The notes: generated by a model from the letters alone, not told the origin. A stretch of 64,000 nucleotides of DNA from an uncultured Chloroflexia bacterium (GCA_963752475.1 CAVVYR010000004.1:207051-271050); one strand, 5' to 3'. Positions 1 through 64,000 are shown, numbered from the stretch's first letter. Translations and numbers: made by a program.

Positions 1-3000
1 ATGGAGAACGGCACGTCGCCGGTGTTGGAGACGGTGAAGGTGAAGGTGACGTCCTCGCCCTGGTCGGAGACGATCGACGCGCTGGCTGACTTCTCGACAG
101 CCATGGCCACGTCGCCCGCCACGTTGGTGAACGTGCAGGTCACATCCTCACCGGCTGCCACCACGATGGTGGCAGTGGCAGTGGCAGTGTCGCCGCTGCT
201 GTCGCCATCGCTGCAGACGATCGAGCACAGCGTCCAGCTGGTCGGGACCAGCTCGGTCACCGAGTACGTGCCCGGTGGAAGGTCACCTGACGTGAGCTGC
301 TGTCCGTTGCCGATCGAGCCAACGACGTCACCGCTGAACCGGAAGCTCGTGCTCGTCGGGTCAGGGCTGGGGTCCGTGGCCTTACGATCGTGATGGAACC
401 GGGGTCGGCCGTGTTGGTGAACGTGCAGGTGACGTCCTCGCCTGCGCCACCACGATGGTCGCCGTGGCGTGCCGATGTCGCCGCTGCTGTCGTCGTCATT
501 GCAGGTGATGGAGGACAGCGTCCAGCTGGTCGGGACCAGCTCGGTCACCGAGTACGTGCCCGGCGGAAGGTCACCCGAGGTGAGTTGCTGTCCATTGCCG
601 ATCGAACCAACGACGTCACCGCTGAACTGGAAGCTCGTGCTCGTCGGGTCGGGGCTGGGGTCGGTCGTCTTGCGGATCGTGATCGAACCGGGGTCGGCCG
701 TGTTGGTGAAGGTGCAGGTCACCACCTCGCCGTTGTCGAGTGCGATGGCATCGGGCGTGTCGCCGTTGTCACAGGTAGCGTCGGTCAGGGCCCAGTTGGG
801 GGGTGTGTCCTCGGTGACCGAGTAGGTGCCGGCATCGAGGTCAGTGATGACCTCCATGCCGCCGTTGGCCAGGCTGAAGTCCGGCCCGGCGTTGGTAACG
901 AAATCGAAGGCCGTGCCGGTCGGGTCTGGGCTGGGGTCGGTGATCTTCTTGACCACGATGACGCTCAGCGCCCAGTTCTCGAAGGTGCAGGTCACGGTCT
1001 CGCCGCTGGCCACGTTGAAGGTCGCAGTGGCGGTATCAAGGTCGCCGCTGGAGTCATCGTCGTCGCAGCTGATGTCACCCAGCACCCAGCCGTCAGGGAC
1101 GCTCTCGGTGGACGTGTAGGAACCTGCCGGCAGGTCGGTAGCCACGATCTGCTGACCGTCGCCGATGGTGCCGGCCGCGGCGCCGGTGAAGGTGAACTGC
1201 TGGGGGTCGTTGTCAGGGTCGGTCTGCTTCTCGACGATGATGCGCCCGAGCTGGGTGTTGCTGAAGGTGCAGGTGATGTCCTCGCCCGGGAGCGGGGTGA
1301 CCGCGACCGAGGCGTTCGGGAGGTCGACGACCGCGCCGTCGGTGCCGAGGCAGCTGATATCGGTCAGCTCCCAGGCGGGGTCGGCGGTGGGCAGGCCGGT
1401 CTCGGCGAAGTCGTAGGTCTCGTTCGGGGGCAGCGAGCCGAAGGGCTGGCTGCCGCCATCGTCGAGCGTGAAGGTTGCGGAGCCGTCGAAGGGCGGCGTG
1501 GCCGTGAAGCCGAAGCCGGTGCCGCCGGCGGGGTCGGAGGTCTTCTCGATGGTGATGGTCGCGAGCTTGGTGTTGGTGAAGGTGCAGGTGACGGTCTCGC
1601 CGGGCTGCAGATCGATGGCCGCGGCATCGTCGACGACGACCGAACCGCCGCTCGGGTCATCCTCGTCCGAACAGGTCAGGCTCGTGAAGACCCAGCCCGC
1701 GGGTGGATCGAGCTCCTGCACGCCCCAGATGCCGGTGGGCACGTCGAAGGTCTCGCTGGCGGTGCCGTCGCTGGTGGTCAATGAGAAGCCACCCGCGTCG
1801 GTCCCCGGCAGCGGGTCGTCGGAGAAGAAGTCGAAGGTGTCATCGCCGCCGATCGCCGTCTTCTCGACGATGATGCGCGCCGAGCTGGGTGTTGCTGAAG
1901 GTGCAGGTGATGTCCTCGCCCGGGAGCGGGGTGACCGCGACCGAGGCGTTCGGGAGGTCGACGACCGCGCCGTCGGTGCCGAGGCAGCTGATGTCGGTCA
2001 GCTCCCAGGCCGGGTCGGCCGTGGGCAGGCCGGTCTCGGCGAAGTCGTAGGTCTCGTTCGGGGGCAGCGAGCCGAAGGGCTGGCTGCCGCCATCGTCGAG
2101 CGTGAAGGTTGCGGAGCCGCCGCAGGGCGGCGTGGCCGTGAAGCCGAAGCCGGTGCCGCCGGCGGGGTCGGAGGTCTTCTCGATGGTGATGGTCGCGAGC
2201 TTGGTGTTGGTGAAGGTGCAGGTGACGGTCTCGCCGGCGGCGACGTCGAAGGTGGCCGTGGCGGTGACCGTGTCGCCGGAGCTGTAATCGTCGTCACAGC
2301 TGATGCTCGGTGAGGACCCAGCCGGCGGGCAGCGATCTCGGTGCATGGTGTAGATGCCTGGGGCGACGTCGACGCTGGTGGTCGTCGCTGGTCGTCACCG
2401 ATGGTACCCGCGTCACGTCGCCGGTGAAGACGTCGAAGCTGCTGGAAGTCGCCGTCGGGCATCGTCTGCTTCTCGACGATGATGCTGGCCCGGGCTGGGT
2501 GTTGATGAAGGTGCAGGTGACTGTCGTCGCCCGGGCGCGAGGTCGACGGCAACCGGCCGGAGGCCGACGCCGGCTGCCGGTGCAGTCGGCCAGCTGATGT
2601 CGGTCAGGTTCCAGCCGGTCGCGGCAGGACGGTCTCGCTGAAATGCCGTAGGTACGTCCGGGCAGCGAGGTCGCAGAACGTCGGCCGGCGATGCCGTAGA
2701 GCGAGTGGTGAGCGAGAGGGCCGTCGCAGGTCACCGGTGAAGTCGAAGGTAAGAGCCGAGTCGCCGCCGGTCGGCGACCTTCTCGACGGTGATCGTAGCC
2801 ACGCTTGGTGTTGGTGAAGGTGCAGGTGACGGTCTCGCCGGAGGCGACGTTGAAGGTGGCTATGCCGGTGGCGGTGTCGCGGGTGCAAGAGCAGTCATCA
2901 CAGGTGACGCTCGGTGAGGTCCCAGCCAGCGGGCACGGTCTCGGTGCACGTGTAGGTGCCGGGAGCGAGGTCGATAAAGCTGTCGTCTGCTCGCCGCCAC

Positions 3001-3660
3001 CGATGGTGCAGGCTGAAGTCACCGGTGAACGTCGAAGCTGGTGGAGTCGCCGTCGGGCAGCGTCTGCTTCTCGACGATGATGGTGCCGGCTGGTGTTGGT
3101 GTAGGTGCAGGTGAGGAAGCCGCACTTGATGTTGGCCCCGGGCGCGCAGGTCGACGGCCGATCGGCAAACTGTACCGCCGGTCACAGATGACCGTAGGTC
3201 AGGGCCCAGCCGTCGGGCACGGTCTCGCTGATGCACGTAGCGGCCGAGGCAGGAAGTCGCCGAACGTCCGCTCGCTAGCGATGCACGCTGACGGTGGTGA
3301 GCGAGAAGTGCCGCCCAGGCTCGCCGCGTGAAGTCGAAGCTGTGCGCGGTCGCCGCCGGTTCGGCGACCTTCTCGATGGTGAGCGAGGCGACGCTTGGTG
3401 TTGGTGAAGTGCAGGTGACGGTCTCGCCGGAGGCGACGTGGAACGTGGCAGGTCGATGGCGGTGTCGCGGGTGCGTAGCAGTCGTCACAGGTGAGCTGCT
3501 GAGGTCCCAGCCGTCGGGCACGGTCTCGGTGCTGTGTAGGTGCCGGGCGCGAGGTCGATGCCGGTGATGCTAGCTGTCGCGATGGTGGTGTCCGTGCCGG
3601 TGAACTCGAATCTGCTGGGAGTGCGTGGGCAGCGTTGCTTCTCGACGATGATGGTGTGGT
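1..3660 (-). CDS. Large repetitive surface/exported protein with tandem prealbumin/SpaA-like Ig-fold modules and a DUF11-like module; partial and frameshifted
   Basis: Minus-strand translation repeats ~95-105 aa modules with ITIEK..P, W.L..I.C and GE.VTCTFTN. 1-110 reads AVEKSASASIVSDQGEDVTFTFTVSNTGDVPFS. The 3' end runs off the window and the 5' end is lost in the degraded tract. Confidence 0.75.
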
Positions 3661-4767
3661 TAGAGCTGTTTAAGAATGTGTATGAGTGCTTGAAGCTGGT
3701 GTTACTAGTACGTTGATGGTAGCGACTCGTACTGAAAGAATAGTTTAGGTTGTGATTCTGGTAGGAACTGTGACTTTAGAGTTTGTGTTGATTGATTTTG
3801 GAAAAGATGTAATGGTTATGGGTTATGTTGACTTACTGCATACGTGCTGTTATTGTAGGGCGTAGTTGTGGGTGTTGGTGTGATGTGTGTAGGTGAGAGG
3901 TGGTAACTTGTACTGTGGTGTGCGGTGTGTTTGTGTGTGTGTGTTTTTTTGTGTTTTGTTTGATGATGTTGTTTTTGGGTGTGTGTTGAGATGTTTTTTT
4001 TGATAGGTTGAGTTTTATTGTTTTAGAGATTTGTTGTTTTTGGTTTTTTTGTGATTGTTTAGTTTTGTTGGTGTAGTATGTTTTTAGTTGAGTTTGTTAG
4101 GGTGAGGTAGTAGTAGTAGGTTATTATTGTTTTTGTTTTAGTGTTTGAGTTGTTTATGTATTGGTTGTGTTTATTGTTGTTGATGGTTGTGTTGTTGTTG
4201 TGGCTGATCGTATAGAAGAGTGTTGCTTTGATAGATGGCGGCTTTGGGCTCGCGCGATTTTATCGAGCTCTTGCGGGCTCAAGAATTGGTAGGAGGTTGT
4301 GTTGTTGTAGCGGTTTCGGCACGTTCTGGATTTTGTATTGTTGTTTGTTATTATTTTTTGTTTTGTAGTTGTTGTTGTGTTTTTGGTGTTTTTGTATTTG
4401 TTTGTTTGTATTTGTATGTTTTTGTTGGGTGTAGTTGTTTAGGTGTGTTTTTTGATTGTGATGTTGAGTGTTGTGTGTTGTATTGTGTATTTTGTTGTTT
4501 GTTTTTGTGTGTTTGATGTGTGTTAGTTTTGTTTTGTTGTTTATTGTTGTTTTTTGTTTTTTTTTGAGTAGTTTGGTATGTTTGTTTGGTTTTGTGTTTG
4601 TGTTTTTTATTGGGATTTTTATTGATTTTGTTAGAGGTTTTGTTTTGATTGTTAGGTTTAGTTGAGAGTTTTGTTGGTTTGTTAGTATTGGTGTTGGGTT
4701 TTTTGATGTGTTAGGTTTGGTGGTGTAGTATGAGTTTGATGTGTATTTGTGTTGTTTTGTTATTTTT

Positions 4768-4855
<88 letters not shown>

Positions 4856-4988
4856 TAGTTTTGTTTGTTTTTTGTTTTGTATTGGTGTGTTTTTTTTTGT
4901 GTTTTGTTGGTTTTTTGAGAGTTTTGGTAAGTGTTGTGTTATGTTTTAGTAGGTTTTTTTTGTTGTTTTGTTTGTTTTTGTAGGTTGT

Positions 4989-5180
4989 GTTTGTGTTTTT
5001 GTGTGTTTTGTTTGTGTTTTGTGTGTTTTGTTTGTGTTTTTGTGTGTTTTGTTTGTGTTTTTGTGTGTTTTGTTTGTGTTTTTGTGTGTTTTGTTTGTGT
5101 TTTTGTGTGTTTTGTTTGTGTTTTTGTGTGTTTTGTTTGTGTTTTTGTGTGTTTTGTTTGTGTTTTTGTGTGTTTTGTTT
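4989..5180. repeat. Tandem repeat, 21-bp unit GTTTGTGTTTTTGTGTGTTTT, about 9 copies
   Basis: Directly visible; gives the 7-aa periodic ORFs in the track (e.g. TKHTKTQ). Confidence 0.85.
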
Positions 5181-6286
5181 TTGTTTTGTTAGAGTTTGTT
5201 GTGAGTTTTGTTATGATTGGTTTTTGTTTTGTTTGGTGTATTTTTATGTGGTAGGAGTAGTAGTTTTGTTTGGTTTTATTGTTATAGTAGTGGGTTTGTT
5301 TTGTTGTAATTGTTTGCACGTCGGGATCGGATGATGCTTGGCGGCGTTGGTTTTCGTGTACGTTAAGTGAGTGGTGTGTGGATAGAGGTGGTATGTCTGT
5401 TTTTGTAGTTTGATCACGAGCGGCTCTAGAGGCTTGCTGTGTCTTGCGTAGTGTTTTTGTTGTATTTTTTAGTTTGGTGTGTTGTATTTTTGGGTGTTTT
5501 TTTGGTGTGTGTGTTTTTGTTGAGTATTTTGTTGTGTTGTTTTATGTTTTGTTATTTGGTGATGAGTTTGGTTTTTTTGTAAGAGTTTAGTATTGTGATT
5601 TGTGTTTTGTAGTTGATTGTATTGTAGAGGTGTGTTTGTGTTGGATGTTTAATGTTTTAGTTGTTTTGAATGGTATTATATTGATTGTTGTTTGTGTTTT
5701 GGGAGTTGGTTTGTGTAGTAGGGAGAGATGTTGGTGGTTGTGATATGTGTTAGTGGAGATGATGGTTTTGTTGTGTGGATATAGTTTGATTTGTTTTGGG
5801 TGGAGGTGATTATTTTTGTTAGTTGTGGTGGTAGTTATGGGTTTGGTAGGTATGTGTGTTTGTTTATGGGTAAATTTTTGTTATTGTGATGAAGTAGGGA
5901 TGTAGCACGAGGGACGAGAGCAGGAGATGACCTGCAGCATGACCACTATGGCTATGCGCGAACTTCCACGTCGCGCGCGCTGAACAGCTTCATCAAACCC
6001 TTCCGATCGCTTCTCGGGTTCGCGTTCCAGAACTCAGTCTCACGTCGTTGACATGACGGTCGCTCGCGGCGCGAGCGCGGGCGGGCCTAGGGTAGCGGCT
6101 TGCGGGATATCTGTGGTCCTGAGATGAATGGTCTGCTGCGGTACGGTTCGATAGCACCAGATCGCACCTGGGGATACATATGGGCCACGTTTTCGGCAAC
6201 GTTCGGGCGCGATGTGACCTGCGGCCCTTCACGCTAGTGGCGGTGGTGGTTTAGGGTGTGCGCTCCCGACCCACGAGGAGACCCCG

Positions 6287-7393
6287 ATGGCCGACCTGTC
6301 GACTACCTTCACCGGCATCCGCTTCCCGAACCCCTTCATGCTCGCCTCGGCGCCCCCGACCGAGTCCGAGTCGAACATCCGCCGCGCCTACGACGCCGGC
6401 TGGGGTGGCGTGGTCACCAAGACCATCGGCCTGCACCAGGTCACCAACGTGCGCGGCCCCAAGACGAAGTTCCTGCGTCTTGACCACAGCGGGCGATACA
6501 AGACGATGGCCAAGCTCGGCGACTCGGCGGTGATGGCGTCGTGGAACTGGGAGCTCATCAGCGACAAGCCGCTCGACTGGTGGATCGGCAAGCTCAGCGC
6601 CATCAAGCGCGACTATCCCGACCACGTGCTGGTGGCCTCGGTCATGGCCGGATCGGGCAGCGACGAGGAGATGCGCAGCTGGCAGACGCTGGTGCAAGGG
6701 GTGCAGGACGAGGGCGTCGACGCGGTCGAGCTGAACTACAGCTGCCCGCACATGGATCGCGACGACATGGGCTCGGGGCTGGGTAAGGACGCGGCGCTCG
6801 TCTCGACCACGACCCAGGCGGTGAAGGAGGTCGCGAGGATCCCGGTGTGGGCCAAGCTCACCCCGGCCACGGCCGACATCGCGGAGGAGGCCGGAGCTAC
6901 GTTCCGCGGCGGCGCCGACGCCATCACCTCGTCCAACACGTTCCCTTCGCTGCCGCCGATCGATCCCGAGACACTCGACTTCGAGATCAACGTCGACGGC
7001 TTCGTCTCACCGGGCGGGCTGGGTGGACCGGCCATCCTGATGCAGTCGCTGGCCAAGATGGCGCAGATGACGCAGGCCTATCCCGAAGGCGCGTTCTCCG
7101 GTGTCGGTGGGATCTCGACCTGGGCCGATGCCCTCTCCTTCTTCATGCTCGGCTGCGGCACGGTACAGGTCGCGACCGCGGCCATGCTGGACAAGGCCAT
7201 CGGGCCGAACGTGGTGGCTGGACTCATCGAGGGCATGGACGCCTTCCTCGACAAGCACGCCGATCGCGGCTGGTCCACGCTCGATGACTTCCGTGGCCTG
7301 CGCCGCGACGCGATCGTGGCCCAGTCACAGATCGCTCGTCCCGAGCAGCGGGGCCAGGACCCCGAAGACGCGCGCGAGGGCTACTCGGGGTAG
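6287..7393 (+). CDS. preA: Dihydropyrimidine dehydrogenase FMN subunit (PreA-like, DHOD family), lacking the C-terminal ferredoxin domain
   Basis: MADLS..F.GI.FPNPF.LASAPPT, GWGGVVTKT, ELISD, ELNYSCPH, VWAKLTP, SGVGGI; RBS GAGGAG. Confidence 0.85.
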   Translation: MADLSTTFTGIRFPNPFMLASAPPTESESNIRRAYDAGWGGVVTKTIGLHQVTNVRGPKTKFLRLDHSGRYKTMAKLGDSAVMASWNWELISDKPLDWWIGKLSAIKRDYPDHVLVASVMAGSGSDEEMRSWQTLVQGVQDEGVDAVELNYSCPHMDRDDMGSGLGKDAALVSTTTQAVKEVARIPVWAKLTPATADIAEEAGATFRGGADAITSSNTFPSLPPIDPETLDFEINVDGFVSPGGLGGPAILMQSLAKMAQMTQAYPEGAFSGVGGISTWADALSFFMLGCGTVQVATAAMLDKAIGPNVVAGLIEGMDAFLDKHADRGWSTLDDFRGLRRDAIVAQSQIARPEQRGQDPEDAREGYSG

Positions 7394-7632
7394 GCGAGCC
7401 ACTCCGCGAGAGCGTCGGCGGGTAGCGCACCGGCCGCCACCAGGATGGCGGCGACCTGATACTGCAGTGAGGCGATTGACAGGATGAGTCCACTGTCTGA
7501 TGCACGTGCCGTAGCGACAGTAGACGATGAGAGCACGGTCGAGTGCTCGTGCCCCAGCCCTGCGGCGCCTGGCGCTCGTTCGGCGCCGGACCCTCGTCGC
7601 CGTCGACCACGGCGTTGTGGAGGAGGTGCGTG

Positions 7633-8823
7633 GTGGCGAGGCATCAGCCTGGAGCACGTGTCGAAGCGATATGGTGACGTTGAGGCTGTCCAGGATTTGA
7701 GTCTGGATATCGCTGATGGCGAATTCATGGTCATCGTCGGGCCGTCAGGCTGCGGCAAGACGACTGCACTGCGGCTGATCGCCGGCCTCGAACAGCCGGA
7801 CACCGGTAGATGTGCGCATCGATGGCCGGCTCGCGACCGCCATCCCACCGGCCGAGCGCAACGTGGCCATGGTCTTCGAGGACTTCGCGCTGTACCCCCA
7901 CATGAAGGTGCGGGACAACCTGGCCTTCCCGCTACGCGCTGCGCAAGACCCCCGCGGAGGCCATCCGGCGTCGCGTCGCCGAGGTGGCCGACGCGACCGA
8001 GATCGCGCCCGTCCTTGCGCGCAAGCCAGGTGAGCTGGCCGCGGGCGAGGCGCAGCATGTGGCGGTCGGGCACGCGGTCGTGCGTGAAGTCACGCTCGGC
8101 GTTCCTGCTCGACGACGCCCTTTCTCACCTCGACGCCCACCAGCGGCTCGAGGCGAGGGCAGAGTTGGCGCGCCTGCACCGTGAGCTTGGAGCCGACCAT
8201 CGTGGCCGTGACGCACGACCAGGCGGAGGCGATGGCGATGGGAACACGGGTGGCCGTCATGGCTGACGGGGGATTGCGTCAAGTGGCCACGCCACGCTGG
8301 CTCTACGAGCGTCCGGCCGACACCTTCGTGGCCGGCTTCATCGGCAATCCGCCGATGAACCTTCTCGAGATGAGCGTGGAACCCGACGACGGCCTCCGGT
8401 CGCGGCATGGTGCGTTGACATGGCCTCTACCGAAGACTGGGCTGCTGCGCAACCTCGCCGGCAGCGAGTCGGTGGTTGTCGGCTGCCGCCCTGAGCACAT
8501 CCGTGTCGGGGCGACCGCGGGCCCGGACGAGGTCGGCTTCGAGGCCACGTGCGACCTCGTCGAGTACCTCGGCCATCGCCGCCTGGTCCACCTGCACGCC
8601 GCTGACCTGCTGACTCGTGGCCTCGATCGGAACAGCCGGCGACCTGACCGCTGGCGAGGTCGTCGAGTGTGCGGTGCCGGGGGCACGGCTGCACTTCTTC
8701 GATGACTCGACCGGGCTCGCCCTCGATCCGCGCTACGATCAGCGTGTCGAGCCCAGGTCGACGCCGGGTGCAGGCGCCTGGCTGCGGACGAGCCGAGGGA
8801 AGACCGGCGCGAGGGCGCGATAG
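7633..8823 (+). CDS. MalK/MsmX-type sugar ABC ATP-binding protein (frameshifted; true 3' end may be near 8740)
   Basis: Walker [51 protein letters not shown] and TOBE-like end LHFFD..TG, spread over several frames; RBS AGGAGG at 7621. Confidence 0.8.
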
Positions 8824-10203
8824 GTCTCGAGGTAGACGGTGTGGAGTTCGTCCGCGCGCTGTCGTTGTTCGCCGCGAGGCTCTACCGTGCTCGCGATCGA
8901 TACGCGCTCCTCGGCGAGCGTCTGGCACATCCGGGCCGAGTCCGGCTGCGACCATGCCCATGAGCGCCGCCCCGGTCACACCCGCGTCGAGGTCAGCGAG
9001 CACCTCCACCGGGCGGCCACTGATATCGGCCTTGACCTGGTTCCAGAGCTGACTCCGGGCACCGCCACCTGCGACTCGGAAACCTGCGACTCGGAGGCCG
9101 GCAGCGCGCTCGCAGCCCTCGAGCAACATGCGCACGGCGTGCGCCACGCCTTCGAGCGTCGCCAGCACCATATGGCCGGCTTCGGTCGCCGTGGTCAGGC
9201 CCAGGAAGACGCCTCGGGCGTCAGGGTTCCAGTAGGGCGCCCGCTCACCTGCCAGATGCGGCAGGAACACCAGCCGCTGCGGATCGCCAGCTGCTGCCTG
9301 GGCCAGGCTCAGCGCCTCCGGCACGGACAGGCCGACCAGCCGCGCGACCCACTCGAGCGCTGAACCTCCAGCCTGCGTGGGTCCGGCATGGACGTGCATC
9401 CCGGCGACCGGAGGGAACGACACGACCCCAGGCTCCGCAGTCGCGCTTCCCGAGGCCACGCCCACGACCTCCGAGGTGCCCGCCAGGTCGAGGGCCCGAC
9501 CCTCGCGCATCAGGCCGGCGCCGAAGAAACTGCCCCACGCATCCATGCTGCCGACGGCCACGGGCACGCCACTCGGCAGGCCCACGGCGTTGCCCGGCCG
9601 CGTGCGACCAAGCTGGCTGGTCATGCTCGCGGAGTGGCGGCAGGAGCTCAGCGGCGCCGTCGACCAGGCCGAGCACGTCTTCGAGGTAGCGCCCGTCGTC
9701 GCCGACCAGGCCGACCGCGCTCAGCGGGTCCGTGGCGATCTCTCCGGTCAACTCGGCGAGGCAGTAATCCTTTGGCAGCAACAGCCAGCGTGTGGCCGCA
9801 CGCACCTCCGGCTCATGTCGCTCCAGCCATGCGAGGCGCGAGAGGGAGAACGAGGCGTCCTTGCCAAGCTCAGCCGAGGCTTCGGCGGCGCGCACGTCCT
9901 GCCAGGTGATGGCCGGTCGCAGTGGCTCCAGGTCGGCATCGACGAAGAGATGGGTGTTGGCCTGCGAGCAGAGCCCGACCGAGCGCAGCTCGACGTCGCC
10001 CGCAGTAGCCTGCAGCTCTGACCAGCAGGCGGCCATGGCTGCGATCCAGTCGCGCGGGTCCTGCTCGACCCACCGGTGCGTGGCCGCTGGGTGGGGTACG
10101 GATGGGACACCGTCAGCATCGGTGCGTCGCTCTCGAGCCAGAGCAAGCCGGCCTTGACCGTTGACGTGCCGACATCGAAGCCGAGCGCCGCGGCGCGTGT
10201 CAT
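8739..10203 (-). CDS. FGGY-family carbohydrate kinase (xylulokinase-like), frameshifted
   Basis: GFDVGTSTVK, EQDP..W, ITWQD.RA, GTSEV, FLPHLAGERAPYW, GGGARS.LWNQ.KAD. Confidence 0.85.
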
Positions 10204-10292
10204 CGGCCCTGCCCCACCGGCGGGACATGAATCGACCGCCGTCGGGCCTCGGTGGGAGGCATGGACGGCGGCCGTGACCGACTCCGACGAAG

Positions 10293-11246
10293 TTACTGCG
10301 CGCTCTCCGCGGTGATGAGGACGCCAGGGACCAGCACATTCGGGTCCTCCGGGTCGGTGCCCGCGAAGTGGCCGTCGATGACATCGGCCAGGGTCGAGGT
10401 GATGCGTGCCCCAGTCCTGCTCCACGGTGGCGATCCAGTTGAGATCCTTGGCTACTTCGGCCTTGGCGAAGTCGGTGCCGTCGACGCCGGTCACGAGCAC
10501 CTCGTCTCGCCCGATCTCCTGCGTGGCCTGGAAGGCGCCCCAGGAGGTGGCGTCCCAGCCACCTCAGACCGCGTCGAGCTCGCCCTCGGGGTACTTGACC
10601 GGGCGGTCGAGGACCGTGGCCTTGGCGAACCTGGTGGGATCCTCGGGGCTGCCCTCGATGTACTCGATGATCTCGATGCCGTTCTCCTCGAACAGCTCGC
10701 GAGCCGTGACGGCACGCAGCCGGACCGGCTCGAACGGGTCGAAGTGGATCATGGCCACCTGGCCCTCGCCGCCGAGCGCATCGATGATGGCCTGGGCGGA
10801 GAGCGAGCCGAGATCGCCCGGATCGGTGGTGACGTTGGCCAGCATCGGCTCGAAGACGCCGCCGGCGTCAAGCCCGAAGACGGGGACCTCCGCCTCGCCC
10901 GCGGTCGCGAGGCCTTCGCCAAGCTCCCGAGAAGGCGAGCGGCCATGACGACATCGAAGTCTGCGACGGCCGAGGCGATCTCGCCGTTGACCGCGGCATT
11001 GTCCCGGCCGTGTCGACGAGCTTGGTGTCGTAGCCGCGATCGCGTCGCCTCGGCGATGAAGAGGTCGACCGCCTGGGTCGTGGCGGGCTGGTTGGCATAG
11101 AACGGGGTGATGACGATGATCGACTTGCCGTCCTCGCGCTCATCCGTCCTGGGCCAGTGGCGGGACCGGCCAGCGCACCGGCGGCGAGGGCGAGGGTCGC
11201 GGCGGTCATGATGATGCTGGTGCGCAGGGAACCGATCGGTGTGCAT
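10293..11246 (-). CDS. Sugar ABC transporter substrate-binding protein (RbsB-like), frameshifted
   Basis: Signal peptide, ITPFYANQPAT, VTGVDG, WIATVEQD; ends VLITAESAQ*; RBS AGGAGGAG. Confidence 0.75.
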
Positions 11247-11314
11247 GGCGCGCTCCTCCTCTGGTGTGGGCCGTCGAGTGTGCCCTACTTCGAGCGTAGC
11301 CGGTACAGGCCGAC

Positions 11315-12310
11315 TCAGCGCTGCGGCCGAAGCCTGGGGATCGGCGGTGGCAGCACGGCCAGCACGATGACCAGCCCGCGAGATGGCCGACTGGATGGCG
11401 TCGGGGATGTCGGTGAAGTTCGAGACCGTTGTCGATGCACGCGCAGGAGGATCACGCCCAGCACGGTGCCCGGCAGATTGGGCCGGCCGCCGCGGAACAT
11501 GGCCATGCCCGATGAAGACGGCCGCGATCGACTGCAGCATCCAGCGGCTGGGTAGCCGCGGTGTTGGCGGCGTGAGCGTGCTGGCCGACTGCAGGATGCC
11601 GGCAGCGGCGGCTCCCACGCCCACAGAGCGCGAAGGCGATGAGCCGGATGCGCTTGACGTCGATGCCGCGAGTAGCGCGAGGCCTCGGCATTGCCCCGAC
11701 CGCGTACATCCTGCGGCCCAGGGTCGTGCGGTCGAGCAGGAACCAGATGGCACCGGCGATGAGCAGCGCGATCCAGACCTTGTTGGAGAGGCCCAGGGTC
11801 GAGCTGCGGGCGACCTCCACGAAGCCCTCCTCGACGAGCCCGTAGACCGTGCGGCCCTCGACGCGGAAGCGCGCGAGGTTGGTGAAGACGACGGACATGC
11901 CCAGGGTGGCGATGAAGGCGAGGACACCGAGATAGGCCACGAGGACGCCGTTGAGCAGCCCACCGAGAGGCCGACCGCGAGGCCGATGCCGATGGCCAGA
12001 GGCACGAAGCCGGGGTCCTGCGCCTCACCGCCGAGGTCGTGGTCGGTGATGAGCGCGGCCGTGAACGAGGTCGCCAGTGCGGCCAGCCCGCCGACCGAAA
12101 GATCGAAGTCACCGACGACCATGACGACGGTCTGAGCGGCGGCCACGATGATCAGGAACGAGACGGTGTCGAGGATGTTGACCAGCAGGTTCTGCTGGGA
12201 GAGGAAGGTGCTCGGGTAGAGCGCCCGAAGAAGGCGATGAGCACGATGAGCACGAGCTGGGCCCACGAGCGGGCGCAGGCGCCGTATGGCAGCCAGACCG
12301 CGGCGGTCAT
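11315..12310 (-). CDS. Sugar ABC transporter permease (RbsC-like), frameshifted
   Basis: [40 protein letters not shown]; ATGA overlap with the ATPase gene. Confidence 0.8.
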
Positions 12311-13825
12311 GACGGCCCTCCCGTAGCAGACGCGCAGCAGCTCTTCTTCGCTGGCCTCGCCGTCGGCTCGAAGCGGCCGGCGATGCGACCCTCGTGCAGC
12401 ACCAGGATGCGGTCACACAGGCCGATGAGCTCGACCAGCTCGGAGCTGACCACGAGGACGGCGGTGCCCTCGGCCGCGAGCCGACGGATGAGCGCGTAGA
12501 TCTGGGTCTTGGTGGTCATGTCCACGCCGCGCGTGGGCTCGTCGAGCAGCAGCACCCGCGGACGCCAGCGCCAGGAAGCGGGCGAGCACGACCTTCTGCT
12601 GGTTGCCACCCGAGAGCGTGAGCACCTCCTGCTCGAGCGAGCGGGCACGCACATCGAGCTGGTCCCACAGCTCGCTGCGCGTGCTCGTGCTCGCGACGTG
12701 CGGCGAGGCCACGAAGCGCGCGCGACGTGCATGCTGGTCGATGACGTGGCGTTGAGGTTGCGCTCGACGCTGTCGGGGATGCAACGCCTGCGAGCGACGC
12801 TCGGGCGGCACCAGCACCACGCCCTGAGCCTGAGCGTGGCCGACGCTGCTGGGCTCGTAGGCCGACCCATCGAGTGTGAGCTCGCCAGTCTGCGCGCCGA
12901 GATGCCCCGGCCAGCGAGGCGCAGCAGCTCGCTGCGACCCGATCCGGCCAGACCGGCGACGCCCAGCACCTCGCCCGCCCGCAGCTCGAAGGACGCATCA
13001 CGGATGCGGCGACCCCCGAGCTCGCGCACGCCCAGGCGTACCTCGCCCGACTCGTTCTCGCCACTGCAGGGAAGACGGCGTCGATGGGTCGGCCGGCCAT
13101 GGCTGCGATGACGCCCTCGACGCTGGTGTCGCGCAAGCTCGCCTTCGTCGACCTTCTGGCCGTTGCGCAGGACGGTGAAGCGGTCGGCGATGCCGAAGAC
13201 CTCCTCGAGCCGGTGCGAGACGTAGACGATGCCGATGCCCTTGGCCCTTGAGCCGCTCGACTGGCTCGCGAAGAGCTGAGATGGTCTCGGCATCGGTGAG
13301 CGCGGCCGTGGGCTCGTCGAGGATGAGCAGCTTCGACTCTTGCGACAGGGCGCGCGCCAGCGCCGTCATCGTCTTGCCCACCGGGGAGAGCCGATCGGCA
13401 TCTTGGGTCACGTCGATGTCCTGGCCGAGCGTCTCGAAGAGCTCACGCGCCCGATCGTTGAGCTGCACGCCAGCGGACGACGCCGAGGCGCGAGGGCGTG
13501 GGCCGCCCCAGGAGCACGTTCTCGGCCACCGACAACCCGCCGACGGTCGAGAGCTCCTGGAAGAGCGTGGCCACACCGATGTGCATCGCCGCCTGCGGAG
13601 AGCCGAAGCGGAGCGCCTGCGCCGTCGATCGCGACGGAACCCTCGTCCGGCGATGACCACGCCCGAGACGATCTTGATGAGCGTCGACTTGCCCGCGCCG
13701 TTCTCGCCCAGCAGCGCGTGGACCTCGCCGGGTGCGACCTCCAGGTCGACCGCATCGAGCACCCGCGCGTCACCGTAGGTCTTGGAGAGGCCCCGGACGT
13801 CGAGGACGGGAGCGGGAGCGGTCCC
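12307..13825 (-). CDS. Sugar ABC transporter ATP-binding protein (RbsA-like, two NBDs), frameshifted
   Basis: [55 protein letters not shown]; start codon unclear near 13825. Confidence 0.85.
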
Positions 13826-15181
13826 CTAGTTCCCGAGGGCGCGCAGCGGTGGCGGCACGTGGCCGCCGCGATCGACGACGCCGACGTTGGCGCGGTCCCG
13901 CACATCGATCACCGGGGCTCGACCGAGCAAGCCGCCCCAGTCGACCCAATCGCCCGGCACGGCTCCCGGTACCGGGATCAACCGCGCAGCCGTGGTCTTG
14001 CTGTTGATGATGCCGATGGCGGCCTCGTCGGCGATGATGGCCGCGATCGTGTCAGCCGAGGTCGCGCCGGGCAGCGCGATCATGTCGAGCCCGACCGAGC
14101 AGACCGCGGTCATGGCTTCGAGCTTCTCGAGCACGAGGTGTCCGTCCGCCGCGGCGGAGGCGAAGTTGGCGTCCTCGCTGACAGGGATGAAGGCCCCCGA
14201 GAGCCCGCCGGCACGCGAGGTGGCCATGGCGCCACCCTTCTTGACCGCGTCGTTGAGCATGGCCAGCGCGACCGTGGAACCGGGGAGCCCCACGCGCTCG
14301 ACGCCGATGATCTCGAGGATCTCCGCCACCGAGTCACCGGGTGTCGAGGTCGGGGCCAGCGAGATGTCCACGACCCCGAAGGCCACGCCCAGCCGGCGCG
14401 AGACCTCGCGGCCCACGTGCTCGCCGACGCGCGTGATCTTGAAGACGGTGCGCTTGACCTCCTCGGCCAGCTCCTGCAGCGGGGCCCCGGGTGGCAGCCG
14501 GCGGAGCGCGTTGGCCACCACACCCGGCCCGGAGATGCCGACCGAGATGGCCGCGTCACCCTCCCCGAAGCCATGGAAGGCGCCGGCCATGAAGGGGTTG
14601 TCGGGCACCGCGTTGGCGAAGACGACGAGCTTGGCGCAGCCGATGGCCGATGCATCCGCGGTGCGGGCAGCGGTGTCCTTGATGACCTCGCCCATGAAGG
14701 CGACCGCGTCCATGTTGATGCCGGCGCCGGTGGTGGCCACGTTGACCGAGCCACAGACACGCCTCGTCTCCGCCAGCGCGGCCGGCAATGCCGCCATGAC
14801 CTCTTCGTCGATGCGCGAGGTGTTCTTCTCCACCATCGCGCTGAAGCCACCGATGAAGTCGACCCCGACGGTGGTGGCCGCCTCGTCGAGCGCGCGGGCC
14901 AGGTCCAGCAGCAGCTCCTGGTCCGGCCGATCGGCGACCCAGGCGACGGGCGTGACCGAGATGCGGCGGTTGACGATGGGGATGCCCGTCTCGGACGCCA
15001 GAGTGTCGGTGATGGGGATGAGATCGCCGGCCGTATCGGTGATGTGGCGGACGACATCCTCGGGCGTCCGGCAGCCCCGCAGGTTGATGCCGAGCGTCAC
15101 GGTGCGGATGTCGAGATGGTCACGACCGACCATCCCCACCGACTCGAGGATCTCATCCATGCCCAGGGGGCCACGGGCCAT
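13826..15181 (-). CDS. DUF711/UPF0210 (PFL-like fold) protein
   Basis: LDIRTVTLGI, NRRISVTP, GINMDAV, CAKLVVFAN...DNPFMAGAFHG, GGLSGAFIPVSED, CSVGLDM. Confidence 0.92.
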   Translation of the reverse strand: MARGPLGMDEILESVGMVGRDHLDIRTVTLGINLRGCRTPEDVVRHITDTAGDLIPITDTLASETGIPIVNRRISVTPVAWVADRPDQELLLDLARALDEAATTVGVDFIGGFSAMVEKNTSRIDEEVMAALPAALAETRRVCGSVNVATTGAGINMDAVAFMGEVIKDTAARTADASAIGCAKLVVFANAVPDNPFMAGAFHGFGEGDAAISVGISGPGVVANALRRLPPGAPLQELAEEVKRTVFKITRVGEHVGREVSRRLGVAFGVVDISLAPTSTPGDSVAEILEIIGVERVGLPGSTVALAMLNDAVKKGGAMATSRAGGLSGAFIPVSEDANFASAAADGHLVLEKLEAMTAVCSVGLDMIALPGATSADTIAAIIADEAAIGIINSKTTAARLIPVPGAVPGDWVDWGGLLGRAPVIDVRDRANVGVVDRGGHVPPPLRALGN

Positions 15182-15202
15182 CGCTGCTGCTCCTCTGCGC
15201 CG

Positions 15203-15634
15203 CTAGATGCGGTGCATGGCCTCGTACACGGAGTAGAGGCGCACGCTGATCTCCATGCCCAACTCCTTGCCCACGCGCTCGAGGCCGGCCACCAGGGCGT
15301 CGTAGCCGTCGGTACCGGTAAGGTCGACGACCAGCACCATCACGAACACGCCCGCAAGGATCGTCTGCGAGAGGTCGGTCACGTTGCCGTGCTGACGGGC
15401 GACCTCGCTCGCGACGGTGGCGATGATGCCCGGCTTGTCGATGCCCTGGACGGTGATGACGACCAGGTTCTCGGCCGCTGCCGCCGCGGCGGCGCGCGAC
15501 TCCTCGCCCCCGAAGCTCACGCGGTTGCGGCGCAGGTACTCGAGCGCCGAGGGTGCCAGGGTCCACCCTTCCTCGACATCGAGCACGCCGTCCTTGACGT
15601 AGGCGGCGACGTTCTCGGAGGTGATGGTGCGCAT
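15203..15634 (-). CDS. ACT-domain protein (UPF0237-like) with ~50-aa N-terminal extension
   Basis: VITVQGIDKPGIIA...NVTDLSQTI...YEAMHRI is the usual DUF711 partner; ATG at 15634. Confidence 0.85.
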   Translation of the reverse strand: MRTITSENVAAYVKDGVLDVEEGWTLAPSALEYLRRNRVSFGGEESRAAAAAAAENLVVITVQGIDKPGIIATVASEVARQHGNVTDLSQTILAGVFVMVLVVDLTGTDGYDALVAGLERVGKELGMEISVRLYSVYEAMHRI

Positions 15635-15693
15635 GTGGCAACTGTGACATGCCCGTGGCCACGCCGCGACTCGCCTTCGGTCACCATAGGGGC

Positions 15694-16308
15694 ATGAGCG
15701 TTTTCGATGACAAGGCTGCCGAGTGGGACTCGCCAGAGCACCTCGAGCGGGCCCGAGACCTGGCCGAAAGCATCCGCCGACACATCCCGCTGACCGCGGG
15801 CATGCACGCGATCGACATCGGGGCCGGTACCGGGTCGCTCGGCCTGGAGCTGCTGGCCGACATCGACTCGGTCGTCCTGAGCGACCCGTCCGAGGGGATG
15901 ATCGACGTGGCCCGCACGAAGATCGAGGCCGAGGGCATCGTGGACGCCCAGGCCATCGTCCTCGACTTCCCGTCCGATGAGCTGCCGCCGGGCGCACCCT
16001 TCGACCTGGCGGTCTCGATGATGGCACTACACCACGTCGAGGACACCGAGGCCACGCTGCGCTCGATCGATGCGGCACTGGCACCCGGTGGCTGGATCGG
16101 CCTCATCGACCTCGACAAGGAGGACGGCTCCTTCCACGACCCCGATCAGCCGGGCATCCACCACCACGGCTTCGACAGCGCCACGCTCATCGCGGCGGCC
16201 ACGGCGGTGGGCTTCGTGGATGCGCGGACGCGCATCGTGTCGGCGGTCACGCGGGAGGACGGGCGCAGCTATCCGTTGTTCCTGCTGACGGCGCGCAAGC
16301 CGGAGTAG
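15694..16308 (+). CDS. Class I SAM-dependent methyltransferase
   Basis: FDDKAAEWD, IDIGAGTG, MALHHV, DLDKEDGSFH. Confidence 0.9.
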   Translation: MSVFDDKAAEWDSPEHLERARDLAESIRRHIPLTAGMHAIDIGAGTGSLGLELLADIDSVVLSDPSEGMIDVARTKIEAEGIVDAQAIVLDFPSDELPPGAPFDLAVSMMALHHVEDTEATLRSIDAALAPGGWIGLIDLDKEDGSFHDPDQPGIHHHGFDSATLIAAATAVGFVDARTRIVSAVTREDGRSYPLFLLTARKPE

Positions 16309-16311
16309 CGG

Positions 16312-17292
16312 CTACTCCACCCCGCTGATCGCGACCTTGCCGCCGGGGCTACCGGTCTCGACAAGGTCGACCGCGAAGCCAGCCTCCTCGAAGGGCACGG
16401 TGGTGTCGATGACCGGCCGGAGCTCCCCGGCCTCGACCATCTCGCGGATCGCATCGAGGGTCGGAGTGTCCTCGCGCGTATTCACCAAGGTCAGCTTCTG
16501 GCTCACGAAGCGGTTCATGGCCACCGCGAGGATCATGTTGAGCCCGGGCCCCAGGAAGCGATCCCCATCTCCGGCACATTGGACCAGCGTGCCGTCATCG
16601 GCCAGCACTCGGCGGATGGCTCGCGGGCCCTCAGTACCTCCAAGCTGGAAAACGAGGTCCCAGCGCCCGTCGCCCCGCGTGTAGTCGTCTCGTGTGTAGT
16701 CGATGACCTCGTCCCCGCCGAGCGAACGCACGAGCTCGACGTTGCGCGTGCTGCAGACCCCCGTCACGTGCGCGCCCCAGGCCTTCGCCATCTGGACCGC
16801 GAGCGTGCCGACGCCGCCGGACGCACCCACGATGAGCACACGTTGTCCAGCCTCGATAGTGCCTTCGTCCCTGAGCCCCTGCCAGGCCGTGGCGGCTGCG
16901 AGCGGCAGGGACGCGGCCTCCTCCCAGCTCAGGCCGGCCGGCCTTCGCGCCAGCCTGCCGTGGGGCACCGCGAGGTACTCCGCGAACGCGCCATGCTGGA
17001 AGCCGTAGACCTCGTCTCCGACCACGAAGTCATCGACATCACCGTCGCCCAAGGCCTCCACGACCCCGGCGAAGTCACCGCCGGGCACCGGGTGCTTGGG
17101 GGCACGCAGGCCACCCGGACCCAGGCGTATGAAGTAGGGATGACCCTTGATGAAGTGCCAGTCGTAGGGATTGGCCGAGCTGGCCTTCACACGCACGAGG
17201 AGCTGCCCTTCCCCGGGCGTCGGCTTTTCGACCTCTTCGAGCTGCAGCACCTCGCTGGCGCTGCCGAACCGGTGATGGACCATCGCCCGCAT
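16312..17292 (-). CDS. NAD(P)-dependent MDR-family (quinone/alcohol) oxidoreductase
   Basis: NPYDW, GAFAEY, GASGGVG, GKV. Confidence 0.9.
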   Translation of the reverse strand: MRAMVHHRFGSASEVLQLEEVEKPTPGEGQLLVRVKASSANPYDWHFIKGHPYFIRLGPGGLRAPKHPVPGGDFAGVVEALGDGDVDDFVVGDEVYGFQHGAFAEYLAVPHGRLARRPAGLSWEEAASLPLAAATAWQGLRDEGTIEAGQRVLIVGASGGVGTLAVQMAKAWGAHVTGVCSTRNVELVRSLGGDEVIDYTRDDYTRGDGRWDLVFQLGGTEGPRAIRRVLADDGTLVQCAGDGDRFLGPGLNMILAVAMNRFVSQKLTLVNTREDTPTLDAIREMVEAGELRPVIDTTVPFEEAGFAVDLVETGSPGGKVAISGVE

Positions 17293-17318
17293 CGGCAGGA
17301 TCCTCCGTTAGCTGTGGC

Positions 17319-17331
17319 CTTACGTCGTAAG
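17319..17331. promoter_or_regulatory. Palindromic operator-like site CTTACGTCGTAAG
   Basis: Palindrome (6-bp arms, 1-nt centre) in the divergent intergenic region; TetR-like assignment is inference. Confidence 0.45.
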
Positions 17332-17389
17332 TCTAGAAATCTACACCGCTAGGCCGACTCGGGTCAAGCCACCTCGCTAGGCTCAGGCG

Positions 17390-18755
17390 GTGACCCCACC
17401 GTCCGCCTCCCCTGTCCCGGCGCGCGTGCTGCTGGCCCTGCCAGAGTTCCGCTCGCTGCTCGGAGCACGGGCACTGGCGGCGTTGGGCATGTCCGCCATC
17501 GCCACGGTCGTTGCGTTCCAAACGTGGGAGGTGACGGGCGACCCGCTCTCGCTCGGCCTCCTCGGGCTTGTACAAGCTATCCCGGCCCTCGGCCTGATGC
17601 TCTTCGGCGGCCATGTAGCGGACCGGCGCGACCGGCGCTCGATCATCCTCGTCACCGGCTCGATGCTGGCGCTCGGTGCGCTGGTATTGGCGCTCATCTC
17701 CACCACCGGGGCTGGAGCGTCGTTCGCGGGCATCCTCACGGTCGTCTTCACCATCGGCGTCGCGGCGGGCTTCGAGCGACCGGCGCTGGTGGCCTTCGAG
17801 ACGCAGGTCATCCCCATCGAGCACGCGACCCGTGGCGCTTCGCTCAGTGGTGGGGCCTGGACTGCCGCCGCCATCATCGGCCCGGCCTTCGGCGGGATCT
17901 CGATCGCCTTCCTGGGCATCCCGGCCACGTACCTGCTCATCGCGGTCGCGCTGGGCCTGTCGGTCCTGCTGGTGTCCCGCATCTCGCGCAAGCCGATGCC
18001 CGAGGCCGAGGTGTACGAAGGCGTGGTCAAGAGCCTCGCGGGTGGCGTGAAGTACGTGGCCCGGCACCAGGTGCTGCTGTCGGCCATGGCGCTCGACCTC
18101 TTCGCCGTCTTCTTCGGCGGCGCGATGGCGATGTTGCCGATCTACGCCACCGACATCCTGGGCGTGGGCCCGGTCGGTCTGGGCGCCCTGCGCACGATGC
18201 CCTCCGCCGGTGCCCTGATGGCGATGCTCGCGGCAGGTCGCTGGCAACCGCGCAAGAACGCCGGTCGCATCCTGCTCGTGTGCGTGGCGCTCTTCGGCGT
18301 GGCCATGATCGTCTTCGGCCTGTCCACGGACTTCTGGCTCTCGATGGTCGCGCTCTTCGCGGCCGGACTGGTCGATGGTGTCTCGATGGTCATCCGCCTC
18401 GTCATCCTGCGCGTCGAATCGCCTGAGGCGTTGCGTGGGCGGATCGCCTCCGTCAACCACGTATTCATCGGCGCCTCCAACGAACTGGGAGCCTTCGAGA
18501 GCGGCGTGGCGGCCTCGATAATGGGCGTCGTGCCCAGCGTCGTCTTCGGGGGCATCGTGACCCTCGTGGTCGTCAGCGGTGTAGCGGTCTTCGCGCCACA
18601 GCTGCGCAGAGCTCGACCTCGGCGAGCGGCTGATCGAGGGCCCGGGTGTCCAGCCCATGGCCACGGCAGCAGCTGGTGCCTCCAACATCGCTGCCGCGGA
18701 AGTCGACCCTGGGCTCGAGCCGGCGGGCGAACGGACCGAGCGACGGGACGAGTGA
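17390..18755 (+). CDS. MFS transporter (EntS/DHA3-like); frameshift near 18610
   Basis: Multiple TM segments, GHVADRRDRR, LDLFAVFFGG, RGRIASVN..FIGASNELG; shifted frame ends ..ERRDE* at 18755. Confidence 0.85.
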
Positions 18756-18801
18756 CGTCTGGCTCTGGCATCAGCGCGTGTCTTGCCCGAGCCTGCACGG
18801 C

Positions 18802-19317
18802 ATGACCCGACCGACTTCTCGCATCGAGCTGCTCGAGCGTTCGGCGACCGAGTTCGAAGCGCTGCTCGACGCGGTCGAGGCCCTCGAGCCCCGGCTGCGA
18901 ACCGGTCCGTCCGACTATCCGCGTGGCTCGGTCAAGGACATGCTCGCCCATCTCGATGCGTGGCACCGGATGCTCCTCCAGTGGGAGCGGATCGGGCGCA
19001 CCGGCGAGATCGCGCAGATGCCGGCGCCGGGCTTCACCTGGAAGACCACGCCCGAGCTGAACATGAGGATCCACGAGCGCCACATCGACGACTCGTGGGA
19101 GGACGTGGTGGTGAGCTTGCGCGAGTCGCATGCGCAGGTTCGGGCGGTCATCGCGAGCTACGGCGATGACGAGCTGTTCGAGAAGAAGCGCTATCGCTGG
19201 ACGGGCTCGACCTCGGTCGGCAGCTACGCGGTCTCGGCCACCACGAGCCACTACGACTGGGCCATGAAGCACCTGAAGCGTTCGCTGAAGGCGTGGGCAG
19301 CTGGAGCTGCGAGCTAG
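18802..19317 (+). CDS. ClbS/DfsB (DUF1706, DinB-like) four-helix-bundle protein
   Basis: SVKDMLAHL.AWH, PAPGFTWK, ELF....Y.WTGST, SATTSHYDWA. Confidence 0.85.
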   Translation: MTRPTSRIELLERSATEFEALLDAVEALEPRLRTGPSDYPRGSVKDMLAHLDAWHRMLLQWERIGRTGEIAQMPAPGFTWKTTPELNMRIHERHIDDSWEDVVVSLRESHAQVRAVIASYGDDELFEKKRYRWTGSTSVGSYAVSATTSHYDWAMKHLKRSLKAWAAGAAS

Positions 19318-19340
19318 GCAGCTGAGTCCCGAACGGTCAA

Positions 19341-19465
19341 ACCCGCCCGGAGGGTCACTGAGCGAAGCACTGCTTTCTCGCCTGATCACCCGAAGGGGCG
19401 AGTCGAAACGTGAAGCCACGCCCCTTCTCGGGCCAGCACTTCTCCCGGTGACCCGCCACGCGGGC
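19341..19465. repeat. Intergenic palindromic element with ACCC-N7-GGG(T/C) units
   Basis: ACCCGCCCGGAGGGT at 19341 and ACCCGCCACGCGGGC at 19451; GGGTCACTGAGCGAAGCAC matches 24733 at 18/19. Confidence 0.55.
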
Positions 19466-19474
19466 AGCGGCTGA

Positions 19475-20137
19475 CTAGGCTTCGTCCTCCATGTCCTCGT
19501 CCTCGGACATGTCGTCGTCACTCATGTCGTCCGACATCTCGTCGTCCATGTCGTCGCTCATGGAGTCGTCGTCCATGGCCATGTCGTCGCCACTCATCTC
19601 GTCGTCCATGGCCATGCCGTCGTGCATGCCCATTTCGCCGGTCTGGAGCACAGTGACCTGCACGTCGGTCGTGCCATCGCCGTTGTCGGTCAGCCAGGCG
19701 ATGCCGGCGTAGCCGGAGGCATCGACCGGGCTGATGCCCACGAGGAAGCTGCCGTCGACGTCATGGCCGCCGATCGAGCCGCAGGCGAGGATGGTGCCCA
19801 GATCGTCGGCGCTCTGGTGGACCATGATCGAGTGGTCCGCGGCAAGGATGTCGGTCAGCGCTAGGTCGACCGTCGAGAGGCCGATGTCGACGTGCGTGTG
19901 GGACTCCGCGCCCGCGGCCTCGTTGCCGACCACGCCGACGTCTGAGAGGCCCACGACCACGTCGCCGGGCATCGAGCAATCGCCTGCGTGGATGTGTGAG
20001 GGGTGGGGCTCCATCGAGCCCATCATCATGTCGTCGCCCGACATCTCGTCGGACGTGTCCTCCTGTGCCAGCGCGCTCGCGGGGGCCAGCGCCAGGGCCA
20101 GCATCGCGGCAGCGCCGATAGCCGTTGTTCGTCGCAT
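19475..20137 (-). CDS. Secreted His/Met/Asp-rich protein (CHRD/Cu-SOD-like HPSHIH motif), putative metal binding
   Basis: Signal peptide ending ALA-QE; HPSHIHAGDC, HSIMVH, ILACG; C-terminal (M/D/S/E)n tail. Confidence 0.75.
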   Translation of the reverse strand: MRRTTAIGAAAMLALALAPASALAQEDTSDEMSGDDMMMGSMEPHPSHIHAGDCSMPGDVVVGLSDVGVVGNEAAGAESHTHVDIGLSTVDLALTDILAADHSIMVHQSADDLGTILACGSIGGHDVDGSFLVGISPVDASGYAGIAWLTDNGDGTTDVQVTVLQTGEMGMHDGMAMDDEMSGDDMAMDDDSMSDDMDDEMSDDMSDDDMSEDEDMEDEA

Positions 20138-20205
20138 GGATCCTTCTCCTCTGCCTGTGGCAGCCGCTGGATGCGACCGCACGCCGGCGAGGATGGGCAA
20201 CCCCC

Positions 20206-20254
20206 GTGACACGGCAACGAAGGTTGCGTGACGGCTCGATGACCGTTCCGTGAC
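20206..20254 (-). promoter_or_regulatory. 11-bp-phased GTCA(C/T) direct repeats upstream of the Met-rich protein
   Basis: RTGAC on the + strand at 20206, 20228, 20239 and 20250. Confidence 0.5.
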
Positions 20255-20261
20255 GCGCCCG

Positions 20262-20594
20262 CTATCCCCGTTGTGGGCGAGTGCGCCTGCCGTTGAGCAT
20301 GGTGCCGATGAAGGTGTAGCGCACGACCAGCTGGTAGAGGATGAGCAGGATCACGCACGTCGTGAGCACGATGAGCCCGAACTTCAGCACGGCCGGCAGG
20401 TCCCAGGTCCGCACCCACGCCTGCAGCGCGATGACCAACGTCAGGTGCGTCAAGTACATCCAGTAGGCGGAGTCGGAGAGGTAGCGGACCCAGTAGCGCT
20501 CGCGCGAGAGGAACGCGCGGAAGAGGCCCAGCCGCCCGCGAGCCCATGACACTAGGCCGGAGCGGCGGCAACGCGACGGGCCGTTGGTCACCAC
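20262..20594 (-). pseudogene. C-terminal fragment of an acyltransferase-3 (OpgC/MdoC-like) membrane protein
   Basis: RYLSDSAYWMYLTHL...YQLVVRYTFIGTMLNG; no N-terminal part is present upstream. Confidence 0.7.
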
Positions 20595-20709
20595 TCATCG
20601 ACGAGATAGCTCCTGGCGTGGCGGGTACGCGAAGCAGCGACGCGTTGGTCGGGCCGGGCCGGGCCGCGATGGGCACCTGATGCGAGAGCCAGCCATACCC
20701 AGCGGCCGG

Positions 20710-20750
20710 AAACGAAACGACCCCCTGCCCGTCTGGCGGGAGGGGGTCGT
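20710..20750 (-). terminator. Rho-independent terminator
   Basis: GC-rich stem ACGACCCCCT...AGGGGGTCGT followed by TTCGTTT on the minus strand. Confidence 0.7.
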
Positions 20751-20782
20751 ACCGAGGTGGTGATGCTTCGCGGCGGTCTGCG

Positions 20783-20941
20783 CTAGACGCGGCGGCGACG
20801 GCGACCCGGTGAGGTGACGACGGCGGCCTTGGCTACCGGCTTCGGACCTGGCGAGGCGACGACCGCTGCCTTGGCCACCGGCGAGGGGCCAGGCTTGGCG
20901 ACGACCGCTGCCTTGGCGGCCCGGGAGTGTCTCATCGGCAT
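20783..20941 (-). CDS. 52-aa basic repeat micro-protein (not in ORF track)
   Basis: MPMRHSRAAKAAVVAKPGPSPVAKAAVVASPGPKPVAKAAVVTSPGRRRRRV*; RBS GAAGGAG inside the upstream gene end; terminator follows. Confidence 0.7.
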   Translation of the reverse strand: MPMRHSRAAKAAVVAKPGPSPVAKAAVVASPGPKPVAKAAVVTSPGRRRRRV

Positions 20942-20942
20942 A

Positions 20943-21401
20943 TCAGACTCCTTCGGTTTCGGCCGCTTCGTCCGCCTCGATGGCGGCGATGAGGGCCTGG
21001 GTGGGGATGCGTCCGTCAGCTACTAGTTGGCCACCGGCGTGACGGATGGCTGAGGCAAAGGGTGCGGCCCACAGGTTCTCGTAGACGACGATCCCGGCCA
21101 CGCTGTCAGGCGTCATGGCCTCTGCGAGAGTGACGACGTCGTCGGCCGCCAGCGTCTCGGCCAGATCGGCCTCGATCCGCATCAGGTCGTCCGCGTCGGA
21201 CATGTCCTCGAGCTCGATGGCGTCGAGGGAACCGTCTTCATTCTTGACCAGAACGAGCAGGTCCATGAGGCGGATGGTGCCGGCGTCATGGAGCTTGAGC
21301 AGCTCGGCTAGGCCCTCCCCGGTGAAGTTGGTCTGGCCCGCGGGAAACTCCACGACGAGGTAGTCGATGGGACCCATTTCATCTAGTGGTCTCTCGGTCA
21401 T
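20943..21401 (-). CDS. DUF6325 family protein
   Basis: MGPIDYLVVEFP, GTIRLMDL, YENLWAAPF...GG.LVADGRIP; RBS GGAGG. Confidence 0.85.
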   Translation of the reverse strand: MTERPLDEMGPIDYLVVEFPAGQTNFTGEGLAELLKLHDAGTIRLMDLLVLVKNEDGSLDAIELEDMSDADDLMRIEADLAETLAADDVVTLAEAMTPDSVAGIVVYENLWAAPFASAIRHAGGQLVADGRIPTQALIAAIEADEAAETEGV

Positions 21402-21503
21402 GATCCTCCGATCGGTTGCGTCTGTTGAGTCGGTCACAAGCGTACTCTGCCGCGGCCTCGACTCATCGTCCGAAACGAGTGAAATGGTGGGTGCTGCAGC
21501 CCT

Positions 21504-22181
21504 TCAGCGGCGACGAAGCAGGCGGCAGATCGCACTACCGGCCAGCACGGTCAGACCCAGGTTCAGCGACTGCCTCCAGACCCAGCCGTGTCCGCCGGGA
21601 TCGTCCGGACCGGCCTCGATCCTGCTGCCGTCGACGGTGTCGAGCCGAACCAGCGGCACGAACGAGGCCCCCTGCAGGATGCGCTCATCGGTCGAGAGCG
21701 GCGGGAAGCAGCCGAGCGCCAGACCGGGCAGGGCCATCGAGCGCGCCAGCGGCGGGATGACGCGTGCTCGCACCTCAGGGTCCGGCACGTCCTGAGCCCT
21801 GGCCTCGATCGACTCGCGAGCGGGCAGCCGCAGGTGAACGTGTGGATCGGCCAGGACGTTGCGATACCACTGGGTCTTGGGGCCGTAGCCGGCGAGGACC
21901 CAGGCCGCACCGTCCATGACGATGTAGCCGAGTGGCGCCTCACGAGGCAGACCGGAGCGACGGCCCTTCGTGGTCAGCAGGCACTGCCAGCCGGCCACGG
22001 GGCTGCCGACCCACGCCGACAAGCCGGCGCGATGCATCGGACCGATGAGGTAGCGGTTGGCGAGCAGGAAGGCCGAGTAGCTGGCATCGGCGATCGACTT
22101 GGTGATGCCGCTCAGCTCCGGCGGCGGTGTCATCTCTCCGGGGTGGGCGACCGGCGCCTCCCCCTGTGGCGCGTTCGTCAT
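21504..22181 (-). CDS. Deazaflavin (F420)-dependent nitroreductase-family oxidoreductase
   Basis: LTTKGRRSGLPR..PL, WYRNVLADP.V. Confidence 0.75.
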   Translation of the reverse strand: MTNAPQGEAPVAHPGEMTPPPELSGITKSIADASYSAFLLANRYLIGPMHRAGLSAWVGSPVAGWQCLLTTKGRRSGLPREAPLGYIVMDGAAWVLAGYGPKTQWYRNVLADPHVHLRLPARESIEARAQDVPDPEVRARVIPPLARSMALPGLALGCFPPLSTDERILQGASFVPLVRLDTVDGSRIEAGPDDPGGHGWVWRQSLNLGLTVLAGSAICRLLRRR

Positions 22182-22278
22182 GTCGATAGTCTGCGCCAGG
22201 GTTCCAACGGTCACGAGAGCCCGACTTCCTGTAGGCGATGGGTAATCGCGATACCCTCGAGCGACGCAGGAGGGATCG

Positions 22279-23684
<1,406 letters not shown>

Positions 23685-23694
23685 GAGGCCATCG

Positions 23695-24579
23695 ATGCCG
23701 CTGGCGATGCCCGGTCGGACGAAGGATGCGGTGGTGGTCGTGGCCGCCGATTCAGAGTGGCGCTCCGGCGTGGAAGCCTTCCTGCGCGGCGTGGGCGCGG
23801 ACGACGATCGAGCCAGGTATCACCTCAATGTGCTGGACCAGCGAGCTGCCGGGCGCATGTCATGGGTCTCGCAGTTCGCCGATCGCACGCTCTCGAACGG
23901 GCGACCGATGCCGGCCAGCCGCGCCTATGCCGAGTCGTTGGTGAAGGAAGGAACGTTGCCGCTCTACGACGCGGACGGCTGGTTCTTCAGCGTGGACCTG
24001 CACAATCCCGGCAACGAGGCGGCCGTGCCTTGGTACGACGAGCAGGTCGTGGAGCTGGCCATCGTGGCCGATGTGGGCGCGTTCCGAGGCGGGTCATACA
24101 CCGCCGGCGGCGCCGATGCCGCGATGTCCGACCGGGCCGTGCACGGCGCACGCCTGGGTGAGCTGGTGGCAGCCTTGGCCGAGTCGACCGAAGCACTGTT
24201 CGCCTACGCCGATATCGACTCGACCGGTGCGCGTGTGACCGAGGCCTCGAAGCCAAGCTCCGTGGTGCATCCAGGGCCCGACACGCTCACCCCGCCCGAC
24301 TTCCTGTGGTCGATCACCGTCTGGGGCCCGGGGCTGCTCGACGACGAGCTGGCGTCTCGCCTGGACCGTGTGCAGCTGGAGCCGGCGCATCTCTCGCGCG
24401 TCGATCCGCACGTCCGTCCGCACGTGCACCTGGAGCAACGGAGGCTGGAGTACGGCGGCCGGATGCTGCAGTACCGCTTCCTCTTCGGCTCGGAGCTGCG
24501 CAACGAACGCGCACACATCGACACGCCCCTCGCGGAGCAGCTGGGCCTGCGCTCGACGAACCTGCAGTTCCGGACCTGA
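23695..24579 (+). CDS. Hypothetical protein (294 aa)
   Basis: RBS AGGAGG overlaps the asnS stop; uninterrupted ORF with GC3-rich codons; no family recognised. Confidence 0.7.
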
Positions 24580-24719
24580 CCAAGGGCCGCACGGACGATG
24601 CCCCGGACGGCTGCGAGCGCTACGTCGGGAGCATCTGGAGCGCGTGGGCCCAGCACCACGACACCGTCGAGGCCTGGGTCCGACCCTTCACTCCCTGAGG
24701 TGCGCCGCAGCCGGCCACC

Positions 24720-25160
24720 CTACCCACGGAGTGGGTCACTGGGCGAAGCACGGGACCGAATCGGGTTGAGGACAAGCCGATCGACCCATCGGACGGGTGA
24801 GATGACGGAGGACGGGCGGATCTACCCAACGGACGGGTGAATCGGCGGAGCACTTGGCCCGGTGACCCAAGGGGTGGGTAGGTCACGAACGGCTCGGCCT
24901 GGCGACCCATGGGGTTGGGTAGGCGAGCCTCGAGTGGAGCCACCCGAGGCCAAGGAAGGCGGGTAGGCGAGCCACAGCTGGCGAGGCTGGCGGACAAGGG
25001 TCGACCCCGGGTGCAGAGGCGGAGCACCCGGGGCCGGGACGAAGGGGAGTGGGTGGCCCCGGGTGTCGAGGGGGGTGAACACCCGGGGCCGGGGAGGAGA
25101 AAGAGGTCGTCCGGGCCCGACCCCAGGGAGGGGGGATGGAGCCAGGCCCGGACGGGATGG
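24720..25160. repeat. Intergenic array of short palindromes ACCC-N7/8-GGGT at ~40-bp period, decaying into CACCCGGGGCC-type units
   Basis: Units at 24722, 24784, 24824, 24865 and 24905; lies between convergent gene ends. Confidence 0.7.
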
Positions 25161-25162
25161 TT

Positions 25163-27706
25163 CTAGCGGGGTCGGGCCTGCGACTGGATACCACCAGCGC
25201 TGAGGACCGGGATGGCCTCGCCCTCGGGCTCCTGCTCGGAGCGCTCGGAACGACGGGCGTAGATGACCAGCATCGACGGCAGCACCAGCACCGAGACGAG
25301 CGCCGAGCCGACGATCGCGACGAGGGTGAGCCAGCCCAGCTGCTGGAAGGGGATGAGCGAAGACTGCGTGAGGATGGCGAAGCCGAGGCTGGTGGTGAGC
25401 GCCGAGGCCAGCAGCGCGGAGCCGGTGGACTGCAGCGTGCGGGTCACCGCCACATCGATGCTCCTGCCCTCGCGCAGGAACTCCTGGAAGCGATGCGTGA
25501 CGTGGATGGTGTAGTCGACGCCGACGCCGATGACGACCGCGGCCAGGGTGGCCGTGACCGGTCCGAACTCGAAGCCCGCGATGACCATGAAGGCGTACAG
25601 GAGGATGACCACGCCACCGACCGGCAGGATGGTCAGCAGGCCGAGCAACGGGCGGCGGTCAGAGACGAAGTAGTTGAGCATGAGCAGCGCGCCGGCGCCG
25701 AGCAGGGCCAGGATGAGGCTCTGGAGCTGGGTGATCGAGGTGGACTCGACCACGGCCGCGTCGATGATCTGCGTGGAGGTCGCGATCGACGCCGCCCCGA
25801 AGGCAGCCTCGAGAGCAGCGGCCAGACCGAGCGCACCGTCGGAACCGGCCTGCGTGGTGAAGGTGTAGAGGGAAGCCTCGGGCGTGTAGACCGCGGCCAG
25901 CGCCTCGGGGGCGGCGGAACGCACGGTCTCGAGGATGGCGGCCACGTCGGTGCCGGCCGGAGCCTGGAGGGAGGAGTCGAGGCCGGCAGCCGCGACGGCA
26001 GCCGCGACGGTCGGGTCGAACTCCGGCGAGCCCTCGGTCGCCAGCGAGGCCACGAGGTCGGGCGCGGACTCGACCAGCGGGGCGCCATCGATGGCCACGA
26101 CATCGTCGAGCTGCCCGGCAGCCGCGGTCGCAGCGACGGCGGCGTTCCAGACGGCGGGCTCGGCCAGGTTGCCCTCGACGAGGACGCTGGTGGTCTCGCC
26201 GAGGCCGCCATCGAAGCGCTCCTCGAGCTCGACCGCGGCGGCGCGGACGGCCGCACCCTCCGGCACGAAGTCGAGGAAGCTGAAGCCGGTGCGCAGGTTG
26301 GTAGCGGTCAGGGCCGCACCCACCAGCACCAGGCCGGCCAGGCCCACAGCAGCCCAGGGGGCACGGCGCGGGATGACGGCGGTGGCGCCGGTGAGGCGAT
26401 CGATCCAGCTGCGGTCGGTGGTGGCGAAGGCCTCTACAGGGAGCTTCTCGCCCTTCTCGGCGCGGCGGTCCAGCAGCACACGCGCGGCCGGGAAGAGCAG
26501 GTTGGCGTAGAGGAAGGCGGCGCCGATGCCGACCGCGGCGAGCACACCGAAGGTCAGCAGTGCGGTCGAGCCGGCGAAGACGTTGGTCAGGAAGCCGAAG
26601 GCGGTCGTCAGCGCCGAGAGCACCAGTGCGCCACCGACGATGCGGCCGCTGCGGGACATGGCCTTCTCGACCGACTCCCCTGCCCCGAGGCCCTTGCGGT
26701 AGGCCGAGTTGAGGTGGATGACGTAGTCGACGCCGAGGCCGACGAGCAGGATCGAGACGATGGAGCTGGGTCCGGAGACATTGCCGATGATGCCCAGGCC
26801 GTCGGGGCCAAGGAGCACGGCCATGCCGTCGGTGGTCGTGATGGCGAACATGACCACGAGCAGGGCCAGCAGCGTGTCAGCGACGGTGCGACGCACGCGC
26901 TGGAAGCGGCGCATGGGCGCGGCGGTCCAGAAGACGAAGAGCAGGGCCAGGCCGATGATGCCGATGGCGCTGAAGAGCAGGAGCGGGATCTCGAAGGCGG
27001 ACTCTTCGCCCGACTGGAAGATGAGGGAGACGGAGAAGGGAAGGGCGTCCACGCCGGCGAAGGAGGCCGACTGGAGGGCGGCATCGAACTCGCCCTGGAG
27101 CGACGCCAGCTGCTCGAAGGCGGCGGTGTCCTCGGGGGTCTCGAAGAAGGCCAGCATGAGGCCCGCGGGAGCGGCTGTGCCCTCCTCGAGGTTGCCCTCG
27201 AAGAGACCGTTGAGCAGTTCCGCCTGGGCTGGCGGCGCGAAAGCGAGACCGGTCTCCAGGAGCGCCTTGACCTCGGCGTCGGTGGTGGGGGCGGGCGCGC
27301 CATTGGTGATGGCGAGCTCGACGGGAGACATGAAGGAGGAGATGGCGCCGATGCCTGGCTGCTCCACGAGGAAGTCGGTCAGGCGCACGCCGTCCACCTC
27401 GACGGCCTGCAGGGTCTCGACGACCGTGTTGGCAGCCTCGAGGCCGGCGGTGCTGACGATGTCGCCGGACTCTGCGACGAGCACGACCTGCAGCGGCTGT
27501 ACCGCGGATTCCTCACCGAACAGCGCCTCGATGCGCTCCGAGGCGGTGATGGCCGGATCCTCAGGTGCGAACTCGGAGCTGTCGTTCGACATCTCGGGGC
27601 GCCCCATGGCGCTGAGCCCGATGGCGACCGCCAGCACCGCGATGATCGCGAGCCACGGCCGCCGAGTCGTAAAGCGAGCGAGACCGCTCGCGATCCATTC
27701 GAACAT
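25163..27706 (-). CDS. MMPL/RND family transporter
   Basis: Two TM bundles with GLGVDY.IH and GVGVDY.IH, SALTT..GF, two large extracytoplasmic loops. Confidence 0.9.
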   Translation of the reverse strand: MFEWIASGLARFTTRRPWLAIIAVLAVAIGLSAMGRPEMSNDSSEFAPEDPAITASERIEALFGEESAVQPLQVVLVAESGDIVSTAGLEAANTVVETLQAVEVDGVRLTDFLVEQPGIGAISSFMSPVELAITNGAPAPTTDAEVKALLETGLAFAPPAQAELLNGLFEGNLEEGTAAPAGLMLAFFETPEDTAAFEQLASLQGEFDAALQSASFAGVDALPFSVSLIFQSGEESAFEIPLLLFSAIGIIGLALLFVFWTAAPMRRFQRVRRTVADTLLALLVVMFAITTTDGMAVLLGPDGLGIIGNVSGPSSIVSILLVGLGVDYVIHLNSAYRKGLGAGESVEKAMSRSGRIVGGALVLSALTTAFGFLTNVFAGSTALLTFGVLAAVGIGAAFLYANLLFPAARVLLDRRAEKGEKLPVEAFATTDRSWIDRLTGATAVIPRRAPWAAVGLAGLVLVGAALTATNLRTGFSFLDFVPEGAAVRAAAVELEERFDGGLGETTSVLVEGNLAEPAVWNAAVAATAAAGQLDDVVAIDGAPLVESAPDLVASLATEGSPEFDPTVAAAVAAAGLDSSLQAPAGTDVAAILETVRSAAPEALAAVYTPEASLYTFTTQAGSDGALGLAAALEAAFGAASIATSTQIIDAAVVESTSITQLQSLILALLGAGALLMLNYFVSDRRPLLGLLTILPVGGVVILLYAFMVIAGFEFGPVTATLAAVVIGVGVDYTIHVTHRFQEFLREGRSIDVAVTRTLQSTGSALLASALTTSLGFAILTQSSLIPFQQLGWLTLVAIVGSALVSVLVLPSMLVIYARRSERSEQEPEGEAIPVLSAGGIQSQARPR

Positions 27707-27771
27707 GTGATGTCCCCTTCTCAGTCCGTCTCTGTACTCAGTGTGTCTACTGTTTGTCTAGGCTTTGTCGA

Positions 27772-27799
27772 AGTATAGGGACCGCCACAGAGTTGTCAA
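27772..27799 (-). promoter_or_regulatory. Sigma70-type promoter TTGACA-N16-TATACT for the MMPL gene
   Basis: Near-consensus hexamers; three 11-bp-phased T(C/A)GACA repeats follow at about 27739-27771. Confidence 0.7.
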
Positions 27800-27828
27800 G
27801 GGGAAGTGGGACACCACACCGGCGAGCC

Positions 27829-29103
27829 TTAGAGAGCGGGACGGCGCTCCGGTTCGGAGATGGTCAGAGCTGCGATCCCGATGACGATCGGGATAGCCAC
27901 GAGCACGAGCGCCGCGGGGCCGAAACCACCGAGGGCTTCGCTCGGGATCGAGAGCGCGACCGGGCCGATCGACGAGGCCGCTACCGCGACGAGGGCTGCG
28001 ACACCCTGGATGGATCCGATATGCCCCAGTCCGAACCAGCGTGGCAGCAGGGTCGCCACGAGCGGACGACCAGCACCAGCCGCAGCACCCAGGACGACCG
28101 CGTAGACCAGGATCATCGGGCCCGGACTCAGCTGCGCGGCGAGGAGGAGACTCAGCGTCAGCAGCACCATCGAGGTCATGAGCAGGAAGCGGGCGGCGGC
28201 ACGGTCGGCCAATGCACCCATGACCAGGCTGGCGACGAGCGTGCCCAGTACCTGGGGCAGGAACATGGCCGCCGCCTCGGTCACGCTCAGGCCCTGGTCG
28301 CCGAGCAGCGAGATCTGGTGGAAGTTCAGCGCGGTCACCAGCATCGAGGTCGCGCCGATCACGAGGCTCAGCACCCAGAAGCGTGGCTGGCTCAAGGCCT
28401 CGCGGCGCGTGAGCGAGACGGCAAGCAGAGGTGGCGGGTCCGACGGGTGCGGTGCGGGATCACCGTCCGGGTACTGGCCCACATCCGATGGCCGATCGAT
28501 GATGCCGAAGCGCGCGATCGGCACCACCACCAGCCAGATGGCGAACCCCGACAGGATCCAGCTGACACGCCAGTCGAACAGGCCGATCGACGCACCCAGG
28601 ATGATCGGCGTCAGCGACATCAGGACGGCCGTGGCCGTGGTCGCGATGCCGAAGGCCAAGCCTCGACGGCGCTCGAACCAGGGCGTGATGGCGAGGGTGC
28701 TGACCAACTGTAGCGAGCCCTGTCCCATCCAGCGGATGAGGGTGAAGCCGACGATCAGCGTGATGAACCCCTGGACGCCGCTCATCACCAGCAGGCCCAG
28801 GCCGAACCCGAGCCCGATGAAGGTCATGGCCCGCCGTGCGCCGATGCGGTCGATACGGCGCCCGACCGGGAGCAGCGCGATGGCGCCGGCCATCGTGCCG
28901 ATGAGATACGCCAGCGACAGCTCGGAGCGCGTCAAGCCGAGCGTCTCGATCATGGGGTCGACGAAGACCGAGACACCGACCGTCTGGCCGGGGCCGGTGA
29001 GCGCGCCCGTGATCGTCGCGAGCAGGACGATGCGCCAGCCGACGAAGTCGCGCCAGCCCAGCGACGCGCGCGGATTCGTGGGGTTCGTAGTGGAATCGTG
29101 GAT
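27829..29103 (-). CDS. MFS transporter
   Basis: GPGQT.GVSVF, GRRIDRIG, WFERRRGLA, GALADR, WFGLGHIGSIQG. The frame is open upstream of the track start; RBS GGAGAG precedes an ATC at 29103. Confidence 0.85.
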   Translation of the reverse strand: MHDSTTNPTNPRASLGWRDFVGWRIVLLATITGALTGPGQTVGVSVFVDPMIETLGLTRSELSLAYLIGTMAGAIALLPVGRRIDRIGARRAMTFIGLGFGLGLLVMSGVQGFITLIVGFTLIRWMGQGSLQLVSTLAITPWFERRRGLAFGIATTATAVLMSLTPIILGASIGLFDWRVSWILSGFAIWLVVVPIARFGIIDRPSDVGQYPDGDPAPHPSDPPPLLAVSLTRREALSQPRFWVLSLVIGATSMLVTALNFHQISLLGDQGLSVTEAAAMFLPQVLGTLVASLVMGALADRAAARFLLMTSMVLLTLSLLLAAQLSPGPMILVYAVVLGAAAGAGRPLVATLLPRWFGLGHIGSIQGVAALVAVAASSIGPVALSIPSEALGGFGPAALVLVAIPIVIGIAALTISEPERRPAL

Positions 29104-29273
29104 CGGGCGCTCTCCATCCCGCAGACCTGGCTTCGGTCGTCTGCGGAGCGCCGGTCGACACGTCTACGCCCAGACTCTAGCCCACGACGACGCCCCTGAC
29201 CTCATGGCCCTGATGGTTCAGTGCCTCCGCCAGGCTGGAGCCGGGCAGCGTCGATCGTCGCGTCGCCCGGTCG

Positions 29274-29921
29274 CTACTCGCCTCGATCGAGCACAGGGAT
29301 GGCATCGACCTCGTCGTGCGTGGTGTCGAGCACGATCACGTTCTCAGCGATGTCCTGTACCCGATCGATCGGTATGGCACGGCGATGACGCAGGAGCCCA
29401 CCATCCTCCACCACGATGTGCGACGGTTGGCCCTGGTCGGTGGTCACGATGCGGTCCAGCCGCCCGATCTCGTGGCGGTCGGAGGCGAAGACCGGGACTC
29501 CAGCCTCCAACGCTGTCAGGCGGTCGGAGATGGTCCGCTCGCGGACCGGTACGAGCTCGGCGCCGGCGACGGGCATGGTCTCACCGAGCGGGCCACTCCA
29601 GGGCATAGCGACACGAACGCCGCGTCCGTCCGAGCCAGCCGCCCGATCGGCTTCATCGAGTGGCACGTAGTACTGCTCGATGAAGGGCGATAGGTCATCG
29701 AGGCCGACCTCCTGTCGCAGGTTGATGCGTTGCGGAGTCGCCGTCGCGATGTCGGCGATGGGCACCAGCCGGTCCTCCGTGAAGAGGATGCCCTTGCGCA
29801 CGACCACGTGTGAGACCGTGCGAGTGCTCGGGTCGAGGATGATCCGCCCGACCGTACCCACGTGTCGGTCCCCGGCGGTGTAGACGTCCGTGTCGTTCGT
29901 GATGTCCAGCATCGTCGCCAC
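29274..29921 (-). CDS. PRC-barrel domain protein (two barrels)
   Basis: VYTAGDRHVGTV..IILDP..RTVSHVVV..G and a second copy VFASD..EIG....IV. Confidence 0.8.
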   Translation of the reverse strand: MATMLDITNDTDVYTAGDRHVGTVGRIILDPSTRTVSHVVVRKGILFTEDRLVPIADIATATPQRINLRQEVGLDDLSPFIEQYYVPLDEADRAAGSDGRGVRVAMPWSGPLGETMPVAGAELVPVRERTISDRLTALEAGVPVFASDRHEIGRLDRIVTTDQGQPSHIVVEDGGLLRHRRAIPIDRVQDIAENVIVLDTTHDEVDAIPVLDRGE

Positions 29922-29926
29922 CGGAG

Positions 29927-30421
29927 TCAGGAACGGGTCGTCGTGGCGTGGTTGTGCGCATCGACCGGGTGGGCCATCCGGCGAGCTCGCATGGTCGCCT
30001 CGAGGTACTGCTGCAGTCGATCGAGGTTGTCCGCCACGGCCGCCCGCACTCGAGGCGCCGCCAGCGGCGTGAGCAGCCGAACCGGTCCCTTGGGCTCCAC
30101 GTGGGCGACGTGATGGAGGCGGGTCCCTTCGGGCGTCTCCTCGAGTCGGAACTCGAGATCGCCGACGAAGTCGCCGAAGTCACCGTGCAGAGCGAACCGG
30201 CGATCGGGCTCGTGCTCGGTGACCTGGACCTCCTCGATGGCCGGCCTGGGGTCCGCGCGACGAAGCAGGAAACGGCTGCCCTTGCGCACATCACCGTCGC
30301 TGAGGGGCCGTGCTGACTCGATGGCCGGGTTCCACGCGGGGATCACCTCGGGCCGCCGGAGCATGGCGAAGACCGTGCGTCGTGGCAATCGGATGAGTCG
30401 GCTGATGCTGTGGTCGATCAT
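29927..30421 (-). CDS. SRPBCC (START-like) family protein
   Basis: VF.......IPAWNP.I, VTEHEPDR, GTRL, L.RL..YLE; RBS GGAGG. Confidence 0.8.
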   Translation of the reverse strand: MIDHSISRLIRLPRRTVFAMLRRPEVIPAWNPAIESARPLSDGDVRKGSRFLLRRADPRPAIEEVQVTEHEPDRRFALHGDFGDFVGDLEFRLEETPEGTRLHHVAHVEPKGPVRLLTPLAAPRVRAAVADNLDRLQQYLEATMRARRMAHPVDAHNHATTTRS

Positions 30422-30739
30422 GGCTTGGGTGGCCTCCTGGGTAGCGGGGTCGGGGCCCGGCAGCGAATGCCGAGCGGCGTCCATGGTCCGGGCGACACCG
30501 CCACAGACGCACCCCCATCGGGCGCGAACGCGTTACAGCCCCATATCGAAGCGCCCACAGACGCGACAGCAGGCCGGACGCCCAGATGCAACGCGCCTGT
30601 AATGCCCTCACGGGATTCGACGCGCGCATCTGCATGTCACCGACGATCACCATCGGCTCTGCCGGAGACGTCGCGGTCCTGCCGTGGCGCGTCTCCGACA
30701 AGGCGCGATCGACCACCCTGAACGGAGGAGTGAAGAACC

Positions 30740-31036
30740 ATGCTGACCATCACGCCCACGGCCGCGGACATCCTGGCGAAGACCCGCACGCAGAAGGGCG
30801 CCCCCGATGCCTACTGCGTCCGCTTCTATGCCACCGAGGAAGATGCCTCTGGCCGGACCCGACTGGCCTTTGCGTTCGTCGATTTGCCCAAGGCTGAGGA
30901 CACCGTCATCGATGGCGCCGCCATCGATGCCTATGTCGCCCCTGATGTCGACCGACTGATCGGCGACGTGACGGTGGACGTCAAGCAGGAGGCTGACGAG
31001 ATGGGGCTCGTGGTCCGACGGTCCACGCAGTCCTGA
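30740..31036 (+). CDS. HesB/IscA-like small protein without the conserved Cys set
   Basis: MLTITPTAA..., P...DTVI......YV.P; RBS GGAGGAG. Confidence 0.65.
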   Translation: MLTITPTAADILAKTRTQKGAPDAYCVRFYATEEDASGRTRLAFAFVDLPKAEDTVIDGAAIDAYVAPDVDRLIGDVTVDVKQEADEMGLVVRRSTQS

Positions 31037-31139
31037 CAGCGGATCACCATCCCAGGGTCGCGGCAGGGGGTCAGGAGGAGGCCCTGCCGCGACCGACGAC
31101 TGGACAGCGACGGGTAGCCCAAGCACTCGGAGGAGGCAG

Positions 31140-31583
31140 ATGGACGAGCAGCGAACGATGAACGGCCGAGATCGAGTCCTCACAGCAGGACGCGCCATCG
31201 GCTGCCTGGCCCTGCTGTTGTCGCTGGCCGTGATCGTCGCCGCGTGCGGGAATGGCGGCGAGGAAGACGCTGCGGCGGATGTGCCCGAGGAGACGGACGC
31301 GCCCGCGGCTCTTGAGGACGCCCCCGCCGATGAGGCCCCCGCCGATGAGACCCCCGCCGATGAGGCTGACGACGCCGTGCCCGAAGCGATCGCTGACCTC
31401 GCCAGCGAGACCGGCTCCGCGACCGTGACCATCGGGGATGAGACGTACGAGTTCTCGCTCGCTGGAACGAAGGCGGTCGGCGGGACGACCTATGTGGGGC
31501 GCTGCGAAACGCTCTTCGGGATGATCATCGGCAGCGGCTACGTCACCGATGAGCGCGACATCACCGTGGACATGGAAGTCTAG
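31140..31583 (+). CDS. Putative lipoprotein with acidic PADE(A/T) linker repeats
   Basis: Lipobox VAAC; 15-bp repeat CCCCCGCCGATGAG(G/A) x3 at 31321-31365. Confidence 0.65.
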   Translation: MDEQRTMNGRDRVLTAGRAIGCLALLLSLAVIVAACGNGGEEDAAADVPEETDAPAALEDAPADEAPADETPADEADDAVPEAIADLASETGSATVTIGDETYEFSLAGTKAVGGTTYVGRCETLFGMIIGSGYVTDERDITVDMEV

Positions 31584-31669
31584 AAGGGGCGTAGATCCCT
31601 TTGAGTCGTCCCGCGAGTAGTGGCCCGACTTGGCGATGGGCACTCCACGGCACGCGATCGGTGCAATGG

Positions 31670-34600
31670 TCAACCGACCTCGGGGAACTCGCGCTCGGCG
31701 GTCTTCTGGACGTCCGCGATGGCGGCGAACGAGCCACGCAGCAGCTCACGCTGCATCGCCGTCAGAGATGACAACTCCACCACGGAGGTCGGCTCACGCC
31801 CGGCGCGCACGTCCTCGAGCTGCGCCTGCAGGCGCAGGCCCATGAGGAAGTCGTAGGCATCGGTGATCTCTTCGAGGCTCCCCGCCGGCAGCAGCTGGCG
31901 ATCGGCGAGCGCGATGATGCGGTCCATCGTGTGCGTGGCCACGATCCGCTGCCGCTCGGCGTAGACGCGAGCGAAAGCCACGATCGGCTGCAGCGCGTCC
32001 TTGAGATCGAACTTGCCGCTCGACTCGGAAGCCCCACCGAGGTAGATGTTCCCAGGCAGCCGCAGCGGCGGCCGGAACGAGAGCGCGTTGCGAGCCAGCA
32101 GGAACTGCACGCCCCGCTGCTCGGGCAGGGTGGCATGGACGTGCCGCCGCAACTCGCCGACCAGCGCGGCGTCACCCCGGATGAGCCGGAAGTCGAGGAA
32201 GATCGAGAGGTCGGTCAGGTCCTGCGCTTCGGCGTGCCGGAGCCAGGCGTCGTACGTCTCGATCCAGCTGGCCAGCGAGCGGCACCACTTGGCGTCGCCG
32301 GCCATGACCTGCCCGCGACACTCGGGGTAGCCCGCGGTGGCCAGCCCCTCACCGACCCGTCGACCGAGCTCGAGGAACCACGACTGCAGCTCGTCCGCAT
32401 CGGCCTCCTCGGGCAGGTCGTAGACCAACCCGGAGTCCTGGTCGCTGATGAGGTGGACCTCCCCCCTGCCCTGGCTGCCGAGTGCGAGCCAGGCGAAGGG
32501 CGCCGGCGCCGGTCCCATCGCCTCGAGCGCCAGCTCCAGGATCCGCACCGTGGCGGCATCGAAGACCGAGGTCAGCGTGCTGTTGACCGGGCGCGGCTTG
32601 GACGTCGAGCTCAGCAGGGTCGCCGCCAGCGAGACCGTGCGCTCGCACCGGCGCGCGACCTCCTCGACCGACGAAGCCCGCCCGATGTCCCGGAGTACCA
32701 CCAGCGGCGCATAGCGCGGTGAGCGGATCAGCGCTTCCTTGTCGACGACGGCGGTGATGGCACCCGACGCGTCCTCCACCGCCAGATGCTTGACCCCGGC
32801 CGTCTCCATGTGCAGCAACGCCTCGTACACCGGCGCGCTCTGCGGCAAGCGGATGAGCGGTGCGGTCATGACGGTCTCGACCGGGTCGTCGACGGCCTTG
32901 CCCGCGGCCACGACGCGCGAGCGGATGTCGTGGTCGGTGACGATGCCGATGGGTGCCCCGGAGCCGCTGGCCACGAGCGCTGCCGTGGCCCCGTGCTCGG
33001 TCATCGTGGTGGCCACGTCGCCCAGCCGCTCCTCCATGGGCACGACGATGGGCTCCACGCCCAGGGCCTCGATCGATTCGTGCAGGAAGAGCAACGAGGC
33101 CCGCAGCTGCTGGACCTCACGATCGGCCGCGCCGCCACGAGCGGCGGTCACGTCAACCAGCAGGCCATCGATCCAGGCCGGCTCGTCCTCTTCATCGCGG
33201 ATGAGCACGCCCGACAGCAGCACCGACCGCGGGCCTGACGGTGTGTCGATGGCCAGGAACTGGTCGCGCACCTCACCCGTATCGAGCAACCGTCGGTAGG
33301 CACGCGCGTACTCGTCGGAGCTGGCGAAGCAATCGGCCAGGGCCAGCTGCCCCCCCTCCTCCACGGCCACCAGCGCGAGCAGCTCCCGCGCGGCCGGACT
33401 CAAGTCCACGAACACACCGCGTCTCGCGGCCACCGCCCGGAAGACCCCGACCGATGAGCCGATGGCAGAGGCGTCCGAGCGGGCCGTCGCCGCCGCCGTC
33501 ACGTCGCGGGCCAGCAGGATGTGGCCGGTCTGATCGCCGAACTCGACGGGCTCCAGCGTCAGCACGCACTCCACCGTCGAACCGTCCGAACGCGTCAGCA
33601 GGCCCTCGCGTGCGACGCCCAGCACGGCCGACTCGTGATCACCGTCATCGAGCAGCTCCCAGAGGGCCTCGTTGCCCTCGCGCGGCAGCACATCGACCGG
33701 CTCCAGGAAGTCCAGTTGTCGCGATCCGTATCCGAGCAGCTCGAGGAACGTGGGGTTGGCATATCGCAGGCGCCCATCGACCACGAGCAATGTGCCCTCC
33801 GACGTGGCCTCGACGAGAGCGTGATAGCGCGCGTTCGAGTCTCGCAGCCGCTCCACGCCCTCCTCGCGCCGACGCTCGATACGCAGCGACTGCTGCAGCA
33901 CGAAGGCCAGCAGCAGGGCGATGACACCGCTGATGGCGAGGGCGGCCAGGAGCAGGTTCCGCTCGATGCGCTCGATCTCGGCCTGCACGTCATCGACGTA
34001 CATGCCCGTGCCGATGACCCAATCCCAAGGCTCGAAGCCCTTGACGTACGACTCCTTCGGCTCCAGCCGCTGGACATCGTCGAAGCGCTGGAAGACGTAG
34101 CCGACGTAGCCCTCGTCCTGCTCGTCGACGAGCTCCGCGAACTGGACGAAGATGGGCTCGCCGCGCGGGTCGGTGTAGTCGGAGATGTCCTCGCCCTCGA
34201 GGTCCGGCCGATACGGGTGCATGACCATCGTGGGCTCGGCATCCTGGATCCAGAAGTAGTCGAGCCGGTCCTCCCCGTAACGCAGCTCCGAGACCACGCC
34301 GGCGGCCGCCGCCTGCGCCTCCTCGCGGGTGAGGGTGCCGGCCCGTTCGTCGGCCTCATAGGCGGCGAGCACGCTCCAGGCCGAGTTCGTGAGCTCGCGG
34401 ATCATCTCCCGCTTGCGCTCGACGAGCGACTCCTCGAACGAGGGCAGGATCAGGCCCCAGAAGGCGATGAGGAAGAGCGCCAGCGCGGCCACCGCCGGGA
34501 GCACCACGCGCAGGACGAAGGGGCGACGACTGAGGCCTCCGGGGCTCCCCGGGGGCTCGGCCGAGGCAGGAGCGGCGGGGTCCCCGTCGCCCGGCGAGAC

Positions 34601-35344
34601 CTTCGACGCCAGGCCCGGCCCATCGAGCACGGCCGCGCGGAATCGGACCCAGTCCTCGTGGGGCATCTCGATCCCCAGGGCCTCGCTACCGAGCCCGCGA
34701 ACGGCGTGGTAGTCGGTGCCGCCGCTGACGAGGAGGTCGTGTCTGGCCGCCAGCGTACGGAGGGCCTCACGCTCCCCGGGCTCGAACTCTTCGTAGACCG
34801 CCTCGATACCGTCGAGCCCCTTGGCGCGCAGCTCGAGCACGAAGCGCTCAAGGTCGGCGATATCGCGTTCGTAGACGAGTGGGTGGGCCAGGAAGACCTT
34901 GCCGCCGGCACGGTGCAACAGGTCGATGGCGTCGCCGATCTCGAGACGACCGTCAGGAGCGGCGCTGCCGTTCTCGTGGTGGTCGCCGCGGGTGCCCGCC
35001 GCCCGGATGGAGCCCTCGATGGACTGGGTGTCGGTCGAGCGATGAGCGCGGATCGAGGCCAGCGTCGCGGTGAGGTCGGGGTACTCGGGATCGAAGCCGT
35101 AGGCCACGAGGTGGATGACCCGCCCATCGTGCTGCGTCGTCAGCTCGATGCCCGGGAGGGAGGCCACACCTCGCGCGTCGAGCGCGTCACGGAACTCGGG
35201 CCAGCCAGCGATCGTGTCGTGGTCGCAGAGCGCCGCGAAGCGCACGCCGGCTTCGGCCAATCGCTTGGCCAGGGCAGCCGGTGCTAGCGCGCCATCGGAG
35301 TGGAGCGTGTGCGCGTGCAGGTTGAGGAAGACGCCGTCAGCCAT
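31670..35344 (-). CDS. Membrane signalling protein: PHP phosphoesterase - TM - Cache - TM - PAS - CBS pair - DUF294 nucleotidyltransferase - DUF294_C
   Basis: PHP: LHAHT.HSDG, DHD, GIE, IH, AHP, GGTDYH. Cache: LRYG...DYFWI...MVMHP...KESYVKGFEPWDWVIGTG.Y. NTase: LGSQGRGE..ISDQDSG. DUF294_C: FDFR...GD, DLK. Confidence 0.88.
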   Translation of the reverse strand: MADGVFLNLHAHTLHSDGALAPAALAKRLAEAGVRFAALCDHDTIAGWPEFRDALDARGVASLPGIELTTQHDGRVIHLVAYGFDPEYPDLTATLASIRAHRSTDTQSIEGSIRAAGTRGDHHENGSAAPDGRLEIGDAIDLLHRAGGKVFLAHPLVYERDIADLERFVLELRAKGLDGIEAVYEEFEPGEREALRTLAARHDLLVSGGTDYHAVRGLGSEALGIEMPHEDWVRFRAAVLDGPGLASKVSPGDGDPAAPASAEPPGSPGGLSRRPFVLRVVLPAVAALALFLIAFWGLILPSFEESLVERKREMIRELTNSAWSVLAAYEADERAGTLTREEAQAAAAGVVSELRYGEDRLDYFWIQDAEPTMVMHPYRPDLEGEDISDYTDPRGEPIFVQFAELVDEQDEGYVGYVFQRFDDVQRLEPKESYVKGFEPWDWVIGTGMYVDDVQAEIERIERNLLLAALAISGVIALLLAFVLQQSLRIERRREEGVERLRDSNARYHALVEATSEGTLLVVDGRLRYANPTFLELLGYGSRQLDFLEPVDVLPREGNEALWELLDDGDHESAVLGVAREGLLTRSDGSTVECVLTLEPVEFGDQTGHILLARDVTAAATARSDASAIGSSVGVFRAVAARRGVFVDLSPAARELLALVAVEEGGQLALADCFASSDEYARAYRRLLDTGEVRDQFLAIDTPSGPRSVLLSGVLIRDEEDEPAWIDGLLVDVTAARGGAADREVQQLRASLLFLHESIEALGVEPIVVPMEERLGDVATTMTEHGATAALVASGSGAPIGIVTDHDIRSRVVAAGKAVDDPVETVMTAPLIRLPQSAPVYEALLHMETAGVKHLAVEDASGAITAVVDKEALIRSPRYAPLVVLRDIGRASSVEEVARRCERTVSLAATLLSSTSKPRPVNSTLTSVFDAATVRILELALEAMGPAPAPFAWLALGSQGRGEVHLISDQDSGLVYDLPEEADADELQSWFLELGRRVGEGLATAGYPECRGQVMAGDAKWCRSLASWIETYDAWLRHAEAQDLTDLSIFLDFRLIRGDAALVGELRRHVHATLPEQRGVQFLLARNALSFRPPLRLPGNIYLGGASESSGKFDLKDALQPIVAFARVYAERQRIVATHTMDRIIALADRQLLPAGSLEEITDAYDFLMGLRLQAQLEDVRAGREPTSVVELSSLTAMQRELLRGSFAAIADVQKTAEREFPEVG

Positions 35345-35419
35345 GGTCCCGAGGATGAGGCTCAGGTGCGCTGCAGCCTGGGGCTAGGTCCACTCGGCCC
35401 CAACGCACGGGACCGAGTA

Positions 35420-37153
35420 TCAGCGCACACGCACGCGGATGGGCTCGCTGTCGGCCGGCCAGCGGTCGGTCGTACCGGGATAGCTCACCACGATGTCGTA
35501 TCGGCCGGGCCCCAGCTCTCGCAGGGAAGCGGCGAAGCGCCCGTCCGCGTCGGTCGTCACCGTGCGCAGTGACACCGGACGCGTCGCGAACCAGATGTTC
35601 TCGCGCTGCGTCTCCTGACCGCTTTGGTCGAAGAAGATGAGTGAGACGTAGCCCGAACCAAGTGCCTTCGCCGGCACGTCGAGCGTGGCTGCGAACTCGA
35701 ACCTGGCGCCCGACCGGACCTTGAAGCGCGCGCCGTCGACCATGAGGGTCTCATGAGGTTTGGCCTTGATGCGCATCGCGGGCCCGTCCTCGTTGGTCAC
35801 GGCACTGGCCACCCCACTGCCGTAGGACCCCCAGCTGTCGAGGCCGCGCGAGAAGCGCGCGTTGGGCACCCTGTTCTTGCCCGTGCCCTCCTTGTAGCTG
35901 ACCTCGGAGATGCGCACATCGACCGGTGATGGCGTTCCGCCCTCGGTGTTGGCTCGGACCGCGATGAGCGCCTTCCTCGCCGCTTCGGGCACGACACCGC
36001 TGAAGCGATGGCGCTGCCTGGCCCTGCCGATGGGCTCAGCCGTCAGGGTGAGGCGTTCACCGGCCACCGGCAGGTCGGCGGTGGTCGCCATCCGGCCCTC
36101 GATGCGCATGGCCTGGATGGCCCGGGCCTTGAGCGCGGTCCGCTCGCCGAAGTACTGCTTCACGCGTCCGCTCGAGGTGTTCAGGTCGTCGTCCGGGAGG
36201 GTCCGGTCGGGCTGGCTGTGCCACGACCACAGGCCGGCCATCTGCGGCGTCCCGCCATGCACCTGCTCGTACCTCACCGCGTGTGCCATCTGCTGTTCGA
36301 GCCACGTGTCGTTCTGCCGCGAGTCCTCGCTGCCCAGGTAGAGCATGCCGAAGGGGACCCCACGTGCATCGGCGAGGGCTTCGATCGCCATCACGCGCTC
36401 CGGCCAGTCCTCGATGCGCCAGTCGACATCGATGTTGAGGAACGCGAGGGGCTCTCCCGTTCGCGCCTCCCATGTGTCCAGCCAGGTGGCGAAGTCACGC
36501 TCGGAGAGGTAGAGATGGCTGACGACCGGCTCGATCGACCCGACCGCGATGCCCGGGAAGTACCGCCGCACCTCCCCGACCCAGGCCCAGACCTCATCGA
36601 CCACCTCCTCTACGGTGTACCCGCAGGCACGGAGGCCAGCGTAGACGTGCCCGTTGGCGAAGGGCTGGTCGAGGGTGAGGTAGTCGAGCCGCCCACCCAG
36701 CCGGTGGATGCGCTCGATCTCGATGAGGTCGTACGGCCCCTCCATCGACTCCCGGTGGTCGCACACATCAGCGCCCTTCCAGGTCAATGGCTCCACCTCC
36801 AGCCCGAGCGGCAACTCGTGCTCGTCCAGCCAGGCGAACAGCTCGCGCAGCTGCTCGTCGGTCGCGCTGTAGCGGAACATCCAGGCGTGCATATGGAAGG
36901 CGTCGATCTGCTGAGCGACCTCCCGCCAGGGCGCATCGTCCGCCCACAGGTCCCAGTAGTCGTCCGCGCCATCTGGCAACGGGTAGTGGGAGATCTCGTC
37001 CGGCAGCGGTGGGACCGGCTGATATGAGACGAACGGCGCGTCCGAGAAGTCGAGCGCTTCATCCTCCTCCACCTGCGCCACGGCCGGCACCGCGACCGAT
37101 GAACCGAGCAGGACCGTGGCGACCAGCGCCATGAGCGACCGCGTCTTGACCAT
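35420..37153 (-). CDS. Secreted multidomain protein (possible TIM-barrel hydrolase-like domain, carbohydrate-binding-like domain, Ig-like tail)
   Basis: Signal peptide AVA-QV; Trp/acid-rich N-terminal domain; NRVPNARFSRGLDSW; TTDADGRF; RBS GAAGGAG. Confidence 0.6.
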   Translation of the reverse strand: MVKTRSLMALVATVLLGSSVAVPAVAQVEEDEALDFSDAPFVSYQPVPPLPDEISHYPLPDGADDYWDLWADDAPWREVAQQIDAFHMHAWMFRYSATDEQLRELFAWLDEHELPLGLEVEPLTWKGADVCDHRESMEGPYDLIEIERIHRLGGRLDYLTLDQPFANGHVYAGLRACGYTVEEVVDEVWAWVGEVRRYFPGIAVGSIEPVVSHLYLSERDFATWLDTWEARTGEPLAFLNIDVDWRIEDWPERVMAIEALADARGVPFGMLYLGSEDSRQNDTWLEQQMAHAVRYEQVHGGTPQMAGLWSWHSQPDRTLPDDDLNTSSGRVKQYFGERTALKARAIQAMRIEGRMATTADLPVAGERLTLTAEPIGRARQRHRFSGVVPEAARKALIAVRANTEGGTPSPVDVRISEVSYKEGTGKNRVPNARFSRGLDSWGSYGSGVASAVTNEDGPAMRIKAKPHETLMVDGARFKVRSGARFEFAATLDVPAKALGSGYVSLIFFDQSGQETQRENIWFATRPVSLRTVTTDADGRFAASLRELGPGRYDIVVSYPGTTDRWPADSEPIRVRVR

Positions 37154-37245
37154 CGCGCTCTCCTTCGTGCCACGGCCGGGGCGACCGAGGAGCGCCAAAC
37201 ACTAGCGAGCAGGTGCCAGAACGACAACCGGGCGGCCGACCGTCG

Positions 37246-37284
37246 CCGACAGCGGACTGAAAGCACCGACAGCGGACTGAAAGC
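37246..37284. repeat. Perfect 19-bp direct repeat CCGACAGCGGACTGAAAGC x2 (20-bp period)
   Basis: Copies at 37246 and 37266 in the divergent region upstream of hox. Confidence 0.8.
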
Positions 37285-37456
37285 GCTCCCAACCGCACCG
37301 ATGGACCGGAGTGGGCCAGACCGGCCCATCCGGTTCGGGGCCACATGGCCCTATCAGCGCCCGTCGGCGCAGGCGTTAGGTGGAGTCATCACCGCGCGAC
37401 ACGCAGGCGGCTCGCCGGCCGTCCGTGACGCGGGGTTGATTCGTGAGGGAGCACGA

Positions 37457-37990
37457 ATGACTACCGTGACGGAGACCACGGACGGGGGGATGGTGGACCA
37501 GGATTCCCTCGATCGCATCATCGCTTCACAGGCTGGTCGACCGGGTGCCCTGCTGGGCATCCTGCAACGGCTCCAGGAACAGAGCCAGAACAAGTACCTG
37601 CCGATGGGCACGCTCGAGTACGTGGCCAAGCGCACCGGCATCCCCCAGTCGCAGGTCTTCTCCGTCGCGTCCTTCTACTCCCTCTTCAACCTCGAACCGC
37701 AGGGCGACCACATCGTGGCCATCTGCCGCGGCACGGCCTGCCACACCCGCGGCTCGCGCCCGCTGCTGCAGCGTGTGAAGCTGCAGCTGGGCCTGCGTGA
37801 CGCCGGCATCGACGCCGACAAGGTCAGCCTGACCACGCCGGACCTCGGCTTCACCGTGCGCACGGTGGCTTGCTTCGGACAGTGCGCGCTGGCGCCGGTG
37901 GTCGAAGTCGACCACGCCATCCGCGGACACGTCACCGAACAGGCCCTCATCCGCGAGGTCGAGACACTCCGAAAGCGAGGCGGCCGATGA
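37457..37990 (+). CDS. hoxE: Bidirectional hydrogenase/NuoE-like 2Fe-2S subunit
   Basis: VASFYSLF, CRGTACH, VACFGQCALAPV. Confidence 0.85.
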   Translation: MTTVTETTDGGMVDQDSLDRIIASQAGRPGALLGILQRLQEQSQNKYLPMGTLEYVAKRTGIPQSQVFSVASFYSLFNLEPQGDHIVAICRGTACHTRGSRPLLQRVKLQLGLRDAGIDADKVSLTTPDLGFTVRTVACFGQCALAPVVEVDHAIRGHVTEQALIREVETLRKRGGR

Positions 37991-40900
37991 GGATCGCCGA
38001 TCTCGCCGAGTTCAACGCCGTCCGCGAAACCGGCCTGGCCAAGCTCACGCCCGATCGTCCGCGCATCGCGGTGGGCATGGGCACCTGCGGGAGCGGGAAC
38101 GGCGCCGAAGGCGTTCACACCGCCTTCAAGTCGGCCATCGAGGCCCGGGGCCTGGATATCTCGCTCGCGCCCGTCGGCTGCTTCGGCTTCTGCGCCGAGG
38201 AACCCATCGTCAACGTCTGGGTGCCCGGCCAGCCGCTGCTCATGCTGAGGCGCGTCCAGCCCGAGCACGTCGACCACATCCTGGAGGCCGTCGAGCGCGG
38301 CGTGCTCCCGACCGCCGAGCTCATCCTGTGCAAGATCGAGGAGTGGGACCATCTCACCGGGCACGTGCGCTACGGCACCGGCTACGAAGACATCCCGTCC
38401 TGGGACGAGATCCCCTTCTTCGAGGGCCAGCTGAAGATCGCCCTGCGCAACTGCGGCCTCATCAGCCCTGACGACATCGAGGAGTACATCGCGGTCGGCG
38501 GCTACCAGGCGCTGTACAAGGTATTGATCGATGACAACCCCGCGGGCGTCGTGGAGTCGATCAAGGCAGCCAAGCTGCGCGGTCGCGGCGGCGCCGGCTT
38601 CCTGACCGGTATCAAGTGGGAGTTCCTGGCCAAGGCCCCGGGCCCGGAGAAGTACCTCATCTGCAACGCGGACGAGGGCGATCCCGGCGCCTACATGAAC
38701 CGCAACGAGATCGAGTCGGACCCGCACGCGCTGATCGAGGGCATGGTCATCGCGGGCTACGCCACCGGTGCCAGCAACGGCATCATCTATGTCCGCGCCG
38801 AGTACCCCATCGCGGTCATGCGCCTGGAGCGCGCAGTGGCTCAGGCTCGGGCCTACGGCATCGTGGGCACGGACGTCATGGGTCGTGGCTTCGACTTCGA
38901 CATCCAGATCGTCGAGGGTGCGGGAGCCTTCGTCTGCGGCGAGGAGACCGCGCTCATCGCCTCGCTCGAGGGCAAGGCCGGCCGGCCTCGGCCGCGTCCG
39001 CCGTTCCCGGCCCAGAAGGGCCTCTACGGCAAGCCCACCAACATCAACAACGTCGAGACCTGGTACAACGTCGCGCCCATCGTAGCCAAGGGAGCTGCCT
39101 GGTTCAGCGACACCGGCTCGGCCAAGAGTGCCGGCACCAAGGTCTTCTCGCTGGTCGGCAAGGTCAGGAACACGGGCCTCGTCGAGATGCCCCTGGGGAC
39201 CCCGCTATCCAAGTTCATCTACGACGTCGGCGGCGGCGCCCCGGGTGGACGCGAGATCAAGGCCGTGCAGACGGGCGGACCGTCCGGTGGCTGCATCCCG
39301 ATCGACCTCTTCGACACCCCGGTCGACTACGAGACGCTGGCCCAGCTGGGCTCGATCATGGGCTCGGGCGGCATGGTCGTGCTGGACGAAGACAACTGCA
39401 TGGTCGACGTCGCCCGCTACTTCGTGGAGTTCACCCACTCCGAGTCGTGCGGCAAGTGCGTGCCCTGTCGCGTAGGCCTCGACAAGGCCCTGGCTATGCT
39501 CGACGGTTTCACCCACGGCACGGCCACGCTCGAGGACCTCGACGCCCTCGACGAGCTCTGTCGCATGACTCGCGACATGAGCCTCTGCGCCCTTGGCGGG
39601 AGCGCACCAAACCCGGTGCTCACGAGCCTGCGGCACTTCCGCCACGAGTTCGAGGACCACGTCCTCGCGAAGCGCTGTCGTGCCGGTGTCTGCGAGGACC
39701 TCGCACTCAGCCCGTGCGAGAACTCGTGCCCGCTGCACATGAACATCCCGCGCTTCCTGCAGTTGTACAAGGAGGATCGACTCGAGGAGGCCTTCCTGTC
39801 CGTGGTGCTGGACAACCCGCTGCCGGCCTCGACCGGTCGCGTCTGCCAGCATCCTTGTGACGATCGCTGCCGGCGCGAGGCCATCGACGAAGCCGTGAAC
39901 ATGCGCGAGGTCCATCGCGCCATCGCCGACCAGGTCTACCTGACCGACCGCTTCGAGCCCCTCGTGGCCCGAGTGCTCGAACAGAAGATGCCGGCCAGCG
40001 GCAAGCACGTCGCGGTCGTCGGCGCCGGCCCGACCGGCCTCACCTTCGCCTACTACATGGCCCTGCGCGGCCACGAGGTCACCTGCTTCGACTCTCGGCC
40101 GGCCGCCGGCGGCATGCTCCGCTACGCCCTGCCCGAGTACCGCCTGCCACAGGCTGTGCTGGACAAGGAGATCGAGCTCATCGAGCGCACCGGTGTCACG
40201 TTCCGCTTCGGCGTCGAGGTCGGAAAGGACGTCAGCCTCAACGAGGTCGACGAGGAGTTCGACGCCGTGTTCCTTTCGATCGGCACCTGGAAGGAAGCCT
40301 GGGTCCACCTCGCCGGAACCGAGTTGACCGGCGTCGTCCCGGCACTCCCCTTCCTCGAGTCCATGGCCCGCGAGGAGGATGTTCCGGTGGGCCGCAACGT
40401 CGTGGTCATCGGTGGCGGCAACGCGGCCGTCGACTCGGCCCGGTCCGCCCGCCGCCTGGGCGCTGACGTGACCATCGTCTATCGCCGCGAGCGCAAGGAC
40501 ATGCCGGCCATCGAGGAAGAGGTCGTGGCGGCTGAGCACGAGGGCGCGAAGATCGCCTATCTGCAGGCGCCCAACCGCATCATCGGCAACGCCGAGGGGA
40601 AGGTCCGGGCCATCGAGGTCGAGCGCACGCGCCCCGGTGAGTTCGACGAGTCTGGCCGACGCCGACCGGTCCCGACCGGCGAGATCATGCGCATCGAGTG
40701 CGACACCGTGATCCTCGCGGTCGGCGAGCGTGTCGACCCCGACTTCGCCGATGCCTCCGGGCTGCGGCTCAACGACGACGAGGAGACCCTCGAGGTCGAC
40801 CGCTACTCGCTCGAGACCAGCCGTGACCGCTTCTACGCCGGTGGCGACCTCATCACCGGCGCTTCGAACGTCTCGAACGCCATGGGCATCGGCAAGAAGG

Positions 40901-41142
40901 CCGCGCGCAACATCGACCGGCGCCTGATGGACCGGCTCACGCCCAGCGTGCTGCCCGAGTTCATCTACCAGATGGAGCCACCCGATCCACCCGCGGAGGG
41001 CGGCCGCAACACCCCTGCCGAGCTCCCGGCCGACGAGCGGGTCCGCTCGTACGCCGAGGTCTCGACCGGGTTCACACCCCAGGTCGCGCTCGACGAGGCG
41101 CACCGCTGCCTGCGCTGCGACATCCGCAGTGTCGAGTCCTAG
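37987..41142 (+). CDS. hoxF: NuoF/HoxF diaphorase subunit fused to a GltD/NfnB-like FAD/Fe-S oxidoreductase (~1051 aa)
   Basis: GRGGAGF, NADEGDPGA, GAFVCGEETAL, ESCGKCVPCR; then PCENSCP, GRVCQHPC, GAGPTG, IGGGNAAVD, YRR, RCLRCD. Confidence 0.85.
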   Translation: MRIADLAEFNAVRETGLAKLTPDRPRIAVGMGTCGSGNGAEGVHTAFKSAIEARGLDISLAPVGCFGFCAEEPIVNVWVPGQPLLMLRRVQPEHVDHILEAVERGVLPTAELILCKIEEWDHLTGHVRYGTGYEDIPSWDEIPFFEGQLKIALRNCGLISPDDIEEYIAVGGYQALYKVLIDDNPAGVVESIKAAKLRGRGGAGFLTGIKWEFLAKAPGPEKYLICNADEGDPGAYMNRNEIESDPHALIEGMVIAGYATGASNGIIYVRAEYPIAVMRLERAVAQARAYGIVGTDVMGRGFDFDIQIVEGAGAFVCGEETALIASLEGKAGRPRPRPPFPAQKGLYGKPTNINNVETWYNVAPIVAKGAAWFSDTGSAKSAGTKVFSLVGKVRNTGLVEMPLGTPLSKFIYDVGGGAPGGREIKAVQTGGPSGGCIPIDLFDTPVDYETLAQLGSIMGSGGMVVLDEDNCMVDVARYFVEFTHSESCGKCVPCRVGLDKALAMLDGFTHGTATLEDLDALDELCRMTRDMSLCALGGSAPNPVLTSLRHFRHEFEDHVLAKRCRAGVCEDLALSPCENSCPLHMNIPRFLQLYKEDRLEEAFLSVVLDNPLPASTGRVCQHPCDDRCRREAIDEAVNMREVHRAIADQVYLTDRFEPLVARVLEQKMPASGKHVAVVGAGPTGLTFAYYMALRGHEVTCFDSRPAAGGMLRYALPEYRLPQAVLDKEIELIERTGVTFRFGVEVGKDVSLNEVDEEFDAVFLSIGTWKEAWVHLAGTELTGVVPALPFLESMAREEDVPVGRNVVVIGGGNAAVDSARSARRLGADVTIVYRRERKDMPAIEEEVVAAEHEGAKIAYLQAPNRIIGNAEGKVRAIEVERTRPGEFDESGRRRPVPTGEIMRIECDTVILAVGERVDPDFADASGLRLNDDEETLEVDRYSLETSRDRFYAGGDLITGASNVSNAMGIGKKAARNIDRRLMDRLTPSVLPEFIYQMEPPDPPAEGGRNTPAELPADERVRSYAEVSTGFTPQVALDEAHRCLRCDIRSVES

Positions 41143-41151
41143 GAGGCCGTC

Positions 41152-41859
41152 GTGAACGACAAGGTCATGGTCCGTATCGACGGTGAGGTGATCTCGGCCA
41201 CCGCGGGACAGAGCGTCCTCCAGGTCGCGCGGGAGAACGGCAAGTACATCCCGTCCCTCTGCTACATGGAGGGGATCTCGCCACAGGGCTCCTGTCGTCT
41301 GTGCATGATCGAGGTGCAGGGCGCCAAGAAGCTGCAACCTGCCTGCACGACACCGGTGTCGGAAGGCTTGGCGGTGACGACCCACACCGCGCAGCTCGCG
41401 GGCTACCGCAAGATGGCCCTGGAGTTGCTCTTCGCCGAACGCAACCACATCTGCGCGGTGTGCGTCAGCTCCGGGCACTGCGAGCTGCAGTCGCTGGCGC
41501 AGGAGCACGGCATGACCAACACGCGCTTCGACTACAGCTTCCCCAACTACACGCCTGACACCTCGCACCCGCGCTACGTCTTCGACCCCAACCGCTGCGT
41601 GCTCTGCGCTCGCTGCGTGCGCACCTGTGCCGAGATCGAGGGCGCACACGTGTGGGACATCGCCGGACGAGGCGTGGCCTCCGGACCGGTGACGGAGCTG
41701 CAACGACCGTGGGGTGAAGCGATGAGCTGTACCAGCTGCGGCAAGTGTGTCCAGGCCTGTCCGACCGGCGCGCTGGCCGAGAAGGGCTGGGCCGTGGAGG
41801 AGATGACCAAGCAGAAGAGCGTCGTGAGCACCCTCGACACCATGCGCAGGGGCCAGTGA
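41152..41859 (+). CDS. hoxU: Bidirectional hydrogenase Fe-S subunit
   Basis: IPSLC, GSCRLC, ERNHICAVC, RCVLCARCVRTC, CTSCGKCVQACPTGAL. Confidence 0.92.
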   Translation: MNDKVMVRIDGEVISATAGQSVLQVARENGKYIPSLCYMEGISPQGSCRLCMIEVQGAKKLQPACTTPVSEGLAVTTHTAQLAGYRKMALELLFAERNHICAVCVSSGHCELQSLAQEHGMTNTRFDYSFPNYTPDTSHPRYVFDPNRCVLCARCVRTCAEIEGAHVWDIAGRGVASGPVTELQRPWGEAMSCTSCGKCVQACPTGALAEKGWAVEEMTKQKSVVSTLDTMRRGQ

Positions 41860-42401
41860 TGGAACAGGAAGTGCAGAAGGCCACGATCGGGACCTGCTGG
41901 CTCGACGGCTGCTCCGGCTGTCACATGTCGCTGCTGGACATGGACGAAGCCATCGTCGACGTGCTGGCCAAGGCCGACATCGTGTTCGGCCCGCTCGTCG
42001 ATGCCCAGGAGTGGCCCGAGGGCGTCGACGTCGCGGTCATCGAGGGTGCGGTGTCGAGCCAGGATGACCTCGATCTCTTGACCGAGGCTCGTGAACGCTC
42101 GTCGATCGTGGTGGCTCTGGGCGACTGCGCAGTCACCGGCAACGTGCCCACGATGCGCAACGGCATCCCCACGCGCTCGCTGCTCGAACAGATCTACGTC
42201 GACTCGGTCGACGAGCAGCCGCAGATCCCCACCGTCGGGGTGCCGCCGCTGCTCAAGCAGGCAGAGCCGCTCCAGGCCCACGTCAAGGTCGATGTCCACG
42301 TGCCGGGCTGCCCGCCCAGTGCCGAGTCGATCCTCTACGTCATCAGTGAGCTACTGGAGGGCCGCGTGCCCGACCTCGGCTCGAAGCAGCGATTCGGCTA
42401 G
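41859..42401 (+). CDS. hoxY: [NiFe] hydrogenase small subunit
   Basis: WLDGCSGCHMS, EGAV, GDCAVTGNV, PGCPP; TGATG overlap. Confidence 0.92.
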   Translation: MEQEVQKATIGTCWLDGCSGCHMSLLDMDEAIVDVLAKADIVFGPLVDAQEWPEGVDVAVIEGAVSSQDDLDLLTEARERSSIVVALGDCAVTGNVPTMRNGIPTRSLLEQIYVDSVDEQPQIPTVGVPPLLKQAEPLQAHVKVDVHVPGCPPSAESILYVISELLEGRVPDLGSKQRFG

Positions 42402-42411
42402 GAGGCCGAGC

Positions 42412-43833
42412 ATGGCGACGATCAACATCCCCCACGTCTCGCGCATCGAGGGTCATGCCTCCATCACCATCGACCTCGACGAATCCGGGAACGTGGCCGA
42501 CACGCAGTTCTCGGTCACCCAGATCCGTGGCTTCGAGAAGTTCGTGGCCGGCCGGCCGTACTACGAGATGCCCTCCATCACCGCGCGCATCTGTGGCATC
42601 TGCCCGGTGTCGCACCTGCTGGCCTCGTCCAAGGCGTGTGATGAGATCATGGCCGTGCGCGTCCCGCCGACCGCGGCCAAGCTGCGCGAGCTGCTGCACA
42701 TGGCGCAGATCGTGCAGTCACACGCGCTCTCCTTCTTCCATCTGTCCGCGCCCGATCTGCTGCTGGGCATGGACTACGACCCCAAGCTGCGCAACGTGGC
42801 CGGGCTGCTGGCCAAGCACCCGGCGGTGGTGCAGGACGGCGTGCGGCTACGGAAGTTCGGCCAGCAGGTCATCGAACGCCTGGGTCGCGAGCGCGTGCAT
42901 CCCTCGTGGACCGTGCCCGGTGGCGTGAACTCCGAGCTCGATCCCCAGGCTCGCGAGAAGACCCTCGAGGAATGGGACGAAGCGCTGGACATCGTGCAGC
43001 GCACCCTGGAGCTGTGGAAGGGCACCATCAATTCCTTCCCCGAGGAGGTCGCCACCTTCTCGAACTTCCCCTCGATGTTCTGCGGCACGGTCTCGCCCGA
43101 TGGCGATCTCGAGCTGTACGACGGGACGCTGCGCTTCCGTGACGCGGCCGGCGAGATCGTGGCCGACCACATCGAAGCGGCCGACTACGCCACCTACATC
43201 GGCGAAGCGACGATGCGGGACTCGTACCTGAAGGCGCCGTACTACAAGCCGTTGGGCCTCGATGAAGGCGTCTACCGCGTGGGGCCGATGGCGCGCCTCA
43301 ACGTCTGCGACCGGATCTCGACACCCCTGGCCGATGCCGAGCTGCAGGAGCTGCGCCAGCGGCTAGGCCGCGTGGTGCCGAGCAGCTTCCACAATCACTA
43401 CGCCCGGCTCATCGAAGCCCTCTACGGGCTGGAGCGCATGAAGCAGCTGCTCGAAGATCCCAGGATCCTCGACACCAAGGTGCGCGCACACGCCGGGGTC
43501 AACGACCTCGAGGGCGTGGGCATCATCGAGGCTCCTCGAGGCACGCTCATCCACCACTACAAGGTCAATGACGACGGGGCCATGACCTGGGCCAACCTCA
43601 TCGTCGCGACCGGGCACAACAACCTGGCCATCCGACGGGGCGTGCACGACGTGGCCACTCACTTCATCGACGGCAAGGAGATCCGGGAGGGCGCGGTCAA
43701 CCGCGTCTCGGCCATCGTCCGCGCCTTCGACCCGTGCCTCTCGTGCTCGACACACCAACTGGGACAGGCCGCCATCGTGATGACGCTGCGGGGCCCCGAC
43801 GGTGAGGTCCTCGACGAAAAGGGCACCGTCTAG
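42412..43833 (+). CDS. hoxH: [NiFe] hydrogenase large subunit (group 3d-like)
   Basis: [22 protein letters not shown] (L1), [17 protein letters not shown] (L2) plus a C-terminal extension. Confidence 0.95.
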
Positions 43834-44015
43834 GCCCGATCGGGCGGCTGCTCACCCCGTGAGCGATCTCGACACATCTGCGCCCAGACCTGCCGTTCTT
43901 GCTCGTCCGGTGGACATGGGCGACAGCGGTGCTCACGCCGTGGGCAGAACCTGACGATCTGCCGTCATCCAGGTCGAGATCGCCCACTCGGTGAGCAACC
44001 GGCGTGGGCGCCGGT

Positions 44016-44150
44016 CTAGACCCGTTCGTCCGCCGAGGATGCGGGCGCCCAAAGGTCGACCTGCGGGAGTCCTTCGATACCCAGCGTCTGTGACAACTCG
44101 CCGCAGTGGTAGGCCTCGTGAGCGGATCGTCGGAGTCGGCATGCGGGCAT
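44016..44150 (-). pseudogene. C-terminal remnant of a DinB-like protein
   Basis: Minus frame reads HEAYHCGELSQTLGIEGLPQVDLW, a DinB-type H-x3-H terminal helix. Confidence 0.5.
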
Positions 44151-44204
44151 GATGCGCACCGTCGTGATCGGACCGCCAGCCGGAGCGACCTCCGTCGCTG
44201 AGCG

Positions 44205-44750
44205 CTACAAGGTCTCGAGCGCCTGTCCCACGGTCAGGGCCTGGCTGAAGACGCTGCTGGCGGCGGTCACGTTGCTGACCTTGTCGTCCACGTAGGTGAT
44301 GTCGCGGCTCCCGGCCTGCTGCTGTGCGAAGCGGAAGGCCTCGAACTCGGGCTTCACATGTCCGATCGCATCCGAGACGTAGACCCGCTCGAACCGGCCG
44401 TCCAGTCCATAGCGAGCGAGGCGTGCCTGAAGCCAGTCGGTACGGTGGTTGCTGAGGAGCCAGATCGTCGCATCCGATCGCTGGACCCAGTCGAAGAGCG
44501 GCCCGGTCGCATAGCGCTCCTCCAGCTCGGCCGTAAGCGTCTCGCTGTCCGACCCCGGCGCGAACGTCTGCCACAGCTCCTCGACGCTCATCCGGCCCAG
44601 CCAGAACCGCTGACGGAGCCGCCCGTGCCAGGTCGCCACCGCCTCCCTTCGGTCCTGCCCGTTGCGCTCCGCGAGGTCGGCGATGAACGGCACCAGCGGG
44701 TTGGTGAAGATGACGCCGTGAACGTCGAGGACGATGAGGCGCTCAGACAT
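44205..44750 (-). CDS. HAD-family hydrolase
   Basis: LDVHGVI, LLSN, KP, YVDDK..NV.AA. Confidence 0.85.
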   Translation of the reverse strand: MSERLIVLDVHGVIFTNPLVPFIADLAERNGQDRREAVATWHGRLRQRFWLGRMSVEELWQTFAPGSDSETLTAELEERYATGPLFDWVQRSDATIWLLSNHRTDWLQARLARYGLDGRFERVYVSDAIGHVKPEFEAFRFAQQQAGSRDITYVDDKVSNVTAASSVFSQALTVGQALETL

Positions 44751-45660
44751 CGGTCTCGGGCTGCGAATTGGTGGCCCGCACGATCTCGTCCACGATCGAC
44801 TGCGTCAGCTCGCCCAGGCCGGCCGGCGAGACGGTGGGTACGTCGTTGGCCTCGGCCGCGTCGATGAGATGGTCCTGGATGGCCCGGATGGTGGGGAACT
44901 CGGCCAGGCCACGGTGCCCGCCACGTAGTGGCTCCACGCGAGCGCGATGGGTCAGGCGTTCGCGGTGCAGGTGCTCGTCGGGTTCGATGATCGCCCGCTC
45001 GATGACGATGGGACTCGTCGGGTGCGTCGACATGACTCGAGTCAGGTAGCCGGGCAGGGCATGGATACCCTCGACCAAGCTCGGCGTCTGCTCCACGCAC
45101 AGCCGTGTCACGACGGCGGCAGTGGCCGCGGCGACCGAGCTGCACTGGCGGTCGAAGCCCGTGAACGGATCTCTGGCCGAGAGGTCGATGAGCTGGAACG
45201 AGGAGGCGTGCAGCTCGGGTAGGACGGTATCGGGGATGACCGTGCGCAGGACCTCGCGGATGGTATCGGTAGTCACGATGCGAGTGATCTCGAGGCGCAT
45301 CGCAAGGCGGGTGGCGACGGTCGACTTGCCCACCCCGGGGGCACCAGCGATGGCCACCACCACCGGCCGCTGGACGCGCTTCGCGTGACGCCACGCTCGC
45401 CAGCGCGAGGCCACCACCGGGCCCGCCCGCTCCTCGAGCATGACGCTGGCGCGCTCGACGAGGTCGTCGGCTTCGATCTCCGTGCGTCCGTCAGCTCGCA
45501 GCTCGTCGTAGAGCGCGGTCGCGAGCAGGTACGCCTCGGCCGTGGCCAAGCCCGTAGCGAGCAGGCTCGTGGCCATGATCCCGCGGGAGAATGGCAGGCG
45601 CGAGCCGGCTCGGTCGTGGACCACGAGGTGGCGGTCATCGGGCACGAGGTCGCGGGGCAC
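44743..45660 (-). CDS. 2-phosphoglycerate kinase-like protein (ATP-cone plus P-loop)
   Basis: PFSRGIMA.SL, GAPGVGKST.A..LA.RL.I..I.TTD.IRE, LHASSF, VEGIH..PG. Confidence 0.8.
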   Translation of the reverse strand: MPRDLVPDDRHLVVHDRAGSRLPFSRGIMATSLLATGLATAEAYLLATALYDELRADGRTEIEADDLVERASVMLEERAGPVVASRWRAWRHAKRVQRPVVVAIAGAPGVGKSTVATRLAMRLEITRIVTTDTIREVLRTVIPDTVLPELHASSFQLIDLSARDPFTGFDRQCSSVAAATAAVVTRLCVEQTPSLVEGIHALPGYLTRVMSTHPTSPIVIERAIIEPDEHLHRERLTHRARVEPLRGGHRGLAEFPTIRAIQDHLIDAAEANDVPTVSPAGLGELTQSIVDEIVRATNSQPETDV

Positions 45661-45880
45661 GGCTCCTCCGTCGTTGACACGCGCTCACGAAACGGCGCGT
45701 GGTCATGGCCGGCGAGCGTAGCGTCACGATGACGTCAGCCTGATGACGGCGTCACTCCGGTCGGCGGTGAACGAGCGCTGCATCCTTGCCACACAACCGG
45801 TCAGATTCGCCCGCTGCGCGGCAGACAGAGCCCTGCACAAGGCGGCCAACGGAACGCTGTACGGTCGGGAAGTACGCGGC

Positions 45881-46003
45881 CTGCAATGCCTTGAAACCTG
45901 CTCGTAATGCGCTCACCTGAGGCTGCGTCACACCAAACCGCTCCGGCGATCGGTCAGATCGGCCGCCAGCACGGACCGGAAGCGCATCAGGAAGGAACGA
46001 GCG
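45881..46003 (+). promoter_or_regulatory. Duplicated promoter/5' leader, copy 1
   Basis: Near-identical to 47663-47782. Confidence 0.75.
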
Positions 46004-47590
46004 ATGCGAACGAGACTGATCCCCACCAGTCTGCTGGCCCTGAGCCTGACAGTCGCCCTCCCGGCGGCAGCAGCAGCACAGGATGACGCCAGCGACCCCG
46101 ACGGAGTGGCCTTCTTCACGGGCACGATCGGCGACTCCACACTGGCGGAGCCACCGACCGAGGAATTCACTGACGGCGGCGTCGTCGTTCGTGGCCTGGT
46201 CTGGGTCGACACACCGGTGGAGGCGACCGACCCGCGCTTCGACGGCACGCTCTCGCGTGAGATGAACATCGATGTCCACTTCCTGAGCGATATCGAGGAC
46301 ATCACCGTCCAGTCCACCGCCTACCTGCTCGAGAACGAGGCCGGCTCGTGGGCCGGAACCGCCACGTCTCTCACCCACGGCGGACGCGACATCGAGCGGG
46401 AAGACGCCACGGACGTCGACACCGTCATCCTCACTGGCTCCGGTGACTACGAGGGTCTCAGCGCTTACGTCCTGACCGACTGGACCGAGGAGCCCACGGC
46501 ATTCGAAGCGGCCATCTTTGCTGGCGAGATGCCACCATTCCCCGAGCCCTTCGTGGCTGGCGAAGCACCGACGGGCCATGCAGCCGGTAGCCTGGCCGAG
46601 ATCGACGCGCTCCTGACCGAGGACGTGGTCGGTGACGCCCCGGGCGCCGTGACCGCCCTGGCGATCCGCGACGGCGAGACCCTCGCGAGCGCCGCCGGCA
46701 GCGCCAATTCGAACGGTAGCCCGGTGAGCGTGGACACGGCATTCCGTGTGGGCAGCATCTCCAAGTCGTTCACCGCCACGATGGTGATGCAGTTGGTCGA
46801 CGAGGGCCTCGTGGACCTCGATGAGCCGCTGTCCACCTACCTGCCCGATACCCGGGTCGGCGGCGACGTCACGATCCGGCAGCTGCTCTCCCACACCAGT
46901 GGGGTCGCCAGCTACACCGATCAGGACGGCTACTTCGACTCGCTGTTGGCCGACGTGACTCGAACGTACTCGTACGACGAGATCATCGATGTCGTCGCCG
47001 ACGTACCGCACGAGGAGCCGGGCGGCGACTTCAGCTACTCGAACACGAACTACATCCTGCTCGGTCAGCTCATCGAGACGGTCGGTGGGGATGACCTGGA
47101 GACAGCGCTGCAGACGCGCATCGTCGAGCCGGCGGGCCTGCAGTCGACGACGTTCGGACTCGACGCCGAGAGCTTGCCCGAAGACTTCGCGGCACCGTGG
47201 TTCGAGGACGTGTTCGTTGGCGATCCCGAGGCCGACTACGAGGCCTTCTCCTCGTCCGCCTGGTCAGCTGGTGCGCTGGTCTCGAGCGCGAGCGACCTGG
47301 CGCTGTTCACGGACGCACTCTTCGCGGGCACCCTCGTCTCCGAGGATGCCCTTGCCCAGATGCTCGATGTCGGGCCAGAGGGCTACGGCCTGGGCATCGG
47401 CACCATGCCCCCAGGTTCCGAGCCGGGTGCCTTCTACGGCCACAACGGATCGATCCACGGGTACAACGCCTTCCTGGCCGCTGACCCCGACACGGGCGAC
47501 ACGGTGGTCGTGCTCTCCAGCGTCCTGGACCAGGACCCCTGGTGGGCGTTCGAGGCCATCCTCGACGGTGGCTCGGCCAGCGAGGGCTGA
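46004..47590 (+). CDS. Secreted serine hydrolase (beta-lactamase/AmpC-like) with an extra N-terminal beta-domain
   Basis: Signal peptide; SxxK (GSISKS), LLSHTSG, YSNTNY, GHNG. Confidence 0.9.
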   Translation: MRTRLIPTSLLALSLTVALPAAAAAQDDASDPDGVAFFTGTIGDSTLAEPPTEEFTDGGVVVRGLVWVDTPVEATDPRFDGTLSREMNIDVHFLSDIEDITVQSTAYLLENEAGSWAGTATSLTHGGRDIEREDATDVDTVILTGSGDYEGLSAYVLTDWTEEPTAFEAAIFAGEMPPFPEPFVAGEAPTGHAAGSLAEIDALLTEDVVGDAPGAVTALAIRDGETLASAAGSANSNGSPVSVDTAFRVGSISKSFTATMVMQLVDEGLVDLDEPLSTYLPDTRVGGDVTIRQLLSHTSGVASYTDQDGYFDSLLADVTRTYSYDEIIDVVADVPHEEPGGDFSYSNTNYILLGQLIETVGGDDLETALQTRIVEPAGLQSTTFGLDAESLPEDFAAPWFEDVFVGDPEADYEAFSSSAWSAGALVSSASDLALFTDALFAGTLVSEDALAQMLDVGPEGYGLGIGTMPPGSEPGAFYGHNGSIHGYNAFLAADPDTGDTVVVLSSVLDQDPWWAFEAILDGGSASEG

Positions 47591-47615
47591 ACGGGCTTCC
47601 CGTCAGCGGAGACAG

Positions 47616-47647
47616 GCGCCCGGCCAGACAGGTCGGGCGCTTTCTTT
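47616..47647 (+). terminator. Rho-independent terminator
   Basis: GCGCCCGGCC-AGACA-GGTCGGGCGC followed by TTTCTTT. Confidence 0.75.
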
Positions 47648-47662
47648 GCCTCTGTGAGCGTC

Positions 47663-47782
47663 CTGCCATGCCTTGAAACCTGCTTGTAACGCCCTCGTCC
47701 GAGGCTGCGCATCACCAACCGCTCCGGCGAACGGCCAGATCGGCCGACAGGACGGACCGGCACATCCAGAAAGGGATGAACG
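47663..47782 (+). promoter_or_regulatory. Duplicated promoter/5' leader, copy 2
   Basis: Near-identical to 45881-46003. Confidence 0.75.
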
Positions 47783-48358
47783 ATGCGCATGCGAACCCTC
47801 CCCATCAGCCTGCTGACCCTGAGCCTGGCCCTCGCGGGCACGACGGCCGCGGTGGCCCAGGACGACGCCGACCTCGAGCCCGAGGTCGCCTACTCCAGCG
47901 GTTCCATCAGCGGCGAGCCTGCCGGCTTCGTCGACGGGACCGAAGAGCTGACCGATGGTCTACGCCAGGCAGCGGGTTGGTCGGTGGTCGGCATCCCCAT
48001 CGAGATGGACGACCCGCGTGTCTCGGGCCAGCTGACCTTCGTGGCCAACGGATCAGGCCAGGACTTCGACGACGGCTTCGCCAAGATCGAGTCGAAGTCG
48101 TATCGGCTGGAGAACGAGGATGGCGCCTGGACCGGCTCCGGCGACGCGATCGTGGCGGTCACGGAAGACGCACCACTGATGGACCTCGAGACCGCGGTCC
48201 TCGTTGGCGACGGTGAGTACGAGGGACTCCTGGCCTTCTTCTTCGCTGAATTCGGTGCGGACGAGCGGACGTTCGAGATCGTCGTCATCGAAGGCGAGCG
48301 CCCGCCAGTGCCCGACCCCGTGTCTGCCACGGCCGTCGAGGACGTCGCCACCTCCTGA
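47783..48358 (+). CDS. Secreted protein, stand-alone paralogue of the N-terminal domain of 46004-47590
   Basis: Shared DPR..G.L, Y.LENE.G.W.G, T..L.G.G.YEGL, FE.....GE.PP.P.P. Confidence 0.8.
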   Translation: MRMRTLPISLLTLSLALAGTTAAVAQDDADLEPEVAYSSGSISGEPAGFVDGTEELTDGLRQAAGWSVVGIPIEMDDPRVSGQLTFVANGSGQDFDDGFAKIESKSYRLENEDGAWTGSGDAIVAVTEDAPLMDLETAVLVGDGEYEGLLAFFFAEFGADERTFEIVVIEGERPPVPDPVSATAVEDVATS

Positions 48359-48471
48359 CCCGGGATCGATCCTCCTCGCCATCGGGCTCGGCCACACGGT
48401 CGGGCCCGATGCGCGTTCGCCCCATCGGGCTTGAAAGGTGCCTGTAATGTCACACCGTGACAGTGCACGAT

Positions 48472-51400
48472 ATGAAGCACGCGGAGGACATGGCGCCGGC
48501 TCGGGCATGCCCGTGCATCCGCATCTTCGGCGGCGTGGGTGTCGAGGCCGTCGACGGCCCCCTCAGCATCGGTGGTCCGCGGCAGCGGCGCCTGCTGGCA
48601 CTGCTCGCCCTGCGCGTCGGCACGGTCGTGGACATCGACTGGCTGGCCGAATACCTGTGGGACGACGAGGACCGGCCCGAGGCCACAGCCCCCTCGCTGC
48701 GAACGTACGTCTCGCGCCTGCGCTCGGCCTTCCCCACGTCCGCTCGCGAGTGGATCGTCACCGAGCCCGAGGGCTACCGATTGGCCGCGCCGCCCGAGGC
48801 CGTCGAGCACCTACGCTTCGGGCTCCTGCGCGCCGAGGCCACGGCCGCCCGCAAGCGCGGCGACCACCTCACGGCCGAGCGACGGCTGAACCAGGCCCTC
48901 GAGCTCTGGCGTGGCGAGCCCTTCCGTGAGCTGGCCGACCTGGAGCCGGCCGAGGCCGAGATCGAACGGCTCCGCCTCGACCGACTCGACGTGATGGAAG
49001 AGCGCTGGGAGGCCGCACTTGCGCTCGGGCGGCACACGCAGATCACCGGCGAGCTGGCGGCGTTCGCCACCGAGCACGCCGAACGCGACCGCGCCGTGCG
49101 GCAGTACGCCCTGGCCCTTCACCGCAGCGGCCAGACCACCGAGGCCCTGCGCGTCGTTCGCGAGCACATCCGCGTGCTGGTCGACGAGTTCGGGCTCGAC
49201 CCTTCGGCCGAGATCACCGCGCTCGAACGTCAGCTGCTCGACGACGACCCCGCGCTGGCGGTGGAGTCTGACGACGGCTCGATCCGCGGCTACAGGCTCG
49301 AAGAAGAGATCGGCGTCGGCTCCTTCGCCATCGTCTGGCGGGGGGTGCAGCCGTCTGTCGGACGAGAAGTGGCCATCAAGCAGATCCGCAGCGAGCTGGC
49401 CACGCAGCCGGCATTCATCCGCCGTTTCGAGGCGGAGGCCCACCTGGTCGCCCGCATCGAACACCCCCACATCGTCCCGCTCATCGACTACTGGCGTGAT
49501 CCCGACTCGGCCTACCTGGTCATGCGCTGGCTGCGTGGCGGCACGCTCGAGCGCCGGCTTGACGATGGCCCGCTGACGCTGGCCGAGACGCTCGGCATCG
49601 CCCGCCAGGTCGGCGCCGCCCTCACCGCGGCGCACGTTCACGGGGTCATCCACCGCGACGTCCGCACGGCCAACATCCTCTTCGACGAGTCCGGCAACGC
49701 CTTCCTGACCGACTTCGGCATCGCGCTCGAAGCAGCCGAGACCAGCGGCCCCGAAGCGGCGCTGTCGCCGGGCACACCGGCCTACTCCTCGCCCGAGCAG
49801 ATCCGTCAGGAGCCGCTGGGCCCGGCCAGCGACGTCTTCAGCCTCGGCGTCGTGCTTCACGAGTGCCTCGCCGGCACCCTCCCCTTCGCCGATGCCGCCA
49901 ACGCCGGCGAGGTCATCGAGCGACAGCTCAACGAGCCGTATCCCAAGCTCTCGGATCTGCGACACGACGTGCCCGAACCCTTGGCCGATGCCATCACGAG
50001 AGCCACCGCCAAGGACCCGGCAGAACGGTTCGCCTCGGTGGCCGACTTCATCGCCGCGCTCGACGCAGCGACCGACGCCACCGAAGCCGCGACCGAGGCG
50101 CCGCTCGCGACGGCGCCTGTGGGCAAGGTCCACAACCCCTACCTCGGTCTGCTGGCCTTCGACGATACGAGTGCCGATCGGTTCTTCGGCCGAGAGCGCC
50201 TGGTGGCCGAGCTCGTGACCAGCCTCAGTGGGACCGGCATCGCCTCGCGCTGCGTGGTGCTCGTCGGCCCATCCGGGTCGGGCAAATCGTCGGTCGCACG
50301 AGCCGGACTGCTGCCTGCGCTCCGTGCCGGCGAGGTCCCGGGTGCGGCCGACTGGTACGCGACCTCGATGATCACCAGGCGACGAGCCTTTCGAGTCGCT
50401 CGAGGCAGCGCTGCTGCGCGTCGCGGTGAACCCGCCGCCGACGCTGCTGGCACAGCTCAGCGACGGGCCGCGCGGCATCCTGCGCAGCGTCCGCCGCTGC
50501 CTGCCTGACGATGGCCAGCGGCTGGTGCTCCTGCTCGACCAGCTCGAGGAGCTCTTCGTGGGCCACTCGCGCCAGGACGCGGACGAGTTCCTCGAGGCGC
50601 TGGCGCTGGCCGTCACCGACCCGTCGTCGCCACTGCGCCTGGTGGCCACGCTGCGCGCGGACTACTACGGCCAGCCGCTGGCACACCCCTCGTTCGCGCC
50701 GGTGCTCGACGCCGCCACGGTCAACGTCACGCCGCTCGCCGGCGACGAGCTGGAACGCGCGATCGTCGAGCCGGCACGAGCGCTGGGCGTCACGTACGAG
50801 CCCGGCCTCGTGGCACGCATCGCGGCCGAGACCACGGGCCTGCCATCGCCGCTGCCGTTGCTGCAGTACACCCTGGCCGAACTCTTCGAGCGGCGGAACG
50901 GCGGGGTGCTCACCGCCGCGGCGTATGACGACATCGGTGGGCTCAGCGGTGCCCTCGCCTCCCGCGCGGAGGCCATCTATAGCGATGCTGACAGCGAGCA
51001 GCGCGACGCCATCCGCCTGCTCTTCGGACGACTCATCGATCCAGGACAGGAGACGGCCGACCTGCGCCGGCGCGCAGAGCTCGCAGACCTCGGCGGATCG
51101 ACGGCGATGACGTGGGCTCTCGAGAGCTACGGCGCTGCCCGGCTCATCACCTTCGACCGAGACGACGCCAGCCGCGAGCCGACCGTGGAGGTGGCGCACG
51201 AGGCACTCCTCCGCGAGTGGCCCCGCCTGGTCCGCTGGCTGACGGCCGACCGTGAGCTGCTTCGAGCGGTGGCCCGGCTCAACGAGGCCACGACCCGCTG
51301 GGACGAGGGTGGTCGACGCGATGAAGACCTCCTCCGCGGTGGACGGCTGGAACGTGCGGCCGAGCTTTCGGCTACGGCACCGACCTACCTGCGTGCGCTC

Positions 51401-53683
51401 GACCTCGAACTCATCGCGGATTCGGCCCGTGCGGCGCAGGCGGAGCGTGAGGCACAGGATCGAAGCCAGCGCCGGCTGCGCGCCCTCGCCGGGGGCCTCG
51501 CCGCCGCCTTCGTCATCGCGCTCGTGGCCGGTGGGCTGGCGTTCGTCCAGCTGAACCGGGCCGACGACGAGGCCCAGGCCGCGCGGACCGCGCAGGAACG
51601 TGCCGAGCTCACCACGCTGCTTCTCGAGGCCAACGAGGCTGACCCCTCCACCGCGATCCTTCTGGCGCTCGAAGCCCAGCGCCGGGACCCCAGCAGCGAG
51701 ACGGACACGGCCCTGCTGAACGCCCTCACTCGCGCCGGCCCAGGTCGCGCGGCGGCTGCACACGAGGCACTGCCGGCGGACGACTGCACCAGTGCCTGGC
51801 CCGGCTGGGTCTCACGCGATGGGACCTCCCTGACCGCGGCGATCGACGGTGTCGCCGTCACCCGCGACCTCGACAGCGGTGAGGTCACGGAGCACTTCCC
51901 CATGCCCGACGAAGCTTGCGGCGACTGGCATGGCGACCCGGATACCGATATCCGCTACGCCGTGTCCGAGGGGCACGACCGCATCTGGATCGGCCCGTTC
52001 GAGGGCGAGTGGGAGCACGACGTTCGCCTCGACGGCAGGAGCTGGGTCAGCGGCGCCGACGGCCTCGCGGGATCCCGCCTGATCCTCGAGTCACCCGGCG
52101 GCATCACGCTCGTGGACACGACCACCGGGACGCGCGTCGGCGTGCCGCTGTTCGGCCTGGCCGAGGACCCGGTGGCAGCCCTCAGCGACGACGGATCGCT
52201 CGCCGCCATCTCGACACCCGCCGGATCGACCAAGGACCGCGCCGGGACCGTCAGCATCATCGATGCCATAGACGGTTCGGAGCTCCAGCGCACGCCGCTC
52301 GTCGGCGAGGTGACGGCGCTCCGGTTCCGCCCCGATGCGACGGGCTTGCTGGCCGGCACGTCCGACGGTCGCCTCGTCTCGATCGACACTGCGACCGGCG
52401 AGGTGAGGGCTGAAACGAAGATCGGCAACGCCTCGATCGCCCGCCTCGGCGCCGATGTCGACGGCAGCGCCATGGCCATGCTCGACAGCTCTCCTCCCAG
52501 AGTGGAGATCGTCGAGGAAGCGAGTGGGCGGAGCACGGCCTCGTTGGAGGTCGGCGGCATGATCGATGCTGCGCTGCGTGGCGACGGGACGCTCACCACG
52601 ATGGACGAGCAGCGGCGGGTCGACGTGCTGCGGCCGGCCGAGGGCATCCTCGAGGCGAACACGATCGACCTCTCCGGCGTCGAGGACCTCAGCAGCGACG
52701 ACTGGATCCAGATCGACGAAGGTCAGGCCAACATCGAGCGCTCACAGCGGCCCGAGCCGATCGCGGTCGACCTTGCGACCGGCGAGCAGCGGGTGATCGA
52801 GATGCCCACCCGGGATGGCGGCCGGTTCCCGGTCGCACGCGGGCCGTTCGTCTTCGCCGAGGGACACGCTGCCATCTCCACCGACCTCGAGGTCGGGCTC
52901 TGGCAGGACGGGCAGCTGATCGACCGGATCGACCTCGACGAGGACCCACTGGCCAGTTTCGATGGCTCCGACGACAACGGTTCGCGGGTGCTCGTGGGCG
53001 TCCGCGACGCGGAGGGCGCGCTCAGCTTCAACCTGCTCGAGCTCGGCAACGGCGCCGTCGAGCACGTGCTACAGGTCGAGTACCCGCACATCATCTGGCG
53101 CACGGAGCCGCTGGGTTCGGGTGAGCTGCTCGTGATGAACATCGATGGCCTCGCGCAGATCTATGGCGATGACGGCTCCGTGGTCGAGGAGTACACCGTC
53201 GGCATCGACCTGATGAGCGGGCCGACGGAGGTGGCCTGGGATGACGTCGGGCGTGGCGCGTTCTCGCGGCCGGATCCCAGCCGCGGAACGAGCCAGATCC
53301 AGGTCATCGAACGCGGCGGCGAGACGACCCACTCTTTCTCGGTGCCGGGGGAGATCGTCGGCCTGGGATTCGCAAGAGACGGCCAGATGCTCGTGCTCAA
53401 GGGGCTCGACGGCTCGGTCCGGCTCCATGATCTCGGGTCCGGCGTCACGAGCGAGCCCGTGTGGGACGGCTCGGACGCACCCTGGGGTGAGCCCTGGTAT
53501 GACGAGGCCACCGAGACGATGTGGCTGGCCTCGACCGACCGCCTGGCGCAACTGCACCTGAGCGGCGAGGGTTGGCGCGAGCTGGCCTGTCGTCGCGTCG
53601 GCCGAGAGCTCTCGGCGGAGGATTGGCAGCGCCTGGTTCCTGGCGACGGACCGCAGGTCGCCGCTTGTGAGGAGGACGCCTGA
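48472..53683 (+). CDS. SARP (wHTH-BTAD) - Ser/Thr kinase - nSTAND1-like NTPase - TM - beta-propeller receptor; one frameshift at ~50375
   Basis: QRRLLALL, YVSRLR, ALELWRGEP; VAIK, HRDV..AN, DFG, GTPAY.SPE; NPYLGL.AF, FFGRE, GPSGSGKSS, LLDQLEE, PLLQYTL, VAHEALLREWPRL; TM LAGGLAAAFVIALVAGGLAFV; C-terminus AC..VGR.LS..DW. Confidence 0.88.
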
Positions 53684-54771
53684 TGGGATCGACCCGATAC
53701 GCGGCGATCACGAGCGTCCTGACGCTGGCCCTGGCGTTCGGGCTCCCAGCTGACGCTGCCGCCGATGAGCACTCGACGAGCGATCTGCAGGAGCGGCTCG
53801 AAGCGTTCGTCGGCCTGGTGCCCGGATCGGCGGTGGTGGTCACCGTGCGTGACGGCGTCACGACCACGGCCGCCGCTGGCATCCTCGATGATCAGGGTGG
53901 CCCGGTCAGTGCAGAGACGCCCTTCCTGGTCGGGCCCTTGGGGGCGTCGATGACCACGGTCGTCGTGCTGCAGCTGGTGGACGAAGGGCGCATCGAGCTC
54001 GACGAGCGCGTGAAGGCCTACCTCCCCTCGGCGCCGGTAGCTGATGATGCGACCGTGCGCCAGCTACTGAACTGGCGTGCCGGCGCCCCCGACATCTACG
54101 GCCAGATCATCGATGGCACCATGCAGGACCCGAGCCACGGCTGGACTCGCCAGGAGTTGGTGGACCTCATCGATCCGTCCGTGGTGGGCGTGGCCGGCGA
54201 CATCTCCTGGACCCTCGCCCACGAACTCATCGCGGAACTGCTGGTCGAAGCGGTCGAGGAGAAGGACTTCGGGACCGTGCTGACGGAGCGCATCGCCGGG
54301 CCGTTGGGCCTCACGGGCACCTACGACATCGAGGGGGATGCGCCGTCCCCGCCCGACATCGCCGTCGGCTGGGGACTGGAAGTGGGGCTCGCCGGCGACC
54401 CGAACGTCGACCTCGCGGGTATGCGCACGCTGGACGGACGCACCTCCTCGGCGATCGACATGGCCACGTTCCTCGGTGCGCTGGCCGATGGGGATCTGCT
54501 CTCCGACGAGTCGACCGCTCTGGTCTTCGACGAGGACGCAGTGTTCTTCGGCATGGGCTTCGATGCCCACGACGAAGGCCTTGGCCACCTCGGCGATCTG
54601 GGGACGCGCTACTACCTCAGCAACGGCAACGTCCTCTCCGGCTATGCCGCCAGCCTCGCTGTCTCACCGGAGACCGGCGACATCATCGTGGTGCTCACGA
54701 GCAACCAGGACCTCCCGACCTGGGAGTTCCTGCACGAGACCGTCAGCGCCTGGGCCCCCGACACCGAGTAG
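53683..54771 (+). CDS. Secreted beta-lactamase-fold protein lacking catalytic motifs (pseudo-hydrolase)
   Basis: Aligns by eye with the 46004 hydrolase, but GPLGAS replaces GSISKS and WTL replaces YSN; TGATG overlap with the receptor. Confidence 0.8.
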   Translation: MGSTRYAAITSVLTLALAFGLPADAAADEHSTSDLQERLEAFVGLVPGSAVVVTVRDGVTTTAAAGILDDQGGPVSAETPFLVGPLGASMTTVVVLQLVDEGRIELDERVKAYLPSAPVADDATVRQLLNWRAGAPDIYGQIIDGTMQDPSHGWTRQELVDLIDPSVVGVAGDISWTLAHELIAELLVEAVEEKDFGTVLTERIAGPLGLTGTYDIEGDAPSPPDIAVGWGLEVGLAGDPNVDLAGMRTLDGRTSSAIDMATFLGALADGDLLSDESTALVFDEDAVFFGMGFDAHDEGLGHLGDLGTRYYLSNGNVLSGYAASLAVSPETGDIIVVLTSNQDLPTWEFLHETVSAWAPDTE

Positions 54772-54871
54772 CTCGGCATCTGCCTCTCGTCGCCGGCGGC
54801 GGCTACGACGGCGAGCGGCCTCGCGCGACCAGGCCGGACGCGCGAGGCTCGATGGCCGGTGCTGACGGAAA

Positions 54872-56104
54872 CTAGTTCGCACGTGCCAGGAACGAGTTGT
54901 CGGTCGAGACCTCCAGGCGGACGCTGAGGTCCATCTCGACGCCACCGCGCACGACCGTGAAGTCAAGCACGTCGCCCGCCTGAGCCCCATAGGTCACCAG
55001 CTCGGTGATATCGCCGACCTCGTCGACGGACACACCGTCGATGGCCACGATGACGTCACCGGGAGCCGGGAACTCGAAGCCGTCGTCGAGCGTCAAGATC
55101 TCATCACTGCCGCGCAGCCCAGCCTTGTCGGCCACACTGCCGGGCTGGACGTCGATGACGGCCACGCCCTCATCCGGCAGGCCGCGTTCCGCGCGAACGT
55201 CGGCCGGCACCAGATCGATCGACTGGGCGGAGATTCCCAGGCGGGGACGTGTGCTGCTGATGTCGCTGACGCCACCGTCCTCGAGATTGGCCAGCGACTC
55301 CACGAGGAGGTTGCTGGGGACCGCGAAGCCGAGGCCGGCAAAGGAGCGACCCTGCGGGTTGATGAGCGCGGTGTTGATCCCGATGAGCCGTCCGGCCGAG
55401 TCGAGCAGCGGCCCGCCGGAGTTGCCGGGGTTGATGGCGGCGTCGGTCTGGATCATGGGCACGGGCACCTCGCCGATGGTGGGCACGAAGCGCTCGAGCG
55501 CACTGACGATGCCGCTCGTGACCGTCGACGCCAGGCCGAAGGGGTTGCCGATGGCGATCGTCTTCTGCCCGACCGCGAGGTCGCTCGAATCGGCGATGAC
55601 GAGGGGCGGCGCGTCCGGCAGCTGCGAGGCATCGAGGGCCTGCAGCAGCGCAAGGTCGAAGGAGGGGTTCACGCCCACGACGGCGACCGCGATCGCGTCT
55701 TCGCTCTGGGGGAACGTGACCGTGACTTCGGCACCATCGACGAACTCGGCCGACGCGGGCTCGAGAGCGGACTCGACGACGTGGTAGTTGGTGATGAGGA
55801 AGGGGTCGTCGTCGTATTCGATGAGGAAGCCGCTGCCGCTGCCCTGCGGGATGGGCTCGTCGGAATCCACGAACTGAGCGAACGGCGCCGATGGGTCGAC
55901 GGGCAGGGCGATGCTCACGGCCACGACGCTGTCACCCATGGCGTCGATGACGTCGATGGTGTTGCGTTCGTTGGCCAGCAGCGCGCTGGTCTCATCGAAG
56001 GCCGGGGTGTCTTGGGCGAGGACGGCCGGTCCAAGGCCGACCGCCGCTGTGGCGAGAACCACGGTGGCCGATGCCACCGCGAACTGGCGCTTGGAGCGAC
56101 GCAT
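54872..56104 (-). CDS. HtrA/DegP-like trypsin serine protease with PDZ domain
   Basis: GSGSGF, TNYHVV, DLALL, IQTDAAINPGNSGGPL, PDZ; signal peptide. Confidence 0.92.
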   Translation of the reverse strand: MRRSKRQFAVASATVVLATAAVGLGPAVLAQDTPAFDETSALLANERNTIDVIDAMGDSVVAVSIALPVDPSAPFAQFVDSDEPIPQGSGSGFLIEYDDDPFLITNYHVVESALEPASAEFVDGAEVTVTFPQSEDAIAVAVVGVNPSFDLALLQALDASQLPDAPPLVIADSSDLAVGQKTIAIGNPFGLASTVTSGIVSALERFVPTIGEVPVPMIQTDAAINPGNSGGPLLDSAGRLIGINTALINPQGRSFAGLGFAVPSNLLVESLANLEDGGVSDISSTRPRLGISAQSIDLVPADVRAERGLPDEGVAVIDVQPGSVADKAGLRGSDEILTLDDGFEFPAPGDVIVAIDGVSVDEVGDITELVTYGAQAGDVLDFTVVRGGVEMDLSVRLEVSTDNSFLARAN

Positions 56105-56685
56105 GAGGAAGTCCTTTCTGAACAGTGACTTTGGTTGATTGAGCAACTGTCCATAGTTTGTATAGCGTTTGTGACGTCATGGTGACAGGTCGCCCACGGT
56201 CTGGCAAGTGGCGTCCACCCGATCGTGGAACGGTGCCCTCCGACAGGGATGTGTGGTCGGCCAAGCGACGACGCCGGCTGTGTCGCAGCCCACGTTCGGT
56301 CGCTCGGTCATCACCAGGCCGCGGTGGTGTTCACGCTCCGCGACGCCGCCGGGCATGAGCACTTTCTTGTCGCGTCTCAGGCGGACGCGACATCCCGGCT
56401 CGCGTGACGGCGACGGACGAAACGGTCTCGGCCCACGACAGCGTCCAGGTGACTCGACCGGTCACATTCGCCGGCCGCGCGGCAAACCCGGCGATGTCAG
56501 CCGTTGGGCCGCAGAGGACGCCTGAGCACGACCGGTGGCGCGCGCGTAAACGATGTCACCGGTGGTTCCGTGAGAGACAGTTCGGCTGGGATCCGGCGAT
56601 GCGTGGAGTCAGCGCCGATCGACCGACCGGCTGCATCCCTGACTCGGCCGTGGTCGGCATCGTGATCACGGGAGGGCTGGGGCTG

Positions 56686-57576
56686 TCAGAGCTCTAGCGT
56701 GAGCCCATCTGCCCGCAGCTTCTGGGCGCGCCCGCTATCTCGTGCTGGCTGGGTATCGAGGACCCAGGATCCTGCGGCCCGGGCCTCGATGAAGCGCTCG
56801 GTCGTCATCGCGTTCGGCTCCGGTGGCATGAGGTGGCGTGGACCTCGGCGGTTGAGCGGCGCCATCCGCCCGTAGTAGGCCGGGTAGAGCGTCCGGCCCG
56901 CAGTCAGCTCGGCGTCGAACGCTTCGAGGTCGTCCGCGGCGAACGCCGGGTTCCATCGCTTGAGGGTGCCGATGGTGGCGAGGCCACCGATGTCGACGTC
57001 GCCGGCCACACAGAAGGAGCCCGCGCCGTGCGTGGGATAGACGATGACATCGTCGGGCAGCTCGGCCAGCCGACGCATCGTGTCGAACTGTGCCCTGGTC
57101 ATCTCGAAGATGCGGGCGCGTCCGAGCAGATCCGTCCGACCGACCCCACCGATGAGCAGCGAGCCGCCCGAAAAGAGCGCGGTCGGCATGCCCGCGGCGT
57201 CCTGCAGCTCCCAGCTCAGATGCTCCGGTGTGTGCCCCGGCGTGGCTCTCGCGACCAGACCGCCGCCAGCGACGTCGACTTCGTAGCCTTCGCCCGCCGG
57301 GACGTGCCCGAAGGCGTAGCCGCCGCGACCCGGCGCCACGATCCGCGTGCCATGCGCCGACTCCAGCTGGCGCGCTCCGGAGAGGTAGTCGTTGTGCACG
57401 TGGGTCTCGAGCGCCTGCGTGATGCGCCACCCGTGGTCCTGTGCGATCTCGGCGAGGCGCCAGGCATCGCGCGGAACGTCGATGACCACCGCCTCGGCGC
57501 CGGCGCCCACGAGGTAGGTGCTGTTGCCCAGCCCTGGCGTCGGGACGACCACGACCTCGGGTCCGCGTTGGTTCAT
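56686..57576 (-). CDS. MBL-fold hydrolase (persulfide dioxygenase/rhodanese-fusion type); rhodanese part appears truncated
   Basis: ETHVHNDYLSG, TPGHTPEH, VGRTDL, YPTHGAGSFC, PAYY.RM..LN. Confidence 0.85.
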   Translation of the reverse strand: MNQRGPEVVVVPTPGLGNSTYLVGAGAEAVVIDVPRDAWRLAEIAQDHGWRITQALETHVHNDYLSGARQLESAHGTRIVAPGRGGYAFGHVPAGEGYEVDVAGGGLVARATPGHTPEHLSWELQDAAGMPTALFSGGSLLIGGVGRTDLLGRARIFEMTRAQFDTMRRLAELPDDVIVYPTHGAGSFCVAGDVDIGGLATIGTLKRWNPAFAADDLEAFDAELTAGRTLYPAYYGRMAPLNRRGPRHLMPPEPNAMTTERFIEARAAGSWVLDTQPARDSGRAQKLRADGLTLEL

Positions 57577-57657
57577 GGGCTCGGAAGGCTAGCAGCCAAC
57601 GCCGGCGCGGGCCACCCGACCACGGCCGAAGGCCCCGCAGCACCCACGCGGTGGCAA

Positions 57658-58554
57658 CTAGCGTCGCCCGAGGCGAACCTCCACCAGTGGCGCCAGCGCC
57701 GCGCCGTGCCCGGCCTCGAGATACCGACGTGCGAACTCGAGCATGCGTGGTTCGGCTCGCAACGCGGCATCGAGCATCGGCTCAGCCTCGGCCTCCCGGC
57801 CGCTACCCAGCAGCGCCATCGCGTGCCAGAAGCTGATGCGGGGATCCTCGGGCGCGAGCGCGTAGGCCTCAGTCGTGCGCTCGAGCATGGCCTCGAGGTC
57901 GCCGGCTTTGCCCGCGCCGAAGGCGGCATCGAAGGCCTCGAACGCGCGCGAAACACGCAGAAGCTCGGCCAACTCGTCGAGCGGCGCCCGCGAGAGGTCC
58001 ACGCGCATGTCGTAGCGTCGGATCCAGGGTTTGGCCGCCGGTGCGCCAGGGGCCACCAGCAGCGCGGCTGAGCGTGCGCCACGCATGTCGCCGCCCTCAC
58101 GCTCGGCGGCCCTGAGCGCTTCGAGCAGACGGTCAGCCAGCTCCCCCTGGGTCGTCTCGAAGGCGACCTGCATGGCGAGCCAGACGTCCGGCCGTTCGAC
58201 CATGTTGGCCTGGGCGCTGAGGCCAGAGCCGGTGACGTGCCCGGCATACGGGACGCAGTCACGGCCGGTGTAGGCCGCAGCGGTTCCACTGATGTCGACC
58301 AGGCCGATCTGGCGGACCTCGCGGCTGGGATCGGCCTCGACCAGCGCACGCAACGCGGCCGGAGCCGGCTCGCCGCCACGCAGGCGCTCGAGGGCCAGCG
58401 GCCCCAGATCCATGTTCGTGAACGATTGAGTGGCAACCGCCCCCACGCCCGGCTCGACCCACGGGACCATGGCCCCGACCGATGGGCCGCCGGTGGCGAC
58501 CGCGACGCCGAACTCGCCGGTCTCGGGATCGTAGGCCACGATGGAATAGGTCAC
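57658..58554 (-). CDS. DUF1028 family (Ntn-like) protein with C-terminal TPR-like helices
   Basis: TYSIVA.DP.TG.FGVAV, GAVATQS, RQIG.VD, GGD.RG.RSAAL, RVD....P..EL. Confidence 0.88.
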   Translation of the reverse strand: MTYSIVAYDPETGEFGVAVATGGPSVGAMVPWVEPGVGAVATQSFTNMDLGPLALERLRGGEPAPAALRALVEADPSREVRQIGLVDISGTAAAYTGRDCVPYAGHVTGSGLSAQANMVERPDVWLAMQVAFETTQGELADRLLEALRAAEREGGDMRGARSAALLVAPGAPAAKPWIRRYDMRVDLSRAPLDELAELLRVSRAFEAFDAAFGAGKAGDLEAMLERTTEAYALAPEDPRISFWHAMALLGSGREAEAEPMLDAALRAEPRMLEFARRYLEAGHGAALAPLVEVRLGRR

Positions 58555-58760
58555 CGGTCGCCGAACTTCAGGTACATGTTTCCAGCATAGTCACGAGCAC
58601 GTGCCGAGGAGCGGCGTGGGATCACGGCGGGGCACGCGCAGTGAGCAGCCGCTGCTAGGCTTGTCTGTGCCGACCACCCATCGTGGCCGTCATCGGCGCC
58701 CTGCCCCAACGGGCGTGCGTGATGGCGAAGGCGACGCAACAACCGAGGAGGACAACCATC

Positions 58761-60257
58761 GTGGAACTGCGCAAACGCCTGGCCCTGCCGCTCGCAGCGG
58801 TCTTCGCTCTTGGCCTACCGGCCGCAGCCGTCGCCCAGGATGGCGGCGGCGGCACGCTCGTCGCGGCCACCCCCGCCGAGCCGGACCAGCTCGACCCCCA
58901 CATCACCTCCGCCTACACCAGCTTCCAGGTCCTCGAGAACGTGTTCGACACGCTCGTCGAGCCCGACGACAGCCTGCAGATGGTGCCGGCGCTGGCCGAG
59001 TCGTGGGAGATCAGCGAGGACGGCCTGGTCTACACCTTCGACATGCGTGACGGCGTCACCTGGCACGACGGCTCAGCGCTCGTCGCGGGCGACGTGGTCT
59101 ACAGCTACGACCGCTGGCTCACGAACAACGGCTGGCGCTTCGGCGCGGTGACCGATGTCTCCGCTCCGGATGACGACACCGTCGTCTTCACGCTCAGCGC
59201 GCCCACGCCGAACTTCCTGGCCAACCTGGGTGCCTTCAAGGGCATGGCCGTGGTGCAGCCGGCCAACGTCGAGTCCGGCGACATCCAGACCGCGCCGGTC
59301 GGCACCGGCCCCTTCAAGGTCGGCGCCTGGAACATCGGCGACTCGGTCGAGCTCGTGCGCAACGACGACTACTGGGGCGAGGTGCCCGCGCTCGACGGCG
59401 TGACCTATCGCTTCATCCCCGACCCGACCGTGGCGCTGACCAGCCTGCAGGCCGGTGAGATCGACTGGACCAGCAACCTGCCGGTGCAGCAGATCAGCAA
59501 CCTCAAGGACAGCACCGACATCGTCGTCGAGTCCGTTCCCAGCAACGACTACTTCTACTTCGCCCAGAACCAGGCCCGCGAGCCCTACAGCGACGTTCGC
59601 GTCCGCCAGGCGCTGGCCTGGGCCATCGACCGCGACGCCATCGTGCAGGCCGCGTGGTTCGGCAACGCGGCGGCCAACCAGACCGCCATCCCCTCGACCA
59701 GCGGCTGGTACTACGACTACGCGCCCTACAGCCGTGACCTGGAAACGGCCGCCGCGCTGCTCGAGGAGGCCGGCGTGAGCGACCTCGAGGTCGACCTCAT
59801 GGTCGTCTCCACCGAGACCGCGGCCGTCACCGCGGCGCAGGTCATCGCGGCCAACCTCGCCGACATCGGCGTGACCGTCAACATCCGCCAGCTCGACAGC
59901 ACCACGTGGATCGCCGAACAGGGTGCGGGCAACTTCGACATCTTCATGTGGTCCTGGATCGGCAACCTCGATCCCAGCGACTTCTACTACGCCCAGCACC
60001 ACAGCAGCGGCGACTTCAACGCCCAGAGCTACAGCAATCCGGACGTCGACGCGGCGCTCGACGCCGCGGCCGTGGAGACGGACCCTGACGCCCGCAAGGC
60101 GCTCTACGACGAGGCGGCCACGATGATCGTGGACGACGCCAGCTACGTCTACCTGGCCAACCCCGACGAAACGCAGGGCTTCAGCCCCCGCGTGGAGGGC
60201 TACACCGTCCGCGGCGACGCGGCCATCCGCTTCAAGGGCGCGAGCCTGGCGGAGTAG
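58761..60257 (+). CDS. Peptide/nickel ABC transporter substrate-binding protein (family 5)
   Basis: LDPH, PALAESW, WHDG, PVGTGPF, VRQAL..AIDR; RBS GAGGAGG. Confidence 0.92.
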   Translation: MELRKRLALPLAAVFALGLPAAAVAQDGGGGTLVAATPAEPDQLDPHITSAYTSFQVLENVFDTLVEPDDSLQMVPALAESWEISEDGLVYTFDMRDGVTWHDGSALVAGDVVYSYDRWLTNNGWRFGAVTDVSAPDDDTVVFTLSAPTPNFLANLGAFKGMAVVQPANVESGDIQTAPVGTGPFKVGAWNIGDSVELVRNDDYWGEVPALDGVTYRFIPDPTVALTSLQAGEIDWTSNLPVQQISNLKDSTDIVVESVPSNDYFYFAQNQAREPYSDVRVRQALAWAIDRDAIVQAAWFGNAAANQTAIPSTSGWYYDYAPYSRDLETAAALLEEAGVSDLEVDLMVVSTETAAVTAAQVIAANLADIGVTVNIRQLDSTTWIAEQGAGNFDIFMWSWIGNLDPSDFYYAQHHSSGDFNAQSYSNPDVDAALDAAAVETDPDARKALYDEAATMIVDDASYVYLANPDETQGFSPRVEGYTVRGDAAIRFKGASLAE

Positions 60258-60278
60258 CCGCCAGAGCCTCCGGCTCAC

Positions 60279-61223
60279 ATGCTTCGATATCTGCTCCGGC
60301 GGGCCGTCCAGGCACTGGTCGTGCTCGTCGGAGCGGCCGTTCTCGTCTTCTTCCTGCTCCAGCTGGTCCCTGGTGACCCGGTGCGGGCGGCGATGGGGAC
60401 ACGCTTCAACCCCGAGGCCTACGCGGAGATGATCGCAGCGGCCGGTCTCGACCGTCCGCTGCACGAGCAGCTCATCAACTACCTCGCCGGCGCCGCCACC
60501 GGCGACTTCGGGGTCAGCTTCCGTAACGGCGAGAGCGTCTTCGAGCTCGTCGTCGGGCGCATGCCGGCGACGATCTCGCTGGCCGTTGCGGCCCTCGTCA
60601 TCGCCCTGGCCATCTCGTTCCCCCTGGGCATCCTGTCGGCCATGCGCCGCGGCACGCTGGTCGACCACGCGGCGCGGCTGGGCAGCCAGGTCGGCATCTC
60701 GGTGCCCGACTTCTGGCTGGGCATCCTGCTCATCCTGCTCTTCACCAGTGCCCTCGGGCTGCTGCCGCCGTCCGGCTACGCCCCACTGACCGAGGACCCC
60801 CTCGAGTGGCTGCGCCACGTGATCATGCCCGCGCTCGCGGTTGGCCTCATCTCCGGCTCGATCCTGACCCGCTTCATCCGCTCGGCTACGCTCGAGTCCA
60901 ACGACCAGGACTTCGCACGCACCGCGCGGGCCAAGGGCCTTTACGAATCGAAGGTCATGCGCGACCACGTCCTGCGCAACGCGATGGTGCCGATCATCAC
61001 GGTGGCAGGCATCCAGCTGGCCTCTCTACTCGGCGGAGTCATCGTGGTCGAGGTGCTGTTCGCCTGGCCAGGCCTGGGCCGTCTGACCTATGACGCGGTG
61101 CTGGCACGCGACTACACCGTGGTCCAGGGCGCGGTCCTGCTGGTGGCCGCCATCTTCCTCGTGGCCAACCTCGTGGTCGACCTGCTCTACGCCCTCATCG
61201 ATCCCAGGATCCGCTACCGATGA
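60279..61223 (+). CDS. Peptide ABC transporter permease (DppB/OppB-like)
   Basis: PGDP, PDFWLG, TARAKGL, HVLRNA, FAWPGLG, DPRIR. Confidence 0.92.
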   Translation: MLRYLLRRAVQALVVLVGAAVLVFFLLQLVPGDPVRAAMGTRFNPEAYAEMIAAAGLDRPLHEQLINYLAGAATGDFGVSFRNGESVFELVVGRMPATISLAVAALVIALAISFPLGILSAMRRGTLVDHAARLGSQVGISVPDFWLGILLILLFTSALGLLPPSGYAPLTEDPLEWLRHVIMPALAVGLISGSILTRFIRSATLESNDQDFARTARAKGLYESKVMRDHVLRNAMVPIITVAGIQLASLLGGVIVVEVLFAWPGLGRLTYDAVLARDYTVVQGAVLLVAAIFLVANLVVDLLYALIDPRIRYR

Positions 61224-62139
61224 CGACGACGACTGGCCCGGCCGAGCCCGCGGCCGAGATGCAGGAACCACCCGAAAAGAGTCAACGGTTCGCCCAGCTC
61301 ACTGCGCTCTTCGACAGCAAGGTCACCATCGCCGCGGCCGGCTTCATCGTCCTCATCCTCGTGCTCGCGGCCGTGGGCGAGGCCATCGCGCCCTTTGGCG
61401 CGAACGAGATCAACGTCATGAACCAGCTGCAGCCGCCGAGCCTCACGCACTGGTTCGGCACGGACGACCTGGGTCGCGACGTCTTCAGCCGCGTCATCAT
61501 CGCGACGCGTCCGTCGGTCATGGTCAGCGTCGTCAGCGTCTCGCTGGCGCTCGTCGCGGGCGTATCGATCGGCCTCTTCTCTGGCTTCTTCGGCGGCTGG
61601 GTCGATGTCACGGGTATGCGCATGATGGATGTCGTCTTCAGCTTCCCGGTGATGCTGCTGGCGCTGGCGATCGTGGCCATGCTCGGTCCCGGCATCGTCC
61701 CAGCCATGCTCGCCATCGCCGTGGTCTACACGCCGTTCTTCGCGCGTATCACCCGCGCCAGCGTGCTCACCGTGCGTGAGGAGACGTACATCAAGGCGGC
61801 GCGCTCGATCGGGGCCAGCAACCTGCGCATCATGCGCCTCCACGTGCTGCCCAACATCATGGCCGCGATCATCGTCCAGACCTCGCTCAGCCTGGCCTTC
61901 GCCATCCTCACTGAGGCAGCGCTCTCGTTCCTGGGCCTTGGCGTACAGCCTCCTACCCCCTCGTGGGGCCGCATGCTCTTCGATGGCCGCGGCTTCCTGT
62001 CCGATGCCTGGTGGATGGCCGTCTTCCCGGGTGCGGCCATCTTCCTCACGGTGCTGGCGCTGAACCTCGTCGGTGACGCCATGCGCGACGCGCTGGACCC
62101 GCGCCAGCGCTCAGCCATCGAATCGCGGCGAGGCAACCT

Positions 62140-62143
<4 letters not shown>
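61220..62143 (+). CDS. Peptide ABC transporter permease (DppC/OppC-like)
   Basis: HWFGTDDLGRD, AARSIGAS, HVLPN, LSFLGLG, GDA.RDALDP. Confidence 0.92.

Positions 62144-64000
<1,857 letters not shown>

Follow-up and report, generated by a model that had tools for sequence, protein, structure and literature searches.

A single-chain, self-sensing form of the DUF294 nucleotidyltransferase and exonuclease pair in uncultured Chloroflexota

Introduction

DUF294 (COG2905) proteins are widespread and are found in the acetate/short-chain-acid regulon of well-studied bacteria. In Pseudomonas, the pair formed by a cNMP-CBS-DUF294 protein and an exonuclease belongs to the CrbS/R (MxtR/ErdR) acetate/short-chain-acid regulon, which has Pflu5625 among its members. 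A DUF4212-SSS symporter is reported by Price et al. to be cofit with COG2905. Among phosphoesterases of the PHP type, RNase AM (YciV) has a 5'-phosphate cavity lined by Arg107, Arg110 and Arg141, a Phe161 that stacks on the base, and an arginine, Arg201, at the scissile phosphate.

The window analysed here, a stretch of 64,000 nucleotides from an uncultured Chloroflexia bacterium (GCA_963752475.1, CAVVYR010000004.1:207051-271050), codes for a fused, self-sensing version of the known, uncharacterised pair of DUF294 nucleotidyltransferase and exonuclease. A full-text literature search found no characterised example of its PHP-Cache-PAS-CBS-DUF294 architecture, in agreement with the initial annotation, which knew of none. 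New here are the PscD-like Cache pocket, the symporter neighbourhood, the DEDDh adjacency in the phylum, the swap of N-terminal modules and the fold matches.

Domain organization

The ORF of protein P0001 (31670..35344; 1224 residues plus stop, GC3 0.90) lies on the minus strand, on which the initial annotation was silent, and all features of the protein given below share this strand. The domains follow the order PHP, transmembrane segment, sCache_2, transmembrane segment, PAS, PAS, CBS pair, DUF294 nucleotidyltransferase and DUF294_C. The single clean ORF first described is borne out, and so is the architecture, by Pfam and NCBIfam matches. The amino terminus is a cytoplasmic PHP phosphoesterase domain (about residues 5-240; 34625..35332) in which nine metal ligands are present and the insertion domain is shortened. 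Its Pfam match is confined to residues 9-79 (29.4 bits, cut-off 26.4), while the full domain is better captured by the NCBIfam models NF041577 and NF047791, with 119.5 and 107.4 bits that miss the equivalog cut-offs of 400 and 375, respectively. A Pro/Ala-rich linker of low model confidence (residues 241-273; 34526..34624) leads to the first transmembrane segment (residues 274-308; 34421..34525), which is followed by the extracytoplasmic sCache_2 domain (PF17200, residues 309-462; 33959..34420; E 2.8e-37, 128.5 bits) and by the second transmembrane segment (about residues 463-489; 33878..33958). The two hydrophobic segments flanking the Cache domain, at 274-308 and 460-489, are preceded and followed, respectively, by Arg-rich stretches. 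This fits an N-in, Cache-out, C-in topology and supports the earlier placement of both enzymes in the cytoplasm and of the sensor outside.

The cytoplasmic region downstream of the membrane begins with two PAS domains (residues 505-622; 33479..33832, with a PAS_9 match at 516-617, and residues 637-736; 33137..33436, matched by PAS_4). The CBS pair (residues 764-882; 32699..33055) lies directly N-terminal of the DUF294 core, an order found also in the short DUF294 forms. The Pol-beta-type nucleotidyltransferase core (PF03445, residues 904-1039; 32228..32635; E 5e-37, 127.3 bits, cut-off 21) is followed by the helical DUF294_C domain (PF10335, residues 1082-1220; 31685..32101; E 2e-34, 118.7 bits, cut-off 22.5). 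The cNMP-binding domain PF00027 has no Pfam match in the protein, its place being occupied by the Cache and the two PAS domains.

Conservation of the fusion

Purifying selection acts on the gene, whose product is an intact membrane protein and a genuine receptor, conserved widely among uncultured Chloroflexota. The family has at least 570 members confirmed from 600 pattern matches, and a set of 8000 candidates yielded 756 clusters at E<=1e-10. DUF294/COG2905 proteins as a whole are more numerous: a phmmer search with L037, a relative that lacks PHP, retrieved 17,899 proteins of the library at E<=1e-3, and 2,992 when the limit was E<=1e-30. The uninterrupted PHP fusion recurs on hundreds of independent contigs from different sources, which confirms that PHP is truly in frame, a point raised by the initial annotation. 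PF02811 is combined with Cache, PAS, CBS and DUF294 in 114 of the best 120 database clusters, on contigs of up to 1.7 Mb; the six others are three full-length proteins that align over the PHP domain, two truncated ones and one with a weak PHP match. Two long proteins that seemed to be PHP-less, P0139 and P0161, are gene calls whose start was placed within the PHP domain.

The catalytic residues of both enzymes, whose intactness had been claimed beforehand, are invariant in 55/55 full-length relatives. They are the nine PHP metal ligands (H10, H12, D17, H42, E67, H78, H154, D211 and H213) and, in the aligned nucleotidyltransferases, the motif G956-S-x-G-R-x-E ... D968-x-D970 (G956, S957, G959, R960, E962, D968 and D970) together with D1051. 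G956 S957 and D968-x-D970 match the Pol-beta pattern G[GS]-x(9-13)-D-x-[DE], and D1051 is probably the third carboxylate.

Sensor domain

The outward-facing sCache_2 domain carries, as judged from its aligned residues, the binding pocket of sensors of C2/C3 monocarboxylates. Searched with phmmer against receptors of these acids (the PscD, Adeh_3718 and McpP set), the window protein gave E values of 1.8e-31 and 3.5e-29. Its residues Y363, W365, H376, F399, Y416 and K430 correspond to Y90, W92, H103, F126, Y143 and K156 of PscD, and all six are invariant (55/55). The seventh pocket position (PscD W145) is W in 53/55 relatives and F418 in the window protein, so that pocket identity is 7/7 in 53/55 relatives and 6/7 here. 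This supports the carboxylate type first assigned to the domain; extracellular acetate-like acids are the most likely signal for the receptor.

Enzymatic domains

By residues and fold, a PHP phosphoesterase with a trinuclear metal site forms the cytoplasmic N-terminus, and a DUF294 nucleotidyltransferase with the GlnE/DrrA fold forms the cytoplasmic C-terminus. Structure comparison places the PHP domain in the RNase AM/Cv1693 branch, whose enzymes act on RNA or nucleotides, and not among the PHP protein-tyrosine phosphatases: its nearest structures are RNase AM, Cv1693 and BAD_1165 (Foldseek E 1e-18 to 9e-18), and YwqE/CpsB of the phosphatase group gives an E of 0.02 only. Its nine ligands, in the order given above, correspond to RNase AM H13, (H15), D20, H45, E72, H83, H198, D255 and H257. 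Mapped by sequence alignment, these substrate-contacting residues are kept at one position only. The equivalent of Arg107 is R102 (R in 42/55), the Arg110 position is R in 6/55 relatives, and the Arg201 position is most often V, L, A, M or T, with R outside the top five residues. Arg141 and Phe161 are without counterpart because the insertion domain is ~36 residues shorter than in RNase AM/Cv1693. Such loss of most of the 5'-phosphate pocket would fit a substrate other than 5'-P RNA.

The PHP domain is one of several interchangeable phosphoesterase modules found in the N-terminal slot. Among 150 representatives of the membrane form the slot holds PHP in 32, DEDDh in 2 (P0201 and P0244) and a xylose-isomerase-like/AP_endonuc_2 TIM barrel in 1. 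In this count, which covers the proteins themselves, 109/150 are without a fused hydrolase; an obligatory eraser is therefore only a supposition. The swapping of non-homologous hydrolases in one slot argues that phosphodiester hydrolysis is an integral half of the system.

The nucleotidyltransferase has its best structural matches in the GlnE N-domain (Z 26.8, 325 aligned residues), DrrA (Z 25.2, 295) and the GlnE AT domain (Z 25.1, 308), with a Foldseek E of about 2e-8. The proposed kinship with GlnE/GlnD is upheld by this fold similarity, and the G-x-G-R-x-E...S-D-x-D motif is of a type that we take to resemble that of GlnD/GlnE; the Pfam scores for GlnE (PF03710, 13.0 bits, cut-off 24) and GlnD_UR_UTase (PF08335, 14.2 bits, cut-off 21) are both below threshold. 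Note that the top match is the adenylyl-removing domain of GlnE, effectively tied with the adding domain, so the direction of catalysis is unreadable from the fold. The short DUF294 forms of the same phylum carry a cNMP-binding domain and have an RNase_T (DEDDh exonuclease) gene adjacent in 20/28 loci, in keeping with the usual association stated in the initial annotation.

Genomic context

Gene order was surveyed in 88 loci of the family, 78 of which are informative in having the upstream gene on the contig. An SSF symporter of the ActP/MctC type (430 bits with the MctC model, 384 with ActP) lies beside the gene in 61/78. In 43 loci it immediately precedes the gene on the gene's own strand, with gaps of -20 to 237 nt; in 14 it is divergent, in 4 it occupies another position within the locus, and 17 lack it. 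A small gene matching DUF485 (YjcH-like) often accompanies the symporter. The receptor gene is usually the last of, or divergent from, a pair coding DUF485 (YjcH-like) and ActP/MctC-like symporter proteins. Four loci are flanked by an L-lactate-type MFS gene (315.5 bits, cut-off 320).

The window locus belongs to a subclade with another arrangement, and its genus includes both the symporter-linked and the MFS/hox types. It is without symporter, and the only close ActP-like gene of the genome is on another contig. Its sole MCT-like gene is an MFS transporter gene three genes downstream (27829..28953, minus strand), whose best family match, L-lactate MFS transporter SfMCT / OFA, is far under cut-off; its counterpart directly follows the receptor gene in loci L032 and L034. 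An MMPL/HAE3-type RND transporter gene (25163..27706, minus strand) is a further downstream neighbour conserved in the subclade. Upstream, 75 nt from the ORF and on the same strand, a gene (35420..37198) codes a secreted-looking protein of 592 residues that gave no match in the family search and has a homologue at the equivalent place in locus L035. Beyond it lies a divergent, subclade-specific operon for a hox-type NAD(P)-linked [NiFe] hydrogenase (37301..43833, plus strand). Hox adjacency is found in 9/11 loci at >=65% identity, which form the subclade of the window, and in 0/77 others. In this subclade the symporter link appears to be replaced by the downstream MCT-like MFS and the upstream hox operon. 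The initial annotation had proposed checking co-occurrence with hox or acetate genes: across the family, though not at the window's own locus, the symporter/DUF485 link is seen, and hox adjacency does not hold outside the subclade. The conserved genomic partner is the ActP/MctC-type symporter with DUF485, not hox.

Proposed mechanism and alternative readings

The protein may be a carboxylate- and energy-gated switch that adds and removes a nucleotide and is tied to monocarboxylate uptake, a tentative reading whose chances we put a little short of even. The nucleotidyltransferase would transfer NMP from NTP to a hydroxyl of the target, and the PHP domain would hydrolyse the resulting phosphodiester, releasing 5'-NMP; they can provisionally be labelled writer and eraser. 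The balance of these opposed reactions would be set by an acetate-like ligand outside, through Cache, and by the redox, metabolite and adenine-nucleotide state inside, through PAS and CBS. By analogy with GlnE acting on glutamine synthetase and GlnD on PII, the target would most likely be a protein of monocarboxylate uptake or activation, namely the neighbouring symporter, its DUF485 partner or acetyl-CoA synthetase. In a bolder and more doubtful version, the protein would stand for a new class of one-component transmembrane receptors that signal by means other than phosphorylation, methylation or a cyclic nucleotide. It would directly and reversibly nucleotidylylate the neighbouring ActP/YjcH-type transporter or acetyl-CoA synthetase, external acetate and energy charge would tune monocarboxylate uptake post-translationally, and the interchangeable PHP, DEDDh and TIM-barrel modules would each have been enlisted separately as analogous erasers. 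Against a protein substrate stand the nearest structures of the PHP domain, which are RNA/nucleotide enzymes, and the RNase T-like partner found elsewhere, which points equally to a nucleic acid. The link to uptake is weakened by the missing symporter of the window's own locus, and the mild or missing phenotypes of Pseudomonas mutants of the DUF294/exonuclease pair also count against the switch.

The substrate could instead be RNA, which we find unlikely. The nucleotidyltransferase would extend an RNA (e.g., the symporter mRNA or a small RNA) by one nucleotide or a short 3' tail, and PHP, or DEDDh elsewhere, would trim it, so that the external carboxylate would set expression of uptake genes post-transcriptionally. 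Enzymes that add poly(A) or CCA are among the Pol-beta nucleotidyltransferases. The PHP domain has its nearest relatives in Cv1693 and RNase AM, the latter a 5'-3' exoribonuclease, and DEDDh replaces it in the equivalent slot. In addition, Price et al. speculated that symporter expression requires COG2905. However, the nucleotidyltransferase and its helical domain match protein AMPylators (GlnE and DrrA, Z 25-27 over ~300 residues), no RNA-tailing enzyme is among the fold matches listed, where CBS proteins fill the places, Pfam found no RNA-binding domain in the protein, and most of the RNase AM pocket is unconserved.

Still less probable is that the nucleotidyltransferase makes a nucleotide messenger, a linear di-/oligonucleotide or another signal, that PHP degrades, which would create a new type of output alongside that of GGDEF/EAL receptors. 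Having both synthase and hydrolase within a single sensor protein mirrors the GGDEF-EAL logic, short 5'-P oligoribonucleotides are the substrate class of RNase AM/Cv1693-type PHP as well as of DEDDh (Orn-type) enzymes, and canonical DUF294 proteins have a cNMP-binding domain. The fold, nearest to the protein-modifying GlnE and DrrA, and the degraded 5'-phosphate pocket argue otherwise, and the neighbourhoods surveyed conserve transporters only, with no candidate signal receptor.

Slightly less probable again, and improbable in our view, is that the two enzymes are not antagonists. PHP would then serve the nucleotidyltransferase direction, for instance by removing pyrophosphate or the 3'-phosphate of pAp or a CoA-derived nucleotide, or would be merely a tethered housekeeping phosphatase. 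Cv1693-type enzymes hydrolyse pAp and their model NF041577 is the best match, and pAp comes from CoA metabolism, which is linked to acetate activation. That score is nevertheless far under the equivalog cut-off, and where the window protein has PHP, sister proteins have a DEDDh exonuclease and the short forms an exonuclease encoded by a gene of its own, neither being a pyrophosphatase or a 3'-phosphatase. Finally, an assembly or gene-calling artefact, or one dead enzyme, has a negligible probability: frame errors do occur elsewhere on the contig (AsnRS at 22279-23684, an nSTAND gene at 48457-53683), but the identical fusion on independent contigs and the residue conservation refute it.

The fused form names the likely signal, a C2/C3 carboxylate, and joins the nucleotidyltransferase physically to a phosphoesterase beside a small set of candidate targets. 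The long-open function of DUF294 thereby becomes directly testable with a few purified domains.

Comparison with known systems

A close counterpart is the COG2905 pair of cNMP-CBS-DUF294 and RNase T-like proteins (PP_0354/PP_0353; Pflu5625), which shares the core of CBS pair, DUF294 and DUF294_C (28-34% identity between the window protein and short DUF294 forms of its phylum), a phosphodiesterase partner and, across the family though not at the window's own locus, linkage to ActP/acs-type genes. Unlike this pair, the window protein is membrane-bound, has Cache and two PAS domains instead of the cNMP-binding domain, and carries its hydrolase in cis as PHP rather than as a separate DEDDh exonuclease. 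The DnaQ/DEDDh-Cache-PAS-CBS-DUF294 fusions share the slot order and the sensor and nucleotidyltransferase modules, with a non-homologous hydrolase fold. The sCache_2 chemoreceptor domains (PscD 5G4Y/5G4Z, Adeh_3718 4K08 and McpP) have the pocket residues in common with the window protein, whose output is neither an MCP signalling domain nor a histidine kinase. RNase AM, Cv1693 and BAD_1165 share fold, nine ligands and the first 5'-phosphate arginine with its PHP domain, which differs from them in being fused to a membrane sensor. GlnE, GlnD and the AMPylation domain of Legionella DrrA/SidM have the same fold of nucleotidyltransferase core and helical domain, at only 13-16% identity. In a further likeness to GlnE/GlnD, the window protein would both add and remove; in those enzymes removal is carried out by a second nucleotidyltransferase domain (GlnE) or an HD domain (GlnD), in neither case by PHP, and the window family is found without their PII or GS context.

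Architecture and distribution of the receptor

The receptor gene (positions 31670–35344 of the window, minus strand) is one single ORF of 1224 codons, whose third-position GC (0.90) is typical of real genes in this contig of 68% GC. The start codon is plausibly placed, with the H-x-H motif of the PHP domain beginning at residue 10. Pfam delimits PHP (residues 9–79, 29.4 bits), sCache_2 (309–462, E = 2.8e-37), PAS_9 (516–617), PAS_4 (637–736), a CBS pair (764–882), DUF294 (904–1039, E = 5e-37) and DUF294_C (1082–1220, E = 2e-34). The whole PHP domain is better covered by NCBIfam than by Pfam models, namely those of 3',5'-nucleoside bisphosphate phosphatase (119.5 bits) and RNase RNM, or RNase AM (107.4 bits), both scores lying far below the respective equivalog cut-offs of 400 and 375. 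The Cache domain is enclosed by hydrophobic segments 274–308 and 460–489. Arg-rich stretches precede the former and follow the latter, and the positive-inside rule accordingly predicts a cytoplasmic location for PHP and for everything from the PAS domains onwards. Scans for sigma-70 promoters and intrinsic terminators around the gene found none.

The in-frame fusion of PHP to the remaining domains, on which the initial annotation depended, is no artefact and recurs in independent assemblies. A word-index search gave 244 matches, of which the best 120 include 114 with PHP, Cache, PAS, CBS and DUF294 together; these proteins of ~1220–1280 aa were drawn from NCBI, ENA, JGI and Logan, the contigs being up to 1.7 Mb long. 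Of the six listed without a precomputed PHP match, three are full-length (100% of the query aligned), two are truncated and one matches PHP weakly. Two seemingly PHP-less proteins (1078 and 1104 aa) are gene calls whose starts fall within PHP (residues 157 and 134, respectively). A metagenome scan with an alignment of the family yielded at least 600 pattern matches, 570 of these 600 being confirmed relatives, and 80 loci of 37–83% identity were retained. A word-index search with residues 275–760 returned mostly the same family and no other architecture in the best 120.

Judged by the names of its sources, the family belongs to Chloroflexota (Limnocylindrales, Anaerolineae, "Chloroflexia"), where its distribution is patchy. 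The gene is present in 14 of the 36 other genomes of the window's genus, many of these being incomplete MAGs, and in none of 23 genomes from other genera of the same taxonomic family. Among 401 evenly sampled genomes of the phylum, a full-length copy occurs in G000 and G061 only; a search around G061 at order and class level, which reached five genomes, added nothing. In the window's genome, DUF294 is encoded by a single gene.

Other features of the window concern its assembly or composition. Positions 3750–6000 (plus strand) hold ~2.2 kb in which C is nearly absent (0–30 per 250 nt), T amounts to 46–78% and G is normal, including a ~100-nt T run and repeats of 21, 42 and 63 nt. This composition is the one that full C-to-T conversion of 68% GC DNA would give, and may reflect hypermutation, deamination or a sequencing/assembly artefact. 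An asparaginyl/aspartyl-type class II tRNA synthetase (22279–23684) lies in two frames (22279.. and 23226–23684); in relatives' loci L033 and L035 a single 467-aa gene corresponds to both pieces, which indicates a probable frame error in the assembly. A BTAD-Ser/Thr-kinase-nSTAND1 gene (48457–53683) also appears broken, nSTAND1 profile positions 1–85 ending one ORF and 97–378 starting an overlapping ORF in another frame.

Catalytic residues and structural relatives of the two enzymes

Conservation was assessed over 55 aligned full-length sequences with 36–87% identity to the window protein. All nine PHP metal ligands (H10, H12, D17, H42, E67, H78, H154, D211 and H213) are invariant (55/55), as are G956, S957, G959, R960, E962, D968, D970 and D1051 of the DUF294 nucleotidyltransferase (NTase). 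The catalytic motifs read as intact in the initial annotation are thus so throughout, and both enzymes look active.

Confident AlphaFold2 models were obtained for the CBS-NTase module (residues 740–1224, pLDDT 85.9) and the PHP domain (residues 1–262, pLDDT 88.4). Apart from CBS proteins, the NTase and its helical domain have three top matches only, to the N-terminal domain of GlnE, to DrrA and to the adenylylation domain of GlnE (Foldseek E ~2e-8 to 4e-8), with VIA-align Z scores of 26.8 (325 residues), 25.2 (295) and 25.1 (308), respectively. The GlnE-type kinship proposed for DUF294 is therefore upheld at the level of the modelled fold. No RNA-tailing or oligonucleotide-synthase fold is found among the matches listed, which are filled by CBS proteins, so that this absence is not evidence. 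Complex prediction between the PHP domain and the CBS-NTase module, run without controls, scored 0.00 in both runs and is uninformative as to their contact.

The PHP model is closest to BAD_1165, RNase AM, Cv1693 and Vibrio RNase AM (E 1e-18 to 1.5e-17), followed by the PHP domains of Pol III (1e-8), and matches the protein-tyrosine phosphatase YwqE/CpsB at E 0.02 only. In the RNase AM paper, Arg107, Arg110 and Arg141 hold the buried 5'-phosphate, Phe161 stacks on the base and Arg201 is at the scissile phosphate. These residues were mapped by a phmmer alignment and by counts over the 55 family sequences. Arg107 corresponds to R102 of the window protein, a position occupied by R in 42 of the 55. 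At that of Arg110, the window protein has an acidic residue and only six sequences have R; V, L, A, T and M are the five most frequent residues where RNase AM has Arg201. Family members have a median of 79 residues from H78 to H154 and RNase AM has 115, which leaves Arg141 and Phe161 without a counterpart. The PHP catalytic machine is thus retained, while by this alignment the pocket for 5'-phosphorylated nucleotides is largely gone.

The Cache sensor and the transporter next to the gene

The Cache domain has matches in two carboxylate sensors of known structure, PscD (5G4Y, E 1.8e-31) and Adeh_3718 (4K08, E 3.5e-29). The seven pocket residues named in the PscD paper (Y90, W92, H103, F126, Y143, W145 and K156) align with Y363, W365, H376, F399, Y416, F418 and K430. 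The window protein shares six of them with PscD, and these six are invariant (55/55), in keeping with the carboxylate-type sensor first proposed, and the seventh (F418; W145 in PscD) is W in 53 of 55. Acetate, glycolate, propionate, pyruvate and lactate are described as ligands of PscD and McpP, and Adeh_3718 was crystallised with acetate bound. Given this pocket and the acids bound by known sensors, the ligand is likely a C2/C3 monocarboxylate.

Genes were called in 94 loci with a simple caller of our own and clustered by BLASTP. The family gene is present in 88 loci, 78 of which have a gene upstream on the contig and form the informative set. A sodium:solute symporter is directly upstream on the same strand in 43 of the 78 (gaps of -20 to 237 nt), divergent in 14, elsewhere in the locus in four and absent in 17. 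Its scores are 430 bits with the MctC monocarboxylate model (cut-off 670) and 384 with that of ActP. A small gene (~100–134 aa) precedes the symporter in 30 loci, one copy matching DUF485 (YjcH family), and four loci also have an L-lactate-type MFS transporter (315.5 bits, cut-off 320). Note that these symporters (~630 aa; L050:8049–9944 and cluster 1 generally) carry a ~165-residue insertion (~residues 198–375) between the SSF profile halves, with no family match; it was dropped as a candidate cytoplasmic target since by helix count it follows TM6 and is probably extracytoplasmic.

Eleven of the 17 loci lacking the symporter belong to the window's own subclade (at least 65% identity), and in nine of these 11 a hox-type [NiFe] hydrogenase operon faces the receptor gene. 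Downstream in the subclade are an MMPL transporter and an MFS transporter, whose best (weak) match is to the same lactate/OFA family. Both layouts occur inside the window's genus: L126 (genome G434) has the order DUF485-SSF-receptor gene with a 7-nt gap, G404 shares this order, in G410 the symporter is the immediate upstream neighbour and no DUF485 gene was called, and G422 and G426 have the hox layout. The initial annotation asked for a test of co-occurrence with hox or acetate genes; hox adjacency is limited to close kin and was not taken to indicate a shared function. The monocarboxylate transporter is the family-wide partner, hox a lineage-specific context.

In the window, the next gene upstream of the receptor gene (35420–37198, also on the minus strand) is 75 nt away. 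Its 592-aa product begins with a signal-peptide-like segment and matches no Pfam or NCBIfam model; a 57%-identical homologue occupies the same place in L035. The hox-type operon includes a HoxF/NuoF-like subunit fused to a GltD-like NAD(P)H/FAD module (37870–41142, 1090 aa), a fusion kept in L032 and L036.

Hydrolases associated with DUF294

L037, from a Bacteroidales MAG, encodes a relative of Cache-PAS-CBS-DUF294 architecture without N-terminal enzyme. An exhaustive search with it found 17,899 proteins at E<=1e-3, and the N-terminal module of the best 150 representatives was typed with HMMs built from the PHP domain and from neighbouring exonucleases: 109 have none, 32 have PHP, two have DEDDh (P0201 and P0244) and seven are without assignment. 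Membrane proteins of DEDDh-Cache-PAS-CBS-DUF294 architecture thus exist. Pfam finds PHP (E<=1e-8) in 15 of 36 long representatives, RNase_T in two and AP_endonuc_2 in one. The latter, P0300, has an AP_endonuc_2/xylose-isomerase-like TIM barrel (E 1.9e-20) in the N-terminal slot; this is only a hint of a further hydrolase, as the AP_endonuc_2 family also includes non-nucleases.

A short form (480–690 aa), matching only residues ~750–1220 of the window protein, is found in 35 genomes of the phylum. As had been expected of the usual DUF294 neighbour, an RNase_T (DEDDh) exonuclease gene adjoins it in 20 of the 28 loci fetched, mostly overlapping its stop. Among the 70 of 142 called ORFs scanned in short-form loci, acetyl-CoA synthetase is divergent in five loci of one genus, an SSF symporter occurs in one locus and a CitMHS transporter in three kin. 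The gene order in L010 (G267:C1) is SSF symporter, CBS-DUF294, single-domain response regulator and an N-terminally extended RNase_T protein of 321 aa. In two related genomes (L012, L017), a RecJ-like gene (DHHA1 and RecJ_OB) is directly upstream of the short cNMP-CBS-DUF294 gene.

Possible function and comparison with known systems

The assignable hydrolases seen with DUF294, DEDDh and PHP, cleave a phosphodiester to yield a free hydroxyl and a 5'-phosphate, a reaction that would undo by hydrolysis the transfer of a nucleotidyl group to a hydroxyl. We tentatively favour a receptor for reversible protein nucleotidylylation tied to monocarboxylate uptake, the predicted GlnE/DrrA fold of the NTase arguing for a protein acceptor. 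RNA tailing and trimming, to which the RNase-type partners point, is unlikely; its plain RNase AM version is weakened by the degraded 5'-phosphate pocket of the receptor PHP. A nucleotide messenger system is improbable, and a PHP that assists the NTase without antagonising it slightly more so. The remaining probability falls to something else.

The receptor can be compared with the soluble DUF294/exonuclease pair of Pseudomonas, for which the literature reports mild mutant defects on propionate and pyruvate, and membership of Pflu5625 in the CrbS/R regulon with no phenotype. COG2905 is reported to be cofit with a DUF4212-SSS symporter. The initial annotation knew of no characterised example, and the literature searched indeed holds no description of the DUF294 reaction or of the PHP-Cache-PAS-CBS-DUF294 architecture. 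The DUF294 gene pair is already known but uncharacterised; the PHP-bearing, Cache-gated membrane form is absent from the papers searched, and the value of this fusion is that of a "Rosetta stone" which makes the DUF294 problem testable.
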